Shown one piece after another: positions 1 through 64,000 of a stretch of 64,000 nucleotides of DNA. Every line of letters starts with the position of its first letter. Positions within the stretch are counted from its first letter, which is position 1. Origin of the DNA: an uncultured beta proteobacterium (GTDB taxonomy: Bacteria > Pseudomonadota > Gammaproteobacteria > Burkholderiales > Casimicrobiaceae). The DNA is taken from assembly GCA_963816925.1 (NCBI GenBank), contig CAWFMY010000020.1, positions 8,756-72,755 of the forward strand, given 5' to 3'. Under the pieces are notes generated by a model. It saw nothing but the letters and a program-made list of their open reading frames with translations, was not told the DNA's origin and ran no database searches. The translations under genes and the position numbers were made by a program.

Positions 1-1
1 G

Positions 2-1876
2 CTCTATGTGCCGGTGTCGAACCTGCACCTCATCGGGCGCTACAGCGGCGCCTCGCCCGAAGCGGCGCCGCTGCACGAGCTCGGCAGCGGCCAGTGGGAC
101 AAGGCAAAAAAGCGCGCCGCGCGGCAGGCGCACGACACCGCGGCCGAATTGCTGAACCTGTACGCACAGCGCGCGGCGCGCAAGGGGCACGCCTTCACGT
201 TCACGCCGCACGACTACGAGGCCTTCGCCGACGGCTTTCCGTTCGAGGAGACCGCGGACCAGCAGGCGGCGATCGACGCCGTGATCGCGGACCTCACCGC
301 GGGCCGGCCGATGGACCGGCTCGTCTGCGGCGATGTCGGTTTCGGCAAGACGGAGGTCGCGCTGCGCGCCGCCTTCGTGGCGCTCGCCGACGGCAAGCAG
401 GTCGCGGTGCTGGTGCCGACGACGCTGCTGGCCGAGCAGCATTTCAAGGTGTTCACCGACCGCTTCTCCGACCTGCCGGTGAAGCTGACGGAGCTCTCGC
501 GCTTCCGCTCGCCGAAGGAAGTCAAGGCTGCGCTCGAAGGGCTCGCCGCAGGCACGCTCGATCTCGTCATCGGCACGCACAAGCTGCTCCAGTCCGACGT
601 GAAGTTCAAGAGCCTCGGCCTCGTCATCATCGACGAGGAGCATCGCTTCGGTGTGCGGCAGAAGGAGCAGCTCAAGAAACTGCGCGCCGAGGTCGACGTG
701 CTGACGCTGACCGCAACGCCGATCCCGCGCACGCTCGCGATGTCGCTCGAGGGCATCCGCGATTTCTCGGTGATCGCCACCGCGCCGCAGCGGCGCCTCG
801 CGATCAAGACGTTCGTGGCGACGTACTCGCGCGGCATCATCCGCGAAGCGGCGCTGCGCGAAATGAAGCGCGGCGGGCAGGTCTACTTCCTGCACAACGA
901 CATCGACACGATCGCCACGACCGCGCAACGGCTGACGGAGCTCCTGCCCGAGGCGCGGATCGCCGTCGCCCATGGACAGATGGGCGAGCGCGACCTCGAG
1001 CACGTGATGCGCGAGTTCTACGCGCAGCGCATCAACCTGCTGGTCTGCTCGACGATCATCGAAACCGGCATCGACGTGCCCACGGCCAACACGATCATCA
1101 TCGAGCGCGCCGATCGCCTCGGCCTCGCGCAACTCCACCAGCTGCGCGGCCGCGTCGGCCGTTCGCACCACCAGGCGTATGCCTACCTGCTGACGCCGCC
1201 GGAGGAATCGCTCTCCGGGCAGGCCAGGAAACGCCTCGAGGCGATCCAGATGATGGAAGACCTCGGCTCCGGCTTCTATCTCGCGATGCACGACCTCGAG
1301 ATTCGCGGCGCCGGCGAAGTGCTCGGCGAATCCCAATCGGGCGAGATGCAGGAGATCGGCTTCCAGCTCTATGCCGACATGCTGAAGGCGGCGGTGTCGG
1401 CGTTGAAGGCCGGCCGCGAGCCCGACCTCGCCGCGCCGCTCGGCGTCACGACCGAGATCAACCTCCACGTGCCGGCGCTGTTGCCGGAATCCTACTGCAA
1501 CGACGTGCACGAGCGGCTCGTCCTCTACAAGCGCCTCGCGAACTGCGAGTCGGAAGAGGAACTCACGACCATGCAGGAAGAACTCGTCGACCGCTTCGGG
1601 CGACCGCCCGAACCCGCGCAGGCGCTGCTCGCGTGCCATCGGCTGCGCCTCGAAGCAAAGCCGATGGGCGTCGCCAAGATCGACTCGGGACCCGAGCGCA
1701 GCACGCTCCAGTTCGTGAAGCAGCCGCCGTTCGATGCCGGCGCCCTCATCCTGCTCGTGCAGCGCGACGGCCGCATCCGCTTCGCCGGTCCGGACCGCGT
1801 GCGCATCGAGCGCGCGGCGCCCACGCTCGCCGACCGCGTCGCGCTCATTCGCGATTTTCTCGGCCGGTTGCGGTGA
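2..1876 (+). CDS. mfd: transcription-repair coupling factor Mfd, C-terminal ~620 aa (5' end lies outside the window)
   Basis: ORF 8..1876, with the frame open back to the window edge. SF2 helicase motifs GDVGFGKTEVALRAAF, IIDEEHRFGV and QLHQLRGRVGRS are followed by a TRCF-type C-terminal domain. Confidence 0.95.
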   Translation, partial: LYVPVSNLHLIGRYSGASPEAAPLHELGSGQWDKAKKRAARQAHDTAAELLNLYAQRAARKGHAFTFTPHDYEAFADGFPFEETADQQAAIDAVIADLTAGRPMDRLVCGDVGFGKTEVALRAAFVALADGKQVAVLVPTTLLAEQHFKVFTDRFSDLPVKLTELSRFRSPKEVKAALEGLAAGTLDLVIGTHKLLQSDVKFKSLGLVIIDEEHRFGVRQKEQLKKLRAEVDVLTLTATPIPRTLAMSLEGIRDFSVIATAPQRRLAIKTFVATYSRGIIREAALREMKRGGQVYFLHNDIDTIATTAQRLTELLPEARIAVAHGQMGERDLEHVMREFYAQRINLLVCSTIIETGIDVPTANTIIIERADRLGLAQLHQLRGRVGRSHHQAYAYLLTPPEESLSGQARKRLEAIQMMEDLGSGFYLAMHDLEIRGAGEVLGESQSGEMQEIGFQLYADMLKAAVSALKAGREPDLAAPLGVTTEINLHVPALLPESYCNDVHERLVLYKRLANCESEEELTTMQEELVDRFGRPPEPAQALLACHRLRLEAKPMGVAKIDSGPERSTLQFVKQPPFDAGALILLVQRDGRIRFAGPDRVRIERAAPTLADRVALIRDFLGRLR

Positions 1877-1883
1877 GACCGCG

Positions 1884-2805
1884 ATGCCGATGTCGCAGTT
1901 GCCCCCACAGGTTCACGTGTTCGTCCGCGACTGGCTGTCGTCCAACAACGTCGTCCTCAGGAGCCGCGACGGCCACGTCCTGATCGACACCGGATATTCG
2001 CGGCATGCGCCCATGACGCTCGCGCTGCTCGCGTCCGATCGCGGCATCCGCAACGATCCGCTCGCCTGGGTCGTCAACACGCACTGCCACTCCGACCACA
2101 TCGGCGGCAACGCTGCGCTCGCGGAGAAGTACGGATGCCCGATCGCGGTGCCCGAAGGCGAGGCACCGTTCATCGAGCGCTGGGACCAGAAGGCGCTGCT
2201 TTACGACTACTGCGACCAGCGCGCCGACCGCTTCATCGTGAGCCAGGCGCGTGCAACCCGACACGACGCATGTGTGGGGCGATCTCGAGTGGCGCGCGCT
2301 TGCGGCACCCGGACACGACATGGGCGCGCTCGTGTTCTTCAACCCCGAGCACGGGATACTGATTTCCGGCGACGCGCTCTGGGAGAACGGCTTCGGCATC
2401 GTGATGCCCCCGGAGGTCGACCCGGCCGCGCTGCCGGCGACGCGCGCAACGCTCGAAATGCTGGGCCGCCTCGCCATACGCGTCGTCATACCGGGTCACG
2501 GCGCACCCTTCGTCGACGTCGCGGCCGCGCTCGATCGCGCGATGCGCCGTGTCGATGCGTTCGAGGCCGAGCCGATGCGAATGGTGCGGCATGTACTGAA
2601 GGCGCTCCTCGCGTTTTCGCTGCTCGATCATCAGCAGCTGCTGCTGGCCGAACTGCCTTCGTACCTCGATCGCGTGGGCCTGTTTCGCGATTTCAACCGG
2701 CAGTTCTACCGGTTGCCGCCCTCGAAAATGGCCGCGATGCTGGTCGGTGAACTCGAGAAGTCCGGCGCGGTCAGACGCGACGACGGTTGGCTGCGGCCGG
2801 CGTAA
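1884..2805 (+). pseudogene. MBL-fold metallo-hydrolase, frameshifted as sequenced near 2249
   Basis: The N-terminal part with HCHSDHIGG (HxHxDH motif) is in the frame of ORF 1734..2750, starting at ATG 1884. The protein continues as QPDTTHVWGDLEWRALAAPGHD...VVIPGHG in ORF 2251..2805, a +1 shift. Confidence 0.8.
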
Positions 2806-2994
2806 GCGCCAGCCTGGTCATCCGCCGCCGCGGCTGCGCTAGAATACGCCCCGGTCCGATGTCCCCATTGTTGGAATAACTTCTCGAATCAACGTGTTTT
2901 CCACGCTAATGTCGACGACCGGTTTTGATCGCACGAATTCCGACGGCTTCCATTCCGCGCCGCTTTCCGATCGTCGTCCGGCGCGGGTCACGCG

Positions 2995-3817
2995 GTGAGC
3001 GAATTCCTCGACCATCCTGCGTTCCAGGGTGGCGTCGCCCCGTTCTTCGTGGCGCTGATCGTCGCCTTCGCCCTCGGGCGCACCCGATTCGTCTGGCTCG
3101 CGATCATGCCGGCCTACGCGACCATGGTGGCGCTCGACACGGGCTTCACGCTGTTCCCGCCGACCGTGGCACGCAAGACCTGGCTGATCGGGCTTCTCGC
3201 ACCGCTTGCAGGCGTCGCTGCCGACCGGTACCGGCGATCGTCGCGGCGTGTCGCGCCCGCGCTCGTCGCCGCCGCCAGCCTGCTCTCGCTCTGGGTATTT
3301 CGGTCCGTGCTGCAGAATCACCCGATCGCCGACGCCGTCGTCGCCGGCGCCGGCATTGCGGCGTTCGTCGCGGCGATGGTCGCGTCCGTCCTGCGACTGC
3401 GCAACGACGGCCTGGCGTGCGGAGCCGCCGGCTTTGGCCTCGGCATCGCCGCCGGCGTGGCAGGCATTTTGTCGGCGTCGATCGGCGCGCTCGTCGCGGG
3501 CGTTGCGATCGGGACGGCCTGTGCCGCGATGTTGCTGGTCCAGATCGCCTTGTCGCGGGCGCTCGCGCCCGGCTTCACCGGCGCGTTGCCGATAGGCCTG
3601 TTGATCGCCCTGATTGCCGCGGGAACGCAGCAACTCGCGCTGCTTCCCTGGTACGCGCTGCCGCTGCTGCTGCTCGTCCCGCTGGCGGTTTCGCTGCCGA
3701 CACCGAAACCGGGTTCGCTGTTCCCGCGTGCCGCCGTGCTATCCGCCTACGCGCTTGCTCGCCGCCGCGCTGCCCATCGCGGCCGCGTGGAATGCCGCGC
3801 GCACTTCCTTGCCCTGA
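2995..3817 (+). pseudogene. polytopic membrane protein of unknown function, probable frameshift near 3754
   Basis: The first ~250 codons of ORF 2995..4857 are a series of hydrophobic helices. The hydrophobic tail LLAAALPIAAAW and a stop at 3815-3817 are found in the +1 frame (ORF 3614..3817). As read, the ORF runs on into the next gene. Confidence 0.5.
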
Positions 3818-3839
3818 CCCGACCTCGCAGGAGACTCGC

Positions 3840-4429
3840 ATGTTCAAGCACCTGGCCACCCTCATCCTTGCCGCTGCTCCCCTACCCGCTCTCGCGGCGA
3901 CGGAGAGTCTATCCGCTCGACCCGCTGCACACGTCCGTTTCGTTTGCCATCGACCACCTCGGACTCTCGGTGATTCACGGCAGGTTCAGCAAATACTCCG
4001 GCAAGATTTCGATCGATCGCACGGCGAAGACCGGTGCGGTCGAGCTCGTTGTCGAGACCGCGTCGGTCGACACCAACGACAACGACAAGGGCAACCGGCC
4101 GCGTTCGCGCGACGAGCACCTGCGCTCGGCCGATTTCTTCAACGTCGCGGAGTTTCCGCGGATGACCTACAAGTCGACCAACGTCGTCTTTGCCGGCGAC
4201 ACCCCGACGGTCGTCGCAGGGCGACCTGACGCTGCTCGGCGTGACGAAGCCGGTGGCGATCACCGTGGAGCGCTTCAAGTGCAACCCCGCGACGGCGACC
4301 GCGAAGGAGCGTTGCGGCGGCAGCGCGAACGCAAGAATCAAGCGCTCCGACTTCGGCATGAAACGCGGAATTCCGTCCATCGGCGACGACGTCCTGCTGT
4401 CGTTCGGGTTCGAGGGCGACAAAGAATGA
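3840..4429 (+). pseudogene. YceI-family periplasmic polyisoprenoid-binding protein, two frameshifts (~3905 and ~4217)
   Basis: The signal peptide MFKHLATLILAAAPLPALAA starts at ATG 3840. The body VYPLDPLHTSVSFAIDHLGLSVIHGRF...MTYKSTNVVF is in the frame of ORF 2995. The C-terminus QGDLTLLGVTKPVAITVERFKC...GFEGDKE is in ORF 4190..4429. Confidence 0.8.
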
Positions 4430-4446
4430 CGTCCACCTCAGCAGAC

Positions 4447-4472
4447 AAAACCGGGCCGCGACCCGGTTTTTT
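4447..4472. terminator. bidirectional intrinsic terminator between the convergent yceI-like and marC-like genes
   Basis: Sequence aaaaACCGGGccgcgaCCCGGTttttt: a 6-bp GC stem flanked by an A-run and a T-run. Confidence 0.5.
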
Positions 4473-4489
4473 GTTGCCCTTCGCGAGCG

Positions 4490-5092
4490 CTATTTCGCGA
4501 GTTCGCCGACGAACGAGCGCACGCCCGACAGCAGCATCTCGACCGCGAGCGCCGTCAGCACGAGGCCCATCAGCCGCTCGAACGCGACCATCGCGCGTTC
4601 GCCAAGCCAGCGTTGCAGCCGGTCGGCGAGCGCCAGCACGAGGGTCGTCGCAGCCATCGCCAGCGTCAGCGCGAGGATCCAGCTGCCGATCTTCGCCGGA
4701 TCGCGCGAGGCCATCAGCATCACCGTGGCGAGCGCGGACGGACCGGCGATCGACGGGATGGCGAGCGGCACGAGGAACGGCTCGACGCCCGGCGGGTCGC
4801 CGAAGATGCCTTCGGGGCGCGGGAACACCATCCGGATCGCGATCAGGAACAGGATGATCCCGCCCGCGATCGTCAGCGACTCCTCGGACAGGTGGAGCCA
4901 CTGCAGAAAGGTCCGCCCCCCCAGCATGAACGCGACGAGGATGCCGTAGGCCGCCAGGCATTCGCGCAGCACGACCCGAAGCCTTCGCTCGGGCGCGACA
5001 TTCTTCAGCGCCGCGACGACGACCGGCACGTTGCCGAACGGGTCGATGACCAGCACCAGCAGGATCGTCGCGGAAAAGAGCTCGGCGTTCAT
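4490..5092 (-). CDS. MarC-family (UPF0056) integral membrane protein
   Basis: ORF 4490..5233. The likely start is the internal ATG at 5092 (MNAELFSATILLVLVIDPFGNVPV...). It has about six hydrophobic helices typical of the family. Confidence 0.85.
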   Translation of the reverse strand: MNAELFSATILLVLVIDPFGNVPVVVAALKNVAPERRLRVVLRECLAAYGILVAFMLGGRTFLQWLHLSEESLTIAGGIILFLIAIRMVFPRPEGIFGDPPGVEPFLVPLAIPSIAGPSALATVMLMASRDPAKIGSWILALTLAMAATTLVLALADRLQRWLGERAMVAFERLMGLVLTALAVEMLLSGVRSFVGELAK

Positions 5093-5247
5093 CGGCGCGG
5101 GGCGCGGTTCGTCGGACGGGCGCGCAGTATATCGCGCCCCTACCGGCGGAGCCCCGATATGGGGATAATCGCGGGTTTTGTGCTGGTCCGGCGGCACTCC
5201 CTTCGGAGCCCCACCGCCAGCAGTCGAATCCACAAGGAGCCTTGCGC

Positions 5248-7282
5248 ATGAAGCCGTCCTTATTCCTCGCCTGTTGCGCCAGTGTGGCTGCGGCGCCGCT
5301 GTTGGCCGCGGATCCTCCGCCCGCGGCGCTGCAATCCGGCATCGAGACCCAGTATTTCGACGCGAAGGTCCGCCCGGGCGACGATTTCTACAACTTCGTC
5401 AACGGCAAATGGCTCGCCACGACGACCATTCCCGAGGACAAGGCGAGCTGGGGTCCGGTCGGGATCCTCCGCCAGGAATCGCAGGAACGTCAGCGCAAGC
5501 TGATCGAGGACGCCGCAGCCACCACGACGGGCAGCGCCGAGGCGCGCAAGGTCGGCGATCTCTACAAGAGCTTCATGGACGAAGCACGACTCGAAACGCT
5601 CGGGCTGAAGCCGCTCGCGGCGCAATTCGCGGCGATCGACGCCGTCAAGGACAAGGCCGAGCTGCCGGCGTTGATCGCCCGCCTGCAGCAGATCGGCGTG
5701 ACCACGCCGTTCGACATCGACATCGACCAGGACAAGCGCAACTCCGCCGCCTATGTCGTCTATCTCTCCCAGTCCGGCCTCGGCCTCCCGGATCGCGATT
5801 ACTACATCGACGACAGCGACGCGCGGCTCGTCGGGATCCGGAAGAAATATGGCGAGCACATCGAGAAGATGCTGACGCTCGCGGGCAGCAAGAACGCGAA
5901 GCAGGAAGCCGCCGACATCCTCGCGCTCGAAACCGCCATTGCGCGCGTGCATTGGACCAAGGTGGAGTCGCGCGACCCGGTGAAGACGTACGAGAAAGTC
6001 ACCCTCAAGGACCTGCCGGGTGTGGCGCCGGGATTCGATTGGAAGGCCTACCTCGACACGAATGGCGTATCGGGCAAGGTCTCCGATCTCGTCCTCTACC
6101 AGGCGAGCTATCTCAAGGACTTCAGCGCGCTGTTCGCGAAGACACCGCTATCCACGTGGAAGGCCTACTTCAGGTGGGCGGTGCTGCGCGACTACGCGCG
6201 CTTCCTCGACAAGCAATACGTCGACGAGCGATTCGCGTTCTACGGCACGACGCTTTCCGGCGTCCCGCAAAACCGGCCCCGCTGGCAGCGCGGCGTCGGG
6301 CTGGTCGACGAATCGATCGGCGAAGCGCTCGGCAAGGTCTATGTGGACAAGTACTTTCCGCCATCGAGCAAGGCGCGAATGGAGAAGCTCGTCGCCAACC
6401 TGCTCGCCACTTACAAGCAGAGCATCGACGGCCTCGACTGGATGGGTGCGCAGACGAAGAAGGAAGCGCAGGCCAAGCTCGCGAAGATCACGCCGAAGAT
6501 CGGCTATCCGGCGAAATGGCGCGACTACTCGACGCTCGTCATCGCGCCGGACGACCTCGTCGGCAACGTGATGCGGGCTCGCCAATTCGAATTCAACCGC
6601 ATCGTTGCGAAGCTGGGCAAGCCGATCGACCGCGACGAGTGGTTCATGACGCCGCAAACGGTGAACGCCTACTACAACCCGCTGATGAACGAAATCGTGT
6701 TCCCGGCGGCCTACCTCGAGCCGCCGTATTTCAACCCGGCTGCGGACGACGCCGCCAACTACGGCGGGGCCGGGGCGACGATCGGCCACGAGATCAGCCA
6801 CGGCTTCGACGATTCAGGCAGCCAGTTCGACGGCGACGGCAACCTGCGCGACTGGTGGACGCCCGAAGACCACAAGCGCTTCGACGAAAAGACGAAGGCG
6901 CTGGTCGCCCAGTTCGACGCGTACAGCCCGGTGCCCGGCTACACCGTCAACGGCAAGCTGACGCTCGGCGAGAACATCGCCGACCTGTCGGGTCTCGCGA
7001 TCGCGTACAAGGCCTACCGGCTGTCACTCGGCGGCAAGGAAGCCCCGGTCATCGACGGCATGACCGGCGACGAGCGGTTCTTCCTGAGCTTCGCGCAAGG
7101 CATCGCGCGACAAGACGCGGGACGAGCAGACGATCGTCTATCTCAAGTCCGACCCGCATTCGCCCGATCATTTCCGCACGATCGGACCGCTGTCGAACCT
7201 CGACGCGTTCTACAAGACGTACAAGCTCAAGGACGGCGACAAGATGTTCCGCCTGCCGAAGGATCGTGTCTCGATCTGGTAG
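5248..7282 (+). pseudogene. pepO: M13-family zinc metallopeptidase (PepO / endothelin-converting-enzyme-like), frameshift near 7106
   Basis: ATG 5248 is preceded by AAGGAG and followed by a signal peptide. The zinc motif is GATIGHEISHGFD. After ...FFLSFAQGIA the conserved C-terminus RDKTRDEQTIVYLKSDPHSPDHFRTIGPLSNLDAFYKTYKLKDGDKMFRLPKDRVSIW* is in the +1 frame, with its stop at 7280-7282. Confidence 0.9.
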
Positions 7283-7326
7283 GGCGAGCGGCGAGTCGGC
7301 GACGCGGAGGCCGAGGCGAGCCGGCG

Positions 7327-8347
7327 TCAACGATCCGGCGATCCGATAAGCGTGGTGCACGCGCCGGTCGCGAAAATCGTCCGGCAGCGTGCGCGCGCTG
7401 ATGTCCGCGCACGACGGGTCCGCGGCGAGCGCCGGGTCGAGGCGGAACGTGCGCAGGTTGGTCGAGAAGTAGAGCTCGCCGCCCGGCGCGAGCAGCCCGC
7501 GCACCGACGCCACGAGCTCCGCGTGGTCGCGCTGGATGTCGAGCACGCCCGCCATCGCCTTCGACGTCGAGAACGCCGGCGGATCGAGCACGATGAGGTC
7601 GTAGCGCCGGCGCTCTTCCTGGGCGACCGCGAGCCAGCGCATGACGTCGGCGCGGATCAGCTGGTGCCGCCGCGAATCGACGCCGTTCGCCGCGAAATTG
7701 CGCGCCGCCCAGTCGAGATAGGTGTTCGACAGGTCCACCGTCTGCGAAGCGACGGCGCCGCCGGCGGCCGCGTAGACGGTGAAGCTGCCGGTGTAGGCGA
7801 ACAGGTTGAGCATCCGCCGTCCCTGCGCCCGCTCGCGCACGATCGCGCGCAGCGCGCGGTGGTCGAGGAAGAGCCCCGTGTCGAGATAGGCTTCGAGATT
7901 GACGATGAAGCGCAATCCAGCCTCGACGACGACGAAATCGGTTCCGCGCTTGCCGGTCGGCTCGTGCTGCTCGAGGCCGCGGCGCTTGCGGCGCGCCTTG
8001 GCGACGATCGACTTTTCCGGCAGCGCGAGCGCGTGCGCGGTCGAAGCGCGCACGACGGCGAGCCAGGCGTCGTGCTCCGCGTCGCTTTGCTCCCAGCCCG
8101 TCTCGACTTCCTGCAGGTGCACGCGCATGCCGACCGCCGCATCCTCGGCGACGTAGCAGTCGATCGCGAGCGGAAACTCCGGCACGTCGCGGTCATAGAC
8201 GCGGTACGCGCCGTACCCGTGGCGGCGCGCCCAGCGGTGCCGATGCCTTGCATTCTTGCCGAGGCGGTTCGCGAATGCCGCGATGGCGTCCGGATGCGGC
8301 GCGCTCCGCGTGCCCGCGCCCGGTGGCGGAGAGGCGCGCGAGGGCAT
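7327..8347 (-). CDS. class I SAM-dependent rRNA methyltransferase (RlmK/RlmI-like); 3' end uncertain
   Basis: ATG at 8347 (MPSRAS...). SAM-binding region MLNLFAYTGSFTVYAAAGGA and DLIVLDPPAF. The family-typical end is ...DFRDRRVHHAYRI. As read, the frame continues to 7049 and overlaps the convergent pepO by ~230 bp. A stop at 7327-7329 is reached if one base is removed just after YRI. Confidence 0.75.
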
Positions 8348-8355
8348 CGCCGGCG

Positions 8356-9690
8356 TCAATGCAGCTTGACGCGCGGCTCGAGCCGGTGGCGCACGAGGCG
8401 GCTCACCGAGTCGATGGCGACGCGCAGCCAGCCGAGGATCGACACCTGGTGCATCTTGTACAGCGACGCATACATCCAGCGCGCGATCAGCCCCTGCACC
8501 AACATGTTGCCGCCGATCAGCCGGCCCATCAGGTTGCCGACCGCGGAAAGATGGCCGAGCGAAACCAGCGAGCCGAAGTCGCGGAAATGGAATTCCGGCA
8601 ACGGCTTGCCGGCAAGCCGCGCCTTCATCGTCTTCGCGAGCAGCGACGCCTGTTGATGCGCGACCTGCGCGCGCGGCGGCAGGATCGCGCCTTCGCGGTC
8701 CGACTCGGGCCACGGGCAGGCGGCGCAATCGCCCATTGCGAAGATGTCGGGGTCGCGCGTCGTCTGCAGGGTCTTGCCGACGACGAGCTGATGCGCGCGA
8801 TTCACCTCGAGGCCGTCGAGCCGCGCGAGCACCTGCGGCGCCTGGATGCCGGCGGCCCAGACGACGAGGTCCGCGTGCAGCACCTCGCCGGTCGCCGTGC
8901 GAACGCCGTTCTCGTCGACCTCCGTGACGCGCTCGCCGGTGCGCACGGTCACCGAGAGCCTGCCGAGGAGCGCCGTGGCGGCTTCCGCGATCTTCTCCGG
9001 CAACGGCGGCAGGATCCGCGGCGCGGCTTCGAGGATCGTGAGCCGGATGTCGCGCTCGGGCTTGAGATAATCGAGCCCGTAACTCGCGAACGCGCGCGTG
9101 CAGTTGCGGACTTCGGCGGCGAGCTCCACGCCGGTCGCCCCCGCGCCGATGATCACGATGTCGACGGCCGCCGACTCGCCGCGCGAGGCGCGCCCCTCCG
9201 CGCGCACGCACGCCGCCACCAGGCGCCGATGGAAGCGCTCGGCATCGATAGCGGTGTCGAGCGAGATCGCGTGATCTGCGACGCCCGTGATGCCGAAATC
9301 GTTGCCGATGCTGCCGATGCAGAAGATCAGCGTGTCGTACGGAAGGACGCCCGCCGGCAGCATTTCCTTGCCGTCGTCGTCGATGACCGCGGCGAGCTGC
9401 AGTTCGTGGCGCGCGCGGTCGAGCCCCGTGACGGCGCCGTACCGGAACCGGAAGTGATGCCAGTACGCGATGAGAAAGTAGTCGACGCTGTGCAAGTCGG
9501 CGTCCATGCGTCCCGCGGCGACTTCGTGCAGCAGCGGCTTCCACAGATGGGTCGCGAAGCGGTCGACGAGCGTGACGGTGGCGCGCCCGCTGCGGCCGAG
9601 CGTGTCGCCGAGCTTGGTGGCGAGCGGCAGTCCTGCGGCGCCACCGCCGACGATGACGATGCGATGGGGAGCGGTAGCCGTCTTGTCCAT
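8356..9690 (-). CDS. ndh: type II NADH dehydrogenase (NDH-2)
   Basis: ORF of 444 aa with two dinucleotide-binding motifs, IVIVGGGAAGL and IVIIGAGATGVELAAE. Confidence 0.93.
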   Translation of the reverse strand: MDKTATAPHRIVIVGGGAAGLPLATKLGDTLGRSGRATVTLVDRFATHLWKPLLHEVAAGRMDADLHSVDYFLIAYWHHFRFRYGAVTGLDRARHELQLAAVIDDDGKEMLPAGVLPYDTLIFCIGSIGNDFGITGVADHAISLDTAIDAERFHRRLVAACVRAEGRASRGESAAVDIVIIGAGATGVELAAEVRNCTRAFASYGLDYLKPERDIRLTILEAAPRILPPLPEKIAEAATALLGRLSVTVRTGERVTEVDENGVRTATGEVLHADLVVWAAGIQAPQVLARLDGLEVNRAHQLVVGKTLQTTRDPDIFAMGDCAACPWPESDREGAILPPRAQVAHQQASLLAKTMKARLAGKPLPEFHFRDFGSLVSLGHLSAVGNLMGRLIGGNMLVQGLIARWMYASLYKMHQVSILGWLRVAIDSVSRLVRHRLEPRVKLH

Positions 9691-9716
9691 GTCGATTCCC
9701 GGGATCGCCCGTGGTG

Positions 9717-11508
9717 TCAGTCGCCCATCGCGGTGCCTTCGCGGCGCGGGTCGGCGCCGCCGATCCAGCCATCCTTCGTGCGGACGATCGCCTGCAGGCC
9801 GCTCGCGTGCCTCGTGACAATGGTCTCATGGCCGATCGCGCGCAGGCGCGGCGCCAGCGAAACGACGGGCTTGCCCGCTTCGAGCTCCGTCGGCCCGTTG
9901 CGGCTGCCGAAATCGGGAAGCGCGACCGCCGCCTGCGGATCGAGCCCCCAGTCGAGCACGGCGATGAGCGTCCTGGCGACATCGTTGATGATCGCGGGGC
10001 CGCCCGCGGAGCCCACGATCATGAACACGCGACCGCTGCGGTCGTAGACGATCGTCGGCGCCATCGCCGATCGCGGCCGCTTGCCGGGCTCGACGCGATT
10101 GGCGACCGGCGCGCCGTTCTCGAACGGCACGAACGAAAAATCCGTCAGCTGGTTGTTGAGCAGGAAACCGCCCGCGGTCATCAGGCGGCTGCCGAACGCG
10201 TCCTCGATCGTCGTGGTCATCGCAACGGCGTTCCCGGCGGAATCGACGATCGAGATGTGCGACGTCGACGGCAGTTCGAGCGCCGCGCCCGTTCGCCCGC
10301 GCCGCCTTGCGCGCTTCCGCCGGCATGGGCGGGTCGCCGGCCGCGGCGACGCCGAGGCTGCGGTCGGTCCGGATGAGCCGCGAGCGCTCGCGCAGGTAAT
10401 CGCGGTCGAGCAGACCGGCGGGCGCGTCGAAAAAATCCGGGTCCGCCATGTAGACGTTGCGGTCGGCGAATGCGAGGCGCCCCGCTTCGCTGAAGAAATG
10501 GACGCTCCAGAACGATGCCGGCCCCATCGAGGCGAGGTCATAGGGCTCGAGCATGCCGAGAATCTGCAGCACCGTCGTGCCGCCGGAAGACGGCAGCGGC
10601 ACGCCGCAGACCTTGTAGGCGCGATACGCGCCGCAAACCGGCGCGCGGACCCTGACCCGGTAATTCGCCAGATCCGCCAGCGTGAGGTCGCCGGGGTTCG
10701 GCGCGAACGAATCGGCGGTGTCGACGACATCGCGCGCGATCTCGCCGCGGTAAAAAGCATCCGCGCCACCCTTGGCGATCGCGCGCAGCGTTTGCGCGAA
10801 CGCGGGATTGCGCAGGATAGTGCCCGCCGCGCGAGGCCGTCCGTCGGCATCGAGAAAATACGCGCGAGCGCGCGACTGCACGAAATGCCTCTCGGCGGCG
10901 AGCAGCGCCGCGAGCCGCGGCGAAATCGCGAATCCCGCTTCCGCGAGCTCGATCGCCGGCGCGCATAGCGCGGCCCAGGGCAATCGGCCATGACGTCGAT
11001 GCGCTTCGCCCAGCAGCGCGACCACGCCGGGAACGCCGACGGAGCGGCCGCCGACGACCGCTTCGACGAACCCTTTCGGCTTGCCGTCGGCGTCGAGAAA
11101 GCGATCGGGACGCGCGGCCGCCGGCGCGGTTTCGCGGCCGTCGTAGGCGACAAGGCCGCCGCGCTTGCCGTCATGGAACAGCATGAACGCGCCGCCGCCG
11201 ATGCCGCTCGACTGCGGCTCGACGAGGTTCAGCACGAGCTGCACGGCAACGGCCGCGTCGACGGCATTGCCGCCCTGTCTCAGAATTCGATATCCGGCCT
11301 CGACGGCAATCGGATTCGCGGCCGCGACCATGAAATGCCGGCTCGTGACGGGCGATTTGTCGGTCCAGCCCGAGGTGGGTTCCGGCGGCGGGCGTTGCGC
11401 CTCGACGTGCCCGATTCCAAGCACGAGCACGAGCGCCGGCAGCATGCTCCGAAGACCGCGGCGAATCGAACCGTGCACGACGTCGCTCTCCCCCCACGAA
11501 CGCAACAT
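9717..11508 (-). pseudogene. ggt: gamma-glutamyltransferase, frameshift near 10285
   Basis: The large subunit (signal peptide, then MVAAANPIAVEAGYRILRQGGNAVDAAVA...) is in the frame of ORF 9826..13905. The small subunit starting at the autoprocessing site ...LELPSTSHISIVDSAGNAVAMTTTIE... is in ORF 9717..11174. Confidence 0.9.
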
Positions 11509-11606
11509 TGTAGATGAGGTCGCGCGCGGATGCGGTCGCGGCGAATGCACGAAGAAAAGGGCAGCGGGTTCGCCGCTGCCCTCGTCACCCATTCTTTGCC
11601 GCGCGG

Positions 11607-14120
11607 TTACTGGACGCGCACCTCGACGCGCCGCGCTTCCTTTTCGTCGCCCGAGCCTTGCGTCTGCTCGGGCTTCTTCAGCTCCATGCGATCTTCGGCC
11701 ACGCCCGCCGCCTTGAGCGCATCGCGCACCTTCATCGCGCGCTGCTTCGCGAGTTCCTGGTTCTGCTCCACGCTGCCTGTCGCGTCGTGGAAGCCGGAGA
11801 TCGCCACTTTCGCCGCGCCATTGGCCTTCGCCTTCGCGGCGATGCCGTCGATCGATTTGGCGCCGTCGGCGGGCAGGTCCGCCTTGCCGGTGTCGAAGTA
11901 GATCTTCACGAATTCCACCGCGATGACGGCAACGGGCGCCGCCGCGGGAGCCATGGCGGGCAACGCCGCCGGTGCGGTCGCGATCGGAACCGCCACCGGT
12001 GCTGGCGCCGCGGCCGTCTTGTTCAGCGTCCACGCGCCGATCAGCGGCACGATCATCAGCGCGACGATATTGATGATCTTGATCAGCGGATTCACCGCCG
12101 GGCCCGCGGTGTCCTTGTACGGATCGCCGACGGTGTCGCCGGTCACCGCCGCCTTGTGCGCGTCGGAGCCCTTGCCGCCATGGTGACCGTCCTCGATGTA
12201 CTTCTTCGCGTTGTCCCACGCGCCGCCGCCGGTCGTCATCGAGATCGCGACGAAGAGGCCCGTGATGATCGTGCCCATCAGCACGCCGCCCAGCGTCTGC
12301 GCGCCCGCCGCGGTGCCGCCGAAATACGCGAAACCGACGCCAACGACGATCGGGATCAGCACCGGGAGCAGCGACGGGACGATCATTTCCTTGATCGCCG
12401 CCTTGGTCAGCATGTCGACGGCCACGCCGTACTCGGGCTTCGCCGTGCCTTCCATGATGCCCTTGATCTCCTTGAACTGGCGGCGCACTTCGACCACGAC
12501 CGCACCGGCCGCGCGGCCGACGGCCTCCATCGCCATCGCGCCGAACAGGTAGGGAATCAGGCCGCCGATGAAGAGACCGATGATGACGTAGTGGTTGGAG
12601 AGGTCGAAGGTCACCGCCTTGCCCGCGGATTCGAGCGCGTGCGTGTAGTCGGCGAACAGCACCAGCGCGGCGAGTCCCGCCGAGCCGATCGCATACCCCT
12701 TGGTCACCGCCTTGGTCGTGTTGCCGACGGCGTCGAGCGGATCGGTGACCGCGCGCACGGAATCCGGCAGCTTCGCCATTTCGGCGATGCCGCCCGCGTT
12801 GTCGGTGATCGGGCCATAGGCGTCGAGCGCGACGATGATGCCCGCCATCGACAGCATCGAGGTGGCCGCGATGGCGATGCCGTAGAGACCCGCCAGCCAA
12901 TACGAAAGCATGATCGCGATGCAGACCGAAATCACGGGCAGCGCCGTGGCCTTCATCGACACGCCGATGCCGGCGATGATGTTGGTCGCGTGGCCCGTCG
13001 TCGACGCCTGCGCGACATGGCGCACGGGCGCGTATTCGGTGGCCGTGTAGTACTCGGTGATCACGACCATCGCCGCCGTGAGCGCAAGGCCGACCAGGCC
13101 GGCGCCCCACAGCCGCATCGTCGTCAGTTTCGGATCGATCGCCGACATGCCGCCCATCATCAGGTACGTGATGCCCAGGAATCCGATCGCGGAAAGCACC
13201 GCGGCGACGATGAGGCCGCGGTAGAGCGCGTTCATGATCTTGCCGCCCTCGCGCGCCTTTACGAAATAGCAGCCGGCGATCGACGCGAGGATCGAGAAAC
13301 CGCCGAGAACCAGCGGATACGTGACCGCGGTCTGCGCCTGCACGGGAAAGAGCAGCGCGCCCAGCAGCATCGTCGCGACGATCGTCACCGCGTAGGTTTC
13401 GAAGAGGTCGGCGGCCATGCCCGCGCAGTCGCCGACGTTGTCGCCCACGTTGTCGGCGATCACCGCGGGATTGCGCGGATCGTCCTCCGGAATGCCGGCC
13501 TCGACCTTGCCGACGAGGTCCGCGCCGACGTCGGCGCCTTTGGTGAAGATGCCGCCGCCAAGACGCGCGAAGATCGAGATCAGCGACCCGCCAAAGGCGA
13601 GACCGACGAGCGGCTCGATCGTGTGATGCATTCCGGTGCCCATGAGGTCCGGGGCCCAGGTCGCCGATTGGGTCAGGAACCAGTAGAAGCCGGCGACCCC
13701 CAGCAGGCCCAGGCCGACGACGAGCATCCCCGTTATCGCGCCGCCACGGAAGGCAACGGCCAGCGCGGCACCCAAGCCGCTGCGTGCGGCTTCGGCCGTC
13801 CGCACGTTCGAGCGCACCGACACGTTCATCCCGATGTATCCCGTGAGGCCCGAAAGCACGGCACCGACGAGGAAGCCGCCGGCTGTCTTGCCCCCCAACG
13901 CCCACCAGATCAGCACGAACAGGATGAAGCCGACGATCCCGATCGTCATGTACTGGCGGTTGAGATACGCCTGGGCGCCGGCCTGAATGGCGGCGGCAAT
14001 CTCGCGCATCCGCTCGTTGCCGGCAGGTTTCTTGAGGACCCAGCCGATCGACACGAAGCCGTACACGATCGCCGCGGCCGCGCAGACGAGCGCGAAGATC
14101 AGGCCGTTGGCATTGGACAT
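11607..14120 (-). CDS. hppA: K+-independent H+-translocating pyrophosphatase fused to a C-terminal OmpA-like domain (837 aa)
   Basis: M-PPase motifs are present, including [18 protein letters not shown] (Lys variant, meaning K+-independent type), and the core is about 700 aa. A Pro/Ala linker follows, then [11 protein letters not shown]...[29 protein letters not shown]...EARRVEVRV. Confidence 0.95.
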
Positions 14121-14328
14121 GGTGGTGTTCTCCCGTTACGTGGCAAGAAATCGCAGGAGTTCATCGGCACCGGCCTGTGATCGGCCCGGTTGCCGGGGCG
14201 TGCGTGGAATCGACCCCGCCCGCCCGCGCCCTCCTGCGGCGATTCGGCGCCCGGGACCTCCCGGGACGTCGACGCAAAGCACGCTATTGTGCCAGTTTGC
14301 GGGGCAAAAAGTCGAGCCGGCCTGCGCG

Positions 14329-15592
14329 CTAGACCGTGAAGCCCGCCGCGAGCTTCTTCGCCACGGCGACATTCTTGAGGCGCACGTACTGCGGCAGGCC
14401 GTCCCTGTAGGGCGGCGGCGCCTCGCCGCGAATGAGGGGCGCGAGGTAGCGGCGGGCCTTGTCGGTGATGCCGAAGCCGTCCCGGGTGATGAAATCGGGC
14501 GGGAGCATCTTCTCGACGTTGGCCACCCGCTCGAGCGGCGCCTCGGTGATCTTCCAGCGGTACGGCTTGTCGGAAAGTCGCGTGATCGCCGGCATCACGG
14601 AATTCTTCCCTGCGAGCGCCATCTCGACCGCCGCCTTGCCCACGGCATAGCTGTGGTCGAGGTCGGTCTTCGACGCAAGGTGGCGTGCGGAGCGCTGCAG
14701 GTAGTCGGCGACCGCCCAATGGTATTTGTGCTTGAGCTTGTCCTTGACGATCGACGCGATGAGCGGCCCGACGCCGCCCAGCTGCGCATGGCCGAACGCG
14801 TCCTTCGTGCCCGCCTCCGCCATCAGGTTGCCGGAGGCGTCCTGCAGCCCTTCGGAAACGCCGACGCAGCAGTATCCGAATTGCTTCACCTTCGCGTCGA
14901 CGGCGGCGAGGAACTTCGGCTCGTCGAAAGCGATCTCCGGAAACAGCAGCACCAGCGGGATCGGCGTGTCGCGGTCGTCGGCCATCCCGACCGCGGCGGT
15001 GATCCAACCCGGCGTGGCGGCCCATCACCTCGAGCACGAATACACGGGTCGACGTCTTCGCCATCGACGCCACGTCGAACGCGGCTTCGCGCATGGAGGT
15101 CGCGACGTACTTGGCGACCGAGCCGAAGCCGGGACAGTTGTCGGTGACGGCGAGGTCGTTGTCGACCGTCTTCGGCACGTGCACCGCGGCCAGCGGATAG
15201 CCCAGCGCCGTGGCCATCTGCGAGACCTTGAGGCAGGTGTCGGCGGAATCGTTGCCGCCGTTGTAGAAGAAGTAGCCGATGTCGTGCGCGCGGAACACGT
15301 CGAGCAGCCGCTCGTATTGCGCGCGCCCCTCCGCGGCGCCCTTGAGCTTGTAGCGGCACGAGCCGAAGGCGCCGCCCGGCGTGTGCTTCAGCGCGGCGAT
15401 CGCGCGGGCCGACTCGCGGCTGGTGTCGATCAGGTCTTCGGTCAGCGCGCCGATGATGCCGTTGCGGCCCGCGTAGACCTTGCCGATCTTCGTCCGGTGC
15501 TTGCGCGCCGTCTCGATGACGCCGGCGGCGGTTGCGTTGATGACGGCGGTGACGCCGCCGGATTGCGCGTAGAAGGCGTTGCGTTTGGCCAT
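14329..15592 (-). pseudogene. pfp: 6-phosphofructokinase, probably PPi-dependent (PFP), frameshift near 15007
   Basis: MAKRNAFYAQSGGVTAVINA..., GGNDS and PKTVDNDL (Lys of the PKT motif as in PPi-PFKs). After ...VLEVMGRHAG the protein continues as WITAAVGMADDRDTPIPLVLLFPE... in ORF 14329..14985. An extra T is visible in gggTtgg. Confidence 0.88.
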
Positions 15593-15626
15593 TTGCGTAT
15601 GCCGCGCCATTGCAGCGGCGACGAAT

Positions 15627-16298
<672 letters not shown>

Positions 16299-16427
16299 TC
16301 AGGGACGAATTGCTGCGGGAAGCGTGCGCGGTCGGGCGCCGCGCTTGCTGTCAGGCATCAATTGTGCGGTCTCGCTGCGCAGGGGTCAATGCGGGGTCAA
16401 TTGCCGCGCGGCGACAAGCGCCCCCGA

Positions 16428-17195
16428 TCAGACCGCGCCGCGGGCGTAGAGCGCGCGCACCTGCGTGAGATCGTCCTCCGTGTCCACGCCCGGCGCCGGC
16501 GTGCCCTCGGTAATTTCGACGACGATCCGGTGGCCGTGCCAAAGCGCGCGCAGCTGCTCCAGCGCCTCGAAGCGCTCGATCGGCGCGGGCGGCAGCGTCG
16601 GATAGAGCCGCAGGAAGCGCACGCGGTACGCATAGAGCCCGTAATGACGATACAGCGGCAATCCCGGCGGAATGACGTCGCGGCGGCCGGCGAATTCGTC
16701 GCGCGCCCAGGGAATCGTCGCGCGGCTGAAGTAGAGCGCATACCGGTTGGCGTCGAGCACCACCTTGACGACATTCGGATTGAACGCTTCCGCAGGATCG
16801 GCGATCGGGTGGCATGCGGTGGCGATCGCGGCGTCCGGATGCGCGGCCAGCAATTCCGCCACCGCGCGGATCAGCGACGGCGCGAGCAGCGGCTCGTCGC
16901 CCTGGACATTGACGACGATCGCGTCGTCGGCGAGGCCGAGGAGCCGCGCGGCTTCGGCGAGGCGATCGGTGCCGGTCGGATGGTCGGCGCGCGTGAGGCA
17001 GGCCGCGACGCCATGCGTTTCCGCCGCGGCGCGGATTCGCTCGTCGTCGGTGGCCACGACGACGCGCTCGGCGCCCGCGCGCTGCGCACGTTCGGCGACG
17101 CGCACGATCATCGGCTTGCCGGCGATGTCCGCGAGCGGCTTGCCCGGGAGCCGCGTCGAGGCATAGCGCGCCGGAATGATGACGCTGAACGGCAT
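16428..17195 (-). CDS. kdsB: 3-deoxy-manno-octulosonate cytidylyltransferase (CMP-KDO synthetase)
   Basis: [33 protein letters not shown]...; 255 aa. Confidence 0.95.
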
Positions 17196-17243
17196 GGCGG
17201 GGTCAGGTCAAATTATCGACAGGGATAAATTGACCTGACCCCA

Positions 17244-17423
17244 TCATTCAAGCTCCTCCGGCGTCAGCCGCCGCGCCTCGTCCTCCAGCATCACCGGAAT
17301 TCCATCCCGCACGGGGTACGCGAGGCGCGCGGAACGCGACACGAGCTCCTGCTTCTGTCGGTCGTACGTGAGCGGCCCCTTGGTGACAGGACAGACCAGG
17401 ATTTCAAGCAGCTTCGGATCCAC
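17244..17423 (-). CDS. ycaR: Trm112/YcaR-family small protein (UPF0434)
   Basis: A GTG start at 17423 gives [51 protein letters not shown]. The gene lies between lpxK and kdsB, as in many proteobacteria. Confidence 0.8.
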
Positions 17424-18426
17424 GGAGGGCCTCCTCGACGCGAGCCACGAGCGCGGGATCGATGTGCGCGCGCACCGGCAGGTACCAGCATCGCTCGTCG
17501 GCAAGCGAGCCGCATTTTACCGCATCCTTCTCGGTCATCAGGATCGCGCGCGCGCCGGGCAGCGCGAGGTCGCCGGCAACGAAGCGGTGATGATCGGGAA
17601 ACGCGTGGCCCGTCGCCGCGATATGGAGCGACCGGAGTTGCGCGAAGAACCGCTCCGGATTGCCGATGCCCGCGACGGCATGCACGCCCGAACCGGTGAA
17701 CGCGGACGCCGGCTGCGTCTGCGCCGGATCGGCGACGCGGTGAAACGTGTCGCCGACGAGCGTCATCCGCCACGCATTCGGCGCGGTCCACGGCGCCGGC
17801 GCGCCCGGCGTAACGAGGGCGACGATCGCATCCGCTTCCTCGAGGCGCGCGGCCGGTTCGCGCAGCGGCCCCGCGGGAAGGCGCCATCCGTTGCCGAGCC
17901 CGCGCGCGGCGTCGACCACCACGATCTCGACGTCGCGCGCGAGGCGGTAATGCTGCAGCCCGTCGTCGGCGACGATCACGTCGCACCGCGGATGCGCCGC
18001 GATCAGTGCCCGCGCCGCCGCGACGCGGTCCGCCGCCACGACGACCGGAATGCCCGTGCGCGCGAGCAGCAGGGGCTCGTCGCCGACATCCGCCGCATCC
18101 GCGTCCGGGGCAACGACGGTCGGAGCCGACCGTTCGTTCGCGCGACCGTGCCCGCGGCTCACGATGCCCGGATGCCATCCGCGCTCGGCGAGCGAGCGGG
18201 TCAGCGCCGCCGCGAGCGGCGTCTTTCCGCTGCCGCCGACCGTGATGTTGCCGACGACGATGACGGGGACCGGAAGCCGTTGCGCGCGCAGCAAACCTGC
18301 CCGGAACAGCGCGCGGCGCGCGAATGCGACGGTGCCGAACGCGACGGCCAGCGGCACGAGCGGCGCCGTCAACGCGGTCAGCCGCGGGGCGTACCAGGCT
18401 GCGACGAGGCGGGAGGAGAAGGACAT
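17404..18426 (-). CDS. lpxK: tetraacyldisaccharide 4'-kinase
   Basis: 340 aa with P-loop [13 protein letters not shown]. The stop overlaps the ycaR start. Confidence 0.93.
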
Positions 18427-18479
18427 CGAAACGTCGGCACGGCGCTTCGCGGGCGCAACGCGGAGCCCGCGGGCCGACG

Positions 18480-18899
18480 CTATTTCGCCGGCGACTGCGT
18501 GGCGAACGTGATGTGGACCATGCCGGCGACGCGCGCGGCTTCCATGACGTGGATCACGGATTGGTGCGTGGCATTGGCGTCGGCGTTGATCACGACCACC
18601 GGATCCTTCGCGTCGCCGCCCGCGCGCCGCAGGATGTCGGCCAGCGCCGGCACGCTGGAGAACGCGAACGGCGTCTTGTCGACGACGTAGCGGCCCTGCG
18701 CGTCGATGCCGACGTTGATCTCCTTCGGCCGTTGCTTCAGCTGCTCGGCGTCGGCCTCGGGCAGCGTGATCTGCAGCTCGGCGACGCGCTGGTAGGTCGT
18801 CGTCACCATCAGGAAGATCAGGATGACGAGCAGGACGTCGATCAGCGGAATGAAGTTGATCTCGGGGTCGTCGCGGCCCCGGGTGCTGCGCAGGTTCAT
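18480..18899 (-). CDS. exbD: ExbD/TolR-family biopolymer transport protein
   Basis: 139 aa with an N-terminal INFIPLIDVLLVILIFLMV helix and a periplasmic domain. Confidence 0.9.
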   Translation of the reverse strand: MNLRSTRGRDDPEINFIPLIDVLLVILIFLMVTTTYQRVAELQITLPEADAEQLKQRPKEINVGIDAQGRYVVDKTPFAFSSVPALADILRRAGGDAKDPVVVINADANATHQSVIHVMEAARVAGMVHITFATQSPAK

Positions 18900-18915
18900 G
18901 GTTGTCCGGCCGGCG

Positions 18916-19521
18916 TTACTTGCGCTCGCCGTGCGCGACGTCGACGAGCTTGATCGCCTGCTGCTCCATCTCGACGTGCAGGCCGTCGATCGTCGAGCGG
19001 AAGTGGCGGTAGAAGATCATGCTCGGGATCGCGACGATCAGGCCGAGCGCCGTGTTGTACAGCGCCACGGAGATGCCGTGCGCGAGCTGGAGCGGGTTGG
19101 AGCCGGTCGCGGTCTGCGAGCCGAAGATCTCGATCATGCCGATCACGGTGCCGAACAGGCCGAGCAAGGGTGCCATTGCCGCAATCGTGCCGAGCGTGGT
19201 CAGGTAGCGCTCGAGGTCGTGCGTGACGACGCGTCCGGCCTCCTCGATCGCCTCGCGCATCACGGGTCGCGGGCTCCTGACGTTGGCAAGGCCGGCCGCG
19301 AGGATGCGGCCGAGCGGCCCCTGCTGCGCGGTCTTGGAGAGGAGTTCGGGCGTGACGCCGGCGTGCCGGTATTCCGCCAGCACGCGATCGACGAGCCCGG
19401 GCGGCGCGACGACGCTGCTGCGCAATGACCAGAGGCGCTCGAAGATGAGCGCCAGCGCGACGATCGACGCCAGGATGATCGGCCAGATCGGCCAGCCTGC
19501 CGCTTGAATGATGGACCACAC
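18916..19521 (-). CDS. exbB: MotA/TolQ/ExbB-family proton-channel protein
   Basis: 201 aa with a GTG start, three TM helices and the conserved ...LGTIAAMAPLLGLFGTVIGMI... segment. Confidence 0.9.
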   Translation of the reverse strand: MWSIIQAAGWPIWPIILASIVALALIFERLWSLRSSVVAPPGLVDRVLAEYRHAGVTPELLSKTAQQGPLGRILAAGLANVRSPRPVMREAIEEAGRVVTHDLERYLTTLGTIAAMAPLLGLFGTVIGMIEIFGSQTATGSNPLQLAHGISVALYNTALGLIVAIPSMIFYRHFRSTIDGLHVEMEQQAIKLVDVAHGERK

Positions 19522-19652
19522 GATGCGTCTGCCCTATCGAGTGAAAACTGCCCGCAATGTAGCGTGGCCCCGCCCAATCCGCAAGGGAACCGCCGGCCGG
19601 CCGGCGGCGCTCCGCCTCCGTTGCGCTTGCGACACCCGGGAGCCTCGATGGT

Positions 19653-20477
19653 TCAACGTTGGCGCCACGCGCGCCCGCGCGGACCGCCTTCGGACAGTGT
19701 CGCCGTCACCGCGGCGCCGACGAGGACCACGTACCACGAGACGTAGATCCAGAACAGGAACAGCGGGACGACCGCCAGCGTTCCGTAGATCACCTGGTAG
19801 GTCGGCACCGTCGTGACGTAGAGGCGGAATCCGTACTTGGCGACCTCGAAACCCAGCGCGGCGAAGAGTCCGCCCCACAGCGCGGCCTTGAGCGGCACCC
19901 GCCGCGCGGGCATCAGCGCGTAGAGCAGCGTGAAGGCGAGCGTGGTGATCGCGACCGCGAGCGGTGTCGCGATGAGCGCCACCGCCGGCGTGACGAAGGG
20001 CGCCTGCGCGACGGAAGTCTGCAGCACCCAGGTCATCGCGTAGATCGCCGCACCGATCAGCAGCGGCCCGGCGGTCACGCCGAGCGCGTAGACGAAAACG
20101 CGGCGCGGCCACGACCGCGGTTCGCGCACGCCCCAGATGGCGTTGATCTCGCGCTCGATCGTCGCGACGAGCAGCACCGCGGTGACGACGACGAAGGCGA
20201 TGCTGATCCCCTGCAAGCCGGCCGCCTTGCCCGAGAACTCGATGAGATACGAGCGCACGATCGAGCTGCTGCCGGGCAGCATGTGGGTCAGCAGGAAGCG
20301 CTCGAGCGCATCGAGCCATTGCTGGAACACGGGATAGCGCGCCACGTAGACGAACGCGACGGTGAACAGCGGGACGAGATTGAGCAACGTCGCATACGAG
20401 AGCGCGGCAGCCGTTCGCGCGAGGCCGACGCCGGTGAGCCGCGCGACGACGCCGCGGACGAAGGTCACCGTCCGCAT
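19653..20477 (-). CDS. YihY/BrkB-family inner membrane protein
   Basis: 274 aa. The ...AAALSYATLLNLVPLFTV... N-terminus and six hydrophobic helices are typical of the family. Confidence 0.8.
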   Translation of the reverse strand: MRTVTFVRGVVARLTGVGLARTAAALSYATLLNLVPLFTVAFVYVARYPVFQQWLDALERFLLTHMLPGSSSIVRSYLIEFSGKAAGLQGISIAFVVVTAVLLVATIEREINAIWGVREPRSWPRRVFVYALGVTAGPLLIGAAIYAMTWVLQTSVAQAPFVTPAVALIATPLAVAITTLAFTLLYALMPARRVPLKAALWGGLFAALGFEVAKYGFRLYVTTVPTYQVIYGTLAVVPLFLFWIYVSWYVVLVGAAVTATLSEGGPRGRAWRQR

Positions 20478-20490
20478 CGGGACCGGCCCC

Positions 20491-21507
20491 TCACAAATAC
20501 CGGTGGGCGAGCCACCACGCGATCATCGAGATGAACGCGGTGCAGGGAATCGTCAGCACCCACGCCCACACGATGCGGCCCGCCACCCCCCAGCGCACGG
20601 CGGAAAACTTGCGCGTCGCGCCCACGCCGATGATCGCGCCGGTGATGGTGTGGGTCGTCGACACCGGGATTCCGAGCGCGGTGGCGAGGAACAGCGTCAT
20701 CGCGCCCCCGGTTTCGGCGCAGAACCCGCCGACGGGCTTCAACTTGGTGATCTTCTGCCCCATCGTCTTGACGATCCGCCAGCCGCCGAACAGCGTGCCC
20801 AGCGCGATCGCCGCCTGGCACGCGAGGACGACCCAGAACGGAATGTCCGACCCCTTGAAATCCGGCCGCAGCGATCCGTGCGCCACGAGGATGAGCGCGA
20901 TGATGCCCATCGTCTTCTGCGCATCGTTGCCGCCGTGGCCGAGGCTGTAGAGCGATGCAGACGCGAGCTGCAGGCGCCGGAACCAGCGGTCGATCCGGTT
21001 CGGCGCGGTGCCCGAGAAGATCCACGCGACCGCGATCATCAGGAGGCCTCCGAGGAAGAACCCCAGCAGCGGCGAGAGCACGATGGCGAGGCTGATCTTG
21101 AGGAGGCCGCTGCCGACCAGCGCGTGGACGCCGCCCTTCGCAACCGCGGCGCCCACGAGCCCGCCGATCAGCGCATGCGACGACGACGACGGCAGGCCGT
21201 ACCACCAGGTGATCACGTTCCAGGCGATGGCGCCGGTAAGGGCGCCGATGATCACGCTGACGTCGACGAGGGTCGGGTCGATCACCCCTGTGCCGATGGT
21301 ATTGGCGACGTTGAGCCCGAAGAACAGGAACGCGATGAAATTGAAGAACGCCGCCCAGGCGACCGCATAGTGCGGCCGCAGCACGCGCGTGGAGACCACG
21401 GTGGCGATCGAATTCGCCGCGTCGTGGAACCCGTTCATGAAGTCGAACGCGAGCGCCAGCACGACCAGGAACACGACCATGTTGAACGACATCGCGGCGG
21501 TCGTCAT
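20491..21507 (-). CDS. pitA: PiT-family inorganic phosphate transporter
   Basis: 338 aa with the signature FDFMNGFHDAANSIAT and a second GGNDAQKTMGII repeat. Confidence 0.93.
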   Translation of the reverse strand: MTTAAMSFNMVVFLVVLALAFDFMNGFHDAANSIATVVSTRVLRPHYAVAWAAFFNFIAFLFFGLNVANTIGTGVIDPTLVDVSVIIGALTGAIAWNVITWWYGLPSSSSHALIGGLVGAAVAKGGVHALVGSGLLKISLAIVLSPLLGFFLGGLLMIAVAWIFSGTAPNRIDRWFRRLQLASASLYSLGHGGNDAQKTMGIIALILVAHGSLRPDFKGSDIPFWVVLACQAAIALGTLFGGWRIVKTMGQKITKLKPVGGFCAETGGAMTLFLATALGIPVSTTHTITGAIIGVGATRKFSAVRWGVAGRIVWAWVLTIPCTAFISMIAWWLAHRYL

Positions 21508-21531
21508 GACGGTCGGCGCCGCGGGGCAGTT

Positions 21532-22152
21532 TCAGGCATTCTCGAGGACAATGCCCTCGATCACGTTGGCGACATCCTCCGCCTTGTCCGTGATCGACTC
21601 GAGCAGCTGGTAGACCTCCTTCAGCTTCAGGATCTGCTTCGCGTCGGATTCCTCGCGGAACAGCTTGGCGAGCGCGGAGCGGAAGACGAAGTCCGCTTCG
21701 CTTTCGAGCCGGTCGATGTCGCCGCAGATCCGCAGGATCGCGTCGGCATTCTTCATCGATTCGAGCATGCCGACCGCCTCCTTGACCTTGAGCGTGCACG
21801 CCACGCAGATGTCGGCGAGCTTCTGCGCGTCGGGCGTGACGGTCTTGACGTCGTAGAGGAATACGCACGTCGCGACGTCCTCCATGAGATCGAGGATGTC
21901 GTCCATGCCGGTGATGAGCTGGTGGATCTCGTCGCGGTCGAGCGGCGTGATGAACGTCTTGTGCAGGAGCTGCACCGTCTCGTGCGTGATCCGGTCAGCC
22001 TGCTTCTCGTTCCGCTCGATGGCGCGGCTCCTGACTTCGAGCTGCGAGAGATCCGAGAACAGCGCCGTCAGCTCGACCGCGGCCAGCGCCGCGAGCTCGG
22101 CGTGCTGGTTGAAGAGGTCGAAGAATTTTCCTTCCCGCGGCAACAGGCCCAT
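21532..22152 (-). CDS. DUF47/PhoU-like phosphate transport regulator paired with Pit
   Basis: 206 aa, helical; ...FITPLDRDEIHQLITGMDDILD... Lies immediately upstream of pit on the same strand. Confidence 0.85.
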   Translation of the reverse strand: MGLLPREGKFFDLFNQHAELAALAAVELTALFSDLSQLEVRSRAIERNEKQADRITHETVQLLHKTFITPLDRDEIHQLITGMDDILDLMEDVATCVFLYDVKTVTPDAQKLADICVACTLKVKEAVGMLESMKNADAILRICGDIDRLESEADFVFRSALAKLFREESDAKQILKLKEVYQLLESITDKAEDVANVIEGIVLENA

Positions 22153-22290
22153 GGTCGCTTCGCTTCCCGGATGACGGCGTCCGCATTATCGCATTCCGCC
22201 AATGCGGCCTTCGATACAAGCTCCACGGTTCGCGCGGCGGGCGATCGGAGACCCTTCGCGGAGCGCCCGAAGCAAGGCGGCGGACAGCGC

Positions 22291-23556
22291 TCAGCGCCTC
22301 GATGCCCGGCGCGCCAACATGCCGCCCGTCGTGAGGCAGGCGCCGACCGAATAGAACACCGGCGCGAGCCCGACGGTCGTTCCCAGCGCGCCGAAGACGA
22401 GCGGCACGGCGAACGCCATCGTGTTGACGAGCGCCATGCGCACGCCCGCCGCCTCGCCCATCCGCCCCGGCGGCGCATGCGTGTGGAGGAGCGCCATCAC
22501 CATCGGCTGGCCGCTCCCCAGCCCGAGACCGAGACAGAACGCCAGCGCGAGCAGGGCCGGCGCGCTGTGCGCCAGGGGAAACAGCAGGTAAACCGCGCCC
22601 GCCACGAACAGCGCGATCGTCAGCACCTGCTGCTCCGAGAAGCTGCGCGCGATGCGCGGCATGAGGAACCGCACGACGAACGTCGCCGCCGCGAACGTCG
22701 ACAGGACGAGGCCGATCTCGGAGGCCGAGAGCCCGATCCGCGCGCCGTAGATCGGGACGAACACGGTAAAGAGATCCCAGCCCACCGCGAACAGCGCGTT
22801 GATCGCGAACAGCCGGCGCAGCGTCCGGTGGCGCAGCAGGACGCGCACACCGCCATGATGCGCGGGCCCGTCGTGCACGTGGGGACTGGGAAGCGCGAGA
22901 CCGCCGCGCGCGAGCACGACGAACGGCGCGAAAGGGACGGCGGCCAGCATCGCGAACGTCGACGCGAATCCGAGGTGGTCGATCGCGAGGCCCGCGACCA
23001 GCGGACCGATGAAACCGGACGTCGAGTAGCCGAGGGCCAGCAGGCTGAAGTTTCGGGCCCGCTCCGAAGGGCCGCCGAGCTCGCCCGTGACGTTCTGCGT
23101 CGCGACCTGGAAAACCATGAATCCGCTGCCGAGGATCGCCGCGCTCGCGAACAGCATCGGCAGGCCCGGAAACGCGATCGGCAGCGCCGCGCCGACGGCG
23201 ATAGCCGCGGTGCCGAACAGCATCGGCTTGCGCACGCCGACGCGGTCCGAGAACCGCCCCGCCGCGATCGCGAACAGCATCGGCAGGAACGCGTAGAGCG
23301 CCATCAGCGCACCGACGGTGAGCGGCGTCGCGCCCTTGTCGAGCGCGGCAAGCGACACCGTGACCCGGCTGCCGCTCAGGACAGCGTGATTCGCGATGCC
23401 GAGCAGGATGAGCCGCGCCAGCGTGCGGCGCCCGTCGGCGTGCGGGCGCCGCTGCCCGATCGCGCCCTCGGCGCCGCTCACGGCTCGGCCTTTGGAAGGT
23501 GCAATGACTTCGCGCGCGGTTCGGCCTTCATCACCGGAAGTGGAAATCGACGGCAT
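22291..23556 (-). CDS. MFS transporter
   Basis: ORF 22291..23673 with 12 hydrophobic helices and the MFS loop motif GRFSDRVGVRKPM. The start is set at ATG 23556 and is uncertain. Confidence 0.8.
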   Translation of the reverse strand: MPSISTSGDEGRTAREVIAPSKGRAVSGAEGAIGQRRPHADGRRTLARLILLGIANHAVLSGSRVTVSLAALDKGATPLTVGALMALYAFLPMLFAIAAGRFSDRVGVRKPMLFGTAAIAVGAALPIAFPGLPMLFASAAILGSGFMVFQVATQNVTGELGGPSERARNFSLLALGYSTSGFIGPLVAGLAIDHLGFASTFAMLAAVPFAPFVVLARGGLALPSPHVHDGPAHHGGVRVLLRHRTLRRLFAINALFAVGWDLFTVFVPIYGARIGLSASEIGLVLSTFAAATFVVRFLMPRIARSFSEQQVLTIALFVAGAVYLLFPLAHSAPALLALAFCLGLGLGSGQPMVMALLHTHAPPGRMGEAAGVRMALVNTMAFAVPLVFGALGTTVGLAPVFYSVGACLTTGGMLARRASRR

Positions 23557-23559
23557 GAC

Positions 23560-23786
23560 CGTCGGCCTCCGAACGCGCTCGCGTTTGCTCGCATCCCCTT
23601 GCCTTCGGCTTGGGGCCCCTGCTCGCCGTTCGCGCGTTCCCCCTCTCCGCCGCTCACGGCTCGGCCTCCACAACTGCCTTGGTGTGCGACGACCTGTCTG
23701 TCGGCCTCATGCGCCGATTCGCGATTGCTCCGATCCCCTTCGCGCTCCGCGCGCGGGGCCCCTCTCCGCCGCTCACGGCGCTAGCC
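23560..23786. repeat. two imperfect tandem copies of a ~90-110 bp GC-rich intergenic repeat
   Basis: Unit 1 (23560-23668) and unit 2 (23700-23786) share gtcggcctc...tcgcg(t/a)ttgctc..atcccctt...gggcccct...ctctccgccgctcacggc. A third partial copy, gcgccgctcacggctcggcc, lies at 23470-23490. Confidence 0.5.
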
Positions 23787-24435
23787 TGTCGACGACCCAA
23801 CCGTGGGGAGTTTGCGGATCGCGACGATAGCGGATGCGGTCGTGCAGCCGCGACGGACGGCCCTGCCAGAACTCGAGCGCGTCCGGCGCGAGGCGATAGC
23901 CGCCCCAGTGCGGCGGCCGCGGAATGTCGTCCCCCGCGTCGCGGTATTGCGACTCCGTGGCCGCGTATCGTTCCTGCAGCACCGCGCGCCCGCCGATCGC
24001 CTCGCTCTGCGGCGACGCCCACGCGCCGAGGCGCGCCCCGCGCGGCCGGCTCGCGAAGTACGCGGCGGACTCGGCGGCGTCGACCATCGCGACGGCGCCT
24101 TCGATGCGCACCTGCCGCTCGAGCTCCGGCCAGAAGAAAAGCAGCGCGGCGTCGCGACGCGCCGCGAGCTCGCGTCCCTTCCGGCTCGCGTAGTTGGTGA
24201 AGAACACGAATCCCCGGTCGTCGAATCCCTTGAGCAGCACCACCCGCGCGGACGGGCGGCCGTCGGCGTCGGCGGTCGCGAGCGTCATCGCATTGGGCTC
24301 CGGGACGTCCGCCTTGACCGCCTCGTCGAACCAGCGCTCGAACTGGCGGAACGGCTGCGGCGCGACGTCGCGCTCGTCCAGCGTCTCGCGCTTGTAGTCG
24401 ATGCGCAGGTCGGCGATCTTCACGGGAACCGCCAT
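23773..24435 (-). CDS. pdxH: pyridoxamine 5'-phosphate oxidase
   Basis: Start at ATG 24435 ([19 protein letters not shown]...). Motifs ...[24 protein letters not shown]... and ...[16 protein letters not shown]... Confidence 0.93.
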
Positions 24436-24509
24436 TTTACGCCATTGCGGACGCACCCAGGCGCTGCGCACCCGGCCGCGCAGTCGGCGAGCCGCGAATC
24501 GACCATCGC

Positions 24510-25262
24510 CTACGGCACGAATTTCTTTTCGTATTGGGCGTTGATGCGCGCGAGCGAGCCGTCGGCGCGCAGCTTCTCGAGCGCGTCGGTGAGCGCCTTC
24601 ACGACGGCGCGGTCGGTCTGCGGGTTGCACGCGAGGTACAACGGCTCCTCCCGCGCGAGAAAGACGAGCTTGACGTCCGCGACCTTGGCCGCTTTCGCGA
24701 CACTGCGGCCGGCGTAAAGACTGCTGATCCAGAGATCGATGTGGTCGGGGTTGTCGGACGGAAGCAGCAGGCGCGGCGGGTTCTCGCGATCATCGCGCAC
24801 GAGCTTGAGATTCGTGACCGCGTTCTCGCGCAGGAATTCGCCTTTCGCGTCGCGGTTGACGGCGCCGATGCGATAGGGCGCGAGGTCCTTGATCGCGCGG
24901 ATCGGCACGGCGAAGTCGCCTTTGCCGAACAGCGCCCAGTAGTTGGTCGCGAGCGGGCCCACCCAGAGAAACAGCCGCTCGCGGTTCTCGAGCCGCGCCG
25001 TCGCGAAGACGCACGTGTTCCTTTCCGCCTGCGCGCGGACGAACGCGTCGTCCCACGGCATGATCTCGATCGCGGCCGGGTGTCCCGCGCGGGTGGAGAT
25101 CTGTCGCACGATCTCGGTGACCGAGCCGACGATCTTCCCGTTCTCGCTGTAGTTGAACGGCGGGTTCTCCTCGGTCAGGAACGAAAGGGTCACCGCCGAC
25201 GCGGTCCCGGCCCCGGCGACTAACCCGATCAGGCCAAGGGCGATCCGGAGAAACTGCATCAT
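24510..25262 (-). CDS. periplasmic solute-binding protein (family 3, amino-acid type), orphan
   Basis: Signal peptide [23 protein letters not shown] followed by an SBP_bac_3-like body. No permease or ATPase gene is adjacent. Confidence 0.8.
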
Positions 25263-25411
25263 TGAGGGCTTTCGGATGGACAAGACCCCCATTGTCGCAA
25301 CAAGGGGGCTGCCTGCCAACGACCTTCCGACAGGCGCATGCAATTGCGGCACGTCCTGTGCCGGCCTACACTTGCGTCGGTTCGCCCCCGCCCCGCCTCC
25401 CCGCTTCGATC

Positions 25412-26614
25412 GTGGAACTCAACCAGCGCGAGACTTTCATCCTCGCCATCCTCGTCCTGTTCCTCGGCCGTTGGCTCAATCGGCACGTCGCGCCGCTGCG
25501 AGAGTGGAACATCCCGGAGCCCGTCACCGGCGGGGTCGTGGCCTCGATGGCCTTCGGCGCGCTCTATCTCGTCGCCGGAACCCAGGTCTCGTTCACGCTC
25601 GACTGGCGCGACGGCCTGCTCATCGTCTTCTTCACGACGATCGGGCTCTCCGCCAACGTGCGGATGCTCGCCACCGGCGGCGCAATGCTGGCGACGCTGA
25701 CACTGATCGCGGTCGCGAACCTGTGGATCCAGAACGGAGTCGGCATCGCGATTGCGAACCTGCTCGGCGCGAATCCGGCCACGGGATTGCTCGCCGGTTC
25801 ACTCGGCCTGTCGGGCGGTCACGGCACCGCGATCGCCTGGGCGCCCACGCTGAAGTCGACCTTCGACCTGCCGAACGCCATGGAAATCGGGACGGCGGCG
25901 GCGACGTTCGGTCTCGTCGTCGGCGGCGTCCTCGGCGGACCGCTGGGCCGGTTTCTGATCCGCCGTCACCAACTCCACCCCCAGACCGCCGAGCGCACGA
26001 GCGTCGGTTTCGAGTATGCGGAGGAGGCGAAACTCAAGCTCGACGTCGACGGGATGCTCCAGACGTTGCTGGTCATCGCCATCGCGGCAGGGATCGGCAA
26101 CGAGCTCAACGCCCTCGTCGCCCTATGGGGGCTGAAGCTTCCCGACTTCGTCACGGCGCTGATCGCGGGCATCGTGCTCACCAACGTGGTCCCGCGGCTC
26201 TTTCCCCGCCTGCCCTGGCCGACGGGGACACCGCCGCTCGCACTGGTGGCCGATCTCGCGCTCGGGCTGTTCCTCGCGATGAGCCTCATGAGCCTGCAGC
26301 TGTGGACGCTGCTCGACGTCGCGGGGCCGCTGTTCGCGATCCTCGTCGCGCAGACCGCGGTTTGCTGGGGATTGCTGACGTGGGTGGTGTTCCGTGTGCT
26401 CGGCAGCACCTATGACGCCGCCGTTTCCACCTCCGGATACTTCGGCCTGGCCATGGGGGCGACACCGACGGCTATCGCGGTCATGACCGCCATCACCAAG
26501 GCGCACGGGGCAAGCCCGCGGTCGTTCATCGTCGTGCCGCTGGTCGGCGCGTTCTTCGTGGACATCGCCAACGCGATCACCATCCAGACGATCATTCGGT
26601 TGATGGGCCATTGA
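25412..26614 (+). CDS. gltS: sodium/glutamate symporter
   Basis: About 400 aa from GTG 25412 with GltS-family helices (...GLSGGHGTAIAW...). The start is uncertain within ORF 25262..26614. Confidence 0.88.
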   Translation: MELNQRETFILAILVLFLGRWLNRHVAPLREWNIPEPVTGGVVASMAFGALYLVAGTQVSFTLDWRDGLLIVFFTTIGLSANVRMLATGGAMLATLTLIAVANLWIQNGVGIAIANLLGANPATGLLAGSLGLSGGHGTAIAWAPTLKSTFDLPNAMEIGTAAATFGLVVGGVLGGPLGRFLIRRHQLHPQTAERTSVGFEYAEEAKLKLDVDGMLQTLLVIAIAAGIGNELNALVALWGLKLPDFVTALIAGIVLTNVVPRLFPRLPWPTGTPPLALVADLALGLFLAMSLMSLQLWTLLDVAGPLFAILVAQTAVCWGLLTWVVFRVLGSTYDAAVSTSGYFGLAMGATPTAIAVMTAITKAHGASPRSFIVVPLVGAFFVDIANAITIQTIIRLMGH

Positions 26615-26892
26615 CCCGGGCCGAGCGCCCGTTGCGCGCCGTCAGCGGCGCGACGTCGCGCCGGAACGGATTGCCGGGTGGTGTCGGGGGCGCCCGACGC
26701 GCGTGTCCGGCACCGCGCCACCCGCGCAACACGCCCTGCGCAGCACTGCGAAAAAAGCGTACGCGAGGGATTCCCTTGCCTCGGAATTGCGCTATAGTTG
26801 CCGCCGATGGAGCAGGAATCACCGTGACAGGACGGTCCGCTTCAGAGTGTTCGGCGCAGTAAGTTGAGCATCCAAACAAAGGAAGGAGAACT

Positions 26893-27303
26893 ATGGCTAC
26901 TGCCAAGAAAGCTGCAAAGAAATCCGCGAAGAAGCCCGCCGCGAAGAAGGCCCCCGCGAAGAAACCCGCGGCGAAAAAAGCCCCGGCGAAAAAGGCCCCG
27001 GCGAAGAAGGCCCCCGCAAAGAAACCCGCGGCGAAGAAGTCCGCCGCGAAGCGCAAGCCGAATGCCGCGTTCATGAAGCCGATGACCCCGTCGGCGATGC
27101 TCGCCGCCGTTGTCGGCGCGATGCCGATGCCGCGCACCGATGTCACCAAGAAGATCTGGGACTACATCAAGAAGAACAAGCTGCAGGACTCCATCAACCG
27201 GCGCCTTATCAACGCCGACGAGAAGCTCCGTGCGGTGTTCGGGGGCAAGAAGCAAGTGTCGATGTTCGAGATGACGAAGCTCGTCTCGAATCATCTCAAG
27301 TAA
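26893..27303 (+). CDS. SWIB/MDM2-domain protein with a histone-H1-like AKKP-repeat N-terminus
   Basis: 136 aa. Residues 1-55 are (A/P)AKK(A/P) repeats. The C-terminal part ...LAAVVGAMPMPRTDVTKKIWDYIKKNKLQD...EKLRAVFGGKKQVSMFEMTKLVSNHL is a SWIB fold signature. AGGAG lies upstream of the ATG. Confidence 0.85.
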   Translation: MATAKKAAKKSAKKPAAKKAPAKKPAAKKAPAKKAPAKKAPAKKPAAKKSAAKRKPNAAFMKPMTPSAMLAAVVGAMPMPRTDVTKKIWDYIKKNKLQDSINRRLINADEKLRAVFGGKKQVSMFEMTKLVSNHLK

Positions 27304-27337
27304 GCGGTACCCGCGCCCTGCACCAGGGACGCAATGC

Positions 27338-27378
27338 CACGGCCGGCCGGGTCACTCCCGCCGGCCGTGATTTTTTTC
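27338..27378 (+). terminator. intrinsic terminator downstream of the SWIB gene
   Basis: Sequence CACGGCCGGCcgggtcactcccGCCGGCCGTGattttttt. Confidence 0.6.
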
Positions 27379-27451
27379 CCGGACCGCGGGCGCACGGCAA
27401 ACGCGACCGCGCCGCGCCGCATGCGGACAAACCGGGTGCGGACGCGGTAGA

Positions 27452-27904
27452 GTGCCGATGCGGCAACCCGCCTGCCGCGTCTTCCCGCCCGTGCGCCGCC
27501 CGATGCCCACGCCAGAGCCCGCTCCGATCCCGTCGCCGATGGCGCCGCAATTCCTGCGCTACGCCGGCGCCGGCGCGATCGGCACCGCGTTGCACTACGC
27601 GCTGCTGATTTGCCTCGTGCAACTCGTGCGTCTCGATGCCGTCGTCGCGTCGACGCTCGGCGCCATCGCCGGCGCCTTGACGAACTACGCGCTCAACCAT
27701 CGCTACACGTTCGATAGCGCGCGCGCGCACCGCCATGCGCTGCCGCGCTTCGCGTTGATCGCGGCGGGCGGCATTGCGCTCAACGCGCTCGTGATGGCGG
27801 CCGTCCTGGCCGTCGCCGGGCCGCATTATCTCGTCGCCCAGGTCATCGCGACCGGCGCCGTTCTCGCGCTCGGCTACCTGGCGAATCGCGCATGGACGTT
27901 CTGA
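27452..27904 (+). CDS. GtrA-family membrane protein (polyprenyl-phosphate-sugar handling)
   Basis: ...FLRYAGAGAIGTALHYALLICLV... and ...NYALNHRYTF... with four TM helices. The true start may be an internal ATG (27503 or 27539). Confidence 0.75.
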   Translation: MPMRQPACRVFPPVRRPMPTPEPAPIPSPMAPQFLRYAGAGAIGTALHYALLICLVQLVRLDAVVASTLGAIAGALTNYALNHRYTFDSARAHRHALPRFALIAAGGIALNALVMAAVLAVAGPHYLVAQVIATGAVLALGYLANRAWTF

Positions 27905-28936
27905 ACACCGGCCGCATCGCGCACGCCGTCGAAACGTCGGCGGCGGGTGCGATATCGGTGGTCGTTCCCGTTTTCAACGAGGAAGCCGTGCTGCCGGAGT
28001 TCCACCGGCGCCTCGCCGCCGTTCTCGACAGCCTGCAGGCGCCGGCCGAGATCCTCTACGTCAACGACGGCAGCCGCGATGGCACCCTGGCGCTGCTGGC
28101 CTCGCTCAACGAGAAGGATCCGCGCGTCGCCGTCGTCGACCTGTCGCGCAACTTCGGCAAGGAAGTGGCGATGAGCGCGGGCCTCGACCATGCGAACGGC
28201 GACGCGGTCGTCGTCATCGATGCCGACCTGCAGGATCCGCCGGAGCTCATCCCCGAGATGGTCCGCGCCTGGCGCGAGGGTCACGACGTCGTGCTGATGC
28301 GGCGCCGCAGCCGCGCGCAGGAGAGCTGGCTCAAGAAGGCGACGGCGCGGGCGTTCTACCGCGCGATGGGGCGCATGGGCACGATCGACATCCCGGAAAA
28401 CGTCGGCGATTTCCGCCTCCTCTCGCGGCGCGCCGTCGCGGCGCTGCGCCGCTTCCCCGAGCGCAGCCGGTTCATGAAGGGCCTGTTCGCGTGGATCGGC
28501 TTCCCCTGCCGCGAGATCGAATACGACCGCGACGGCCGCTTTGCCGGGAAAGTCCAAGTGGAACTACTGGCATTTGTGGAATTTCGCACTCGAGGGCATC
28601 ACGTCGTTCTCGGTCGTGCCGCTCAAGGTCGCGAGCTACATCGGCTTTGCCACCGCGCTCGCGGCGTTCGCCTACGGCGGCTATTTCATCGTCAAGACCC
28701 TGATCCGCGGCGATGCCGTTCCGGGCTTTCCGACGCTCGTCACGCTCGTGCTGTTCCTCGGCGGACTGCAGCTGATGGCGCTCGGCATCATCGGCGAATA
28801 TCTCGCGCGGATGTTCATCGAGGTGAAGCAGCGTCCGCTCTACCTGGTGCAGCGGCGCCTGCCGCCGTCGCGACCCATCCCGGCGCCGAAGGCGTCGGAA
28901 AGCGCCGCGATGCCGGGGACATGGCCCTCGTCCTGA
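27892..28936 (+). pseudogene. family-2 glycosyltransferase, polyprenyl-phosphate sugar synthase type (ArnC/GtrB-like), frameshift near 28552
   Basis: ISVVVPVFNEE..., YVNDGSRDGT and VVIDADLQDPPE. After ...DRDGRFAGK the protein continues as SKWNYWHLWNFALEGITSFS... plus two C-terminal TM helices in ORF 28541..28936. An extra G is visible in aaaGtcc. Confidence 0.88.
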
Positions 28937-30393
28937 CGGCGCGCGAGCGCCGCGCGCTCGCGGTCTTCCTCGTCGTCATCATCGCCGCGCGGCTGGCCAC
29001 GCTCGGTGCGTATCCGCTGATGGACTCGACCGAGTCGCGCTACGCCGAGATCGCGCGCAAGATGATCGAAACCGGCAACTGGCTCACGCCGCAGTTCGAC
29101 TACGGCGTTCCCTTCTGGGGAAAGCCGCCGCTGTCGACTTGGCTTTCGGCGGCGGCGATGACGGCGCTCGGCGTCGGCGAATTCGCCGCGCGCCTGCCAT
29201 CGTTCCTGCTCGCCCTTGCCTGCGGCGTTCCAGTCGCCGTGCACGCGGCGCTGCGCGGCGGGCGCGATCAGGGCGCGTGGACGCTCGCGCTTTTCGCGTC
29301 GACCGGCCTCGTGTTCGTCGCGGCGGGCGCGGTGATGACGGACTCCGCACTGGCGCTCGGCACGACGATGTCGATGACGGGTTTCTGGATCGCCGCGAGC
29401 GGCCCGGACCGGCACCGCGCCGCCGCGGTGACCGCGTTCTTCGTGGGCCTCGCGATCGGCCTGCTCGCCAAGGGCCCGGTCGCCGTGGTGCTTGTGTTCC
29501 TGCCGGTCGGCGCCTGGGTGCTGGCAACGCGGCGCTGGCGCGACGCGTGGACGCGGTTGCCGTGGGTGGGCGGCCTGCTGCTGACCGCCGCGATCGTCGT
29601 GCCCTGGTACTGGGCCGCCGAGCGGGCTACGCCGGGATTCCTCGATTACTTTCTGGTCGGCGAACACTGGAAGCGGTTCGTCGAACCCGGCTGGAAGGGC
29701 GACCTCTATGGTGCCGCGCACTCGCGGCCGCGCGGAATGATCTGGCTCTACTGGCTCGCGGTGGCGCTGCCGTGGTCGGCGATCGCGCTGGCGTGGCTCG
29801 GGAGAGGACTCTTGCAAAAGCGCGTCGATTTGCACGCGGTGGTGGCCGATCCCTGGCGGCTCTATCTGCTGCTGTGGACGGTCGCGCCCATGGTGTTCTT
29901 CACCGTCTCGGGCAACATTCTCGCGACCTATGTGCTGCCGGGGCTGCCCGCCTTTGCGTTGCTCGTGGGCGACCTGTGGCGACCGCGCGCGGACGACACG
30001 CGTGCGCTGCGCACCCCGGTGCGCGCGCTGCTTGCAGCCGGCCTCGCGCTGCCGGTGCTGTTCGTCGCCGGCATCTTCCTCGCGCACGACCGGCTCGAAC
30101 GGGAGCTGTCGCACAAGGCGCTCGTGCAGACGTGGGCAACGAAGCGCGCGAACAACGGCGAGCGTCTCGTCTACGTGGGGCGGCCTCCCCCGTCGGCCGA
30201 GTTCTATTCGCGGGGCAAGGCGATGACGGTGCCGGACATCGCGACGCTCGCGCCGGTGCTCGACGATCCCGCGGCGGACTTCATCGCGCTTCGCGCCGGC
30301 GATCTCGCCCGGCTACCGGACGCCACGCGCGGCGAAGCTCGTGCCGCTCGGCGAATTCGGCGACTACCGCCTGCTGCACGAGTCGCACGCTAA
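28921..30393 (+). CDS. ArnT/PMT-like (GT39/GT83) polyprenyl-phosphate-dependent glycosyltransferase; possible frameshift near 30330
   Basis: MALVLTARERR... and YPLMDSTESRYAEIARKMIETGNWLTPQFDYGVPFWGKPPL, followed by many TM helices. The last ~20 codons read as Arg-rich junk, whereas the +1 frame gives the protein-like KLVPLGEFGDYRLLHES. Confidence 0.85.
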   Translation: MALVLTARERRALAVFLVVIIAARLATLGAYPLMDSTESRYAEIARKMIETGNWLTPQFDYGVPFWGKPPLSTWLSAAAMTALGVGEFAARLPSFLLALACGVPVAVHAALRGGRDQGAWTLALFASTGLVFVAAGAVMTDSALALGTTMSMTGFWIAASGPDRHRAAAVTAFFVGLAIGLLAKGPVAVVLVFLPVGAWVLATRRWRDAWTRLPWVGGLLLTAAIVVPWYWAAERATPGFLDYFLVGEHWKRFVEPGWKGDLYGAAHSRPRGMIWLYWLAVALPWSAIALAWLGRGLLQKRVDLHAVVADPWRLYLLLWTVAPMVFFTVSGNILATYVLPGLPAFALLVGDLWRPRADDTRALRTPVRALLAAGLALPVLFVAGIFLAHDRLERELSHKALVQTWATKRANNGERLVYVGRPPPSAEFYSRGKAMTVPDIATLAPVLDDPAADFIALRAGDLARLPDATRGEARAARRIRRLPPAARVAR

Positions 30394-30404
30394 GGCGACC
30401 TTGC

Positions 30405-31022
30405 TCAGTCAGCGGCTTTCATTGCGTTCGCCACGCCGGGCCGCGCGGCGAGCGCCGCGCCCCAGCGCGCGAGGTTCGGGAATCCGCCCGCGGCGTCGAG
30501 CTGCGGCTTGCGCACCGCGACGACGGGGTAGAGCGCGAAATCGGCGATCGACAGCTCGTCCGCGAGCCAGTCCCGCCCTTCGAGCCGCGCCTCGGCCACG
30601 CGGAAGTAGCGCAACATCCGCCCGCCGAGCCATTCGAGGTTGGCCGGCGATTTCTCCGGCGCGAGGACGCCCAGCAGGAACAGGTTGGCCGACGACGGCG
30701 CGCAGTCGGTCATCGCGCACATGAACCATTGCAGCGCGAGCACGCGCCGCACCGGGTCCGCGGGAATGAAGCGCCCCGCCTTTTCCGCGAGGTAGAGCTC
30801 GATGGCGGCGGACTGCGCGATCGTGATCGGCGCGCCGCCGGGCCCGTCCGGGTCGACGATCGCGGGGATCGCGCCCGCGGGATTGATCTTGAGGAACTCG
30901 GGCGCCTGCTGCTCGTTCTTGAAGAGGTCGACCTTGTGCACGCGATAGGGAAACCCGCATTCCTCGAGCATGATCGCGGCGCGCTGGCCGTTCGACGTCT
31001 GCCAGGTGTAAAGGTCGATCAT
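30405..31022 (-). CDS. glutathione S-transferase
   Basis: MIDLYTWQTSNGQRAAIMLEE...INPAGAIPAIVD... N-terminal thioredoxin-like domain plus a C-terminal helical domain; 205 aa. Confidence 0.88.
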   Translation of the reverse strand: MIDLYTWQTSNGQRAAIMLEECGFPYRVHKVDLFKNEQQAPEFLKINPAGAIPAIVDPDGPGGAPITIAQSAAIELYLAEKAGRFIPADPVRRVLALQWFMCAMTDCAPSSANLFLLGVLAPEKSPANLEWLGGRMLRYFRVAEARLEGRDWLADELSIADFALYPVVAVRKPQLDAAGGFPNLARWGAALAARPGVANAMKAAD

Positions 31023-31080
31023 CGGAATCTCCCGCCGGAAGGGCGTTCGTCGAACTACGGAACCTGCAGTGCCTCGTCGC

Positions 31081-31305
31081 TCACTTGCGCGGCGCCGGCC
31101 AGTCGTCCTCGTCCTCGAGGATCCGGATGACGCGAGTGCGCTTGCCGTCGCCGTACTTTTCCATCTTGACGAGAACCGGGTACAGCTCGGCCAGCTTCGC
31201 GCGCGCAACGCCTTCGTCGTCGAAGGTGAGGATCGATCCGTCCGCACCTCGCACGTCGCTCCAGCGCCCCTTGCCGTCCTCGACTTCGATCTTGAATTTC
31301 TGCAT
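31081..31305 (-). CDS. small acidic hypothetical protein (74 aa) coupled to htpX
   Basis: The ATG at 31305 lies 1 nt after the htpX stop (31307-31309). Third-position GC is high. No family was recognised. Confidence 0.5.
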   Translation of the reverse strand: MQKFKIEVEDGKGRWSDVRGADGSILTFDDEGVARAKLAELYPVLVKMEKYGDGKRTRVIRILEDEDDWPAPRK

Positions 31306-31306
31306 G

Positions 31307-32182
31307 TCAGGCGCCCGTGCGCTGCAGCGCGGCGATCCGCTCCTCGATCGGCGGGTGCGTGGCGAACAGGGACATGATCCCGCCCTTGTCGGTGATGCCG
31401 AAGCCCGACATCGATTGCGGCAGCACGCCCGGCTCGAGCCCGCCGAGACGGCGCAGCGCGTTGACCATGGGCGACGGCGTGCCGAGGAACTGCGCGCTGG
31501 CCGCGTCGGCGCGGAACTCGCGGCGGCGCGAAAACCAGGCGACGATCATCGACGCCAGGATGCCGAGCACGATCTGGGCGACGATCACCGTGATGAAGTA
31601 GCCGGGCCCGTTGCCGCGCTCGGTGCGGAACACGGCCTTGTCTACGATCGAGCCGATGATGCGCGCGAAGAACACGACGAACGTGTTGACCACGCCCTGG
31701 ATCAGCGTGAGCGTCACCATGTCGCCGTTGGCGACGTGGCCGATCTCGTGCCCGAGCACCGCCTCGACTTCCTCCTTGTTCATCGACTGGAGGAGCCCCG
31801 TCGACACGGCGACCAGCGCCGAATTCTTGAATGCGCCGGTCGCGAACGCGTTGGGCGCGCCGTCGTAGATCGCGACTTCCGGCATGCCGATGCCGGCTTT
31901 GGCAGAGAGCCTGCGCACCGTCTCGACCATCCAGGCTTCGGCTTCGTTGGCGGGCTGGTCGATGACACGCGCGCCGGTCGACCATTTCGCCATCGGCTTC
32001 GACATGAGGAGCGAGATGATCGCGCCCGTGAATCCGACGACCGCGGAGAACACGAGCAGCGAGCCGGTGTTCATGCCCGTTTGCGCGGACATCGCGGTGT
32101 CGAGGCCGAGCAGGCGCAGGACGATCGACAGGACGAGCACGACGGCCAGGTTGGTGACGATGAACAGCACGACGCGCTTCAT
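31307..32182 (-). CDS. htpX: membrane zinc protease HtpX
   Basis: 291 aa with the [10 protein letters not shown] zinc motif and four TM helices. Confidence 0.95.
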
Positions 32183-32270
32183 TGGAGATCCCCGGGAATC
32201 GACATGGCGGGCGTCATATTAACGCACCGCGGACGCCAATTGAACCGCGCCGTCGCGGCGCGGAGGAATG

Positions 32271-34133
<1,863 letters not shown>

Positions 34134-34288
34134 TGTCGTTTGTTCATGAACAATCGCACTCGATCGCACATTCTAGCGCGTGCGCCGGGACCCGTCATTG
34201 ATCGAGTTCCCAGTGCGTAACCGCCGCGAGCCGGAATCCCGCGCCAGACAAGGCTTTGCGGCCGATCGCACAGGATGCGGCGACGAGG

Positions 34289-34311
34289 TTGTCCACAAAT
34301 CCTGTGGATAA
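34289..34311. promoter_or_regulatory. inverted pair of DnaA-box-like 9-mers in the glnS/xseA divergent intergenic region
   Basis: TTGTCCACA (34289-34297) and, on the other strand, TTATCCACA (34303-34311, a perfect consensus) are separated by 5 bp. The surrounding ~400 bp are unusually AT-rich for this window. Confidence 0.35.
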
Positions 34312-34571
34312 AATTGTGCGTATCTTGTAAATTTGAGCGCTAAGTAGTGCCCAGGCCGGAAAAATTCTTCGCATGCCCAATTTCGCGCCTGTTTTTTGTC
34401 ATTTTTAATCAATAAGTTACCTGATGTTCGCAAGGGCCGGTGGACGCGCCCCGAACCCTCCGATTTGACGTCATGTGACCGTTCCATTACCCGGACACTT
34501 CATATTTTTGTCATGGACAAACAGGTTGCCGCAATGCCCATGTTCGACGTCCCTCGCCACTCAATCGACCC

Positions 34572-35972
34572 ATGATCCGCGACGTCCGAATTCCGCCGGG
34601 CGAGCCGTTCGGCGTGGCGCCTGCCGCACCCGGGCGCGCCGGCGAGGCGCCTTTGGCGCCCGCGATTCTTCCGGTTTCGCTGCTCGTGAGCTCCGCGCGG
34701 CTCATTCTCGAGCGCCACATCGGGCTCGTGTGGGTTTCCGGCGAGATTTCCAACTTCACCCGCGCGGCATCGGGCCACTGCTATTTCAACCTGAAGGATG
34801 CGCAAGCACAGGTGCGCTGCGTCTTCTTCCGCCACCGGGCGCAGTTCGCGGATTTCGCGCTGCGCGACGGGCTGGCGGTCGAGGTGCGCGCGACCGCGTC
34901 GATCTACGAAGCGCGGGGCGAGTTCCAGCTCAATGTCGAGACCGTCCGCCTGGCGGGGCAAGGCGCGCTCTACGAGAAATTCGCGCGCTTGAAGGCGCGG
35001 CTCGAGGCCGCCGGCTGGTTCGCGACGGAACGCAAGCGGCCCTTGCCGGCGTACCCGCGCGCCGTCGGCATCGTGACGTCGACGCGCGCCGCCGCATTGC
35101 GCGACCTTCTTACGACGCTGAAGCGGCGCTGGCCTGCGCTCGCCGTGATCATCTACTCGACCCCCGTGCAAGGCGAGGGCGCCGCGGAATCGATCGCGCT
35201 CGCCATCCGCACGGCCAACGAACGCGCGGAAGTCGACGTCCTGATCGTCGCGCGCGGCGGCGGCTCGATCGAGGACCTGTGGGCCTTCAACGAAGAGGTC
35301 GTCGCGCAGGCTGTCTTCGAATCGGCGCTGCCCGTGGTTTCCGGCGTCGGCCACGAAACCGATTTCACGATCTGCGATTTCGTCGCCGATGCGCGCGCGC
35401 CGACGCCGACCGGCGCGGCGGGGCTCGTCGCACCGGATCGCGATGCCGTCGTGCGGCATGTGGCCGCGATCGCCGGGCGCTGGCGACAGGCGCAGCTGCG
35501 GGCGCTGGAGGCGACGATGCAGCGCGTGGATGGCCTGTCGCGCCGCCTCACCCATCCCGCCGCGCGGCTGGAGCAGCAGGCGCGCGACGCCGCGCTGCTC
35601 GCGGGCCGTCTCGCGCGCGCGTTTCGCCATCGCCTCGACGCTGCGTCGACGGGGATCGGCGGCCTCGCCCGGCGTCTCGCGTGGCACCTTGCGCAGCCGC
35701 TCCCGCAATCCGCGCTCCTTCCCCACGCGGCGCTTCTGCTCACCCGCGCGGCTCGATCGCGGCAGGAGCGCTTCGATCTGCGCCTGGTCGCGCTCGCGCA
35801 GAACCTCGCGCACCTCAATCCGCAAGGCGTGCTGGAGCGTGGCTATGCGATCGTGACCGCCGCGGACGGCGCGATCGTCGAGGACACGGCACGGTTGGCA
35901 ATTGGCGACGACGTGGACATCGCGTTCGCGCGCGGCAATGCGGGCGCCACGATCAGGAAGCTCGGAAGTTGA
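34572..35972 (+). CDS. xseA: exodeoxyribonuclease VII large subunit
   Basis: 466 aa; ...VWVSGEISNFTRAASGHCYFNLKD... OB-fold N-terminus and the catalytic region ...RGGGSIEDLWAFNEE... Confidence 0.93.
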   Translation: MIRDVRIPPGEPFGVAPAAPGRAGEAPLAPAILPVSLLVSSARLILERHIGLVWVSGEISNFTRAASGHCYFNLKDAQAQVRCVFFRHRAQFADFALRDGLAVEVRATASIYEARGEFQLNVETVRLAGQGALYEKFARLKARLEAAGWFATERKRPLPAYPRAVGIVTSTRAAALRDLLTTLKRRWPALAVIIYSTPVQGEGAAESIALAIRTANERAEVDVLIVARGGGSIEDLWAFNEEVVAQAVFESALPVVSGVGHETDFTICDFVADARAPTPTGAAGLVAPDRDAVVRHVAAIAGRWRQAQLRALEATMQRVDGLSRRLTHPAARLEQQARDAALLAGRLARAFRHRLDAASTGIGGLARRLAWHLAQPLPQSALLPHAALLLTRAARSRQERFDLRLVALAQNLAHLNPQGVLERGYAIVTAADGAIVEDTARLAIGDDVDIAFARGNAGATIRKLGS

Positions 35973-35999
35973 TCCGCGTGCGCGCTTCGAGCCGCCCGA

Positions 36000-36992
36000 T
36001 CACCGGATCACCACGTCCGCGCGCGCCAGCAGCGACTGCGGGATCGTGAGGCCGAGCGCCTTCGCGGTCCTGAGGTTGACGACCATCTCGAACCTTGTCG
36101 CCTGCTCGATCGGGAGGTCGCCCGGCTTCGCGCCTTTGAGGATCTTGTCCACGTAGGTCGCGGCGCGACGGTAATTGTCGGTAACCTCCTGTCCGTAGCT
36201 CATGAGACCGTTGCCCTTGGCGTACGAGGGCCGCGTGCCGACTGACGGCAACCGGAATTTCGCCGCGAGTTCCGCGATTTGCGGGCCGTGCATGTTGAGG
36301 AACGAGTCACCCGCGATGACAAAGGCATCGACGTGCTCGCGCTTCATGACCGCGAAGCCCTTTTCGATCTCGTCCGGCGTGCGCACTTCGATGGTGAGGA
36401 TCTGTATGCCGGTTTTCCGCGCCGCCGCATCGACGTTGTTGAGAATCGCACGTTCCGTCGAGCTGCCGGGGTTCGCCAGGACGACGACGCGCGCGATTCC
36501 GGGAACAACCGCGATCAACATCTCCAGGAGCTTGGGACTGGCATCGAGGTTCGTATTGGAAAGCCCGGTGATGTTCCCGCCCGGATGCGCAAGGCTCGCG
36601 GCAAAGCCGCTGCCGACCGGGTCGCCCGTGCTTGGAAACACGATCGGAATGGTCGTCGTCGCTTGTTGCGCCGCGCGGATCGCCGGCGACGGAACGGCAA
36701 CGATGACGTCGACCTTCTGCCGCACCAATTCCGCTGCGAGGTCGGGCAGGCGCTCGTATTTTCCGTCGGCAAAGCGTGCCTCGATGGCGAGATTCCGTCC
36801 CTCGACATAGCCCTGCTCGCGCATTCCCTGCAGGAACGCCGCGTAATAGCCGGTATCCACGAGAGATTGGCGCGAGGCTGCAGCGAGGAAGCCGACGCGC
36901 CAGAATTTCCTTGCAACTTGCGCGGGCACGATGCCTGGCAATGCAAGGAGTCCGCCAGCGACGGCGCCGACGAATGTCCGCCTGTTCATCAT
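36000..36992 (-). CDS. ABC-type periplasmic substrate-binding protein (COG2984-like), orphan
   Basis: Tat-like signal MMNRRTFVGAVAGGLLALPG; ...VDVIVAVPSPAIRAAQQATTTIPIVF...; 330 aa. Confidence 0.8.
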   Translation of the reverse strand: MMNRRTFVGAVAGGLLALPGIVPAQVARKFWRVGFLAAASRQSLVDTGYYAAFLQGMREQGYVEGRNLAIEARFADGKYERLPDLAAELVRQKVDVIVAVPSPAIRAAQQATTTIPIVFPSTGDPVGSGFAASLAHPGGNITGLSNTNLDASPKLLEMLIAVVPGIARVVVLANPGSSTERAILNNVDAAARKTGIQILTIEVRTPDEIEKGFAVMKREHVDAFVIAGDSFLNMHGPQIAELAAKFRLPSVGTRPSYAKGNGLMSYGQEVTDNYRRAATYVDKILKGAKPGDLPIEQATRFEMVVNLRTAKALGLTIPQSLLARADVVIR

Positions 36993-37022
36993 GGCAGCAC
37001 CTCGTTCGAACCGCGCTCCTTC

Positions 37023-38186
37023 TTATGCCTCGTCCGGATCCGGATCGTCGACCGCGTCACCACGCTTCAGGCGCGCGACGACATCAGCGGGCGCGGCCGC
37101 CGGAATCCGCGGCGTCGTGGTCACCACATCCGCGTTTTGCGCGCGGTGGCGCAGCGCGTGGTCGATCAGCACCAGCGCGACCATCGCTTCGGCGATCGGC
37201 GTCGCCCGGATGCCGACGCAGGGGTCGTGGCGACCGTGCGTGTTGACGATCACCGGGTTGCCCGCCTTGTCGATCGAGCGGCGGTCGAGCCGGACCGACG
37301 ACGTCGGCTTCACGGCGATCGTGACGACGACATCCTGGCCCGTGGAAATGCCGCCGAGGACGCCGCCTGCATTGTTCGACAAAAAGCCGTCCGGCGTCAT
37401 CTCGTCCGAATGCTCGGTGCCGCGCTGCGCGACGCTCGCGAATCCCGCGCCGATTTCCACGCCCTTGACCGCGTTGATGCCCATCATCGCCCCGGCGAGC
37501 TCGGCGTCGAGGCGGCCGTAAACGGGCTCGCCCCAGCCGACCGGAACGCCGCTCGCAACGACGGTGATCTTCGCGCCGCACGAATCGCCCGACTTGCGCA
37601 GCGCATCCATGTAGGCCTCGAGCGCGTCGACCACCGACGCGTTGGCGACGAAAAACGGATTGGTGTCGACGTGCGCCCAATCCTCGAAGGCGATCGCGTG
37701 CGGCCCCAATTGGACGAGATGGCCGCGAACCGCCACGCCGTAGCGCTCGCGCAGCCATTTCCTCGCGATCGCGCCCGCGGCGACACGCACCGCCGTCTCG
37801 CGTGCCGATGCCCGCCCGCCGCCCCGATAATCGCGAATGCCGTACTTCTGCCAATACGCGTAGTCGGCATGGCCCGGCCGGAACGTTTCGGCGATCGCGG
37901 CGTAATCCTTGCTGCGCGGGTCCTCGTTGCGGATCAGCAGCGCGATCGGGGTTCCGGTGGTCCGTCCTTCGAACACGCCGGAAAGAATTTCCACGGTGTC
38001 CGACTCGCGCCTCTGCGTGACGTGCCGCGATGTGCCGGGCTTGCGGCGATCGAGCTCGCGCTGGATGTCGGCCGCGTCGAGCGCCATGCCGGGCGGGCAG
38101 CCGTCGACCACGCAGCCGATCGCGGGGCCGTGCGATTCGCCGAAGGACGTGACGCGAAACAACGTGCCGAGCGTGTTGCCGGACAT
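37023..38186 (-). CDS. aroC: chorismate synthase
   Basis: [33 protein letters not shown]...; the start is at the internal ATG 38186. Confidence 0.96.
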
Positions 38187-38345
38187 GGGATCGTGGTGGC
38201 AAATGACCAAACTTACTGTAGCACACGAGGCGTGACGCGATCGCCGTCTCGCGCCCGCGACGAAAAGAATCGCCCGCGCGGCTGCACTCGCACTAGAATC
38301 GATGCACTCCCCGGTTCGTCACGTCACGCGCTGCCGCGAAATTCG

Positions 38346-39122
38346 ATGTCGTCCGCACCTGAAGCTCCCGTCATTCCGGCCGCGTTGATCGGCCGCCTGC
38401 GCAAGGCGCGCTCGATGGCGGCGCTCACCGGCGCGGGAATCTCGGCGGAGTCAGGTGTCCCCACGTTCCGCGACGCGCAGACCGGCATGTGGGCGAAGTT
38501 CGACCCGCTCGAGCTCGCCACGCCCGATGCGTTCAGGCGCAACGCGAAGCTCGTCTGGGATTGGTATGCGTGGCGCCGCGAGCTCGTCGCGCAGGCGCAG
38601 CCCAACGCCGGCCACCGCGCGCTCGCCGCGATCGAAGCCGCGAATCCCGGTTTCCTGGTGATCACGCAAAACGTCGACGGCCTCCATCAGGCCGCGGGCA
38701 GCGCCAACGTGGTCGAGCTCCACGGCAACATCCGGCGCGTCAAGTGCTCGCGCGACGGCACCATCGTCGCGACGTGGGACGATTCCAGCCCGCGCGAGGC
38801 GCCGCGCTGCGCGCAATGCGGCGCGTTCCTGCGGCCGGATGTCGTGTGGTTCGAGGAGACGCTGCCCGACGATGCCCTCGTGCGGGCCGAGCACGCGGCG
38901 CGCGACTGCGACGTGCTGCTGGTCGTCGGCACCGCCGCCGAGGTCTATCCCGCGGCGATGCTTCCCACCTACGCGCGGCACCATGGGGCCGCGATCGTCG
39001 AGATCAATCCGAGTCCGACGCGGCTTTCCGATCGCGTCGACTACACGCTGCGCGGACCGTCGGGCGTTGTGCTGCCGGCGCTCGTCACCGCCGTGTGGGG
39101 CGACGTTCCGGCGCCCCGATAG
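38346..39122 (+). CDS. cobB: NAD-dependent protein deacylase (Sir2/CobB family)
   Basis: TGAGISAESGVPTFRD, QNVDGLH and Zn-ribbon cysteines (KCSRDG...CAQCG). This is the last ~258 codons of ORF 36279..39122, from ATG 38346. Confidence 0.9.
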   Translation: MSSAPEAPVIPAALIGRLRKARSMAALTGAGISAESGVPTFRDAQTGMWAKFDPLELATPDAFRRNAKLVWDWYAWRRELVAQAQPNAGHRALAAIEAANPGFLVITQNVDGLHQAAGSANVVELHGNIRRVKCSRDGTIVATWDDSSPREAPRCAQCGAFLRPDVVWFEETLPDDALVRAEHAARDCDVLLVVGTAAEVYPAAMLPTYARHHGAAIVEINPSPTRLSDRVDYTLRGPSGVVLPALVTAVWGDVPAPR

Positions 39123-39129
39123 CACGGCG

Positions 39130-40533
39130 TCACGCCTTCGGCGGCTCCGGCGGCTTCGCGTCCTCGTCAGGGGCCGTCGCGGCCATCTCGCGCGACAGCC
39201 GCCACGCCATCCATCCCAGCACCAGCACGCCGAGGACGAGCGCGGCCCACAGCACCCAGCGCTTGACGTCGGGCGGCTTCTGGAGCCGCTCCGGCCCGCC
39301 AAGCACGATCTGCGGCGCGCCCGCGGCGATCGCGGCAGTGGCGACGCTCGCGGGAAGCTCGCGCATGCTGTCGTAGCCGGGGACCAGCGTCGAAATCGGC
39401 AACGCGCCCGCGCTCGCCGCAAGATTTCCATAAGCGAGCGTGAAGGGCGCGGGCCCGCGCGCCGCGAACACGATCTCCTGCGGCTGCCATCCTGCGCGCA
39501 ACGGCGGCGGCGCCTGCCCCGTCGCGCCCGATCGCGGGTCGACGTGGAGCAGCCAGTACCGGCGTTCGTTCCCGGCGACCGGAAACGGCGGGCTCGTTAT
39601 GTCGCCGCTCTGCTGCGCCAGCCGATAGAACACCGTCGACCCTGCGAACTGCCAGGGCTCCGTGGGGCTGGAGCGCGCCGACAACGTCGCCGGCACGATC
39701 GAATTCGGCGTCGCGAGGTCGACCACGATGCGGTCGACGGGAAAGGCACCGCCGAGATCGTATTCGAAATCGCCCTCGTGGTCGGCGACGCGCGTTCCCG
39801 TGGCGCCGCGCCACTGCCGCGGCGTGTCGACCGTGCGCTCGCCGTATTCGCCGCTCACGGCGCCGAACTCGATGACCGGGCGATCGGCGCCCCAGGACAG
39901 GCGAAGGAATTTTGCCTTGATCGGCGCGAACTCGACGCGGTTGCGCGTCAGGCGCTGCCCGGCATACTCGATGCTGACGAGCGTTGCGTCGGTCGAAACG
40001 TTTCGCCAGACGGCGAGATCGTCGCTCGCGTCGATTGCAAAGCGCATGGTCGTCGCGCCGGTCGTTTCCGGCAACGCGAACGTCAGCGCCACGAGCGGCT
40101 CGTCGAGCGCGGACGTGTCGAGCACGTATCCGCCCAGCACCTTGCCCGGCGCCGGCTCGCCATCGGCGGCATTCACGCTGACCGTCGTTCCGGCCGCGTT
40201 CCGGGTGACCGAAAGCGCAAGGCCCGTCGCGTTCTGCCGGTACCGATCCACATGGAGCGGGAACATCGGCAACGGCACCGGCGGCGGACGCTCGCGCGGC
40301 ACCGCGCGGCGCGGCACGAGGGCGAAAGGAACGAGCTCGCCATCCGCGTTGAAGACACGCAGGTCCGAGAGATCGCGGTGCGCGACGCCTTCGTAGACGG
40401 CGGCGGGCAGCGCGACGCGCTGGAACGCGGCCGGCGCGCCGGGAGTAAGCGCGACGCCGAACGCGTAGTCGGCAGGCCGCTCGGCGTGCGCCGATGCGGC
40501 GAACAATGCGGCGAGAAGAAGCGGGCGAATCAT
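39130..40533 (-). CDS. DUF3999-like secreted protein with a C-terminal membrane anchor (467 aa)
   Basis: The ATG at 40533 overlaps the upstream stop (ATGA). Signal peptide MIRPLLLAALFAASAHA, a beta-rich body and the C-terminal helix WVLWAALVLGVLVLGWMAW. The family name comes from my recollection of its usual pairing with DUF2339. Confidence 0.7.
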   Translation of the reverse strand: MIRPLLLAALFAASAHAERPADYAFGVALTPGAPAAFQRVALPAAVYEGVAHRDLSDLRVFNADGELVPFALVPRRAVPRERPPPVPLPMFPLHVDRYRQNATGLALSVTRNAAGTTVSVNAADGEPAPGKVLGGYVLDTSALDEPLVALTFALPETTGATTMRFAIDASDDLAVWRNVSTDATLVSIEYAGQRLTRNRVEFAPIKAKFLRLSWGADRPVIEFGAVSGEYGERTVDTPRQWRGATGTRVADHEGDFEYDLGGAFPVDRIVVDLATPNSIVPATLSARSSPTEPWQFAGSTVFYRLAQQSGDITSPPFPVAGNERRYWLLHVDPRSGATGQAPPPLRAGWQPQEIVFAARGPAPFTLAYGNLAASAGALPISTLVPGYDSMRELPASVATAAIAAGAPQIVLGGPERLQKPPDVKRWVLWAALVLGVLVLGWMAWRLSREMAATAPDEDAKPPEPPKA

Positions 40534-43388
40534 GGCGAGTCCTTCCTGCGCGGCGGCACCGGCGCGAGATATCCGATCAACAGCAACAGCAGGCCGACGC
40601 CGATGAACGACACGATCCGCGTTATCGTCCCGACCTGCGCCAGCTCGACCAGGAACAGCTTGGCGACCACCACGCCGAGGAGCGCCGCGCCCGCCATCCA
40701 CGGCGCGCGCCACTGCCTGCGATTGGCGTACGCCATCGTCGCCAGCGCGAGCGACGACCAGAGCAGCGACAGCACCGCCTGCACCAGCGTCGAATTCCAC
40801 AGCGCGTGCGGCGTGTACGGGACGTCGTACCAGAAATGGATCGACCGCAGCGCGATCGCATTGATCCACAGGAACGCGAGCGCGCACAGCATGACGACGT
40901 CGGCATTTCCTGGCAGTTCATCGAAAGTCTGCGGGTACGTGCGCCGAACGCGCACCGCCCAGGTCGCCAGGGCGAGCAGGATCGCGGCCTGCGTGAGGTC
41001 CAGCGGATTGAGCAACGGCAGATACGGCAGCGGCGCCGGATTGCCGCTGCCATGGACATTGGCGGCAATCGACCAGATCACCAGCAGCGCGGCCACGGGA
41101 ACCGCCCCCAGCAGGAAATACCCCCGCCGATGCACGCCGACGGGCCAGCTCGTTCCGGCGGCAAGCTCGCTCACGATGCCGAGCCCGAGCGCCGGGACGA
41201 GACCCCAGGGCACCGCGCTCCAGACGCCATGGCTGTACTCGATCCGGCTGCCCGCCCATGACAGTTCATCCGCGATCAGCAGCAGCACGAGCCAGAAGAG
41301 TCCCGCGTGCTGGAGCTCGTATGTCGTCGCAACGCGCTCGTCGCCGGCGTGCTGCCGATCGAACCAGCGCAACAGTCCCACGACCGCGACGACCGCGAAT
41401 ATCCACGCGAGGTAGCCACCATGCGCAAAGAGATGATCGACCGTCATGTAGCCGCGGCCGATGGCCACGAAGGCGATGACGAGCAGGGCCGGCAGCAACA
41501 GCAACGCCGGGACGCGGGCGATCGGCCAGCGCAGTTTCGCTTCCAGCACGACGAACAGCACGGCCGTCGCGGCGAGGAACGCGACCAGCGCCGGAACGCG
41601 CATGTCGAACGGGACGAAGCGGTCGATTTCGCGCCATCCCGCCAGCAGCCACCACGCCATTCCCCAGGCGAACGCGCACGGCGCCGCGGCGTGCTCGCCC
41701 GCCGGGACGCGGTCCTGATGCCGCAGCAGTATCCACGACGTGAAGAAACCGGCAACGGAGACGAGCAACGCGCCGACGAAGGCGCTGTTGGCGAGCGGGA
41801 TCGACGACGCCGGGCCGGCGGGCGCCCACAGCGACAGCCCGAGCAGGAACGCGATGCCGGCGCCGACCTGCAGCAGCAAACCAAATCCGCGCACGACGCC
41901 GCGCGAAAGCCGCACGCCCGCCCACACGATCGCCGCGCCCTCGATCGCCCAGGTCGCCGAGGTCCAGCGCGCGTCGAGCCCGAGCGGAACCGCCAGCGTC
42001 GCGAATACGATGCCGAGCGCCAGGAAACTCTCCACCAGCAGGCGGATGTCGTCGCGGCGGCGCGAGTAGAGGAAGCGGCCCAGGATCAGGTAGACCGCGG
42101 ACATCGCCAGCGCGCTGTATGCCATCCCGTATTCGATGTCGCGCACGAGCCCGCTCTGCAGGCCGGCGGCGACGAGCGGCGTTCCGAAGACGAGGCCGGC
42201 ATCGACGTAGTCGCGCACTTCGACCGACCGGCGCAGCGCATACAGCACCGCGATCGCGACGTAGAACAGGAAGAACAGGATCAGGAACGGTTCCGTCGTC
42301 GCAAAATCCTCGGGCCGGTATCGCGTCACCCCCCAGAACGTCCCGACGAGGAAGGTGAACGCGAATCCCAGCAGGTTCAGCACGCGCCACGCCTTGAACC
42401 ACGCGATGCCGAGAATGCCCGCGTTGAGCAACGCGTAATAGCTGAACAGCATCACGTGGTTGCCGGTGTTGTTCGACGTGAGGATCGGCGCGAGGAAGCC
42501 GCCGGCGACGGCGAGCGCCGCCAGCGAAATCGCATCCTGGCGTACCGCGAGGAAGGAGGACAACGCGGAGATCGCCACGAGCAGCCCGAAGGCCGCGGCG
42601 GGCGAGACGAGCGCGTAGAGACGCAGCGCGCCGAACACGGTCATGTAGAGGACGCCGACGCCGCCGCCCTGCAGCACCATCGCGTAGGCGCGCCGGCTCT
42701 CGCGCAGCCGCCAGCCGATCACGAGCAGCGCGACGCCGCCCAGCGCGATGCCGGCGAGGCGAAGCGAGATCGGCACCTGCACGTGCTCGACCGCGTACTT
42801 CAGCAGGAAGCCGACGCCGATGAACAGGAGCACGACACCGAGGCGTGCCAGCGTGTTGCCGCCGACGATCCACGCCCAGATCGGATTGGGCGGCACCTCG
42901 GGGGCCGGCTCGAAGCGCGGCGCAGGCGGCGCATCCGATCGCGCAGCGTACGAAGCGGGCGCAAGGCTCATTGTGCCGTCGGCATTGACCGAAGCGACGG
43001 CCGCCTCGGCCTCGGCCGCCGATGGCGGCGCAGGCTGCGGCGCCGGCTGGGGCAAGTCGCGGTCGGCGATCACCGACGGCACCACCGTTTCGGGCGGCGG
43101 CACGGCCGGTGCTGTGGCGACGGCCGGGGGCGCGTCGATGGCGCGCGCACCCATCGGCAACGCGCGCTCCAGTTCCGCGACTCGGCGCTCGAGCATTGAA
43201 ACGCGATCGGCCAGAGGCCGCACGGGCTCCGCCACGACCGGAAAGGATGCCGTCGGGCGCGCCGCTTCCGGACGCATGTTGGAATCGCGCTCCTTGCGAC
43301 TGCGGATGATGAAGCCGACGAACGCGCCGACGAGTCCTCCGACGAGCGCGCCTCCGCCGCTCCCCAGGAGCAGACCTCCGATCAACAT
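40530..43388 (-). CDS. DUF2339-like giant polytopic membrane protein (952 aa; the true start may be 43419)
   Basis: An N-terminal Gly-rich helix is followed by the coiled-coil-like RVSMLERRVAELERAL, a Pro/Ala linker and more than 20 hydrophobic segments. GGGAGG plus ATG at 43419 lie one frame off. Confidence 0.75.
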   Translation of the reverse strand: MLIGGLLLGSGGGALVGGLVGAFVGFIIRSRKERDSNMRPEAARPTASFPVVAEPVRPLADRVSMLERRVAELERALPMGARAIDAPPAVATAPAVPPPETVVPSVIADRDLPQPAPQPAPPSAAEAEAAVASVNADGTMSLAPASYAARSDAPPAPRFEPAPEVPPNPIWAWIVGGNTLARLGVVLLFIGVGFLLKYAVEHVQVPISLRLAGIALGGVALLVIGWRLRESRRAYAMVLQGGGVGVLYMTVFGALRLYALVSPAAAFGLLVAISALSSFLAVRQDAISLAALAVAGGFLAPILTSNNTGNHVMLFSYYALLNAGILGIAWFKAWRVLNLLGFAFTFLVGTFWGVTRYRPEDFATTEPFLILFFLFYVAIAVLYALRRSVEVRDYVDAGLVFGTPLVAAGLQSGLVRDIEYGMAYSALAMSAVYLILGRFLYSRRRDDIRLLVESFLALGIVFATLAVPLGLDARWTSATWAIEGAAIVWAGVRLSRGVVRGFGLLLQVGAGIAFLLGLSLWAPAGPASSIPLANSAFVGALLVSVAGFFTSWILLRHQDRVPAGEHAAAPCAFAWGMAWWLLAGWREIDRFVPFDMRVPALVAFLAATAVLFVVLEAKLRWPIARVPALLLLPALLVIAFVAIGRGYMTVDHLFAHGGYLAWIFAVVAVVGLLRWFDRQHAGDERVATTYELQHAGLFWLVLLLIADELSWAGSRIEYSHGVWSAVPWGLVPALGLGIVSELAAGTSWPVGVHRRGYFLLGAVPVAALLVIWSIAANVHGSGNPAPLPYLPLLNPLDLTQAAILLALATWAVRVRRTYPQTFDELPGNADVVMLCALAFLWINAIALRSIHFWYDVPYTPHALWNSTLVQAVLSLLWSSLALATMAYANRRQWRAPWMAGAALLGVVVAKLFLVELAQVGTITRIVSFIGVGLLLLLIGYLAPVPPRRKDSP

Positions 43389-43461
43389 GCCGACGATGAC
43401 ACCGATTGACCGTTGCCATTGCGCCCTCCCTTAGTCGCGACAGCCTGCGCTCGCCGCCGCG

Positions 43462-43956
43462 TCACTTCTTCCGTGGTTCGCCGAGTGCCTTCAACGTCCC
43501 GTCGCGCAACCCGGTGAGGATCGCCTCGCCGTCCGGCGCGACCCGGAATTCGCCAAAACGGGCGTTGGCGAAATCGCTCGCGCGCCCTTCCTCGAAGAAG
43601 TAGCCGTTGGTCGCGAACTTGGGCTCACCGTGACGGACGCGATAGCGGACCCTGACCTCGTCGGCGGCCAACGCCGCACCGTCGTCGAGGCGGACAAAGG
43701 TGGCGACTCCGCGCGGGTCCAGCGCGAGCACGATCCGTCCGTCCCCGCTTGCGGCCGGCACGGACTGAAACCCGTCGCGCGCGGCCTTGAAGCGCAGGGC
43801 CATGTAGTCGCCCTGCATCAGCGAACGCGGGTCGACCGGCGTGAGTTCGAGCAGCACGACGCGGCCCTCCTCGAGCAGGCGCTCGCGGGAGGCGATGACG
43901 AGGTTTACGGCAGCCAGCAGGGCAACCGCATTCAGCACGACGATCCATTTACGCAT
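43462..43956 (-). CDS. GDYxxLxY-motif membrane-anchored periplasmic protein (164 aa)
   Basis: MRKWIVVLNAVALLAAVNLVIA anchor. The motif is visible as MQGDYMALRF. The start overlaps the upstream gene by 8 nt. Confidence 0.75.
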   Translation of the reverse strand: MRKWIVVLNAVALLAAVNLVIASRERLLEEGRVVLLELTPVDPRSLMQGDYMALRFKAARDGFQSVPAASGDGRIVLALDPRGVATFVRLDDGAALAADEVRVRYRVRHGEPKFATNGYFFEEGRASDFANARFGEFRVAPDGEAILTGLRDGTLKALGEPRKK

Positions 43957-45028
43957 GGCGGGCCTCCGATGACGACGACGCGACCCAGCGTCGCACCGCG
44001 AAGCGCGCGGCGAGCAGCACTGCGCCGGCCGCGAGGAGCGACGCGGACTTCGCCAGCAGCGTGGCATCGAGCGTGAAGTAGTAGTGGGAAAGCGCACCGG
44101 CCATGGCGACGATACCGAGCCCCATCAGCGCGCGACGGCCCGACGCGAATGCGAGCACGACGACGATCAGCGCGGCGATGAGCGCGGTCACCTGCCACGC
44201 GGCGGCGACCAGCGCCGCGCAGGCAGCAAGGGTCATCATTCCGGCGCGCCCCCCGAGCCGCACGCCGTTGCGCGCGAGGAGCACGGCTACCGTCCCGATG
44301 AAGATGACGGCGACGAGGCCGCTCCCGCGCCATGCCGAGGCATGTTCGGGGACTTCCCGCGCACGGAAGATGTCGCCCAGCGAACCGAACAGCAGGTTCG
44401 CAGGAACCAGCAGAAGCAATCCGAGCGCGAGGCCCGCGCTGATGGGCTGCCAGATGTCGGCGCGCGGGGAAAGGGACGCCTCGTTGAGCTCCACCGCGAC
44501 GAAGGCGCCCGCGAGCACCGCCGGAAACAGGAAGGCGACGTGTCCGATGGACAACGCAAAAAGCAGCGCCACCGCGGCGGCGAGCGTCGACCACGTGCGA
44601 TGGATCGAATACGGCACCACCAGCGCGAGAACGACTTCGAAGACGACGACGACCGCGAAGAAGACGGGCTCGTCGTGGCGGCCAAGCATCATGTACAGGC
44701 CGCCGACGACCAGCACCTGCCCCGCGAGGCTCAGCGCGAGCGCGAACTGCGCGAAGAAGTCGCTCTCGGCGAGGGTCCACAACATCGCGATCGCCGCGCC
44801 ACACAGAAGGAGCCCCGTCGGCAATGCCGCACCTTCGTTCCGGAATACGGATGCGATCGCCACGCCGACGAACCCCAGCAGGAAGCACGCGGCAATCCAA
44901 CCGGCGATGCCGATCATCGTCTTCACGTACCACGGCGCCGGTTCGCTCGTCATCGCGGGGGGATCGCCCTCGGTCAGGCCGGCGGCGCGCAGCCGGTCCC
45001 AAAGCGCCAGCAGGTTCGGCGAAGTCAT
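43949..45028 (-). CDS. DUF4401-like polytopic membrane protein (359 aa)
   Basis: The ATG at 45028 overlaps the upstream stop (ATGA), and there are about 10 hydrophobic helices. The family name is inferred from its position between DUF2157-like and GDYxxLxY genes. Confidence 0.65.
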   Translation of the reverse strand: MTSPNLLALWDRLRAAGLTEGDPPAMTSEPAPWYVKTMIGIAGWIAACFLLGFVGVAIASVFRNEGAALPTGLLLCGAAIAMLWTLAESDFFAQFALALSLAGQVLVVGGLYMMLGRHDEPVFFAVVVVFEVVLALVVPYSIHRTWSTLAAAVALLFALSIGHVAFLFPAVLAGAFVAVELNEASLSPRADIWQPISAGLALGLLLLVPANLLFGSLGDIFRAREVPEHASAWRGSGLVAVIFIGTVAVLLARNGVRLGGRAGMMTLAACAALVAAAWQVTALIAALIVVVLAFASGRRALMGLGIVAMAGALSHYYFTLDATLLAKSASLLAAGAVLLAARFAVRRWVASSSSEARHA

Positions 45029-45996
45029 GTCCGCCCCTCCGCGGCAATCCCGCGCAGCCACCACGCGCCCAGCGTCGCGCCCCCGATCACCGCGAGCCCG
45101 ATCAGGAGGAAGCTGCCCGCATCGCCGTGGCGCAGCATCAGCTTCGTCAGCAGCGCCGTCATGACGACGATCACGGAAAGCACGGCGCCCGCGAGGATGA
45201 AGAGGTCCACCGAGCGACGCCGATAGGCCCACCAGACGGCCGCGAGCCAAAGCGCATACGCGACGAGGGGCCAGGCGCCGGTGCGCGAGAAATTGACGCC
45301 GGACCAGATGGCGAGCGACGTGACGGTGCCGCCGCTCGCGAACGCCACGACGCGGATGGCCCAGCGCTCGCGCAGCCATGTCATTCCCGCCGCGGCGAGG
45401 ATCTCCCACACAATCAGCGCCGCGGTGTCGAGCGCGAACACGAGCCACACGATCCCGAGCGGGCTGAACAGGAGGCCGAACAGCCCGTCGCGCGCGTCGA
45501 AATACAGATAGATCGCCATATGAAGGAGCGCGAGCCAGAGGAGCACGAGCGCCGGCAGGCGCGCCACCGCGACCCACGCCGTGATGGCGAGCGCCCACGC
45601 GACGAACAGCTCGAAGTTGTCGGCCCCCGTCTGGTACACCTGTCCGACGAGCGCGAGCAGCGCGCCGGTGAAGACCGCGGCGGCGAGGAGTGCCGCCTTG
45701 CCGACAGTCGATTCGAGGCCGAACCGCCAGCAGACCGCGATCGCCACGACGATGGGAATCTCCGCCAGCGCGAATTTGGCGAACCGCCCGAGCTCCTGCC
45801 AGTTGAACGCGCCGAAGAAGATGGCCCCGGCGGCGAGGAGCAGCACCCCCAAACCGAGCAGCATGCGATCGACGAATTGCCGCCATCGCGCGGCATCCGG
45901 CGTCACGCCGGCCAGCCGCAGCGCCGGCGGCACGTCCGCCGGCGCGAGGCGCCGCTGCCGTGCCCAGTCGAAGATCGCATTCCGTTCGCCGCCCAT
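45025..45996 (-). CDS. DUF2157-like polytopic membrane protein (323 aa)
   Basis: A soluble N-terminal ~40 aa (MGGERNAIFDWARQRRLAPADVP...) is followed by about 9 hydrophobic helices. Confidence 0.65.
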   Translation of the reverse strand: MGGERNAIFDWARQRRLAPADVPPALRLAGVTPDAARWRQFVDRMLLGLGVLLLAAGAIFFGAFNWQELGRFAKFALAEIPIVVAIAVCWRFGLESTVGKAALLAAAVFTGALLALVGQVYQTGADNFELFVAWALAITAWVAVARLPALVLLWLALLHMAIYLYFDARDGLFGLLFSPLGIVWLVFALDTAALIVWEILAAAGMTWLRERWAIRVVAFASGGTVTSLAIWSGVNFSRTGAWPLVAYALWLAAVWWAYRRRSVDLFILAGAVLSVIVVMTALLTKLMLRHGDAGSFLLIGLAVIGGATLGAWWLRGIAAEGRT

Positions 45997-46033
45997 GCTG
46001 CCTCCTGCGCGCTCTTGCGCGCGTCCGGTTCGA

Positions 46034-47917
46034 CTATTTCCGGTCGCCGCGCAACGCGAGCACGGTCGCCTGCAGTCCCTCGAGCGTCACGCGCTCCGCC
46101 GGGACCGGCGGCGCCGCGACCAGCGCGATGCGGGAAAACACGCCGCGCCACCGCCGCATCGCCTTGCCGTCATGCGAGCGGCTGAAGAAGCTCCCCCACA
46201 AGCCGCGCAGCGCGAGCGGGACCACGGGCACCGGCGTCGTTTCGATGATCTGCTGGATGCCGGGACGGAACCGATTGAGCTCGCCGGTATCGGTCAGCTT
46301 GCCTTCCGGAAAAAGGCCGACGATCTCGCCCGCCGCGAGCGCGTTGGCGACCTCGGCGAATGCCCGGTCCTTCATCGCCGCGTCTTCCTTCGCGGGCGCG
46401 ATGGGGATCGTGCGCATCGTCCGGAATATGAACGACAGGACGGGCACCTTGAAGATGCGGTGGTCCATCACGAAACGGATCGGCCGCCGCACGCAGGCGG
46501 CGATGACGACCGCGTCGACGAAGCTCACGTGGTTGCAGACGACGACGCACGGGCCGGTCTCGGGGATCAGGTCGAGTCCTTCCTTTTCCACGCGGTAGAA
46601 CGTGTGGATCAGGAGCCACGCGAGGAACCGCATCAGGAATTCGGGCACGAGCTTGAAGATGAAGAGCGCGACCGCAGCATTCATCAGCGCATTGACGAGG
46701 AACAGCTGCGGAATCGACAACCCGGCCCCGAGCAGGCCGATCGCGATGCCGGCGGAGGCGACGATGAAGACCGCGTTCAGGATGTTGTTGGCGGCGATGA
46801 TCCGCGAGCGATGCGACGGCGCCGAGCGCTCCTGGATCAGCGCGTAGAGCGGAACGCAGTAGAACCCGCCGAAAACACCGATGAGGACCAGGTCGGCGGC
46901 GACGCGCCAGTGCGCGGGCGCCGAGAAAAACACATCGAGACCCGCCAGCTCCGTCGCCTTGAGCGGGCTGCTCGCGAGCCACAGGTCGACCGCGAACAAC
47001 GTGAGCCCGATCGAGCCGAACGGGACCAGCCCGATCTCGATCTTGCGCCCCGACAGCCGCTCGCACAGCAGCGAACCGGTGCCGATGCCGACCGAGAACA
47101 GCGCCAGCAGGAACGTCACGACGTGCTCGTTGCCGCCGAGGACGTCGCGCGAGAAGCCCGCGAACTGCGCGAGGAAGATGGCGCCGTAGAACCAGAACCA
47201 CGAGATCCCGAGCATCGACAGCCACACGACGCGGTTCTCCTGCGCGACGACGAGGTTCCGCCACGTCTCCGAGAACGGGTTCCAGTTGATCGCGAGGCCG
47301 GGCGCAACCGCCGGCGTGTGGGGAATGCCGCGGCTCACGAGATAGCCGGCCACGGCGATGGCGATCGCCAGGGCGCCCGCGAGGAGCGGCCCGTTGGGTT
47401 CGACGGCGACGACAACCCCGCCCGCGATCGTGCCGAGCAGGATCGCGACGAACGTGCCCATTTCGACCAATCCGTTGCCGCCGACGAGTTCCTCGGGCTT
47501 CAAGTGCTGCGGCAGGATCGCGTACTTGACCGGGCCGAACACCGCCGAGTGAACGCCGAGCAGCGCGAGGGCGGCGAACATCAGCACCAGGTCCTGGCGC
47601 CAGAAGCCGGCGAGGCCGACAACCATGATCGCGATTTCGAACAGCTTGACCCAGCGGATGAGACGCGATTTCTCGAACTTGTCGGCGAGCTGGCCGGCGG
47701 TCGCCGACAACAGCACGAACGGCGCGATGAACACCGCGCCCGCGAGGTTGACGAGCGCGTTGGGCTCGAGCGTGGTGAGGCGCGCCGCATGGAACGCGAC
47801 GAAGATGATCAGCGCGTTCTTGTAGACGTTGTCGTTGCCCGCGCCGAGGAACTGCGTCCAGAAGAACGGCGCGAAACGGCGCTCGCGGAGGAGGTCGAAC
47901 TGGTTGGGTTCGTGCAT
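46034..47917 (-). CDS. fusion of an MFS lysophospholipid transporter (LplT-like) and a PlsC-type acyltransferase (627 aa)
   Basis: The N-terminal 12-TM MFS part begins ...FAPFFWTQFLGAGNDNVYKNAL... The C-terminal domain has the acyltransferase HX4D motif (CNHVSFVDAVV) and FPEGKLT. Confidence 0.85.
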   Translation of the reverse strand: MHEPNQFDLLRERRFAPFFWTQFLGAGNDNVYKNALIIFVAFHAARLTTLEPNALVNLAGAVFIAPFVLLSATAGQLADKFEKSRLIRWVKLFEIAIMVVGLAGFWRQDLVLMFAALALLGVHSAVFGPVKYAILPQHLKPEELVGGNGLVEMGTFVAILLGTIAGGVVVAVEPNGPLLAGALAIAIAVAGYLVSRGIPHTPAVAPGLAINWNPFSETWRNLVVAQENRVVWLSMLGISWFWFYGAIFLAQFAGFSRDVLGGNEHVVTFLLALFSVGIGTGSLLCERLSGRKIEIGLVPFGSIGLTLFAVDLWLASSPLKATELAGLDVFFSAPAHWRVAADLVLIGVFGGFYCVPLYALIQERSAPSHRSRIIAANNILNAVFIVASAGIAIGLLGAGLSIPQLFLVNALMNAAVALFIFKLVPEFLMRFLAWLLIHTFYRVEKEGLDLIPETGPCVVVCNHVSFVDAVVIAACVRRPIRFVMDHRIFKVPVLSFIFRTMRTIPIAPAKEDAAMKDRAFAEVANALAAGEIVGLFPEGKLTDTGELNRFRPGIQQIIETTPVPVVPLALRGLWGSFFSRSHDGKAMRRWRGVFSRIALVAAPPVPAERVTLEGLQATVLALRGDRK

Positions 47918-47932
47918 GGCGCGGGTCCGTGG

Positions 47933-49150
47933 TCAGGTGGGGTCGACGAAAAACGGCTGCGTCTCGAACACGCCGCGCGAGAAACGCGCGCTTCCCGCTG
48001 CGAGACTGCGTTTCAGGACAAAATCGAAGAGCAGCGCATTATGCTCGCGGATCTCGCGCAGCACCGGCACGGCGTCGGGCGGCAGCAGGCCTCGCCCCGC
48101 CAGCAGGTCCGGCGAAATCAGCGGCGGGATTCCCGGCAATGGGTAATCCGATCCGTTGAGGAGCCGCGAATGCCAGTCGGCGCGTTCGAGAAGCGTGCGC
48201 AGCACGTCGCCGCGGTTGGTCAGCGTGACGGCCGAGATGTCGCCGTACACGCGCCCCTTGAAGGCCGGTGCATCCATCAGTCGCGCGAAAAGTTGAAGAT
48301 TCGGCACGAGCGCGTCGGCGCCGCCGCGATCGAGGTCGCGCCCATTCCCGAGCGACGCGCAATGGGCGACGATGACCCGCACGCCCGCGTCGAGCGGCCG
48401 GCGGAGTCGAAGCGGATTGCCGAGCGACTCGTCGTGACCGCGCACCGCACGCTCGTCGCCCGCGTGGGAAATGAGCGGCAGGCGCAGCGCCGCGAGCTTC
48501 GCGTAGAACGCGTCGCACGCGGGCGCCGCTGGGTCGATGTTCTGCGCCGAGGGCAGCCACTTGACCGCGCGCGCGCCGCGCGCCGCCGCCCATTCGAGGC
48601 GTTCCTCGGCGTCCTTCGCGTACGGATGCACCGAGGCCGCCCACTCGAAGCGATCCCGATTGCGCGATGCCACGGCAGCGGCATAGGCGTCGGGAACGTA
48701 GAACGTCGATCGCTCGATCAGCGGGGCCCCGGCCTCGTCGCGCGCCCAGTCGAACGCGAACAGCAGGAACTTCGCGCCCGGAGGAAACGTCGCGCACTGG
48801 TTTTCGAGGCGCTCGACCACGCTCGCGTCGACACGGCCGGGCGCGTCGTCCACGCAACCCGCATTCAGGTAAAACATCCGCTGCACGAATTGCTGCGGCT
48901 GAAGCAGGCTCCCCAACCCCGGATTGATCCAGAGTCCCGCGCCGGAATCGCCATTGCCGAAAAGGTGGCAGTGAACATCCCAGCACTTCGCCGGATCGAC
49001 GCCCTGCCACGCAGCCCTGACAAGCGGATGCGCGGCAAGCGCCTCGGGCAGCGCCGGGCGGCACGCGTTGAACAGGCCCTCGCGCAACGACAGACCGCAG
49101 CCAGAGGCGGCCGCGCCGGCGGCGCACGCGAGGAAGTTACGCCGGTTCAT
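47933..49150 (-). CDS. exported metal-dependent amidohydrolase-fold protein (405 aa)
   Basis: Twin-arginine-like signal MNRRNFLACAAGAAASGC with a possible lipobox Cys. WDVHCHLFG and ...VIVAHCAS... are typical of TIM-barrel amidohydrolases. Confidence 0.75.
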   Translation of the reverse strand: MNRRNFLACAAGAAASGCGLSLREGLFNACRPALPEALAAHPLVRAAWQGVDPAKCWDVHCHLFGNGDSGAGLWINPGLGSLLQPQQFVQRMFYLNAGCVDDAPGRVDASVVERLENQCATFPPGAKFLLFAFDWARDEAGAPLIERSTFYVPDAYAAAVASRNRDRFEWAASVHPYAKDAEERLEWAAARGARAVKWLPSAQNIDPAAPACDAFYAKLAALRLPLISHAGDERAVRGHDESLGNPLRLRRPLDAGVRVIVAHCASLGNGRDLDRGGADALVPNLQLFARLMDAPAFKGRVYGDISAVTLTNRGDVLRTLLERADWHSRLLNGSDYPLPGIPPLISPDLLAGRGLLPPDAVPVLREIREHNALLFDFVLKRSLAAGSARFSRGVFETQPFFVDPT

Positions 49151-49207
49151 GCAGGAGCGCGATGGTCGTGATCAGGGTCTTGCCAGGCACGGTTGGCTCC
49201 GCGGGCG

Positions 49208-49516
49208 TCACTGGTCACGCAGGAAATCGAGCACATCGGTCAGCGCCGCGCGCACGGCGTCCGGATCGGGCCAATACCAGACTTCCTTGCCGATCTTTTC
49301 GCACTTCAGCACGCCCGCGTCGCGCAGGGTCCGAAGGTGGTGCGAAACGGCCGAGCGGGACAACGTGGAGGCCGCGACGATCTGGCCGACGTTGAGGCGC
49401 TCGCCGGGCTCGAACATCAGCAGGATCCGCTGCCGGTGCGGATCACCCAGCGCGACGAACATTCCGGCCGTCTGGCGCCAGGCGCGGGGGATTGCACGGG
49501 CATAACTCGGTCGCAT
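49208..49516 (-). CDS. ArsR/SmtB-family HTH transcriptional regulator (102 aa)
   Basis: ...FVALGDPHRQRILLMF...LNVGQIVAASTLSRSAVSHHLRTLRDAGVL... winged helix. Confidence 0.85.
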   Translation of the reverse strand: MRPSYARAIPRAWRQTAGMFVALGDPHRQRILLMFEPGERLNVGQIVAASTLSRSAVSHHLRTLRDAGVLKCEKIGKEVWYWPDPDAVRAALTDVLDFLRDQ

Positions 49517-49551
49517 GCAGCACCTCGGAGCCTACGTTCCACGTCACCCAA

Positions 49552-49575
49552 ACATAACTATGAAACTAGTTATGT
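49552..49575. promoter_or_regulatory. perfect 9-6-9 inverted repeat, candidate ArsR-type operator
   Basis: ACATAACTA-tgaaac-TAGTTATGT lies 36 bp upstream of the arsR-like start, in a locally AT-rich stretch of the arsR/thyA divergent region. Confidence 0.5.
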
Positions 49576-49697
49576 AGTCATATCCTACCGGGATGGATTC
49601 GCGCTTGTCAACTAGCCGTGTGGCCGATGCCGGAGCGGCCGACGAACGGCACGCCACGCTACAATCCGGGCGGCAGCTCTTCCGTCCAAGGCATCCG

Positions 49698-50492
49698 ATG
49701 CGGCAGTACCTCGATTTCATGCGGCACGTCCGCGAGCAAGGCGACCGCAAGGCCGACCGGACCGGGACCGGCACCCTGTCCGTCCTCGGCTACCAGATGC
49801 GCTTCGACCTTCGCGCCGGGTTCCCGCTGCTCACGACCAAGAAAGTGCACACCAAGTCGATCGTGCATGAGTTGCTCTGGTTCCTGCGCGGCGAGACCAA
49901 CGTCCGCTCGCTGCAGGCTGCCGGCGTGACGATCTGGGACGAGTGGGCCGACGCAAATGGAGAGCTGGGGCCGGTTTACGGCTACCAATGGCGGAGCTGG
50001 CCGGCGCCGGACGGCGCGCACATCGACCAGATGTCCAACGTGGTCGCGGAGATCAGGCGCAACCCGGATTCGCGGCGGCTGATCGTGTCGGCGTGGAACG
50101 TGAGCGACATTCCGCGGATGAAGCTGCCGCCCTGCCACCTGCTGTTCCAGTTCTACGTCGCCGGCGGCCGACTTTCGTGCCAGCTCTACCAGCGGAGCTG
50201 CGACATCTTCCTGGGCGTTCCCTTCAACATCGCGTCGTATGCGCTGCTGACCCACATGGTCGCGCAGCAATGCGATCTCGGCGTTGGCGATTTCGTCTGG
50301 ACCGGCGGCGATTGCCACCTCTATCTCAATCACCTGGAGCAGGTCGACACCCAACTCGCGCGCACGCCGGGTCCGCTGCCGCGCCTCGACCTTCGGCGCC
50401 GGCCGCCGTCGCTCTTCGATTACGCGTACGAGGATATCGAATTCGTCGATTACCACCCGCAACCCGCGATCAAGGCGCCGGTAGCGGTGTGA
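49698..50492 (+). CDS. thyA: thymidylate synthase
   Basis: [38 protein letters not shown]... and the catalytic [12 protein letters not shown]; 264 aa. Confidence 0.97.
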
Positions 50493-50506
50493 ATCACCCC
50501 ATCGGA

Positions 50507-50539
50507 TTCGGCAGGCAAAAAAAAGCCCGCCGGGAGGAA
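50507..50539 (-). terminator. intrinsic terminator for the minus-strand small transcript
   Basis: The minus strand reads GCCCGCtaaattcctcccgGCGGGCtttttttt, a GC stem followed by T8. Confidence 0.55.
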
Positions 50540-50653
50540 TTTAGCGGGCAAGGGGGAGCGGTCGACCGAAGCGCGACGGGCGCTGCGGCTGCTGTTCGTG
50601 CCGGCATCGTGCCGGCGGAGTCTGCATTCGTCCTGTGTCGAATTCCTCCGGAG

Positions 50654-50815
50654 TCAGAACACGCTTCGCGCGGCGTTTACCCGCTCGGCCAGCGCGTCCA
50701 GCGCTTCCTGCTGCGACGGGGACAGCGACTCGTCCGCGCGCTGCTCGACCGGCCCGCCGTCGGTCGAACTCGACCGGTCGGTCAGCCAGTGTTGCGCGAA
50801 TTCGGGCGAAAACAT
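50654..50815 (-). CDS. 53-codon ORF downstream of a sigma-54 promoter (not in the supplied track)
   Basis: AAGGA lies 8 nt before the ATG at 50815. Translation is MFSPEFAQHWLTDRSSSTDGGPVEQRADESLSPSQQEALDALAERVNAARSVF*. 46 of 53 third positions are G/C, as in real genes of this window. Confidence 0.5.
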   Translation of the reverse strand: MFSPEFAQHWLTDRSSSTDGGPVEQRADESLSPSQQEALDALAERVNAARSVF

Positions 50816-50860
50816 GTCCACGATCCTTCAGTCGGAGTTGTTCGTCTTCGCTTACCGCTA

Positions 50861-50876
50861 AGCAAGGCGTGTGCCA
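50861..50876 (-). promoter_or_regulatory. sigma-54 (-24/-12) promoter
   Basis: The minus strand reads TGGCACacgccTTGCT, compared with the consensus TGGCACG-N4-TTGCW. It lies about 47 nt upstream of the small-ORF ATG. Confidence 0.65.
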
Positions 50877-50986
50877 ACCGCATATGCATCCGGTTGGACA
50901 GTTCCCCTTTTCCAGGTTCTCCCAAGCAAAAGTGGATTCGCGGCACGGCCATTGCAGTCGGCGCGCCGTAACAATTATCGGCGTCT

Positions 50987-51069
50987 TGTCGCATTTTGCC
51001 GACGCGCCATGTGTCATTAATGTTAAACACATGATTAGGATCGAATTTTCGTGTCGTCAATCAACGACA
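50987..51069. promoter_or_regulatory. three GlrR/QseF-type activator boxes (TGTC-N10-GACA)
   Basis: 51052-51069 is TGTCgtcaatcaacGACA (perfect), 51012-51029 is TGTCattaatgttaAACA and 50987-51004 is TGTCgcattttgccGACG. They lie about 110-190 bp upstream of the -24 element. Confidence 0.55.
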
Positions 51070-51176
51070 TTCGACCACGCCGCAGGCGCAGACACGGCAC
51101 TCGCAATGACATTGGAATGGGACCGACCGGGCGGAAAGCCCCTGGACAAGCCGCGTCGGCGCCTGCGACGACCCGC

Positions 51177-52535
51177 TCAGGACGGCTTGCCTTCCTTGAA
51201 CATCGCGGGCTCGAGCCTGTGCCGCTGCAGCAGCTTGTAGAACTCGGTGCGGTTGCGCTTTGCAAGCAAGGCGGCCTGGGTCACGTTGCCGCCGGTGATC
51301 TTGAGCAGCCGGACGAGGTAATCGCGCTCGAATTCCTTGCGCGCCTCCTCGAACGGAACCAGCGCGCTCGCGTCTTCGCGCAGCGAACCCTGGATCAGCG
51401 AAGCCGGGATCACGTTGGTCGTCGCCAGCGCCACCGCCTGCTCGAGGAGGTTCAGCAACTGCCGGACATTTCCCGGCCAGGGCGCCGAGATCAGCAGCGC
51501 CATCGCGTCCGGGGCAAGCGTCAGCGCGGGCCGCTTGTAACGTTCGGCCAGCCGCCGCAGGAAGTGCGTGGCGAGGAGCGGAATGTCCTCGCGCCGGTCG
51601 GCGAGCGACGGCAACTTGAGCGAAACGACGTTGAGCCGGTAATAGAGGTCCTCCCGGAACTGGCCGGACGCTTTCTGCTCGTCGAGGTCGCGATGCGTGG
51701 CCGAGATCACGCGCACGTCCACCGGAAGCGGCAGCGTCGCGCCGACCGGGCGCACCTCGCCTTCCTGGAGCACGCGCAGCAGCTTCACCTGCAGAGCGAG
51801 CGGCATGTCGCCGATCTCGTCCAGGAAGATGGTCCCCCCATCGGCCGCCTGGAACAGTCCCTTGTGCGCCTGCACGGCGCCGGAGAACGCGCCACGCGCA
51901 TGCCCGAACAGCTCCGACTCGAGCAGCGGCTCGGGAATCGCACCGCAGTTCACCGCCACGAACGGCTTGTCGCCGCGCGGGCTCGCGCGGTGGATGGCGC
52001 GGGCGAGGAGCTCCTTGCCGGTCCCTGAATCGCCGTAGACCAGCACGCTCGCATCGGAATCGGCGACGAGGCGCGCTTGCCGCAGCAGGTCTTCCATCTG
52101 CGGGCTGCGCGTGATGATGCCCGCGCGCCATTCGCCAATGGCCTCGCTGCTGTCCGTCGGCGCGCCGCCGGCGAGGCGCAGGGCGGAGGCGACGAGCTGC
52201 AGGAGCTCCTGGCTGTCGAACGGCTTGGTGAGAAAGCCGAAGACGCCGCGTTGCGTCGCCGAGACCGCGTCCGGGATCGTGCCGTGTGCGGTGAGGATGA
52301 TGACCGGCAGCGCCGGATGCTGGCGGTGGATCGCCTCGAAGAGCTGGAGGCCGTCGATCCCGGGCATCCGCAGGTCGGTGATCACCGCGGCAGGACGCAC
52401 GACCGCGAGCCCGGCCAGCGCCGCCTCGCCGCTGTCCGCCGTGCGTACGCGGTACCCGGCCGACGTGAGCCGGAGGCTGATCAGCTTCAGGAGGTCCGGA
52501 TCGTCATCGACCAGAAGGATGTCGCCTGTCTGCAT
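51177..52535 (-). CDS. glrR: sigma-54-dependent response regulator, GlrR/QseF type
   Basis: 452 aa: receiver domain (LLVDDDPDLLKLISLRLTSAGY...DLRMPGIDG), AAA+ domain (GDSGTGKE, GAFTGA-like ESELFGHARGAFSGA), and C-terminal HTH. It is collinear with my recollection of E. coli GlrR over its whole length. Confidence 0.9.
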   Translation of the reverse strand: MQTGDILLVDDDPDLLKLISLRLTSAGYRVRTADSGEAALAGLAVVRPAAVITDLRMPGIDGLQLFEAIHRQHPALPVIILTAHGTIPDAVSATQRGVFGFLTKPFDSQELLQLVASALRLAGGAPTDSSEAIGEWRAGIITRSPQMEDLLRQARLVADSDASVLVYGDSGTGKELLARAIHRASPRGDKPFVAVNCGAIPEPLLESELFGHARGAFSGAVQAHKGLFQAADGGTIFLDEIGDMPLALQVKLLRVLQEGEVRPVGATLPLPVDVRVISATHRDLDEQKASGQFREDLYYRLNVVSLKLPSLADRREDIPLLATHFLRRLAERYKRPALTLAPDAMALLISAPWPGNVRQLLNLLEQAVALATTNVIPASLIQGSLREDASALVPFEEARKEFERDYLVRLLKITGGNVTQAALLAKRNRTEFYKLLQRHRLEPAMFKEGKPS

Positions 52536-52544
52536 CGCCCCTCC

Positions 52545-53300
52545 CTACCTGCCGCCGCCGCCGCCACCACCACCGCCACCACCGCCACTGCCGCTGCCGC
52601 TGCCCCCGCCGCCCGCACCGCCGCCGCCGCGAATACGGTCGCGCATCAGGCTGCGTTCCATGGCCCGCAGCGCCTCGAGCTTCTGGATCGCCATGTCGGC
52701 TTTCTGCTGCTCGTCCTTCACCGCGCGCTGCCGCTCGGAGATCTGCGCCTGGAGCACGATCGCCACCTGCTTCACCGCCGGCGAGCCGGGATTGCTTTTG
52801 GCGACATTTTCGAGGAGCTGCAGCGCCCGCTGGTCGTCCTGCGGCGATGCCTTGGCATACGTGTAGAGCACGGCGAGCCGCACCCGATTCGCGTCGGTGC
52901 GCTGCCGATTGAGCGTCTGCGTCGCCGTCGTGATTTCGCGTTTGACGTCGTCGGGCGACAGTGCCCCGTACCGCTGAAGATCGGACAGCAGGGCAAGGAG
53001 CTCCTGTGTCTCGGCCGGCAGTTCCGGCGGCGCGGCGATCACCGGCACCGGCACAGCGGTTGCCGCGGGCTCGACTGCGGGTGGCAGGGTCGCGGGCGTC
53101 GACGTTGCCGGTTCGGGCGTGGGCACAGGGGGCTCGACGGGCTCGATCGGGGGGTATTCGATCAGGGGTGGCGATGGCGCCGGCGTCACCATCGGCTCGT
53201 CGTCCTCGTCCGGCTGGACGAGCGTCGGCGGCGTTGCGCACCCGGCGAGCACGGCAAACGCGAAGGCCGCCGCAAGAGAATACTTCCGCGGGAAATTCAT
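52545..53300 (-). CDS. QseG/YfhG-like lipoprotein with a C-terminal poly-Gly tail (251 aa)
   Basis: The ATG overlaps the kinase stop (ATGA at 53297-53300). Lipobox AVLAGC, a Pro-rich linker and a helical C-terminal half (...QAQISERQRAVKDEQQKADMAIQKLEALRAMERSL...). It sits between the kinase and regulator genes, as in E. coli glrK-yfhG-glrR. Confidence 0.6.
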   Translation of the reverse strand: MNFPRKYSLAAAFAFAVLAGCATPPTLVQPDEDDEPMVTPAPSPPLIEYPPIEPVEPPVPTPEPATSTPATLPPAVEPAATAVPVPVIAAPPELPAETQELLALLSDLQRYGALSPDDVKREITTATQTLNRQRTDANRVRLAVLYTYAKASPQDDQRALQLLENVAKSNPGSPAVKQVAIVLQAQISERQRAVKDEQQKADMAIQKLEALRAMERSLMRDRIRGGGGAGGGGSGSGSGGGGGGGGGGGGR

Positions 53301-54817
53301 CGGTTTCCCAGGACAGTGATCGGCCCTTCGGTGGCCGCCGTGTTGACCACCGACCCGGCGCCGCCCAACGCGAGCGGCAGCCACACGCGAAATTGCGCAC
53401 CGGGACGCCCATCGGCGCGCTCCAGCACCTCGATCCTGCCGCCGTGGGCGAGCGCGTATTCCTTGGCGATTGCGAGCCCGAGGCCCGAGCCTTTCACGCG
53501 GCCTTCGGCGGGCGGGCGGCCCTGGTAGAACGAATCGAAAATCTGCTGGCGCTCGTCCGGATCGACGCCGTGGCCCTGGTCGATGACGTCGAGCACCGCG
53601 AATCCGTTGTCCGTTGCGAGGTTGATGCCGATCGTGCCCGATCGCGGCGAATACTTGATCGCATTTGAAATGAGGTTGTCGACGATCGTGCGCAGCTTTT
53701 CCCCGTCCCCGACGACCAGCGCCGGTTTCAGCTTCGCCTCGAAATTGATCATGCGCGCGAGCGCCGCAAGCTTGTGCTCCTTCACGACCCGGCGCAACAC
53801 GTCGGGCAGCAGCACCGGTCCCAGCGTCTGCGGCTCCATCGCGCGGGTCTGGTGGTAGGTGAGCAGGTCCTCGATCAGCTTCTGCAGCGAAAGCGAATTC
53901 TCGCGGACGATGCGGACGATCTCGCGCTGCTCGGGCGAGAGCTTGCCGCCGACGTTGTCGCGCAGGAGCTCGGCGCCCTCGCGCACGGCCGTCAGCGGCG
54001 TCTTGAGCTCGTGCGAGACGTGACGCAGGAAGCGGTTCTGCTGCTCCTCGAGATCGGAAAGGCGCGAGCGCAGCCATTCGAGTCGCTGGCCGAGGTAGCG
54101 CAGGTCCTGCGGCCCGTTCACCTCGATGCGGTGCGTGAAGTCGGCCGTGCCCATCTGGCGGATCGCCTGATCGAGCTGGCGAATGGGACGCGCGATCAGC
54201 ACCGCGAACAGGATCGCGAGCGCCAGCGCGATGCCGGCCGTCGCGAACGCGAGGTAGCGCCATTTCTCGCGGCCCTGCGCCGCGATGTCCTGCAGTTGCA
54301 CGATCGCGCGCTCGGTCAGGTCGTTGGTCGCGCCCAGCAGCGACTGCGCGCCGTCGGCCAGTTTCGAATAGCCTTCGGCGAGCCGCGTATGCGCATCCGG
54401 CGGCTTCTGCGGCGCGCGCAGCAGCTGGTTCAAGCGCGATTCGGCGTCGCCCAGCGCGTCCAGCGTCGCGAGCTGGTCGCTCGACAGCGGCAGCAGCGAA
54501 AGCTGCCTCGTGGTCGCGCGGAATTCCTGGCGCACGCGGCCGTAATCGTCGAGCAGCGCGGAGTCCTCGAGGATCAGGTATTGGCGGACCAGGCGCTCGA
54601 GGGTCGTCGATTGCTCGAACAGCTGGCGGCTCGCGCGGCCGGCCTGCGCCGCCTGTTGCACGGCCTCCTGGCCCTGCACCTGCAGCCGGTCGAGCGAAAA
54701 GATGAGCTCGACCAGCGCGTAGACGAGCGGCAGGCTGACGAGCAGGAAGCCCAGCAGGATGAACTTGAGGAATGAGCGCGGGTAATACACGTAGGCAGCC
54801 GCTATAATTTGCGGCAA
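53297..54817 (-). CDS. glrK: sensor histidine kinase, GlrK/QseE type
   Basis: Two TM helices, HAMP, H-box FLRHVSHELKTPLTAVREGAELL and an HATPase_c domain (GSGLGLAIAKEY). The start may be GTG 54790 rather than TTG 54817. Confidence 0.88.
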   Translation of the reverse strand: MPQIIAAAYVYYPRSFLKFILLGFLLVSLPLVYALVELIFSLDRLQVQGQEAVQQAAQAGRASRQLFEQSTTLERLVRQYLILEDSALLDDYGRVRQEFRATTRQLSLLPLSSDQLATLDALGDAESRLNQLLRAPQKPPDAHTRLAEGYSKLADGAQSLLGATNDLTERAIVQLQDIAAQGREKWRYLAFATAGIALALAILFAVLIARPIRQLDQAIRQMGTADFTHRIEVNGPQDLRYLGQRLEWLRSRLSDLEEQQNRFLRHVSHELKTPLTAVREGAELLRDNVGGKLSPEQREIVRIVRENSLSLQKLIEDLLTYHQTRAMEPQTLGPVLLPDVLRRVVKEHKLAALARMINFEAKLKPALVVGDGEKLRTIVDNLISNAIKYSPRSGTIGINLATDNGFAVLDVIDQGHGVDPDERQQIFDSFYQGRPPAEGRVKGSGLGLAIAKEYALAHGGRIEVLERADGRPGAQFRVWLPLALGGAGSVVNTAATEGPITVLGNR

Positions 54818-54905
54818 TTATGACACCGGTCGTCGAACGTTGAGCGCGAAAACCCGGGAACGCCCCGTCGCGCAGCCTGTTGGCGCATCCGGTGGCGCGA
54901 CCGAC

Positions 54906-55400
54906 ATGCCCGCACTGGCGATCATCGCCGCGGTTGCCGCGAATGCCGTGATCGGCGCCGGCAATCGCCTGCCGTGGCGGTTGCCGGCGGATCTCAAGCG
55001 CTTCCGCGCGCTGACCACCGGCCACGCGGTGATCATGGGACGCAAGACCTGGGAATCGATCGGCCGCCCGCTGCCGGGCCGGCAGAACATCGTGGTGACC
55101 CGCAACGCCGACTTTGCGGCGCCGGGCGCCGAGATCGCGTCGACGCTCGCGGACGCTCTCGCGCGCGTGCGGTTGCCGGCGCCGGCATTCTGCATCGGCG
55201 GCGGCGAGATCTATCGCGAGGCGCTCGCGCACGCCGGCGTCATTTACCTCACCGAAGTCGGCCGGGCGTTCGCCGGCGACGCGACGTTTCCGGAATTCGA
55301 CCGCCGCGAATGGCAGGAAGCCGAACGCGAGGCGCATGCAGCCGCCGCGGAAGATGGATTGCCGTACGCGTTCGTGACCTACCTTCGCCGTTCGCGCTGA
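54906..55400 (+). CDS. folA: dihydrofolate reductase
   Basis: MPALAIIAAVAANAVIGAGNRLPWRLPADLKRFRALTTGHAVIMGRKTWESIGRPLPGR...; the start is taken at ATG 54906 within ORF 54840..55400. Confidence 0.93.
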   Translation: MPALAIIAAVAANAVIGAGNRLPWRLPADLKRFRALTTGHAVIMGRKTWESIGRPLPGRQNIVVTRNADFAAPGAEIASTLADALARVRLPAPAFCIGGGEIYREALAHAGVIYLTEVGRAFAGDATFPEFDRREWQEAEREAHAAAAEDGLPYAFVTYLRRSR

Positions 55401-55453
55401 CGGGATCGTCGTCGCGCCGGCTCGTTTCCTCACCCCAACACCAGGGAGTCCCC

Positions 55454-56026
55454 ATGTCGGAAGGCCATTTCCACGTCCACGGTCCGCACGATCACGAGGT
55501 CGAGCACGCCGCGCACGGCGGCGACCCGTTCGCGGGCCGCATTGCCGTGATGACCGCGATCTTCGCGACCATCGGCGCCTTTTTCGGCTACATGGCGGGG
55601 GCGACGCAGAACGATGCGCTCCTGTTCAAGAACGAGGCGGCGATCCGCAAGACCGAGTCGTCCGACCAATGGAATTTCTACCAGGCGAAAAGCAGCAAGC
55701 AGAACCTCGCCGAGTTGGGCGCGACGCTGACCACCGGCGAGCAGCAGGCGAAATACGCGAAGGAAGTCGAGCGTTACAAGTCGGAAAAGGAGCCGATCAT
55801 GGCCAAGGCCGACAAGCTCGAAAAGGAGAGCGCGGCCGCCGAACTGAAAAGCGAGGCTTCGATGCACACGCATCACCGCTGGGCCCAGGCGACGACGCTG
55901 ATCCAGATCGCGATTGCGCTGGCGGCCATCACCATCCTCACCCGGCAAAAAGCGATGGGACTGGGCGCGCTGGGGGTCGCGGTCGGCTCGATCGTGCTCG
56001 GCATCCTGGCCGCGATGCACATTTGA
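55454..56026 (+). CDS. DUF4337-like protein (His-rich N-terminus, helical, C-terminal TM hairpin)
   Basis: ATG 55454; MSEGHFHVHGPHDHEVEH... and ...QWNFYQAKSSKQNL...; 190 aa. Confidence 0.7.
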   Translation: MSEGHFHVHGPHDHEVEHAAHGGDPFAGRIAVMTAIFATIGAFFGYMAGATQNDALLFKNEAAIRKTESSDQWNFYQAKSSKQNLAELGATLTTGEQQAKYAKEVERYKSEKEPIMAKADKLEKESAAAELKSEASMHTHHRWAQATTLIQIAIALAAITILTRQKAMGLGALGVAVGSIVLGILAAMHI

Positions 56027-56248
56027 GCCTGGCCGCGATTTCTCGGGCGGGCGGACCCTTGCCGCTCGCCGGAGATGTCGTGCCGATGCCCGGCTTGCCG
56101 CCGGGCGCCCGTCCGATTATGATGACGTCATAACGCGCCCAGGCGGGCCCAAGCAGGCGCGCGCAACACCGTTTCCGGGGAAGGCAGGGGGCAACGCGGC
56201 GATTGCGGGGATCCGCAGGCGCCGTTTTCGGCTGGACCGAGGCAAATC

Positions 56249-59117
56249 GTGATGCATTTTCCGTTTCGCTCCAACGCCCTTCATTCGTTCGTGCGGCGCA
56301 TGGCATCCGCGGCGCTCCTCGCTGTTCTCGCCATCGGCGCGCCCGACGCGCTGGCGGCAGGTCATTCGCTGCGCTTCTCCGGCGCCGGCGCGGCCGACGT
56401 CGACCGGGTCAAGATCCGCATCGACGATCCGCTGACCGCTCTGCCCGGACCGCCCGCCGACGTGGGCGCGACCGACTTCACGCTCGAGTTCTGGCTGATG
56501 GGCAGCGCGGCGCAGAACGCCGCGCCTGCGGTGACCTGCGGTGCCAACCAGGCGTGGACGGCCGGCAATGTGGTCGTGGACCGCGATCGCTTCGGCGCCG
56601 ACCGCAAATACGGAATCGCGCTCGCCGGTGGCAAGGTCGTGTTCGGCGTCTCCGGAAACGGGACCGGCAACCTCACGCTTTGCAGCATCTCGTCGGTGCT
56701 CGACAACGCCTGGCATCACATCGCGGTGCAGCGCCGCCTGAGCGACGGCAACCTGTGGCTGTTCGTCGATGGAAATCTCGAGGCGCAGGCCAGTCGGCCC
56801 CGGCGGCGACATCTCCTATCCCGACGCGGCGCCGGCAGTCCAGGCCAACGATCCGTATCTCGTCCTCGGCGCCGAGAAATACGATACGGGACTCGCGTTC
56901 TCCGGCTGGCTCGACGAGCTGCGGATCTCGACCAAGCTGCGCTACGCGGCGAATTTCCCACGGCCGCGGGCGCCGTTTGTCTCCGACCGTTTCACCGCCG
57001 CGCTCTACCATTTCGACGACGGCGACGGCGCGACGCTGCACGACAGCTCGGGCGCGGTGGGCGGCCCGAGTTCCGGGCAGATCAAGCGCGGCGGCACGGC
57101 GAACGGACCCGCATGGATGCCCGACAGCCCGTTCAACGTCGGCGGTCTCGTGAACAACGCCACCATCGCGTTCACGCCGTTCGTGTCGGGATTTTCGTCG
57201 CCGGTCGAAATGGTGCATGCCGGCGACAACTCCGGACGCCTGTATGTGGTCCAGCAGGGCGGCCTCATCCGGATCATCCGCAATGGCGCCATCCTCGCAC
57301 CGCCTTTCCTCAACCTCACGTCGAAGGTGATCGTCAGTTCCGAGCAGGGCCTGCTGGGCCTCGCGTTCCATCCCAACTACGCGGTCAACGGCTTCTTCTA
57401 CGTCTACTACACGCGCGCCGGCGACGGCATGCTGATGATCGAGCGCTACCAGCGCGACCCCAACAACACCAATCTCGCGGACCCGAACTCCGCGAAGACG
57501 ATGCTGACGATTCCGCATATCGGCCAGAGCAATCACAACGGCGGCAAGCTCGCGTTCGGCCACGACGGCTATCTTTACGCCGGCACCGGCGATGGCGGCA
57601 GCGGCAACGACCCGCCGAACAATGCGCAGAACCTGAGCGTGCGGCTCGGCAAGCTGCTTCGCCTCGACGTCGACCAGAACGTCAACGTGCCTCCGTACTA
57701 CGGGGTTCCGGCGACCAATCCGTTCCCGTACCCGCAAAATCAGTGTGACGGCGTGAGCATCGGGATCTGTCCCGAAATCTGGGCCTACGGACTGCGCAAT
57801 CCGTGGCGCTGGACGTTCGACAAGCTGACCGGCGACCTCTTCATCGGCGACGTCGGTCAGAGTGCGCGCGAGGAAGTCGACTTCGACGCGTGGCCCGGCA
57901 CCGCCGGACGCAACTACGGCTGGCGGGTCATGGAAGGAAACCTCTGCACACCGGGCGTCAGTCCGTCCAACTGCACGCCGCCCCCCAACTACGTCGCGCC
58001 GATCTTCGACTATCCGCATCCGCCTGGCGTCGCTGTCATCGGCGGCTACCGCTATCGCGGCGATGCGGTCCCGGCACTGGCCGGCGCGTACGTCTACGCC
58101 GACGAAGGCGCCGGCCTGATGTGGGCCGCGACGCGCGCCGACACCGGCGTCGTGGACGGGTCAGCAGCAGCTGATGGGAACGCCGACCGCGATCAGCGCA
58201 TTCGGCGAGGACGAAGCGGGCGAGCTGTATGCGGTCGGACTCGGCAACGGCACGATCTACAAGATCACCGGCATCGACAGCGACGGGGACGGCCTGCCGA
58301 ATTGGTGGGAAATGGCCTATTTCGGCAGTACGACCGCCGCGGCGCCCGGAGCGGATGCCGATGGCGATGGCGCGACGAACCTGCAGGAATACCAGGCGGG
58401 AACGGACCCGCTGTCGGCGGCGAGCAAGCCCGATCGTGCCGTTCTCCAAGGCGACGCTCGGCGTCTGGCGGCCGTCGACCGCGCGCGTTCTTCGTCGACG
58501 TCGACTTCGACTTCACGGTCGACCAGAAGGTGTACTTCGGCGCGACGACGGACAAGCCGCTTGTCGGCCGCATCGACCCGGGCCGCACCTACGACCTCGT
58601 CGTCTACCGGAACGGCCTGTGGTACGCCGACCGGGACCGCAACGGAGATCGCCGCCTTCACGGACTTTGTTCGGCGGCGTCGCGGACGATGTGCCGCTCC
58701 TCGCGGACTTCAACGGCGACGGGCGCGACGATCTCGTGATCTACCGCGCCGGCCTTGGTACGTCAGCACCGCGCAGGACGGCACCCTCGCAACGACGTTC
58801 GGCCTGGGCGGCGTCGCCGGGCGACATCCCGCTCGCGGGCGACGTCAACGGCGACGGGATCGCGGATCTCGTCATCTACCGCAACGGATTCTGGTACATC
58901 GACACCAACCGCAACGGCACGGTGGACGTCACCGTCGCTTTCGGCGGTCTGCCCGGCGACATTCCGCTGCTGTTCGATTTCGACGGCGACGGCAAGGCCG
59001 ACCTTTGCATCGTCAGGAACGGCGTCTGGTACGTGAACACGAAGCTCGACGGCACCGTGCAGGCCGCAGTGGAACTTCGGCGTCGGGACCGACATCCCGC
59101 TCGCGTGGAAGGAGTGA
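56249..59117 (+). pseudogene. large secreted LamG-lectin / PQQ-type sugar dehydrogenase beta-propeller / TSP3-like Ca-binding / FG-GAP-repeat protein, at least 9 frameshifts
   Basis: Signal peptide, then the LamG-like segment (...FTLEFWLMG...NAWHHIAVQRRLSDGNLWLFVDG). The GSDH-like propeller has LLGLAFHPNY, NHNGGKLAFGHDGYLYAGTGDGG and YGLRNPWRWTFD. The DSDGDGLPNWWE...DADGDGATNLQEYQAGTDP motif follows, then four modules of the type FGG..D.PL..D.(N/D)GDG..DL..YRNG.WY. Frame changes fall near 56795, 58153, 58430, 58481, 58648, 58672, 58756, 58820 and 59072, with the stop at 59115-59117. Confidence 0.8.
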
Positions 59118-59131
59118 CGGCGCGAAGCGCC

Positions 59132-62100
59132 CTACGCGAGGTTGCGCAATTCCCGCAGCGCGACCGACAGCATCGCGGAATCCGCGGTGCCGCCGCCGCG
59201 CAGCTCCGACAGCAGCTGCTGCACGCGCTCGATCGCGCGCGCGTTGCGGTCCTTCCATGCGCCCATCAGCCCCGCCGCCTCGGCCATGTCGCCGCCCCCC
59301 AGCACGCCGCCGGTGATCGTCCGCTGCAGCCCTGACAGGTCGTCGTGCATGGCGCTCCTGGCGAGCATCTGCCAGTGCGCGTCCGCCGGGAGCGCGGCGA
59401 TGCGCTCGCGCAGCCACGGCAGCCCGAGCCGCGTCGACACGTCGAAATAAACCTCGGCCACGAGCTCGACGGGGCGCTTCGCCGCGCCCGCGATTTCGAC
59501 GATGTCGAGCGTCGAGTACAGCGTATCCAGCGTCACCACGCGCTGCGCCAGCGGCTCGGGAACACCCTGCGCGGCGTAGGCGGCGACGGCCGCGCCTACA
59601 CGGGCCCGGTCGGCGGCATCGAGCAGGTCCGGCAGCCGGGTGGACAGCGCCTCGACCCGCGGCGTGAAGTGCGCGATCGTCGCGGCCATGTCCTCCGTCA
59701 GCCGCCGCGAACGCAGGAACCAGGTCGTGCCGCGCTCGAGCTGCCGGCTCGTGTCGATCAGCATCGTCGACTGCACGGCATCGTCGACCGTGTTGTCGAG
59801 CGCCTCGATCGCCTGCCAGAGCGGAACGAACCCGAAGATCTCGCGCGAGAGCAGATACCCGCGCACGACCTCGTGCGGGCGCGTGCCGGTGGTTTCCGAC
59901 AGCCGGTGCACGTAGGTGCTGCCGACCCGGTTGACCATGCTGTTGGTGACGTGCGTCGCGATGATCTCGCGCTTCAGCGCATGCCGCGGCATGTAGGCGG
60001 CGAACTTCTCGCCCAGCGCGCGCGGGAAATAGCGCGTGAGCGCCGTCTCGATCCACGGGTCGTCGGGCAGCGTGGAGGCCAGCAGCTCGTCGTAGAGCCA
60101 CATCTTGCCGTAGGCGAGCAGCACCGAGCGCTCGGGACTCGCAAGGCCCAATCCCTTGGTCCGCCGGACCGCGAGCGCCGCGTCGTCCGGGAGGAATTCG
60201 ATGGCCCGGTTGAGCTGCCCCGCCTTTTCCAGGAATTGCATGAAGCGTCCCTGCGCGTCGAGCAGCAGCGGCGCGATGCGGCCGGTCACGCTGATCACCT
60301 GCGTCTGGAAGTAGTTGTCGCGCAGGACAGAGGGCGGCGACGTCGTCGGTCATTTCGGCGAGCTGCGCGTTGCGCTGCTTCTCGGTGAGCTCGCCCTCGG
60401 CGATCGCCATGCCGAGCAGGATCTTGATGTTGACCTCGTGGTCCGAAGTGTCGACGCCCGCCGAGTTGTCGATCGCGTCGGTGTAGATGCGGCCGCCGGC
60501 CTGCGCGTATTCGATCCGCCCCAATTGCGTGCACCCGAGATTGCCGCCCTCGACGAACACTTTGCACTTGAGTTCGGTGCCGTTGACGCGCAGCGCGTCG
60601 TTCGCGCGATCGCCGACCTGCGCGTGCGTCTCCGCCGTCGCCTTGACATAGGTGCCGATGCCGCCGTTGTAGATCAGGTCGACCGGCGACTTCAGGATCG
60701 CGTTGACGAGCTCGGTCGGCGTAAGCGAGTCGGCGGAAATGGCGAGCGCGGCCTTGACTTGCGGCGTGAGCGCGATCGATTTGGCGCTGCGCGGATGAAT
60801 TCCGCCGCCGGCCGAGATCCGCTTGACGTCGTAGTCGGCCCACGACGAGCGCGGCAGCCGGAACAGGCGCTCGCGCTCGGCAAAGCTGGCCTCGGGGTCC
60901 GGATCGGGATCGAGGAAGATGTGACGGTGGTCGAACGCCGCGACGAGGCAGATGTGCCGCGGACAGCAGCATGCCGTTGCCGAACACGTCGCCCGACATG
61001 TCGCCGATGCCGGCGACCCGGAAATTCGTCGTCTGCGTATCGACGCCCATTTCGCGGAAATGGCGCTTCGTCGATTCCCACGCGCCGCGCGCCGTGATGC
61101 CCATCGCCTTGTGGTCGTAGCCCACCGAGCCGCCGGATGCGAACGCATCGCCGAGCCAGAAGCCGTATTCCTTGCTGATCGCGTTCGCGTAGTCGGAAAA
61201 CGTCGCCGTTCCCTTGTCCGCGGCGACTACGAGATACGGATCGTCCGGATCGTGGCGCTTGACCTGCGGCGGCGGCACGATCGATTCGTTGACGCGGTTG
61301 TCGGTGAGGTCGAGCAGTCCGCGCAGGTAATCCTGGTAACAGGCGATCCCTTCCTTCATGAACGCATCGCGATCGGAGGACGGCGGCGCCTTCTTGAGCA
61401 CGAAGCCGCCTTTCGATCCCACCGGGACGATCACGACGTTCTTCACCTGCTGCGCCTTGACGAGGCCCAGCACCTCGGTGCGGAAATCCTCGGGCCGGTC
61501 CGACCAGCGCAGGCCGCCGCGCGCGACCTTGCCGAAGCGCAGGTGCACGCCCTCGAAGCGGGTCGAGTACACGAAGACTTCGAACATCGGCTTTGGCTCG
61601 GGCAGGCCGGGCACTTTCGCCGGGTCGAACTTGAAGGACAGATACGCGCGCGGCCGCCCCTTGTCGTCGCGGCGCCAGAAGTTGGTGCGCGTGGTCGCGA
61701 GGATCAGCATGAGGTAGAGGCGCAGCACGCGGTCCTCGGACAGGTTCTCCACGCGGTCGAGCGCGTGATCGATCTCCTGGATCTTGCCCATTGCCTTTGT
61801 CTGCGCGGCATCCGGCAGCGCGGGATCGAACCGCAGCTTGAACAGCTCGACCAGCATCCGCGCGATGTCCGCATGCGCGGCGAGCGTGACTTCGATGAAC
61901 GCCTGCGACAGCGGAAATCCGATCTGACGCATGTACTTGGCGTACGCGCGCAGCACGACGATTTCCTCCGCCGGCAGCCGCGCGGCGACGACCAGGCGGT
62001 TGAAATCGTCGTTCTCGACCTCGCCGCGGAAGATGCGCGCGAATGCGTCCTCGAACACGGCGTGCAACGCATCGATCTCGACTTCCGCGTCGGCGACCGC

Positions 62101-63951
62101 CGATTGCATCCCGAAATCGTGCATCCACACCGGCGGCGCGTCGCGCGGCGCGATGCGATGCGGGCGCTCGTCCATGACCTTCTGCCCCATGCGCTCCAGC
62201 ATCGGCAGGCCGTCGGACAGCGGCACCGGCGCGCCGCGGTGGAAGAGCTTGAAGCGCAGCACGCCGGGCGCGGCTTCCAGGGGGCGATACAGCGACAGCG
62301 CGAGCGGCGACGCCTCCGTCAGCGGCGCCATCAGCCCGATGTCGGGCACCGCGGAGCGCGCGGCGAAGTCCTCGCGATAGCCGGCCGGAAAGGCGCTCCC
62401 GAACTGACGGAAGAGCTCGCTGCCGCGGGCCTCGCCCTGCGCTTCGATAAGCGCTTCGCGGAGATCGTCCTCCCATCGGCGGGACGCGGCGGCGAGACGC
62501 GCTTCGAGCTCGCGCACGTCGAACGGCGGCACGGTGCCCGGGGTCGTGCGCACGGTGATGAGGCTTCGCACGAGCGCCGACTCGGACAGGTGCACGTTGA
62601 ATTCCGCGCCGGTGCCGTTGAACGCCTCCATGAGGATCGCCTGCCACTTCTGGCGCAGCGCGGTCGAGTAGTTCTCGCGCGGCGCGAAGATGAGGCACGA
62701 CAGGAAGCGCCCGAACGGATCGCGGCGCACGAACAACCGGAATCGCTGCCGCTCGCCGAGATGCAGGATGCCCATCGCCGTCGCGTAAAGGTCGTCGTCG
62801 CTCGTCTGCAGGAGCTCGTCGCGCGGGTAGGTCTCGAGGATGTTGATGAGCGCCTTGCCGGCGTGGCTGCCGGGCGCGAGTCCCGCGCGCGCGACGACCG
62901 TGGCGACCTTGCGCCGCAGGAGCGGGATGTCGGCCGGCTTCGCGCTGTACGCGGTCGACGTGTAGAGCCCGAGGAAGCGATGCTCGCCGCAGACCTGCCC
63001 GTTCGTGTCGAAGCGCTTGATGCCGACGTAATCGAGATAGCCCGGCCGGTGCACCGTCGAACGCGAATTCGCCTTGGTGATGATGAGGAGTTCGGGAAGC
63101 CGCGCGAACCCGCGCTGCTCCGGCGGCAGCTTGGCGAAGCTCGCCGCGACGTCGCGCCCGCCGGTTTCGCGAAGGAGCCCGAGGCTCGAGCCGGGAACGA
63201 TCCGCAGCGCGTCCGCGCCGTCGACCGTGACGAGGTCGTGGCACCGGTAGCCCAGCAGCGTGAAGTGATTGGCGGCGAGCCAGCTCAGAAACGCCTCGTC
63301 TTCCTTGAGCTCGTCCGCCGGGATCGGCGGCGGGCGCGCTTCGAGCTCTCCGATGATGGCGAGCATCTTGTCCTGCATCTTCTTCCAGTCCTCGACCGCC
63401 ATCCGCACGTCGCCCAGCACGCGGGCGATGTCGCCGGCGAGCGCCTCGAGGAGCGCCGGTTCGGTGGTCCGGTCGACTTCGACGTGGATGAACGACTCGC
63501 GTTTCGCATCTTTGCCTTCCGGCGCGAGACCGGTCAGCGTGCCGCCGGCGTCGCGCACGACCGCGAGCAGCGGATGCGTGATGAGGTGGAGCGTGAGCCC
63601 GTGGCGGTTCGCCTCCATCGTCACCGAATCGACGAGGAACGGCATGTCGTCGTTGACGATCTCGATGATCGTGTGCGTCGACTGCCAGCCGTGCTCTTCG
63701 ATGGTCGGATTGAACACGCGGACCTTGGCGCGTCCGGCGTCGCGCTTGCGCGCAAAGCTCCAGTGCGACATCGCCGCGCCATAAAGATCGGCCGGCGCCC
63801 GCTCCATGAGATCCTCGGGGTCGACCTGGCCGTAATAGCGGCGAACGAGGTCCTCGATCGTCGCGCGGTCGGCCGCCGCGACCTTCGCCCTGACGAGCGC
63901 CAGCACCTCCTGCAGCCGCTCGCTTCCGCCCGGTGTCGTGCCTGCGCCCAT
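59132..63951 (-). pseudogene. gdhB: large NAD-specific glutamate dehydrogenase (~1600 aa class), two frameshifts (~60960 and ~60331)
   Basis: The N-terminal 1200 aa are in ORF 60295..63954 (ATG 63951, GGAG upstream). The catalytic segment ...[17 protein letters not shown]|[20 protein letters not shown]...GGIGTYVKA... is in the frame of ORF 59013..61148. The C-terminal segment ...[20 protein letters not shown]... is in ORF 59132..60298. Confidence 0.92.
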
Positions 63952-64000
63952 CAAAATCTCCTCAATGCCTGTTCGACTCTCCGCCCGCGGAACGGTCGGG

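Follow-up and report, generated by a model that had tools for sequence, protein, structure and literature searches.

Arc3 is among the few known defenses against type VI phospholipase effectors that are not immunity proteins. In the established LplT/Aas mechanism, lysophospholipids are flipped from the periplasmic leaflet and are then re-acylated. The Arc3 system of Pseudomonas has been characterized genetically and lipidomically as a defense against T6SS phospholipase toxins, and PF10101 (DUF2339) and PF13163 (DUF3999) are the defining families of its proteins Arc3A and Arc3B (Ting et al. 2022, PMC8926400). Arc3A and Arc3B co-immunoprecipitate in P. aeruginosa and stop the build-up of LPE and MLCL under Tle3 attack by a route independent of Aas (PMC8926400). 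The P. aeruginosa mutant is complemented by Arc3A homologues of B. cenocepacia and other bacteria, and Arc3A by itself is active in a heterologous host (PMC8926400). The aas gene is a reported neighbor of arc3 and a co-defense factor (Ting et al., eLife 2022, PMC8926400), and protection by arc3A and aas against the lipases TseL and Tle1 was confirmed in an independent study of 2025 (PMC12663445).

A second described system is LiaI-LiaF-TM of the Lia/Psp systems. The N-terminal membrane helices of LiaF fall within DUF2157, which has been unified with LiaI as the sensory domain of this name (Ravi et al. 2024, PMC11237479). The likeness to the present locus lies in a polytopic membrane module tied to membrane damage, with the DUF2157 assignment taken from the literature; however, the LiaH/PspA and LiaRS partners of Lia/Psp systems are absent from the locus. 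DUF2157, DUF4401, and GDYXXLXY (PF09925, PF14351, and PF14345; COG label "uncharacterized membrane-anchored protein") form a triplet of genes for which the functional literature, searched by family name, Pfam accession, and COG number, holds incidental mentions only, for example, in a Fusobacterium pull-down list.

The window—the whole stretch of 64,000 nucleotides that was analyzed, from an uncultured Burkholderiales organism—carries a locus that differs from arc3 of P. aeruginosa by the insertion of this three-gene DUF module between aas and arc3A. The region is probably an inner-membrane phospholipid damage-control or phospholipase-defense operon, in which the triplet forms a third, separate, and probably functionally linked module. 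The placement of the triplet offers a first testable functional clue for three widespread DUF families. In a soil Burkholderiales lineage, an arsR–aas core is followed by interchangeable membrane modules, which may be Arc3AB alone, the triplet alone, or the two together in either order. These natural combinations are a resource for studying how bacteria cope with lysophospholipid stress.

Gene order and upstream genes

The locus is a co-directional, closely spaced run of genes on the minus strand that extends from 49516 down to 39130. It opens with a gene for an ArsR/SmtB-family HTH regulator (49208..49516, minus strand; Pfam HTH_5 and HTH_20), whose product exceeds the NCBIfam HTH_metalloreg cut-off. 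The Pseudomonas arc3 cluster, in contrast, is controlled by Gac/Rsm and adjoins estA. An arsR homologue lies immediately 5' of aas in ~20 related loci, in which all module types are represented. Upstream of arsR sits the one sigma-70-like promoter match between 38.5 and 50 kb (TTGACA-18-TAGGAT by consensus match; 49582..49611, minus strand), a candidate operon promoter, where 0.4 matches are expected from shuffles.

The second gene (47933..49150, minus strand) precedes aas at a distance of 15 nt and encodes a hydrolase-like protein of 405 aa that features an HxH motif, a Tat-like signal, and possibly a lipobox. Searches of this protein against Pfam, NCBIfam, and the PDB gave no match except a weak one to TAT_signal. 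A member of its cluster is labeled by JGI as "predicted TIM-barrel fold metal-dependent hydrolase," and the name used here is borrowed from the cluster. The aas–arc3AB locus L096 likewise has a gene of the 405-aa type between arsR and aas.

The third gene, aas (46034..47917, minus strand), encodes a fusion of an LplT-like MFS lysophospholipid flippase and a PlsC-type acyltransferase: the Pfam domains MFS_1 (residues 52–381) and Acyltransferase (residues 442–570) lie in one polypeptide. The protein matches the N-terminal 595 of 1140 positions of the NCBIfam model acyl-[ACP]--phospholipid O-acyltransferase at E = 3.7e-169 and the LplT model at E = 1.2e-31. The NCBIfam equivalog cut-offs are not reached (PRK06814, 565 vs 1349 bits; LplT, 110 vs 297 bits) because the protein lacks an AMP-binding domain, so that only the N-terminal half of the PRK06814 model is present. 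E. coli Aas and the homologues from Halomonadaceae possess this acyl-ACP synthetase domain, whereas P. aeruginosa PA3267 features the same MFS and PlsC-type acyltransferase fusion, likewise without it. Domain architecture, and not the equivalog score, supports the assignment. Arc3 systems of many bacteria have aas in the same locus, as in the window. An earlier note on this DNA had set the module boundary at g1, the first gene of the triplet; the boundary has to be moved, since the LplT–Aas-type gene, a known arc3 neighbor, adjoins it upstream with a gap of 37 nt.

The remaining five genes, g1 to g5, lie at the coordinates and with the junctions that the earlier note had described, as confirmed by their ORFs and overlaps. 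The junctions g1/g2 and g4/g5 are ATGA overlaps, and g2 and g3 overlap by 8 nt. The gap between g3 and g4 is 73 nt, the largest of the whole run, or 42 nt if the ATG at 43419 is taken as the start of g4. The G+C content at third codon positions is 0.84–0.90 in g1–g5 compared with 0.49–0.78 in the shadow ORFs that overlap them, which marks the minus-strand frames as real genes. The five family guesses made from the letters also hold, with Pfam matches that are all well over the gathering cut-offs.

An eight-gene operon on the minus strand from 49516 to 39130 is probable, given gaps of at most 73 nt, the sole promoter-like site upstream of arsR, and the lack of a terminator-like site between the genes of the run; the eight genes would then be co-transcribed in this organism. 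A search for Rfam elements across 38–50.5 kb found none. The proposal of one operon for g1–g5 is supported: a single transcript for these genes is plausible from the same gaps, the promoter-like site, and the absence of terminator-like sites. The run itself extends upstream of g1 to 49516, which the earlier note had missed.

The arc3AB pair

Gene g4 (arc3A, minus strand; in-frame ORF 40530–43388, or 40530..43419 with the ancestral start) encodes a DUF2339 protein of 952 aa. Its match to Pfam PF10101 spans model positions 1–659 of 659 at E = 4.8e-176, and the DUF2339 part is 57% identical to the homologue on chromosome 2 of B. cenocepacia. P. aeruginosa Arc3A (PA5114) and Arc3B (PA5113) share with the window a full-length PF10101 gene followed by an overlapping PF13163 gene. 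Hydropathy gives g4 19–26 hydrophobic segments—consistent with the helix count of the earlier note and with the exceptionally many, close-set transmembrane segments that mark Arc3A—which is fewer than the 35 membrane segments predicted for P. aeruginosa Arc3A. The N-terminus features a weak glycine zipper (Pfam), and the previously noted motif RVSMLERRVAELERAL is located at residue 62. Comparison of the start region with L001, L002, and L162 points to an ancestral start codon at 43419 with the ribosome-binding site GGGAGG and to an extra base near 43405–43408 that breaks the frame; the arc3A gene of the window thus bears an apparent frameshift at its start. An NCBIfam run on all five proteins g1–g5 gave a single result, weak and below threshold, in which the N-terminus of g4 matched a family of thylakoid membrane proteins.

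Gene g5 (arc3B; 39130..40533, minus strand) encodes a DUF3999 protein of 467 aa (Pfam PF13163, E = 9e-113), and its start codon overlaps the stop codon of g4. In 71 of 72 testable loci, arc3B follows arc3A, so that the pairing stated in the earlier note is borne out. The signal peptide of g5, MIRPLLLAALFAASAHA/ERP, contains no cysteine, nor does the consensus of 63 relatives. Owing to this lack of a lipobox cysteine, g5 is not an outer-membrane lipoprotein, whereas N-terminal lipidation and an outer-membrane anchor are predicted for P. aeruginosa Arc3B; lipidation is a trait of the P. aeruginosa protein and lies outside the Pfam-based family definition. A C-terminal membrane helix is indicated by a hydropathy peak at residues 426–444 and by a helix at residues 423–452 in the AF2 model. 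This model (pLDDT 85.9) features tandem β-sandwiches of the discoidin/CBM type, with Foldseek matches to neuropilin b1b2 and the C domains of factor V/VIII (E ~2e-4). In this reading, Arc3B consists of periplasmic discoidin-like domains that the C-terminal helix tethers to the inner membrane. Sequence searches for solved structures found no relatives of Arc3A and none of Arc3B.

The earlier note had described the five proteins as exclusively uncharacterized, which is incorrect for two of them: DUF2339 and DUF3999 are the families of Arc3A and Arc3B, components of a published defense (PMC8926400, PMC12663445). The Arc3 and Aas functions are carried over from the literature, and their conservation in this uncultured Burkholderiales organism is presumed by analogy; on the same footing, g4 would share the protective function of Arc3A against phospholipase A toxins.

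The triplet

The triplet consists of g1, a DUF2157 polytopic membrane protein of 323 aa (45025..45996, minus strand; Pfam E = 1.9e-29); g2, a DUF4401 polytopic membrane protein of 359 aa (43949..45028, minus strand; Pfam E = 8e-53); and g3, a GDYXXLXY protein of 164 aa (43462..43956, minus strand; Pfam E = 1.5e-34). Hydropathy gives 7–9 hydrophobic segments for g1 and 9–12 for g2, in keeping with the earlier counts, and g1 carries the conserved motif GQxYQTGAD...LF..WA. Protein g3 is anchored in the membrane by its N-terminus and has a small β-domain in the periplasm with a near-invariant polar cluster: D42, R44, S45, Q48, D50, Y51, E100, and E123. The motif GDYMALRF, also noted before, was located at residue 49. 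The AF2 model of g3 has a pLDDT of 80; its fold gave an uninformative best Foldseek match in the PDB (E = 0.63), and the family profile matched only a designed repeat protein there (E = 0.012), so nothing credible was obtained. Pfam and NCBIfam searches for characterized families matched g1, g2, and g3 to DUF models alone. The check proposed in the earlier note, for a significant profile match of these proteins to a characterized transporter or enzyme family, accordingly gave none. A homology of g1 or g2 to the Arc3A repeats or to Aas was rejected by hhalign on alignments of 78–83 sequences (probability ≤2.3%).

The triplet is widespread: clustering at 50% identity leaves ~2,400 representatives, spread over many phyla. 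The order g1–g2–g3, likewise stated in the earlier note, is kept in essentially all of 80 diverse triplet loci and spans Proteobacteria, Acidobacteriota, Chloroflexi, Acidimicrobiia, and Campylobacterota. Triplets elsewhere share with that of the window the three families, their order, overlapping junctions, and the conserved GDYXXLXY motif with its polar surroundings. Among the 150 top-ranking representatives of GDYXXLXY clusters, about one-fifth are long proteins; in 16 of the 20 long representatives tested, DUF4401 lies N-terminal to GDYXXLXY, and four of those also carry DUF2157. Fusions of GDYXXLXY to enzymes, sought as a functional clue, did not emerge: GDYXXLXY was joined only to other members of the triplet or repeated in tandem. 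As a three-gene unit the triplet is obligate; its gene order is conserved, and natural fusions into one or two polypeptides are frequent in other organisms.

Separability of the modules and the role of the triplet

Triplet and pair are separable modules rather than a single conserved assembly. Of the 80 diverse triplet loci, three have Arc3A as an adjacent gene, and among 80 Arc3A loci no adjacent triplet occurs. Many loci of the Arc3A set are of the type aas–arc3AB without a triplet, and of the 63 metagenome loci in which this could be determined, 29 have aas immediately upstream of arc3A; the arc3AB genes of B. cenocepacia have neither aas nor the triplet within ~7 kb. Most genomes carry the triplet by itself, as is the case for a copy on a Pantoea plasmid and for that of L168, whereas in the window and one Burkholderiales lineage it is embedded in an arsR–aas(–arc3AB) operon. 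Distant DUF2339 genes that might hide beside triplets were sought with an 80-sequence HMM, among TM-rich ORFs of >450 aa, and by a Pfam scan of nearest neighbors; these broader searches found only L001, L002, and L040. The remaining TM-rich ORFs near triplets are COX1, AcrB, SulP, MatE, and ABC permeases. Near the triplet of L049 lies a 1,787-aa ORF without a Pfam match.

Downstream of arsR–aas, the Burkholderiales lineage features all of triplet–pair, pair–triplet, triplet only, and pair only. Among close syntenic relatives, L163 and L164 carry the triplet without the pair, and L165 and L166 carry pair–triplet, the order opposite to that of the window. The neighborhood thyA/arsR ... SIR2–aroC–xseA–glnS holds three aas-operon arrangements that contain the triplet, with all junctions tight or overlapping: aas–triplet–pair; aas–pair–triplet with a GTGA overlap; and aas–arc3A–triplet. 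This separability and permutation of the modules is observed directly, as are the family memberships and the gene order.

The triplet is probably, though not demonstrably, linked functionally to the Aas and Arc3 modules. In the probable operon, separable modules are placed 3' of a conserved arsR–aas core. Aas would flip lysophospholipids off the periplasmic leaflet and re-acylate them, and Arc3A/Arc3B would, independently of Aas, block the accumulation of lysophosphatidylethanolamine and monolysocardiolipin after injection of a phospholipase A toxin. The triplet would be a self-contained three-part inner-membrane unit that presents a small periplasmic β-domain with an invariant polar pocket. 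It may sense or handle lipids that are damaged or in the lyso form on the periplasmic side, as an independent module rather than as a subunit of the Arc3 complex. A more specific role is proposed tentatively: the triplet could be an Arc-like inner-membrane module for lysophospholipids or lipid damage that acts beside Aas and parallel to Arc3, with the GDYXXLXY pocket binding or processing a lipid head group.

Alternatively, the triplet could have no functional tie to Aas and Arc3 and serve, for instance, as a transporter or as a membrane complex with a housekeeping role that lies in this operon by chance in one lineage, with lipid defense confined to g4, g5, and aas. This is rather unlikely, although the general habit of the triplet speaks for it: it behaves as a stand-alone unit, and its neighbors at most loci across phyla are variable and unrelated. 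About 80% of the diverse triplet loci have such heterogeneous neighbors (zinc alcohol dehydrogenases, MscS-like channels, LysR, GGDEF/EAL, and ABC transporters). Tight linkage to aas is, moreover, supplied by a single betaproteobacterial lineage, with a looser case in Halomonadaceae, so that phylogenetically the linkage amounts to one or two independent associations. Against this stands that aas is the commonest conserved neighbor of the triplet: 14 of 80 loci have it no more than 10 kb away, against a chance expectation of ~0.4, and an independent Pfam check places it directly upstream in six loci. In the lineage with tight linkage, at least two rearrangements, as well as gain or loss of arc3AB, have left the triplet inside the aas operon. 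Halomonadaceae, a second family, have a full-length Aas 2.8–7.4 kb from the triplet, on the opposite strand, but this association may be mere synteny. Should the link of the triplet prove spurious, the annotation is still corrected: two "unknown" proteins and their upstream neighbor join a published defense pathway.

That the five proteins form one inner-membrane and periplasmic machine, with >40 TM helices and two anchored periplasmic subunits, is very improbable. The earlier note had suggested such a single assembly from the union of both sets in one probable operon. The junctions within each module are tight, and in relatives the modules abut in two orders, with a GTGA overlap in L165 and a 5-nt gap in L040. 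The assembly is contradicted by the independent distribution of the modules, since co-occurrence of the five genes is limited to the one Burkholderiales lineage (an outcome that the earlier note itself had named as refuting its reading), and by the syntenic L163 and L164, which lack the pair, as well as the aas–arc3AB loci that lack the triplet. A DUF3999–DUF2157 fusion is called in L166, but this long-read assembly is frameshift-prone, and arc3B itself is split there. Natural fusions stay within the triplet: none of the 20 long representatives joins a triplet member to Arc3A or Arc3B. Arc3A is, furthermore, sufficient alone in a heterologous host (PMC8926400).

Equally doubtful is a role of the triplet in sensing envelope stress or as a scaffold, in which a LiaI/LiaF-like DUF2157 would be part of a module that reports membrane damage or recruits a repair factor and handles no lipid: the literature assignment of DUF2157 to LiaI-LiaF-TM (PMC11237479) and the placement in a membrane-damage operon fit, but the genes conserved beside the triplet include neither PspA/LiaH nor a kinase or any other output partner, and the invariant polar pocket of the GDYXXLXY domain resembles a ligand or catalytic site more.

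Gene layout of the locus

The five minus-strand reading frames were verified in the sequence at exactly the coordinates of the earlier note, and each of its family guesses is matched by Pfam far over the gathering threshold: DUF2157 (45025–45996, 323 aa), DUF4401 (43949–45028, 359 aa), GDYXXLXY (43462–43956, 164 aa), DUF2339 (40530–43388, 952 aa), and DUF3999 (39130–40533, 467 aa). The first three are referred to as the triplet and the last two as the pair; an NCBIfam search adds nothing beyond the Pfam families. Consecutive genes are joined by an ATGA, an 8-nt overlap, a 73-nt gap, and a second ATGA. With a third-position G+C of 0.84 to 0.90, these frames are recognizable as coding, and long overlapping ORFs on the opposite strand or in other frames are high-GC shadows. 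Hydropathy yields 7 to 9 hydrophobic segments for the DUF2157 protein, 9 to 12 for DUF4401, and 19 to 26 for DUF2339, in addition to single membrane anchors—N-terminal in the GDYXXLXY protein and C-terminal in the DUF3999 protein.

The co-directional run extends upstream past the five genes to which the module had been limited, through three further minus-strand genes: aas (46034–47917, 37 nt upstream of the DUF2157 gene), a hydrolase-like gene encoding 405 aa (47933–49150, 15 nt upstream of aas), and arsR, a regulator gene of the ArsR family (49208–49516, 57 nt above the latter). The aas product combines an MFS with a PlsC-type acyltransferase domain and matches the N-terminal half of the NCBIfam acyl-[ACP]--phospholipid O-acyltransferase model (E = 3.7e-169) as well as the LplT model (E = 1.2e-31); because of this architecture and these matches, it is a predicted LplT–Aas fusion without the acyl-ACP synthetase domain. 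The 405-aa protein features a Tat-like signal, a possible lipobox (AASGC), and an HxH motif (HCH). It has no match in Pfam, NCBIfam, or the PDB, and a member of its cluster is named "predicted TIM-barrel fold metal-dependent hydrolase" by JGI. Its gene also lies between arsR and aas in L096, an aas–arc3AB locus (L numbers denote homologous loci from other genomes or metagenomes), and is missing there in L162 to L164. An ArsR-family gene precedes aas in approximately 20 loci covering every module type. The arsR product bears a sub-threshold likeness to the SdpR autorepressor family; SdpR of Bacillus is under the control of SdpI, a membrane immunity protein.

The sole sigma-70-like match within 38.5 to 50 kb lies upstream of arsR, the intergenic gaps of the run contain no terminator-like sites, and no Rfam element is matched around the cluster. 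A predicted eight-gene operon from arsR to the DUF3999 gene is plausible. A Sir2-family deacetylase gene (38346–39122, plus strand) converges on the DUF3999 gene so closely, with only ~7 nt from stop codon to stop codon, that separate terminators would not fit.

Arc3A and Arc3B

The earlier note had regarded all five products as uncharacterised, which does not hold for the pair. A homologue counts as Arc3A if it belongs to Pfam 10101 (DUF2339), and as Arc3B if it belongs to Pfam 13163 (DUF3999) and is encoded beside Arc3A (Ting et al., eLife 2022, PMC8926400). By this family definition, the pair is assigned to Arc3A and Arc3B, with aas alongside. Window Arc3A shares 57% identity with a Burkholderia cenocepacia chromosome-2 homologue across the DUF2339 region. 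Among Pseudomonas aeruginosa genes, arc3A mattered most for surviving Tle3, a type VI phospholipase of Burkholderia thailandensis; loss of arc3A causes lysophosphatidylethanolamine and monolysocardiolipin to build up. The mutant is complemented by homologues of other species, B. cenocepacia included, and Arc3A and Arc3B co-immunoprecipitate, the biochemical mechanism still being unknown (PMC8926400). Protection by arc3A and aas from two lipase effectors, TseL and Tle1, emerged independently in a study of 2025 (PMC12663445).

Unlike in P. aeruginosa Arc3B, no lipobox cysteine is present in the signal peptide of the window protein or of its 62 aligned relatives; the window protein would therefore be tethered by the C-terminal helix alone. 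The AlphaFold2 model of Arc3B (pLDDT 85.9) is all-beta save for this helix. In Foldseek, it matches tandem discoidin, F5/8 type C, and CBM-like sandwiches, namely neuropilin b1b2 and the C domains of factors V and VIII (E ~2e-4, probability ~1); differing orientations of the domains keep the TM-scores low. Binding to phospholipid membranes is a property of some discoidin C domains and, by analogy, might extend to those of Arc3B. A sequence search of the PDB returns no relatives of Arc3A or Arc3B.

The start of arc3A is anomalous in the window. In L001, L002, and L162, Arc3A begins with MATV(I/V)GL(I/V)VGM at an ATG with a GGGAG-type ribosome-binding site. Both this ATG (43419, minus strand) and its binding site are present in the window, yet a single additional base near 43405–43408 sends the conserved N-terminus into another frame; in-frame translation can begin no earlier than the ATG at 43388, for which a ribosome-binding site is not obvious. 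The apparent +1 frameshift reflects an assembly error or else a genuine 5′ lesion, which would cost ten residues of the glycine-zipper helix.

The triplet and its putative role

A diverse GDYXXLXY alignment was used to scan one genome per GTDB species, and 80 triplet loci were analyzed, which cover beta-, gamma-, alpha-, and deltaproteobacteria, Acidobacteriota, Chloroflexi, Acidimicrobiia, and Campylobacterota. Iterated HMMs find the order DUF2157–DUF4401–GDYXXLXY in essentially all loci with sufficient flank; by gene order, the triplet is an apparently obligate unit. A phmmer search of 1.84 billion cluster representatives returned 2403 relatives of the GDYXXLXY protein; among the top 150, roughly a fifth are long. 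DUF4401 is N-terminal to GDYXXLXY in 16 of 20 long relatives checked by Pfam—full-length two-domain fusions and shorter proteins keeping just part of DUF4401—with DUF2157 additionally present in four of the 16; the remainder carry GDYXXLXY alone. One of the latter, a cluster representative of 650 aa (P0276), has four tandem GDYXXLXY matches and no other Pfam domain. A polar cluster of the GDYXXLXY protein is nearly invariant (D42, R44, S45, Q48, D50, Y51, E100, and E123), and its AF2 model (pLDDT 80) features a membrane helix and a small beta domain without a fold match in the PDB. The DUF2157 protein carries the motif GQxYQTGAD...LF..WA.

The commonest conserved neighbour of the triplet is aas, which lies within 10 kb in 14 of the 80 loci; for a single-copy gene, ~0.4 loci would be expected. 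Eight of the 14 are betaproteobacterial with aas on the same strand, immediately upstream in six as judged by Pfam. The remaining six belong to Halomonadaceae, with a full-length MFS–acyltransferase–AMP-binding Aas 2.8 to 7.4 kb off on the opposite strand. This guilt by association—in one tightly linked lineage and perhaps one loosely linked—is suggestive of a functional tie. In Halomonadaceae (L029, L043, L053, L057, and related loci), genes for an MscS-like channel and an alpha/beta-hydrolase (BAAT/S9-like) come after the triplet, and then the convergent full-length Aas; the esterase recalls estA, which adjoins arc3 in P. aeruginosa.

Most likely, the locus forms an operon, headed by arsR, that serves to cope with inner-membrane damage from phospholipase or lysophospholipid. 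Flipping and re-acylation of lysophospholipids is the established LplT/Aas mechanism, and Aas would act in this way here; Arc3AB would stop lysophospholipid build-up by an Aas-independent route, as shown in Pseudomonas; and the triplet would be a third, self-contained module. A tentative reading, somewhat short of an even chance, gives the triplet a part in this process too, at the periplasmic membrane face. The Arc3AB–aas part is already known; the triplet embedded in an arsR–aas operon, the modular permutation, and the resulting functional hypothesis—one for three widespread DUFs—were not found in the literature.

About 80% of the 80 diverse triplet loci have unrelated neighbours, and a Pantoea megaplasmid copy and L168 place the triplet in unrelated contexts. 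This would suit a triplet functionally unrelated to, and merely resident in, the operon, a reading that, beside the aas association, is rather unlikely. The literature found on the triplet by name, accession, and COG number consists of incidental mentions, bar one paper in which the membrane domain of LiaF is stated to fall under DUF2157 (PMC11237479); a LiaF-like stress sensor is accordingly conceivable and improbable.

Separate modules in a shared neighbourhood

Similarly improbable is the single five-protein assembly that had been proposed for the locus, since the five genes essentially do not co-occur beyond close relatives: Arc3A adjoins the triplet in three of the 80 triplet loci (L001, L002, and L040), and the triplet is found in none of 80 Arc3A-anchored metagenome loci (41–74% identity). 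The former count is unchanged with a broader 80-sequence HMM, a screen of every TM-rich ORF, and an independent Pfam scan of nearest neighbours, and Arc3B adjoins the triplet in one determinable case. Judged by co-occurrence, triplet and pair are not one system across this diversity. Within the metagenome set, 71 of the 72 loci that could be tested have Arc3B after Arc3A, and aas is directly upstream of arc3A in 29, absent in 34, and undeterminable in 17. Neither aas nor the triplet occurs within ~7 kb of B. cenocepacia arc3AB. Profile–profile comparison gives no homology of the DUF2157 or DUF4401 protein to Arc3A or Aas.

The window organism is an uncultured member of the Burkholderiales, with Casimicrobiaceae MAGs as its best named relatives. 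Relatives of this organism share a syntenic neighbourhood, thyA/arsR–aas...SIR2–aroC–xseA–glnS–M48 peptidase (precomputed Pfam annotation), the SIR2–aroC neighbours of the window being found again, and every module combination is present in this neighbourhood. The order aas–triplet–arc3AB is seen in the window, L001, L002, L161, and L162; aas–arc3AB–triplet in L165, with a GTGA shared by the arc3B stop and the DUF2157 start, and in L166; aas–arc3A–triplet without arc3B in L040; and aas–arc3AB only in many metagenome loci. The triplet alone follows aas in L163 and L164, an arrangement also found in L026, L031, L035, L046, and L006, the last with the triplet beginning ~1.6 kb past aas.

Upstream of the triplet of L049, a Myxococcales MAG, lies a 1787-aa stop-to-stop ORF (951–6311, plus strand) with approximately 25 hydrophobic segments and no Pfam match, which may be a high-GC artefact or a giant membrane protein. 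The aas–arc3A intergenic region of L165 (~495–640) carries about five tandem copies of a ~32-nt repeat, GGTTC(C/G)C(G/A)CGACGCA(G/C)TGG(C/A)AGAAA..., which is not in the window. In L166, the gene caller splits arc3B in two (3549–5944) and fuses the distal part to DUF2157 in a 644-aa product; this most likely reflects frameshifts in a long-read metagenome assembly and, if real, would be a fusion across the two modules.
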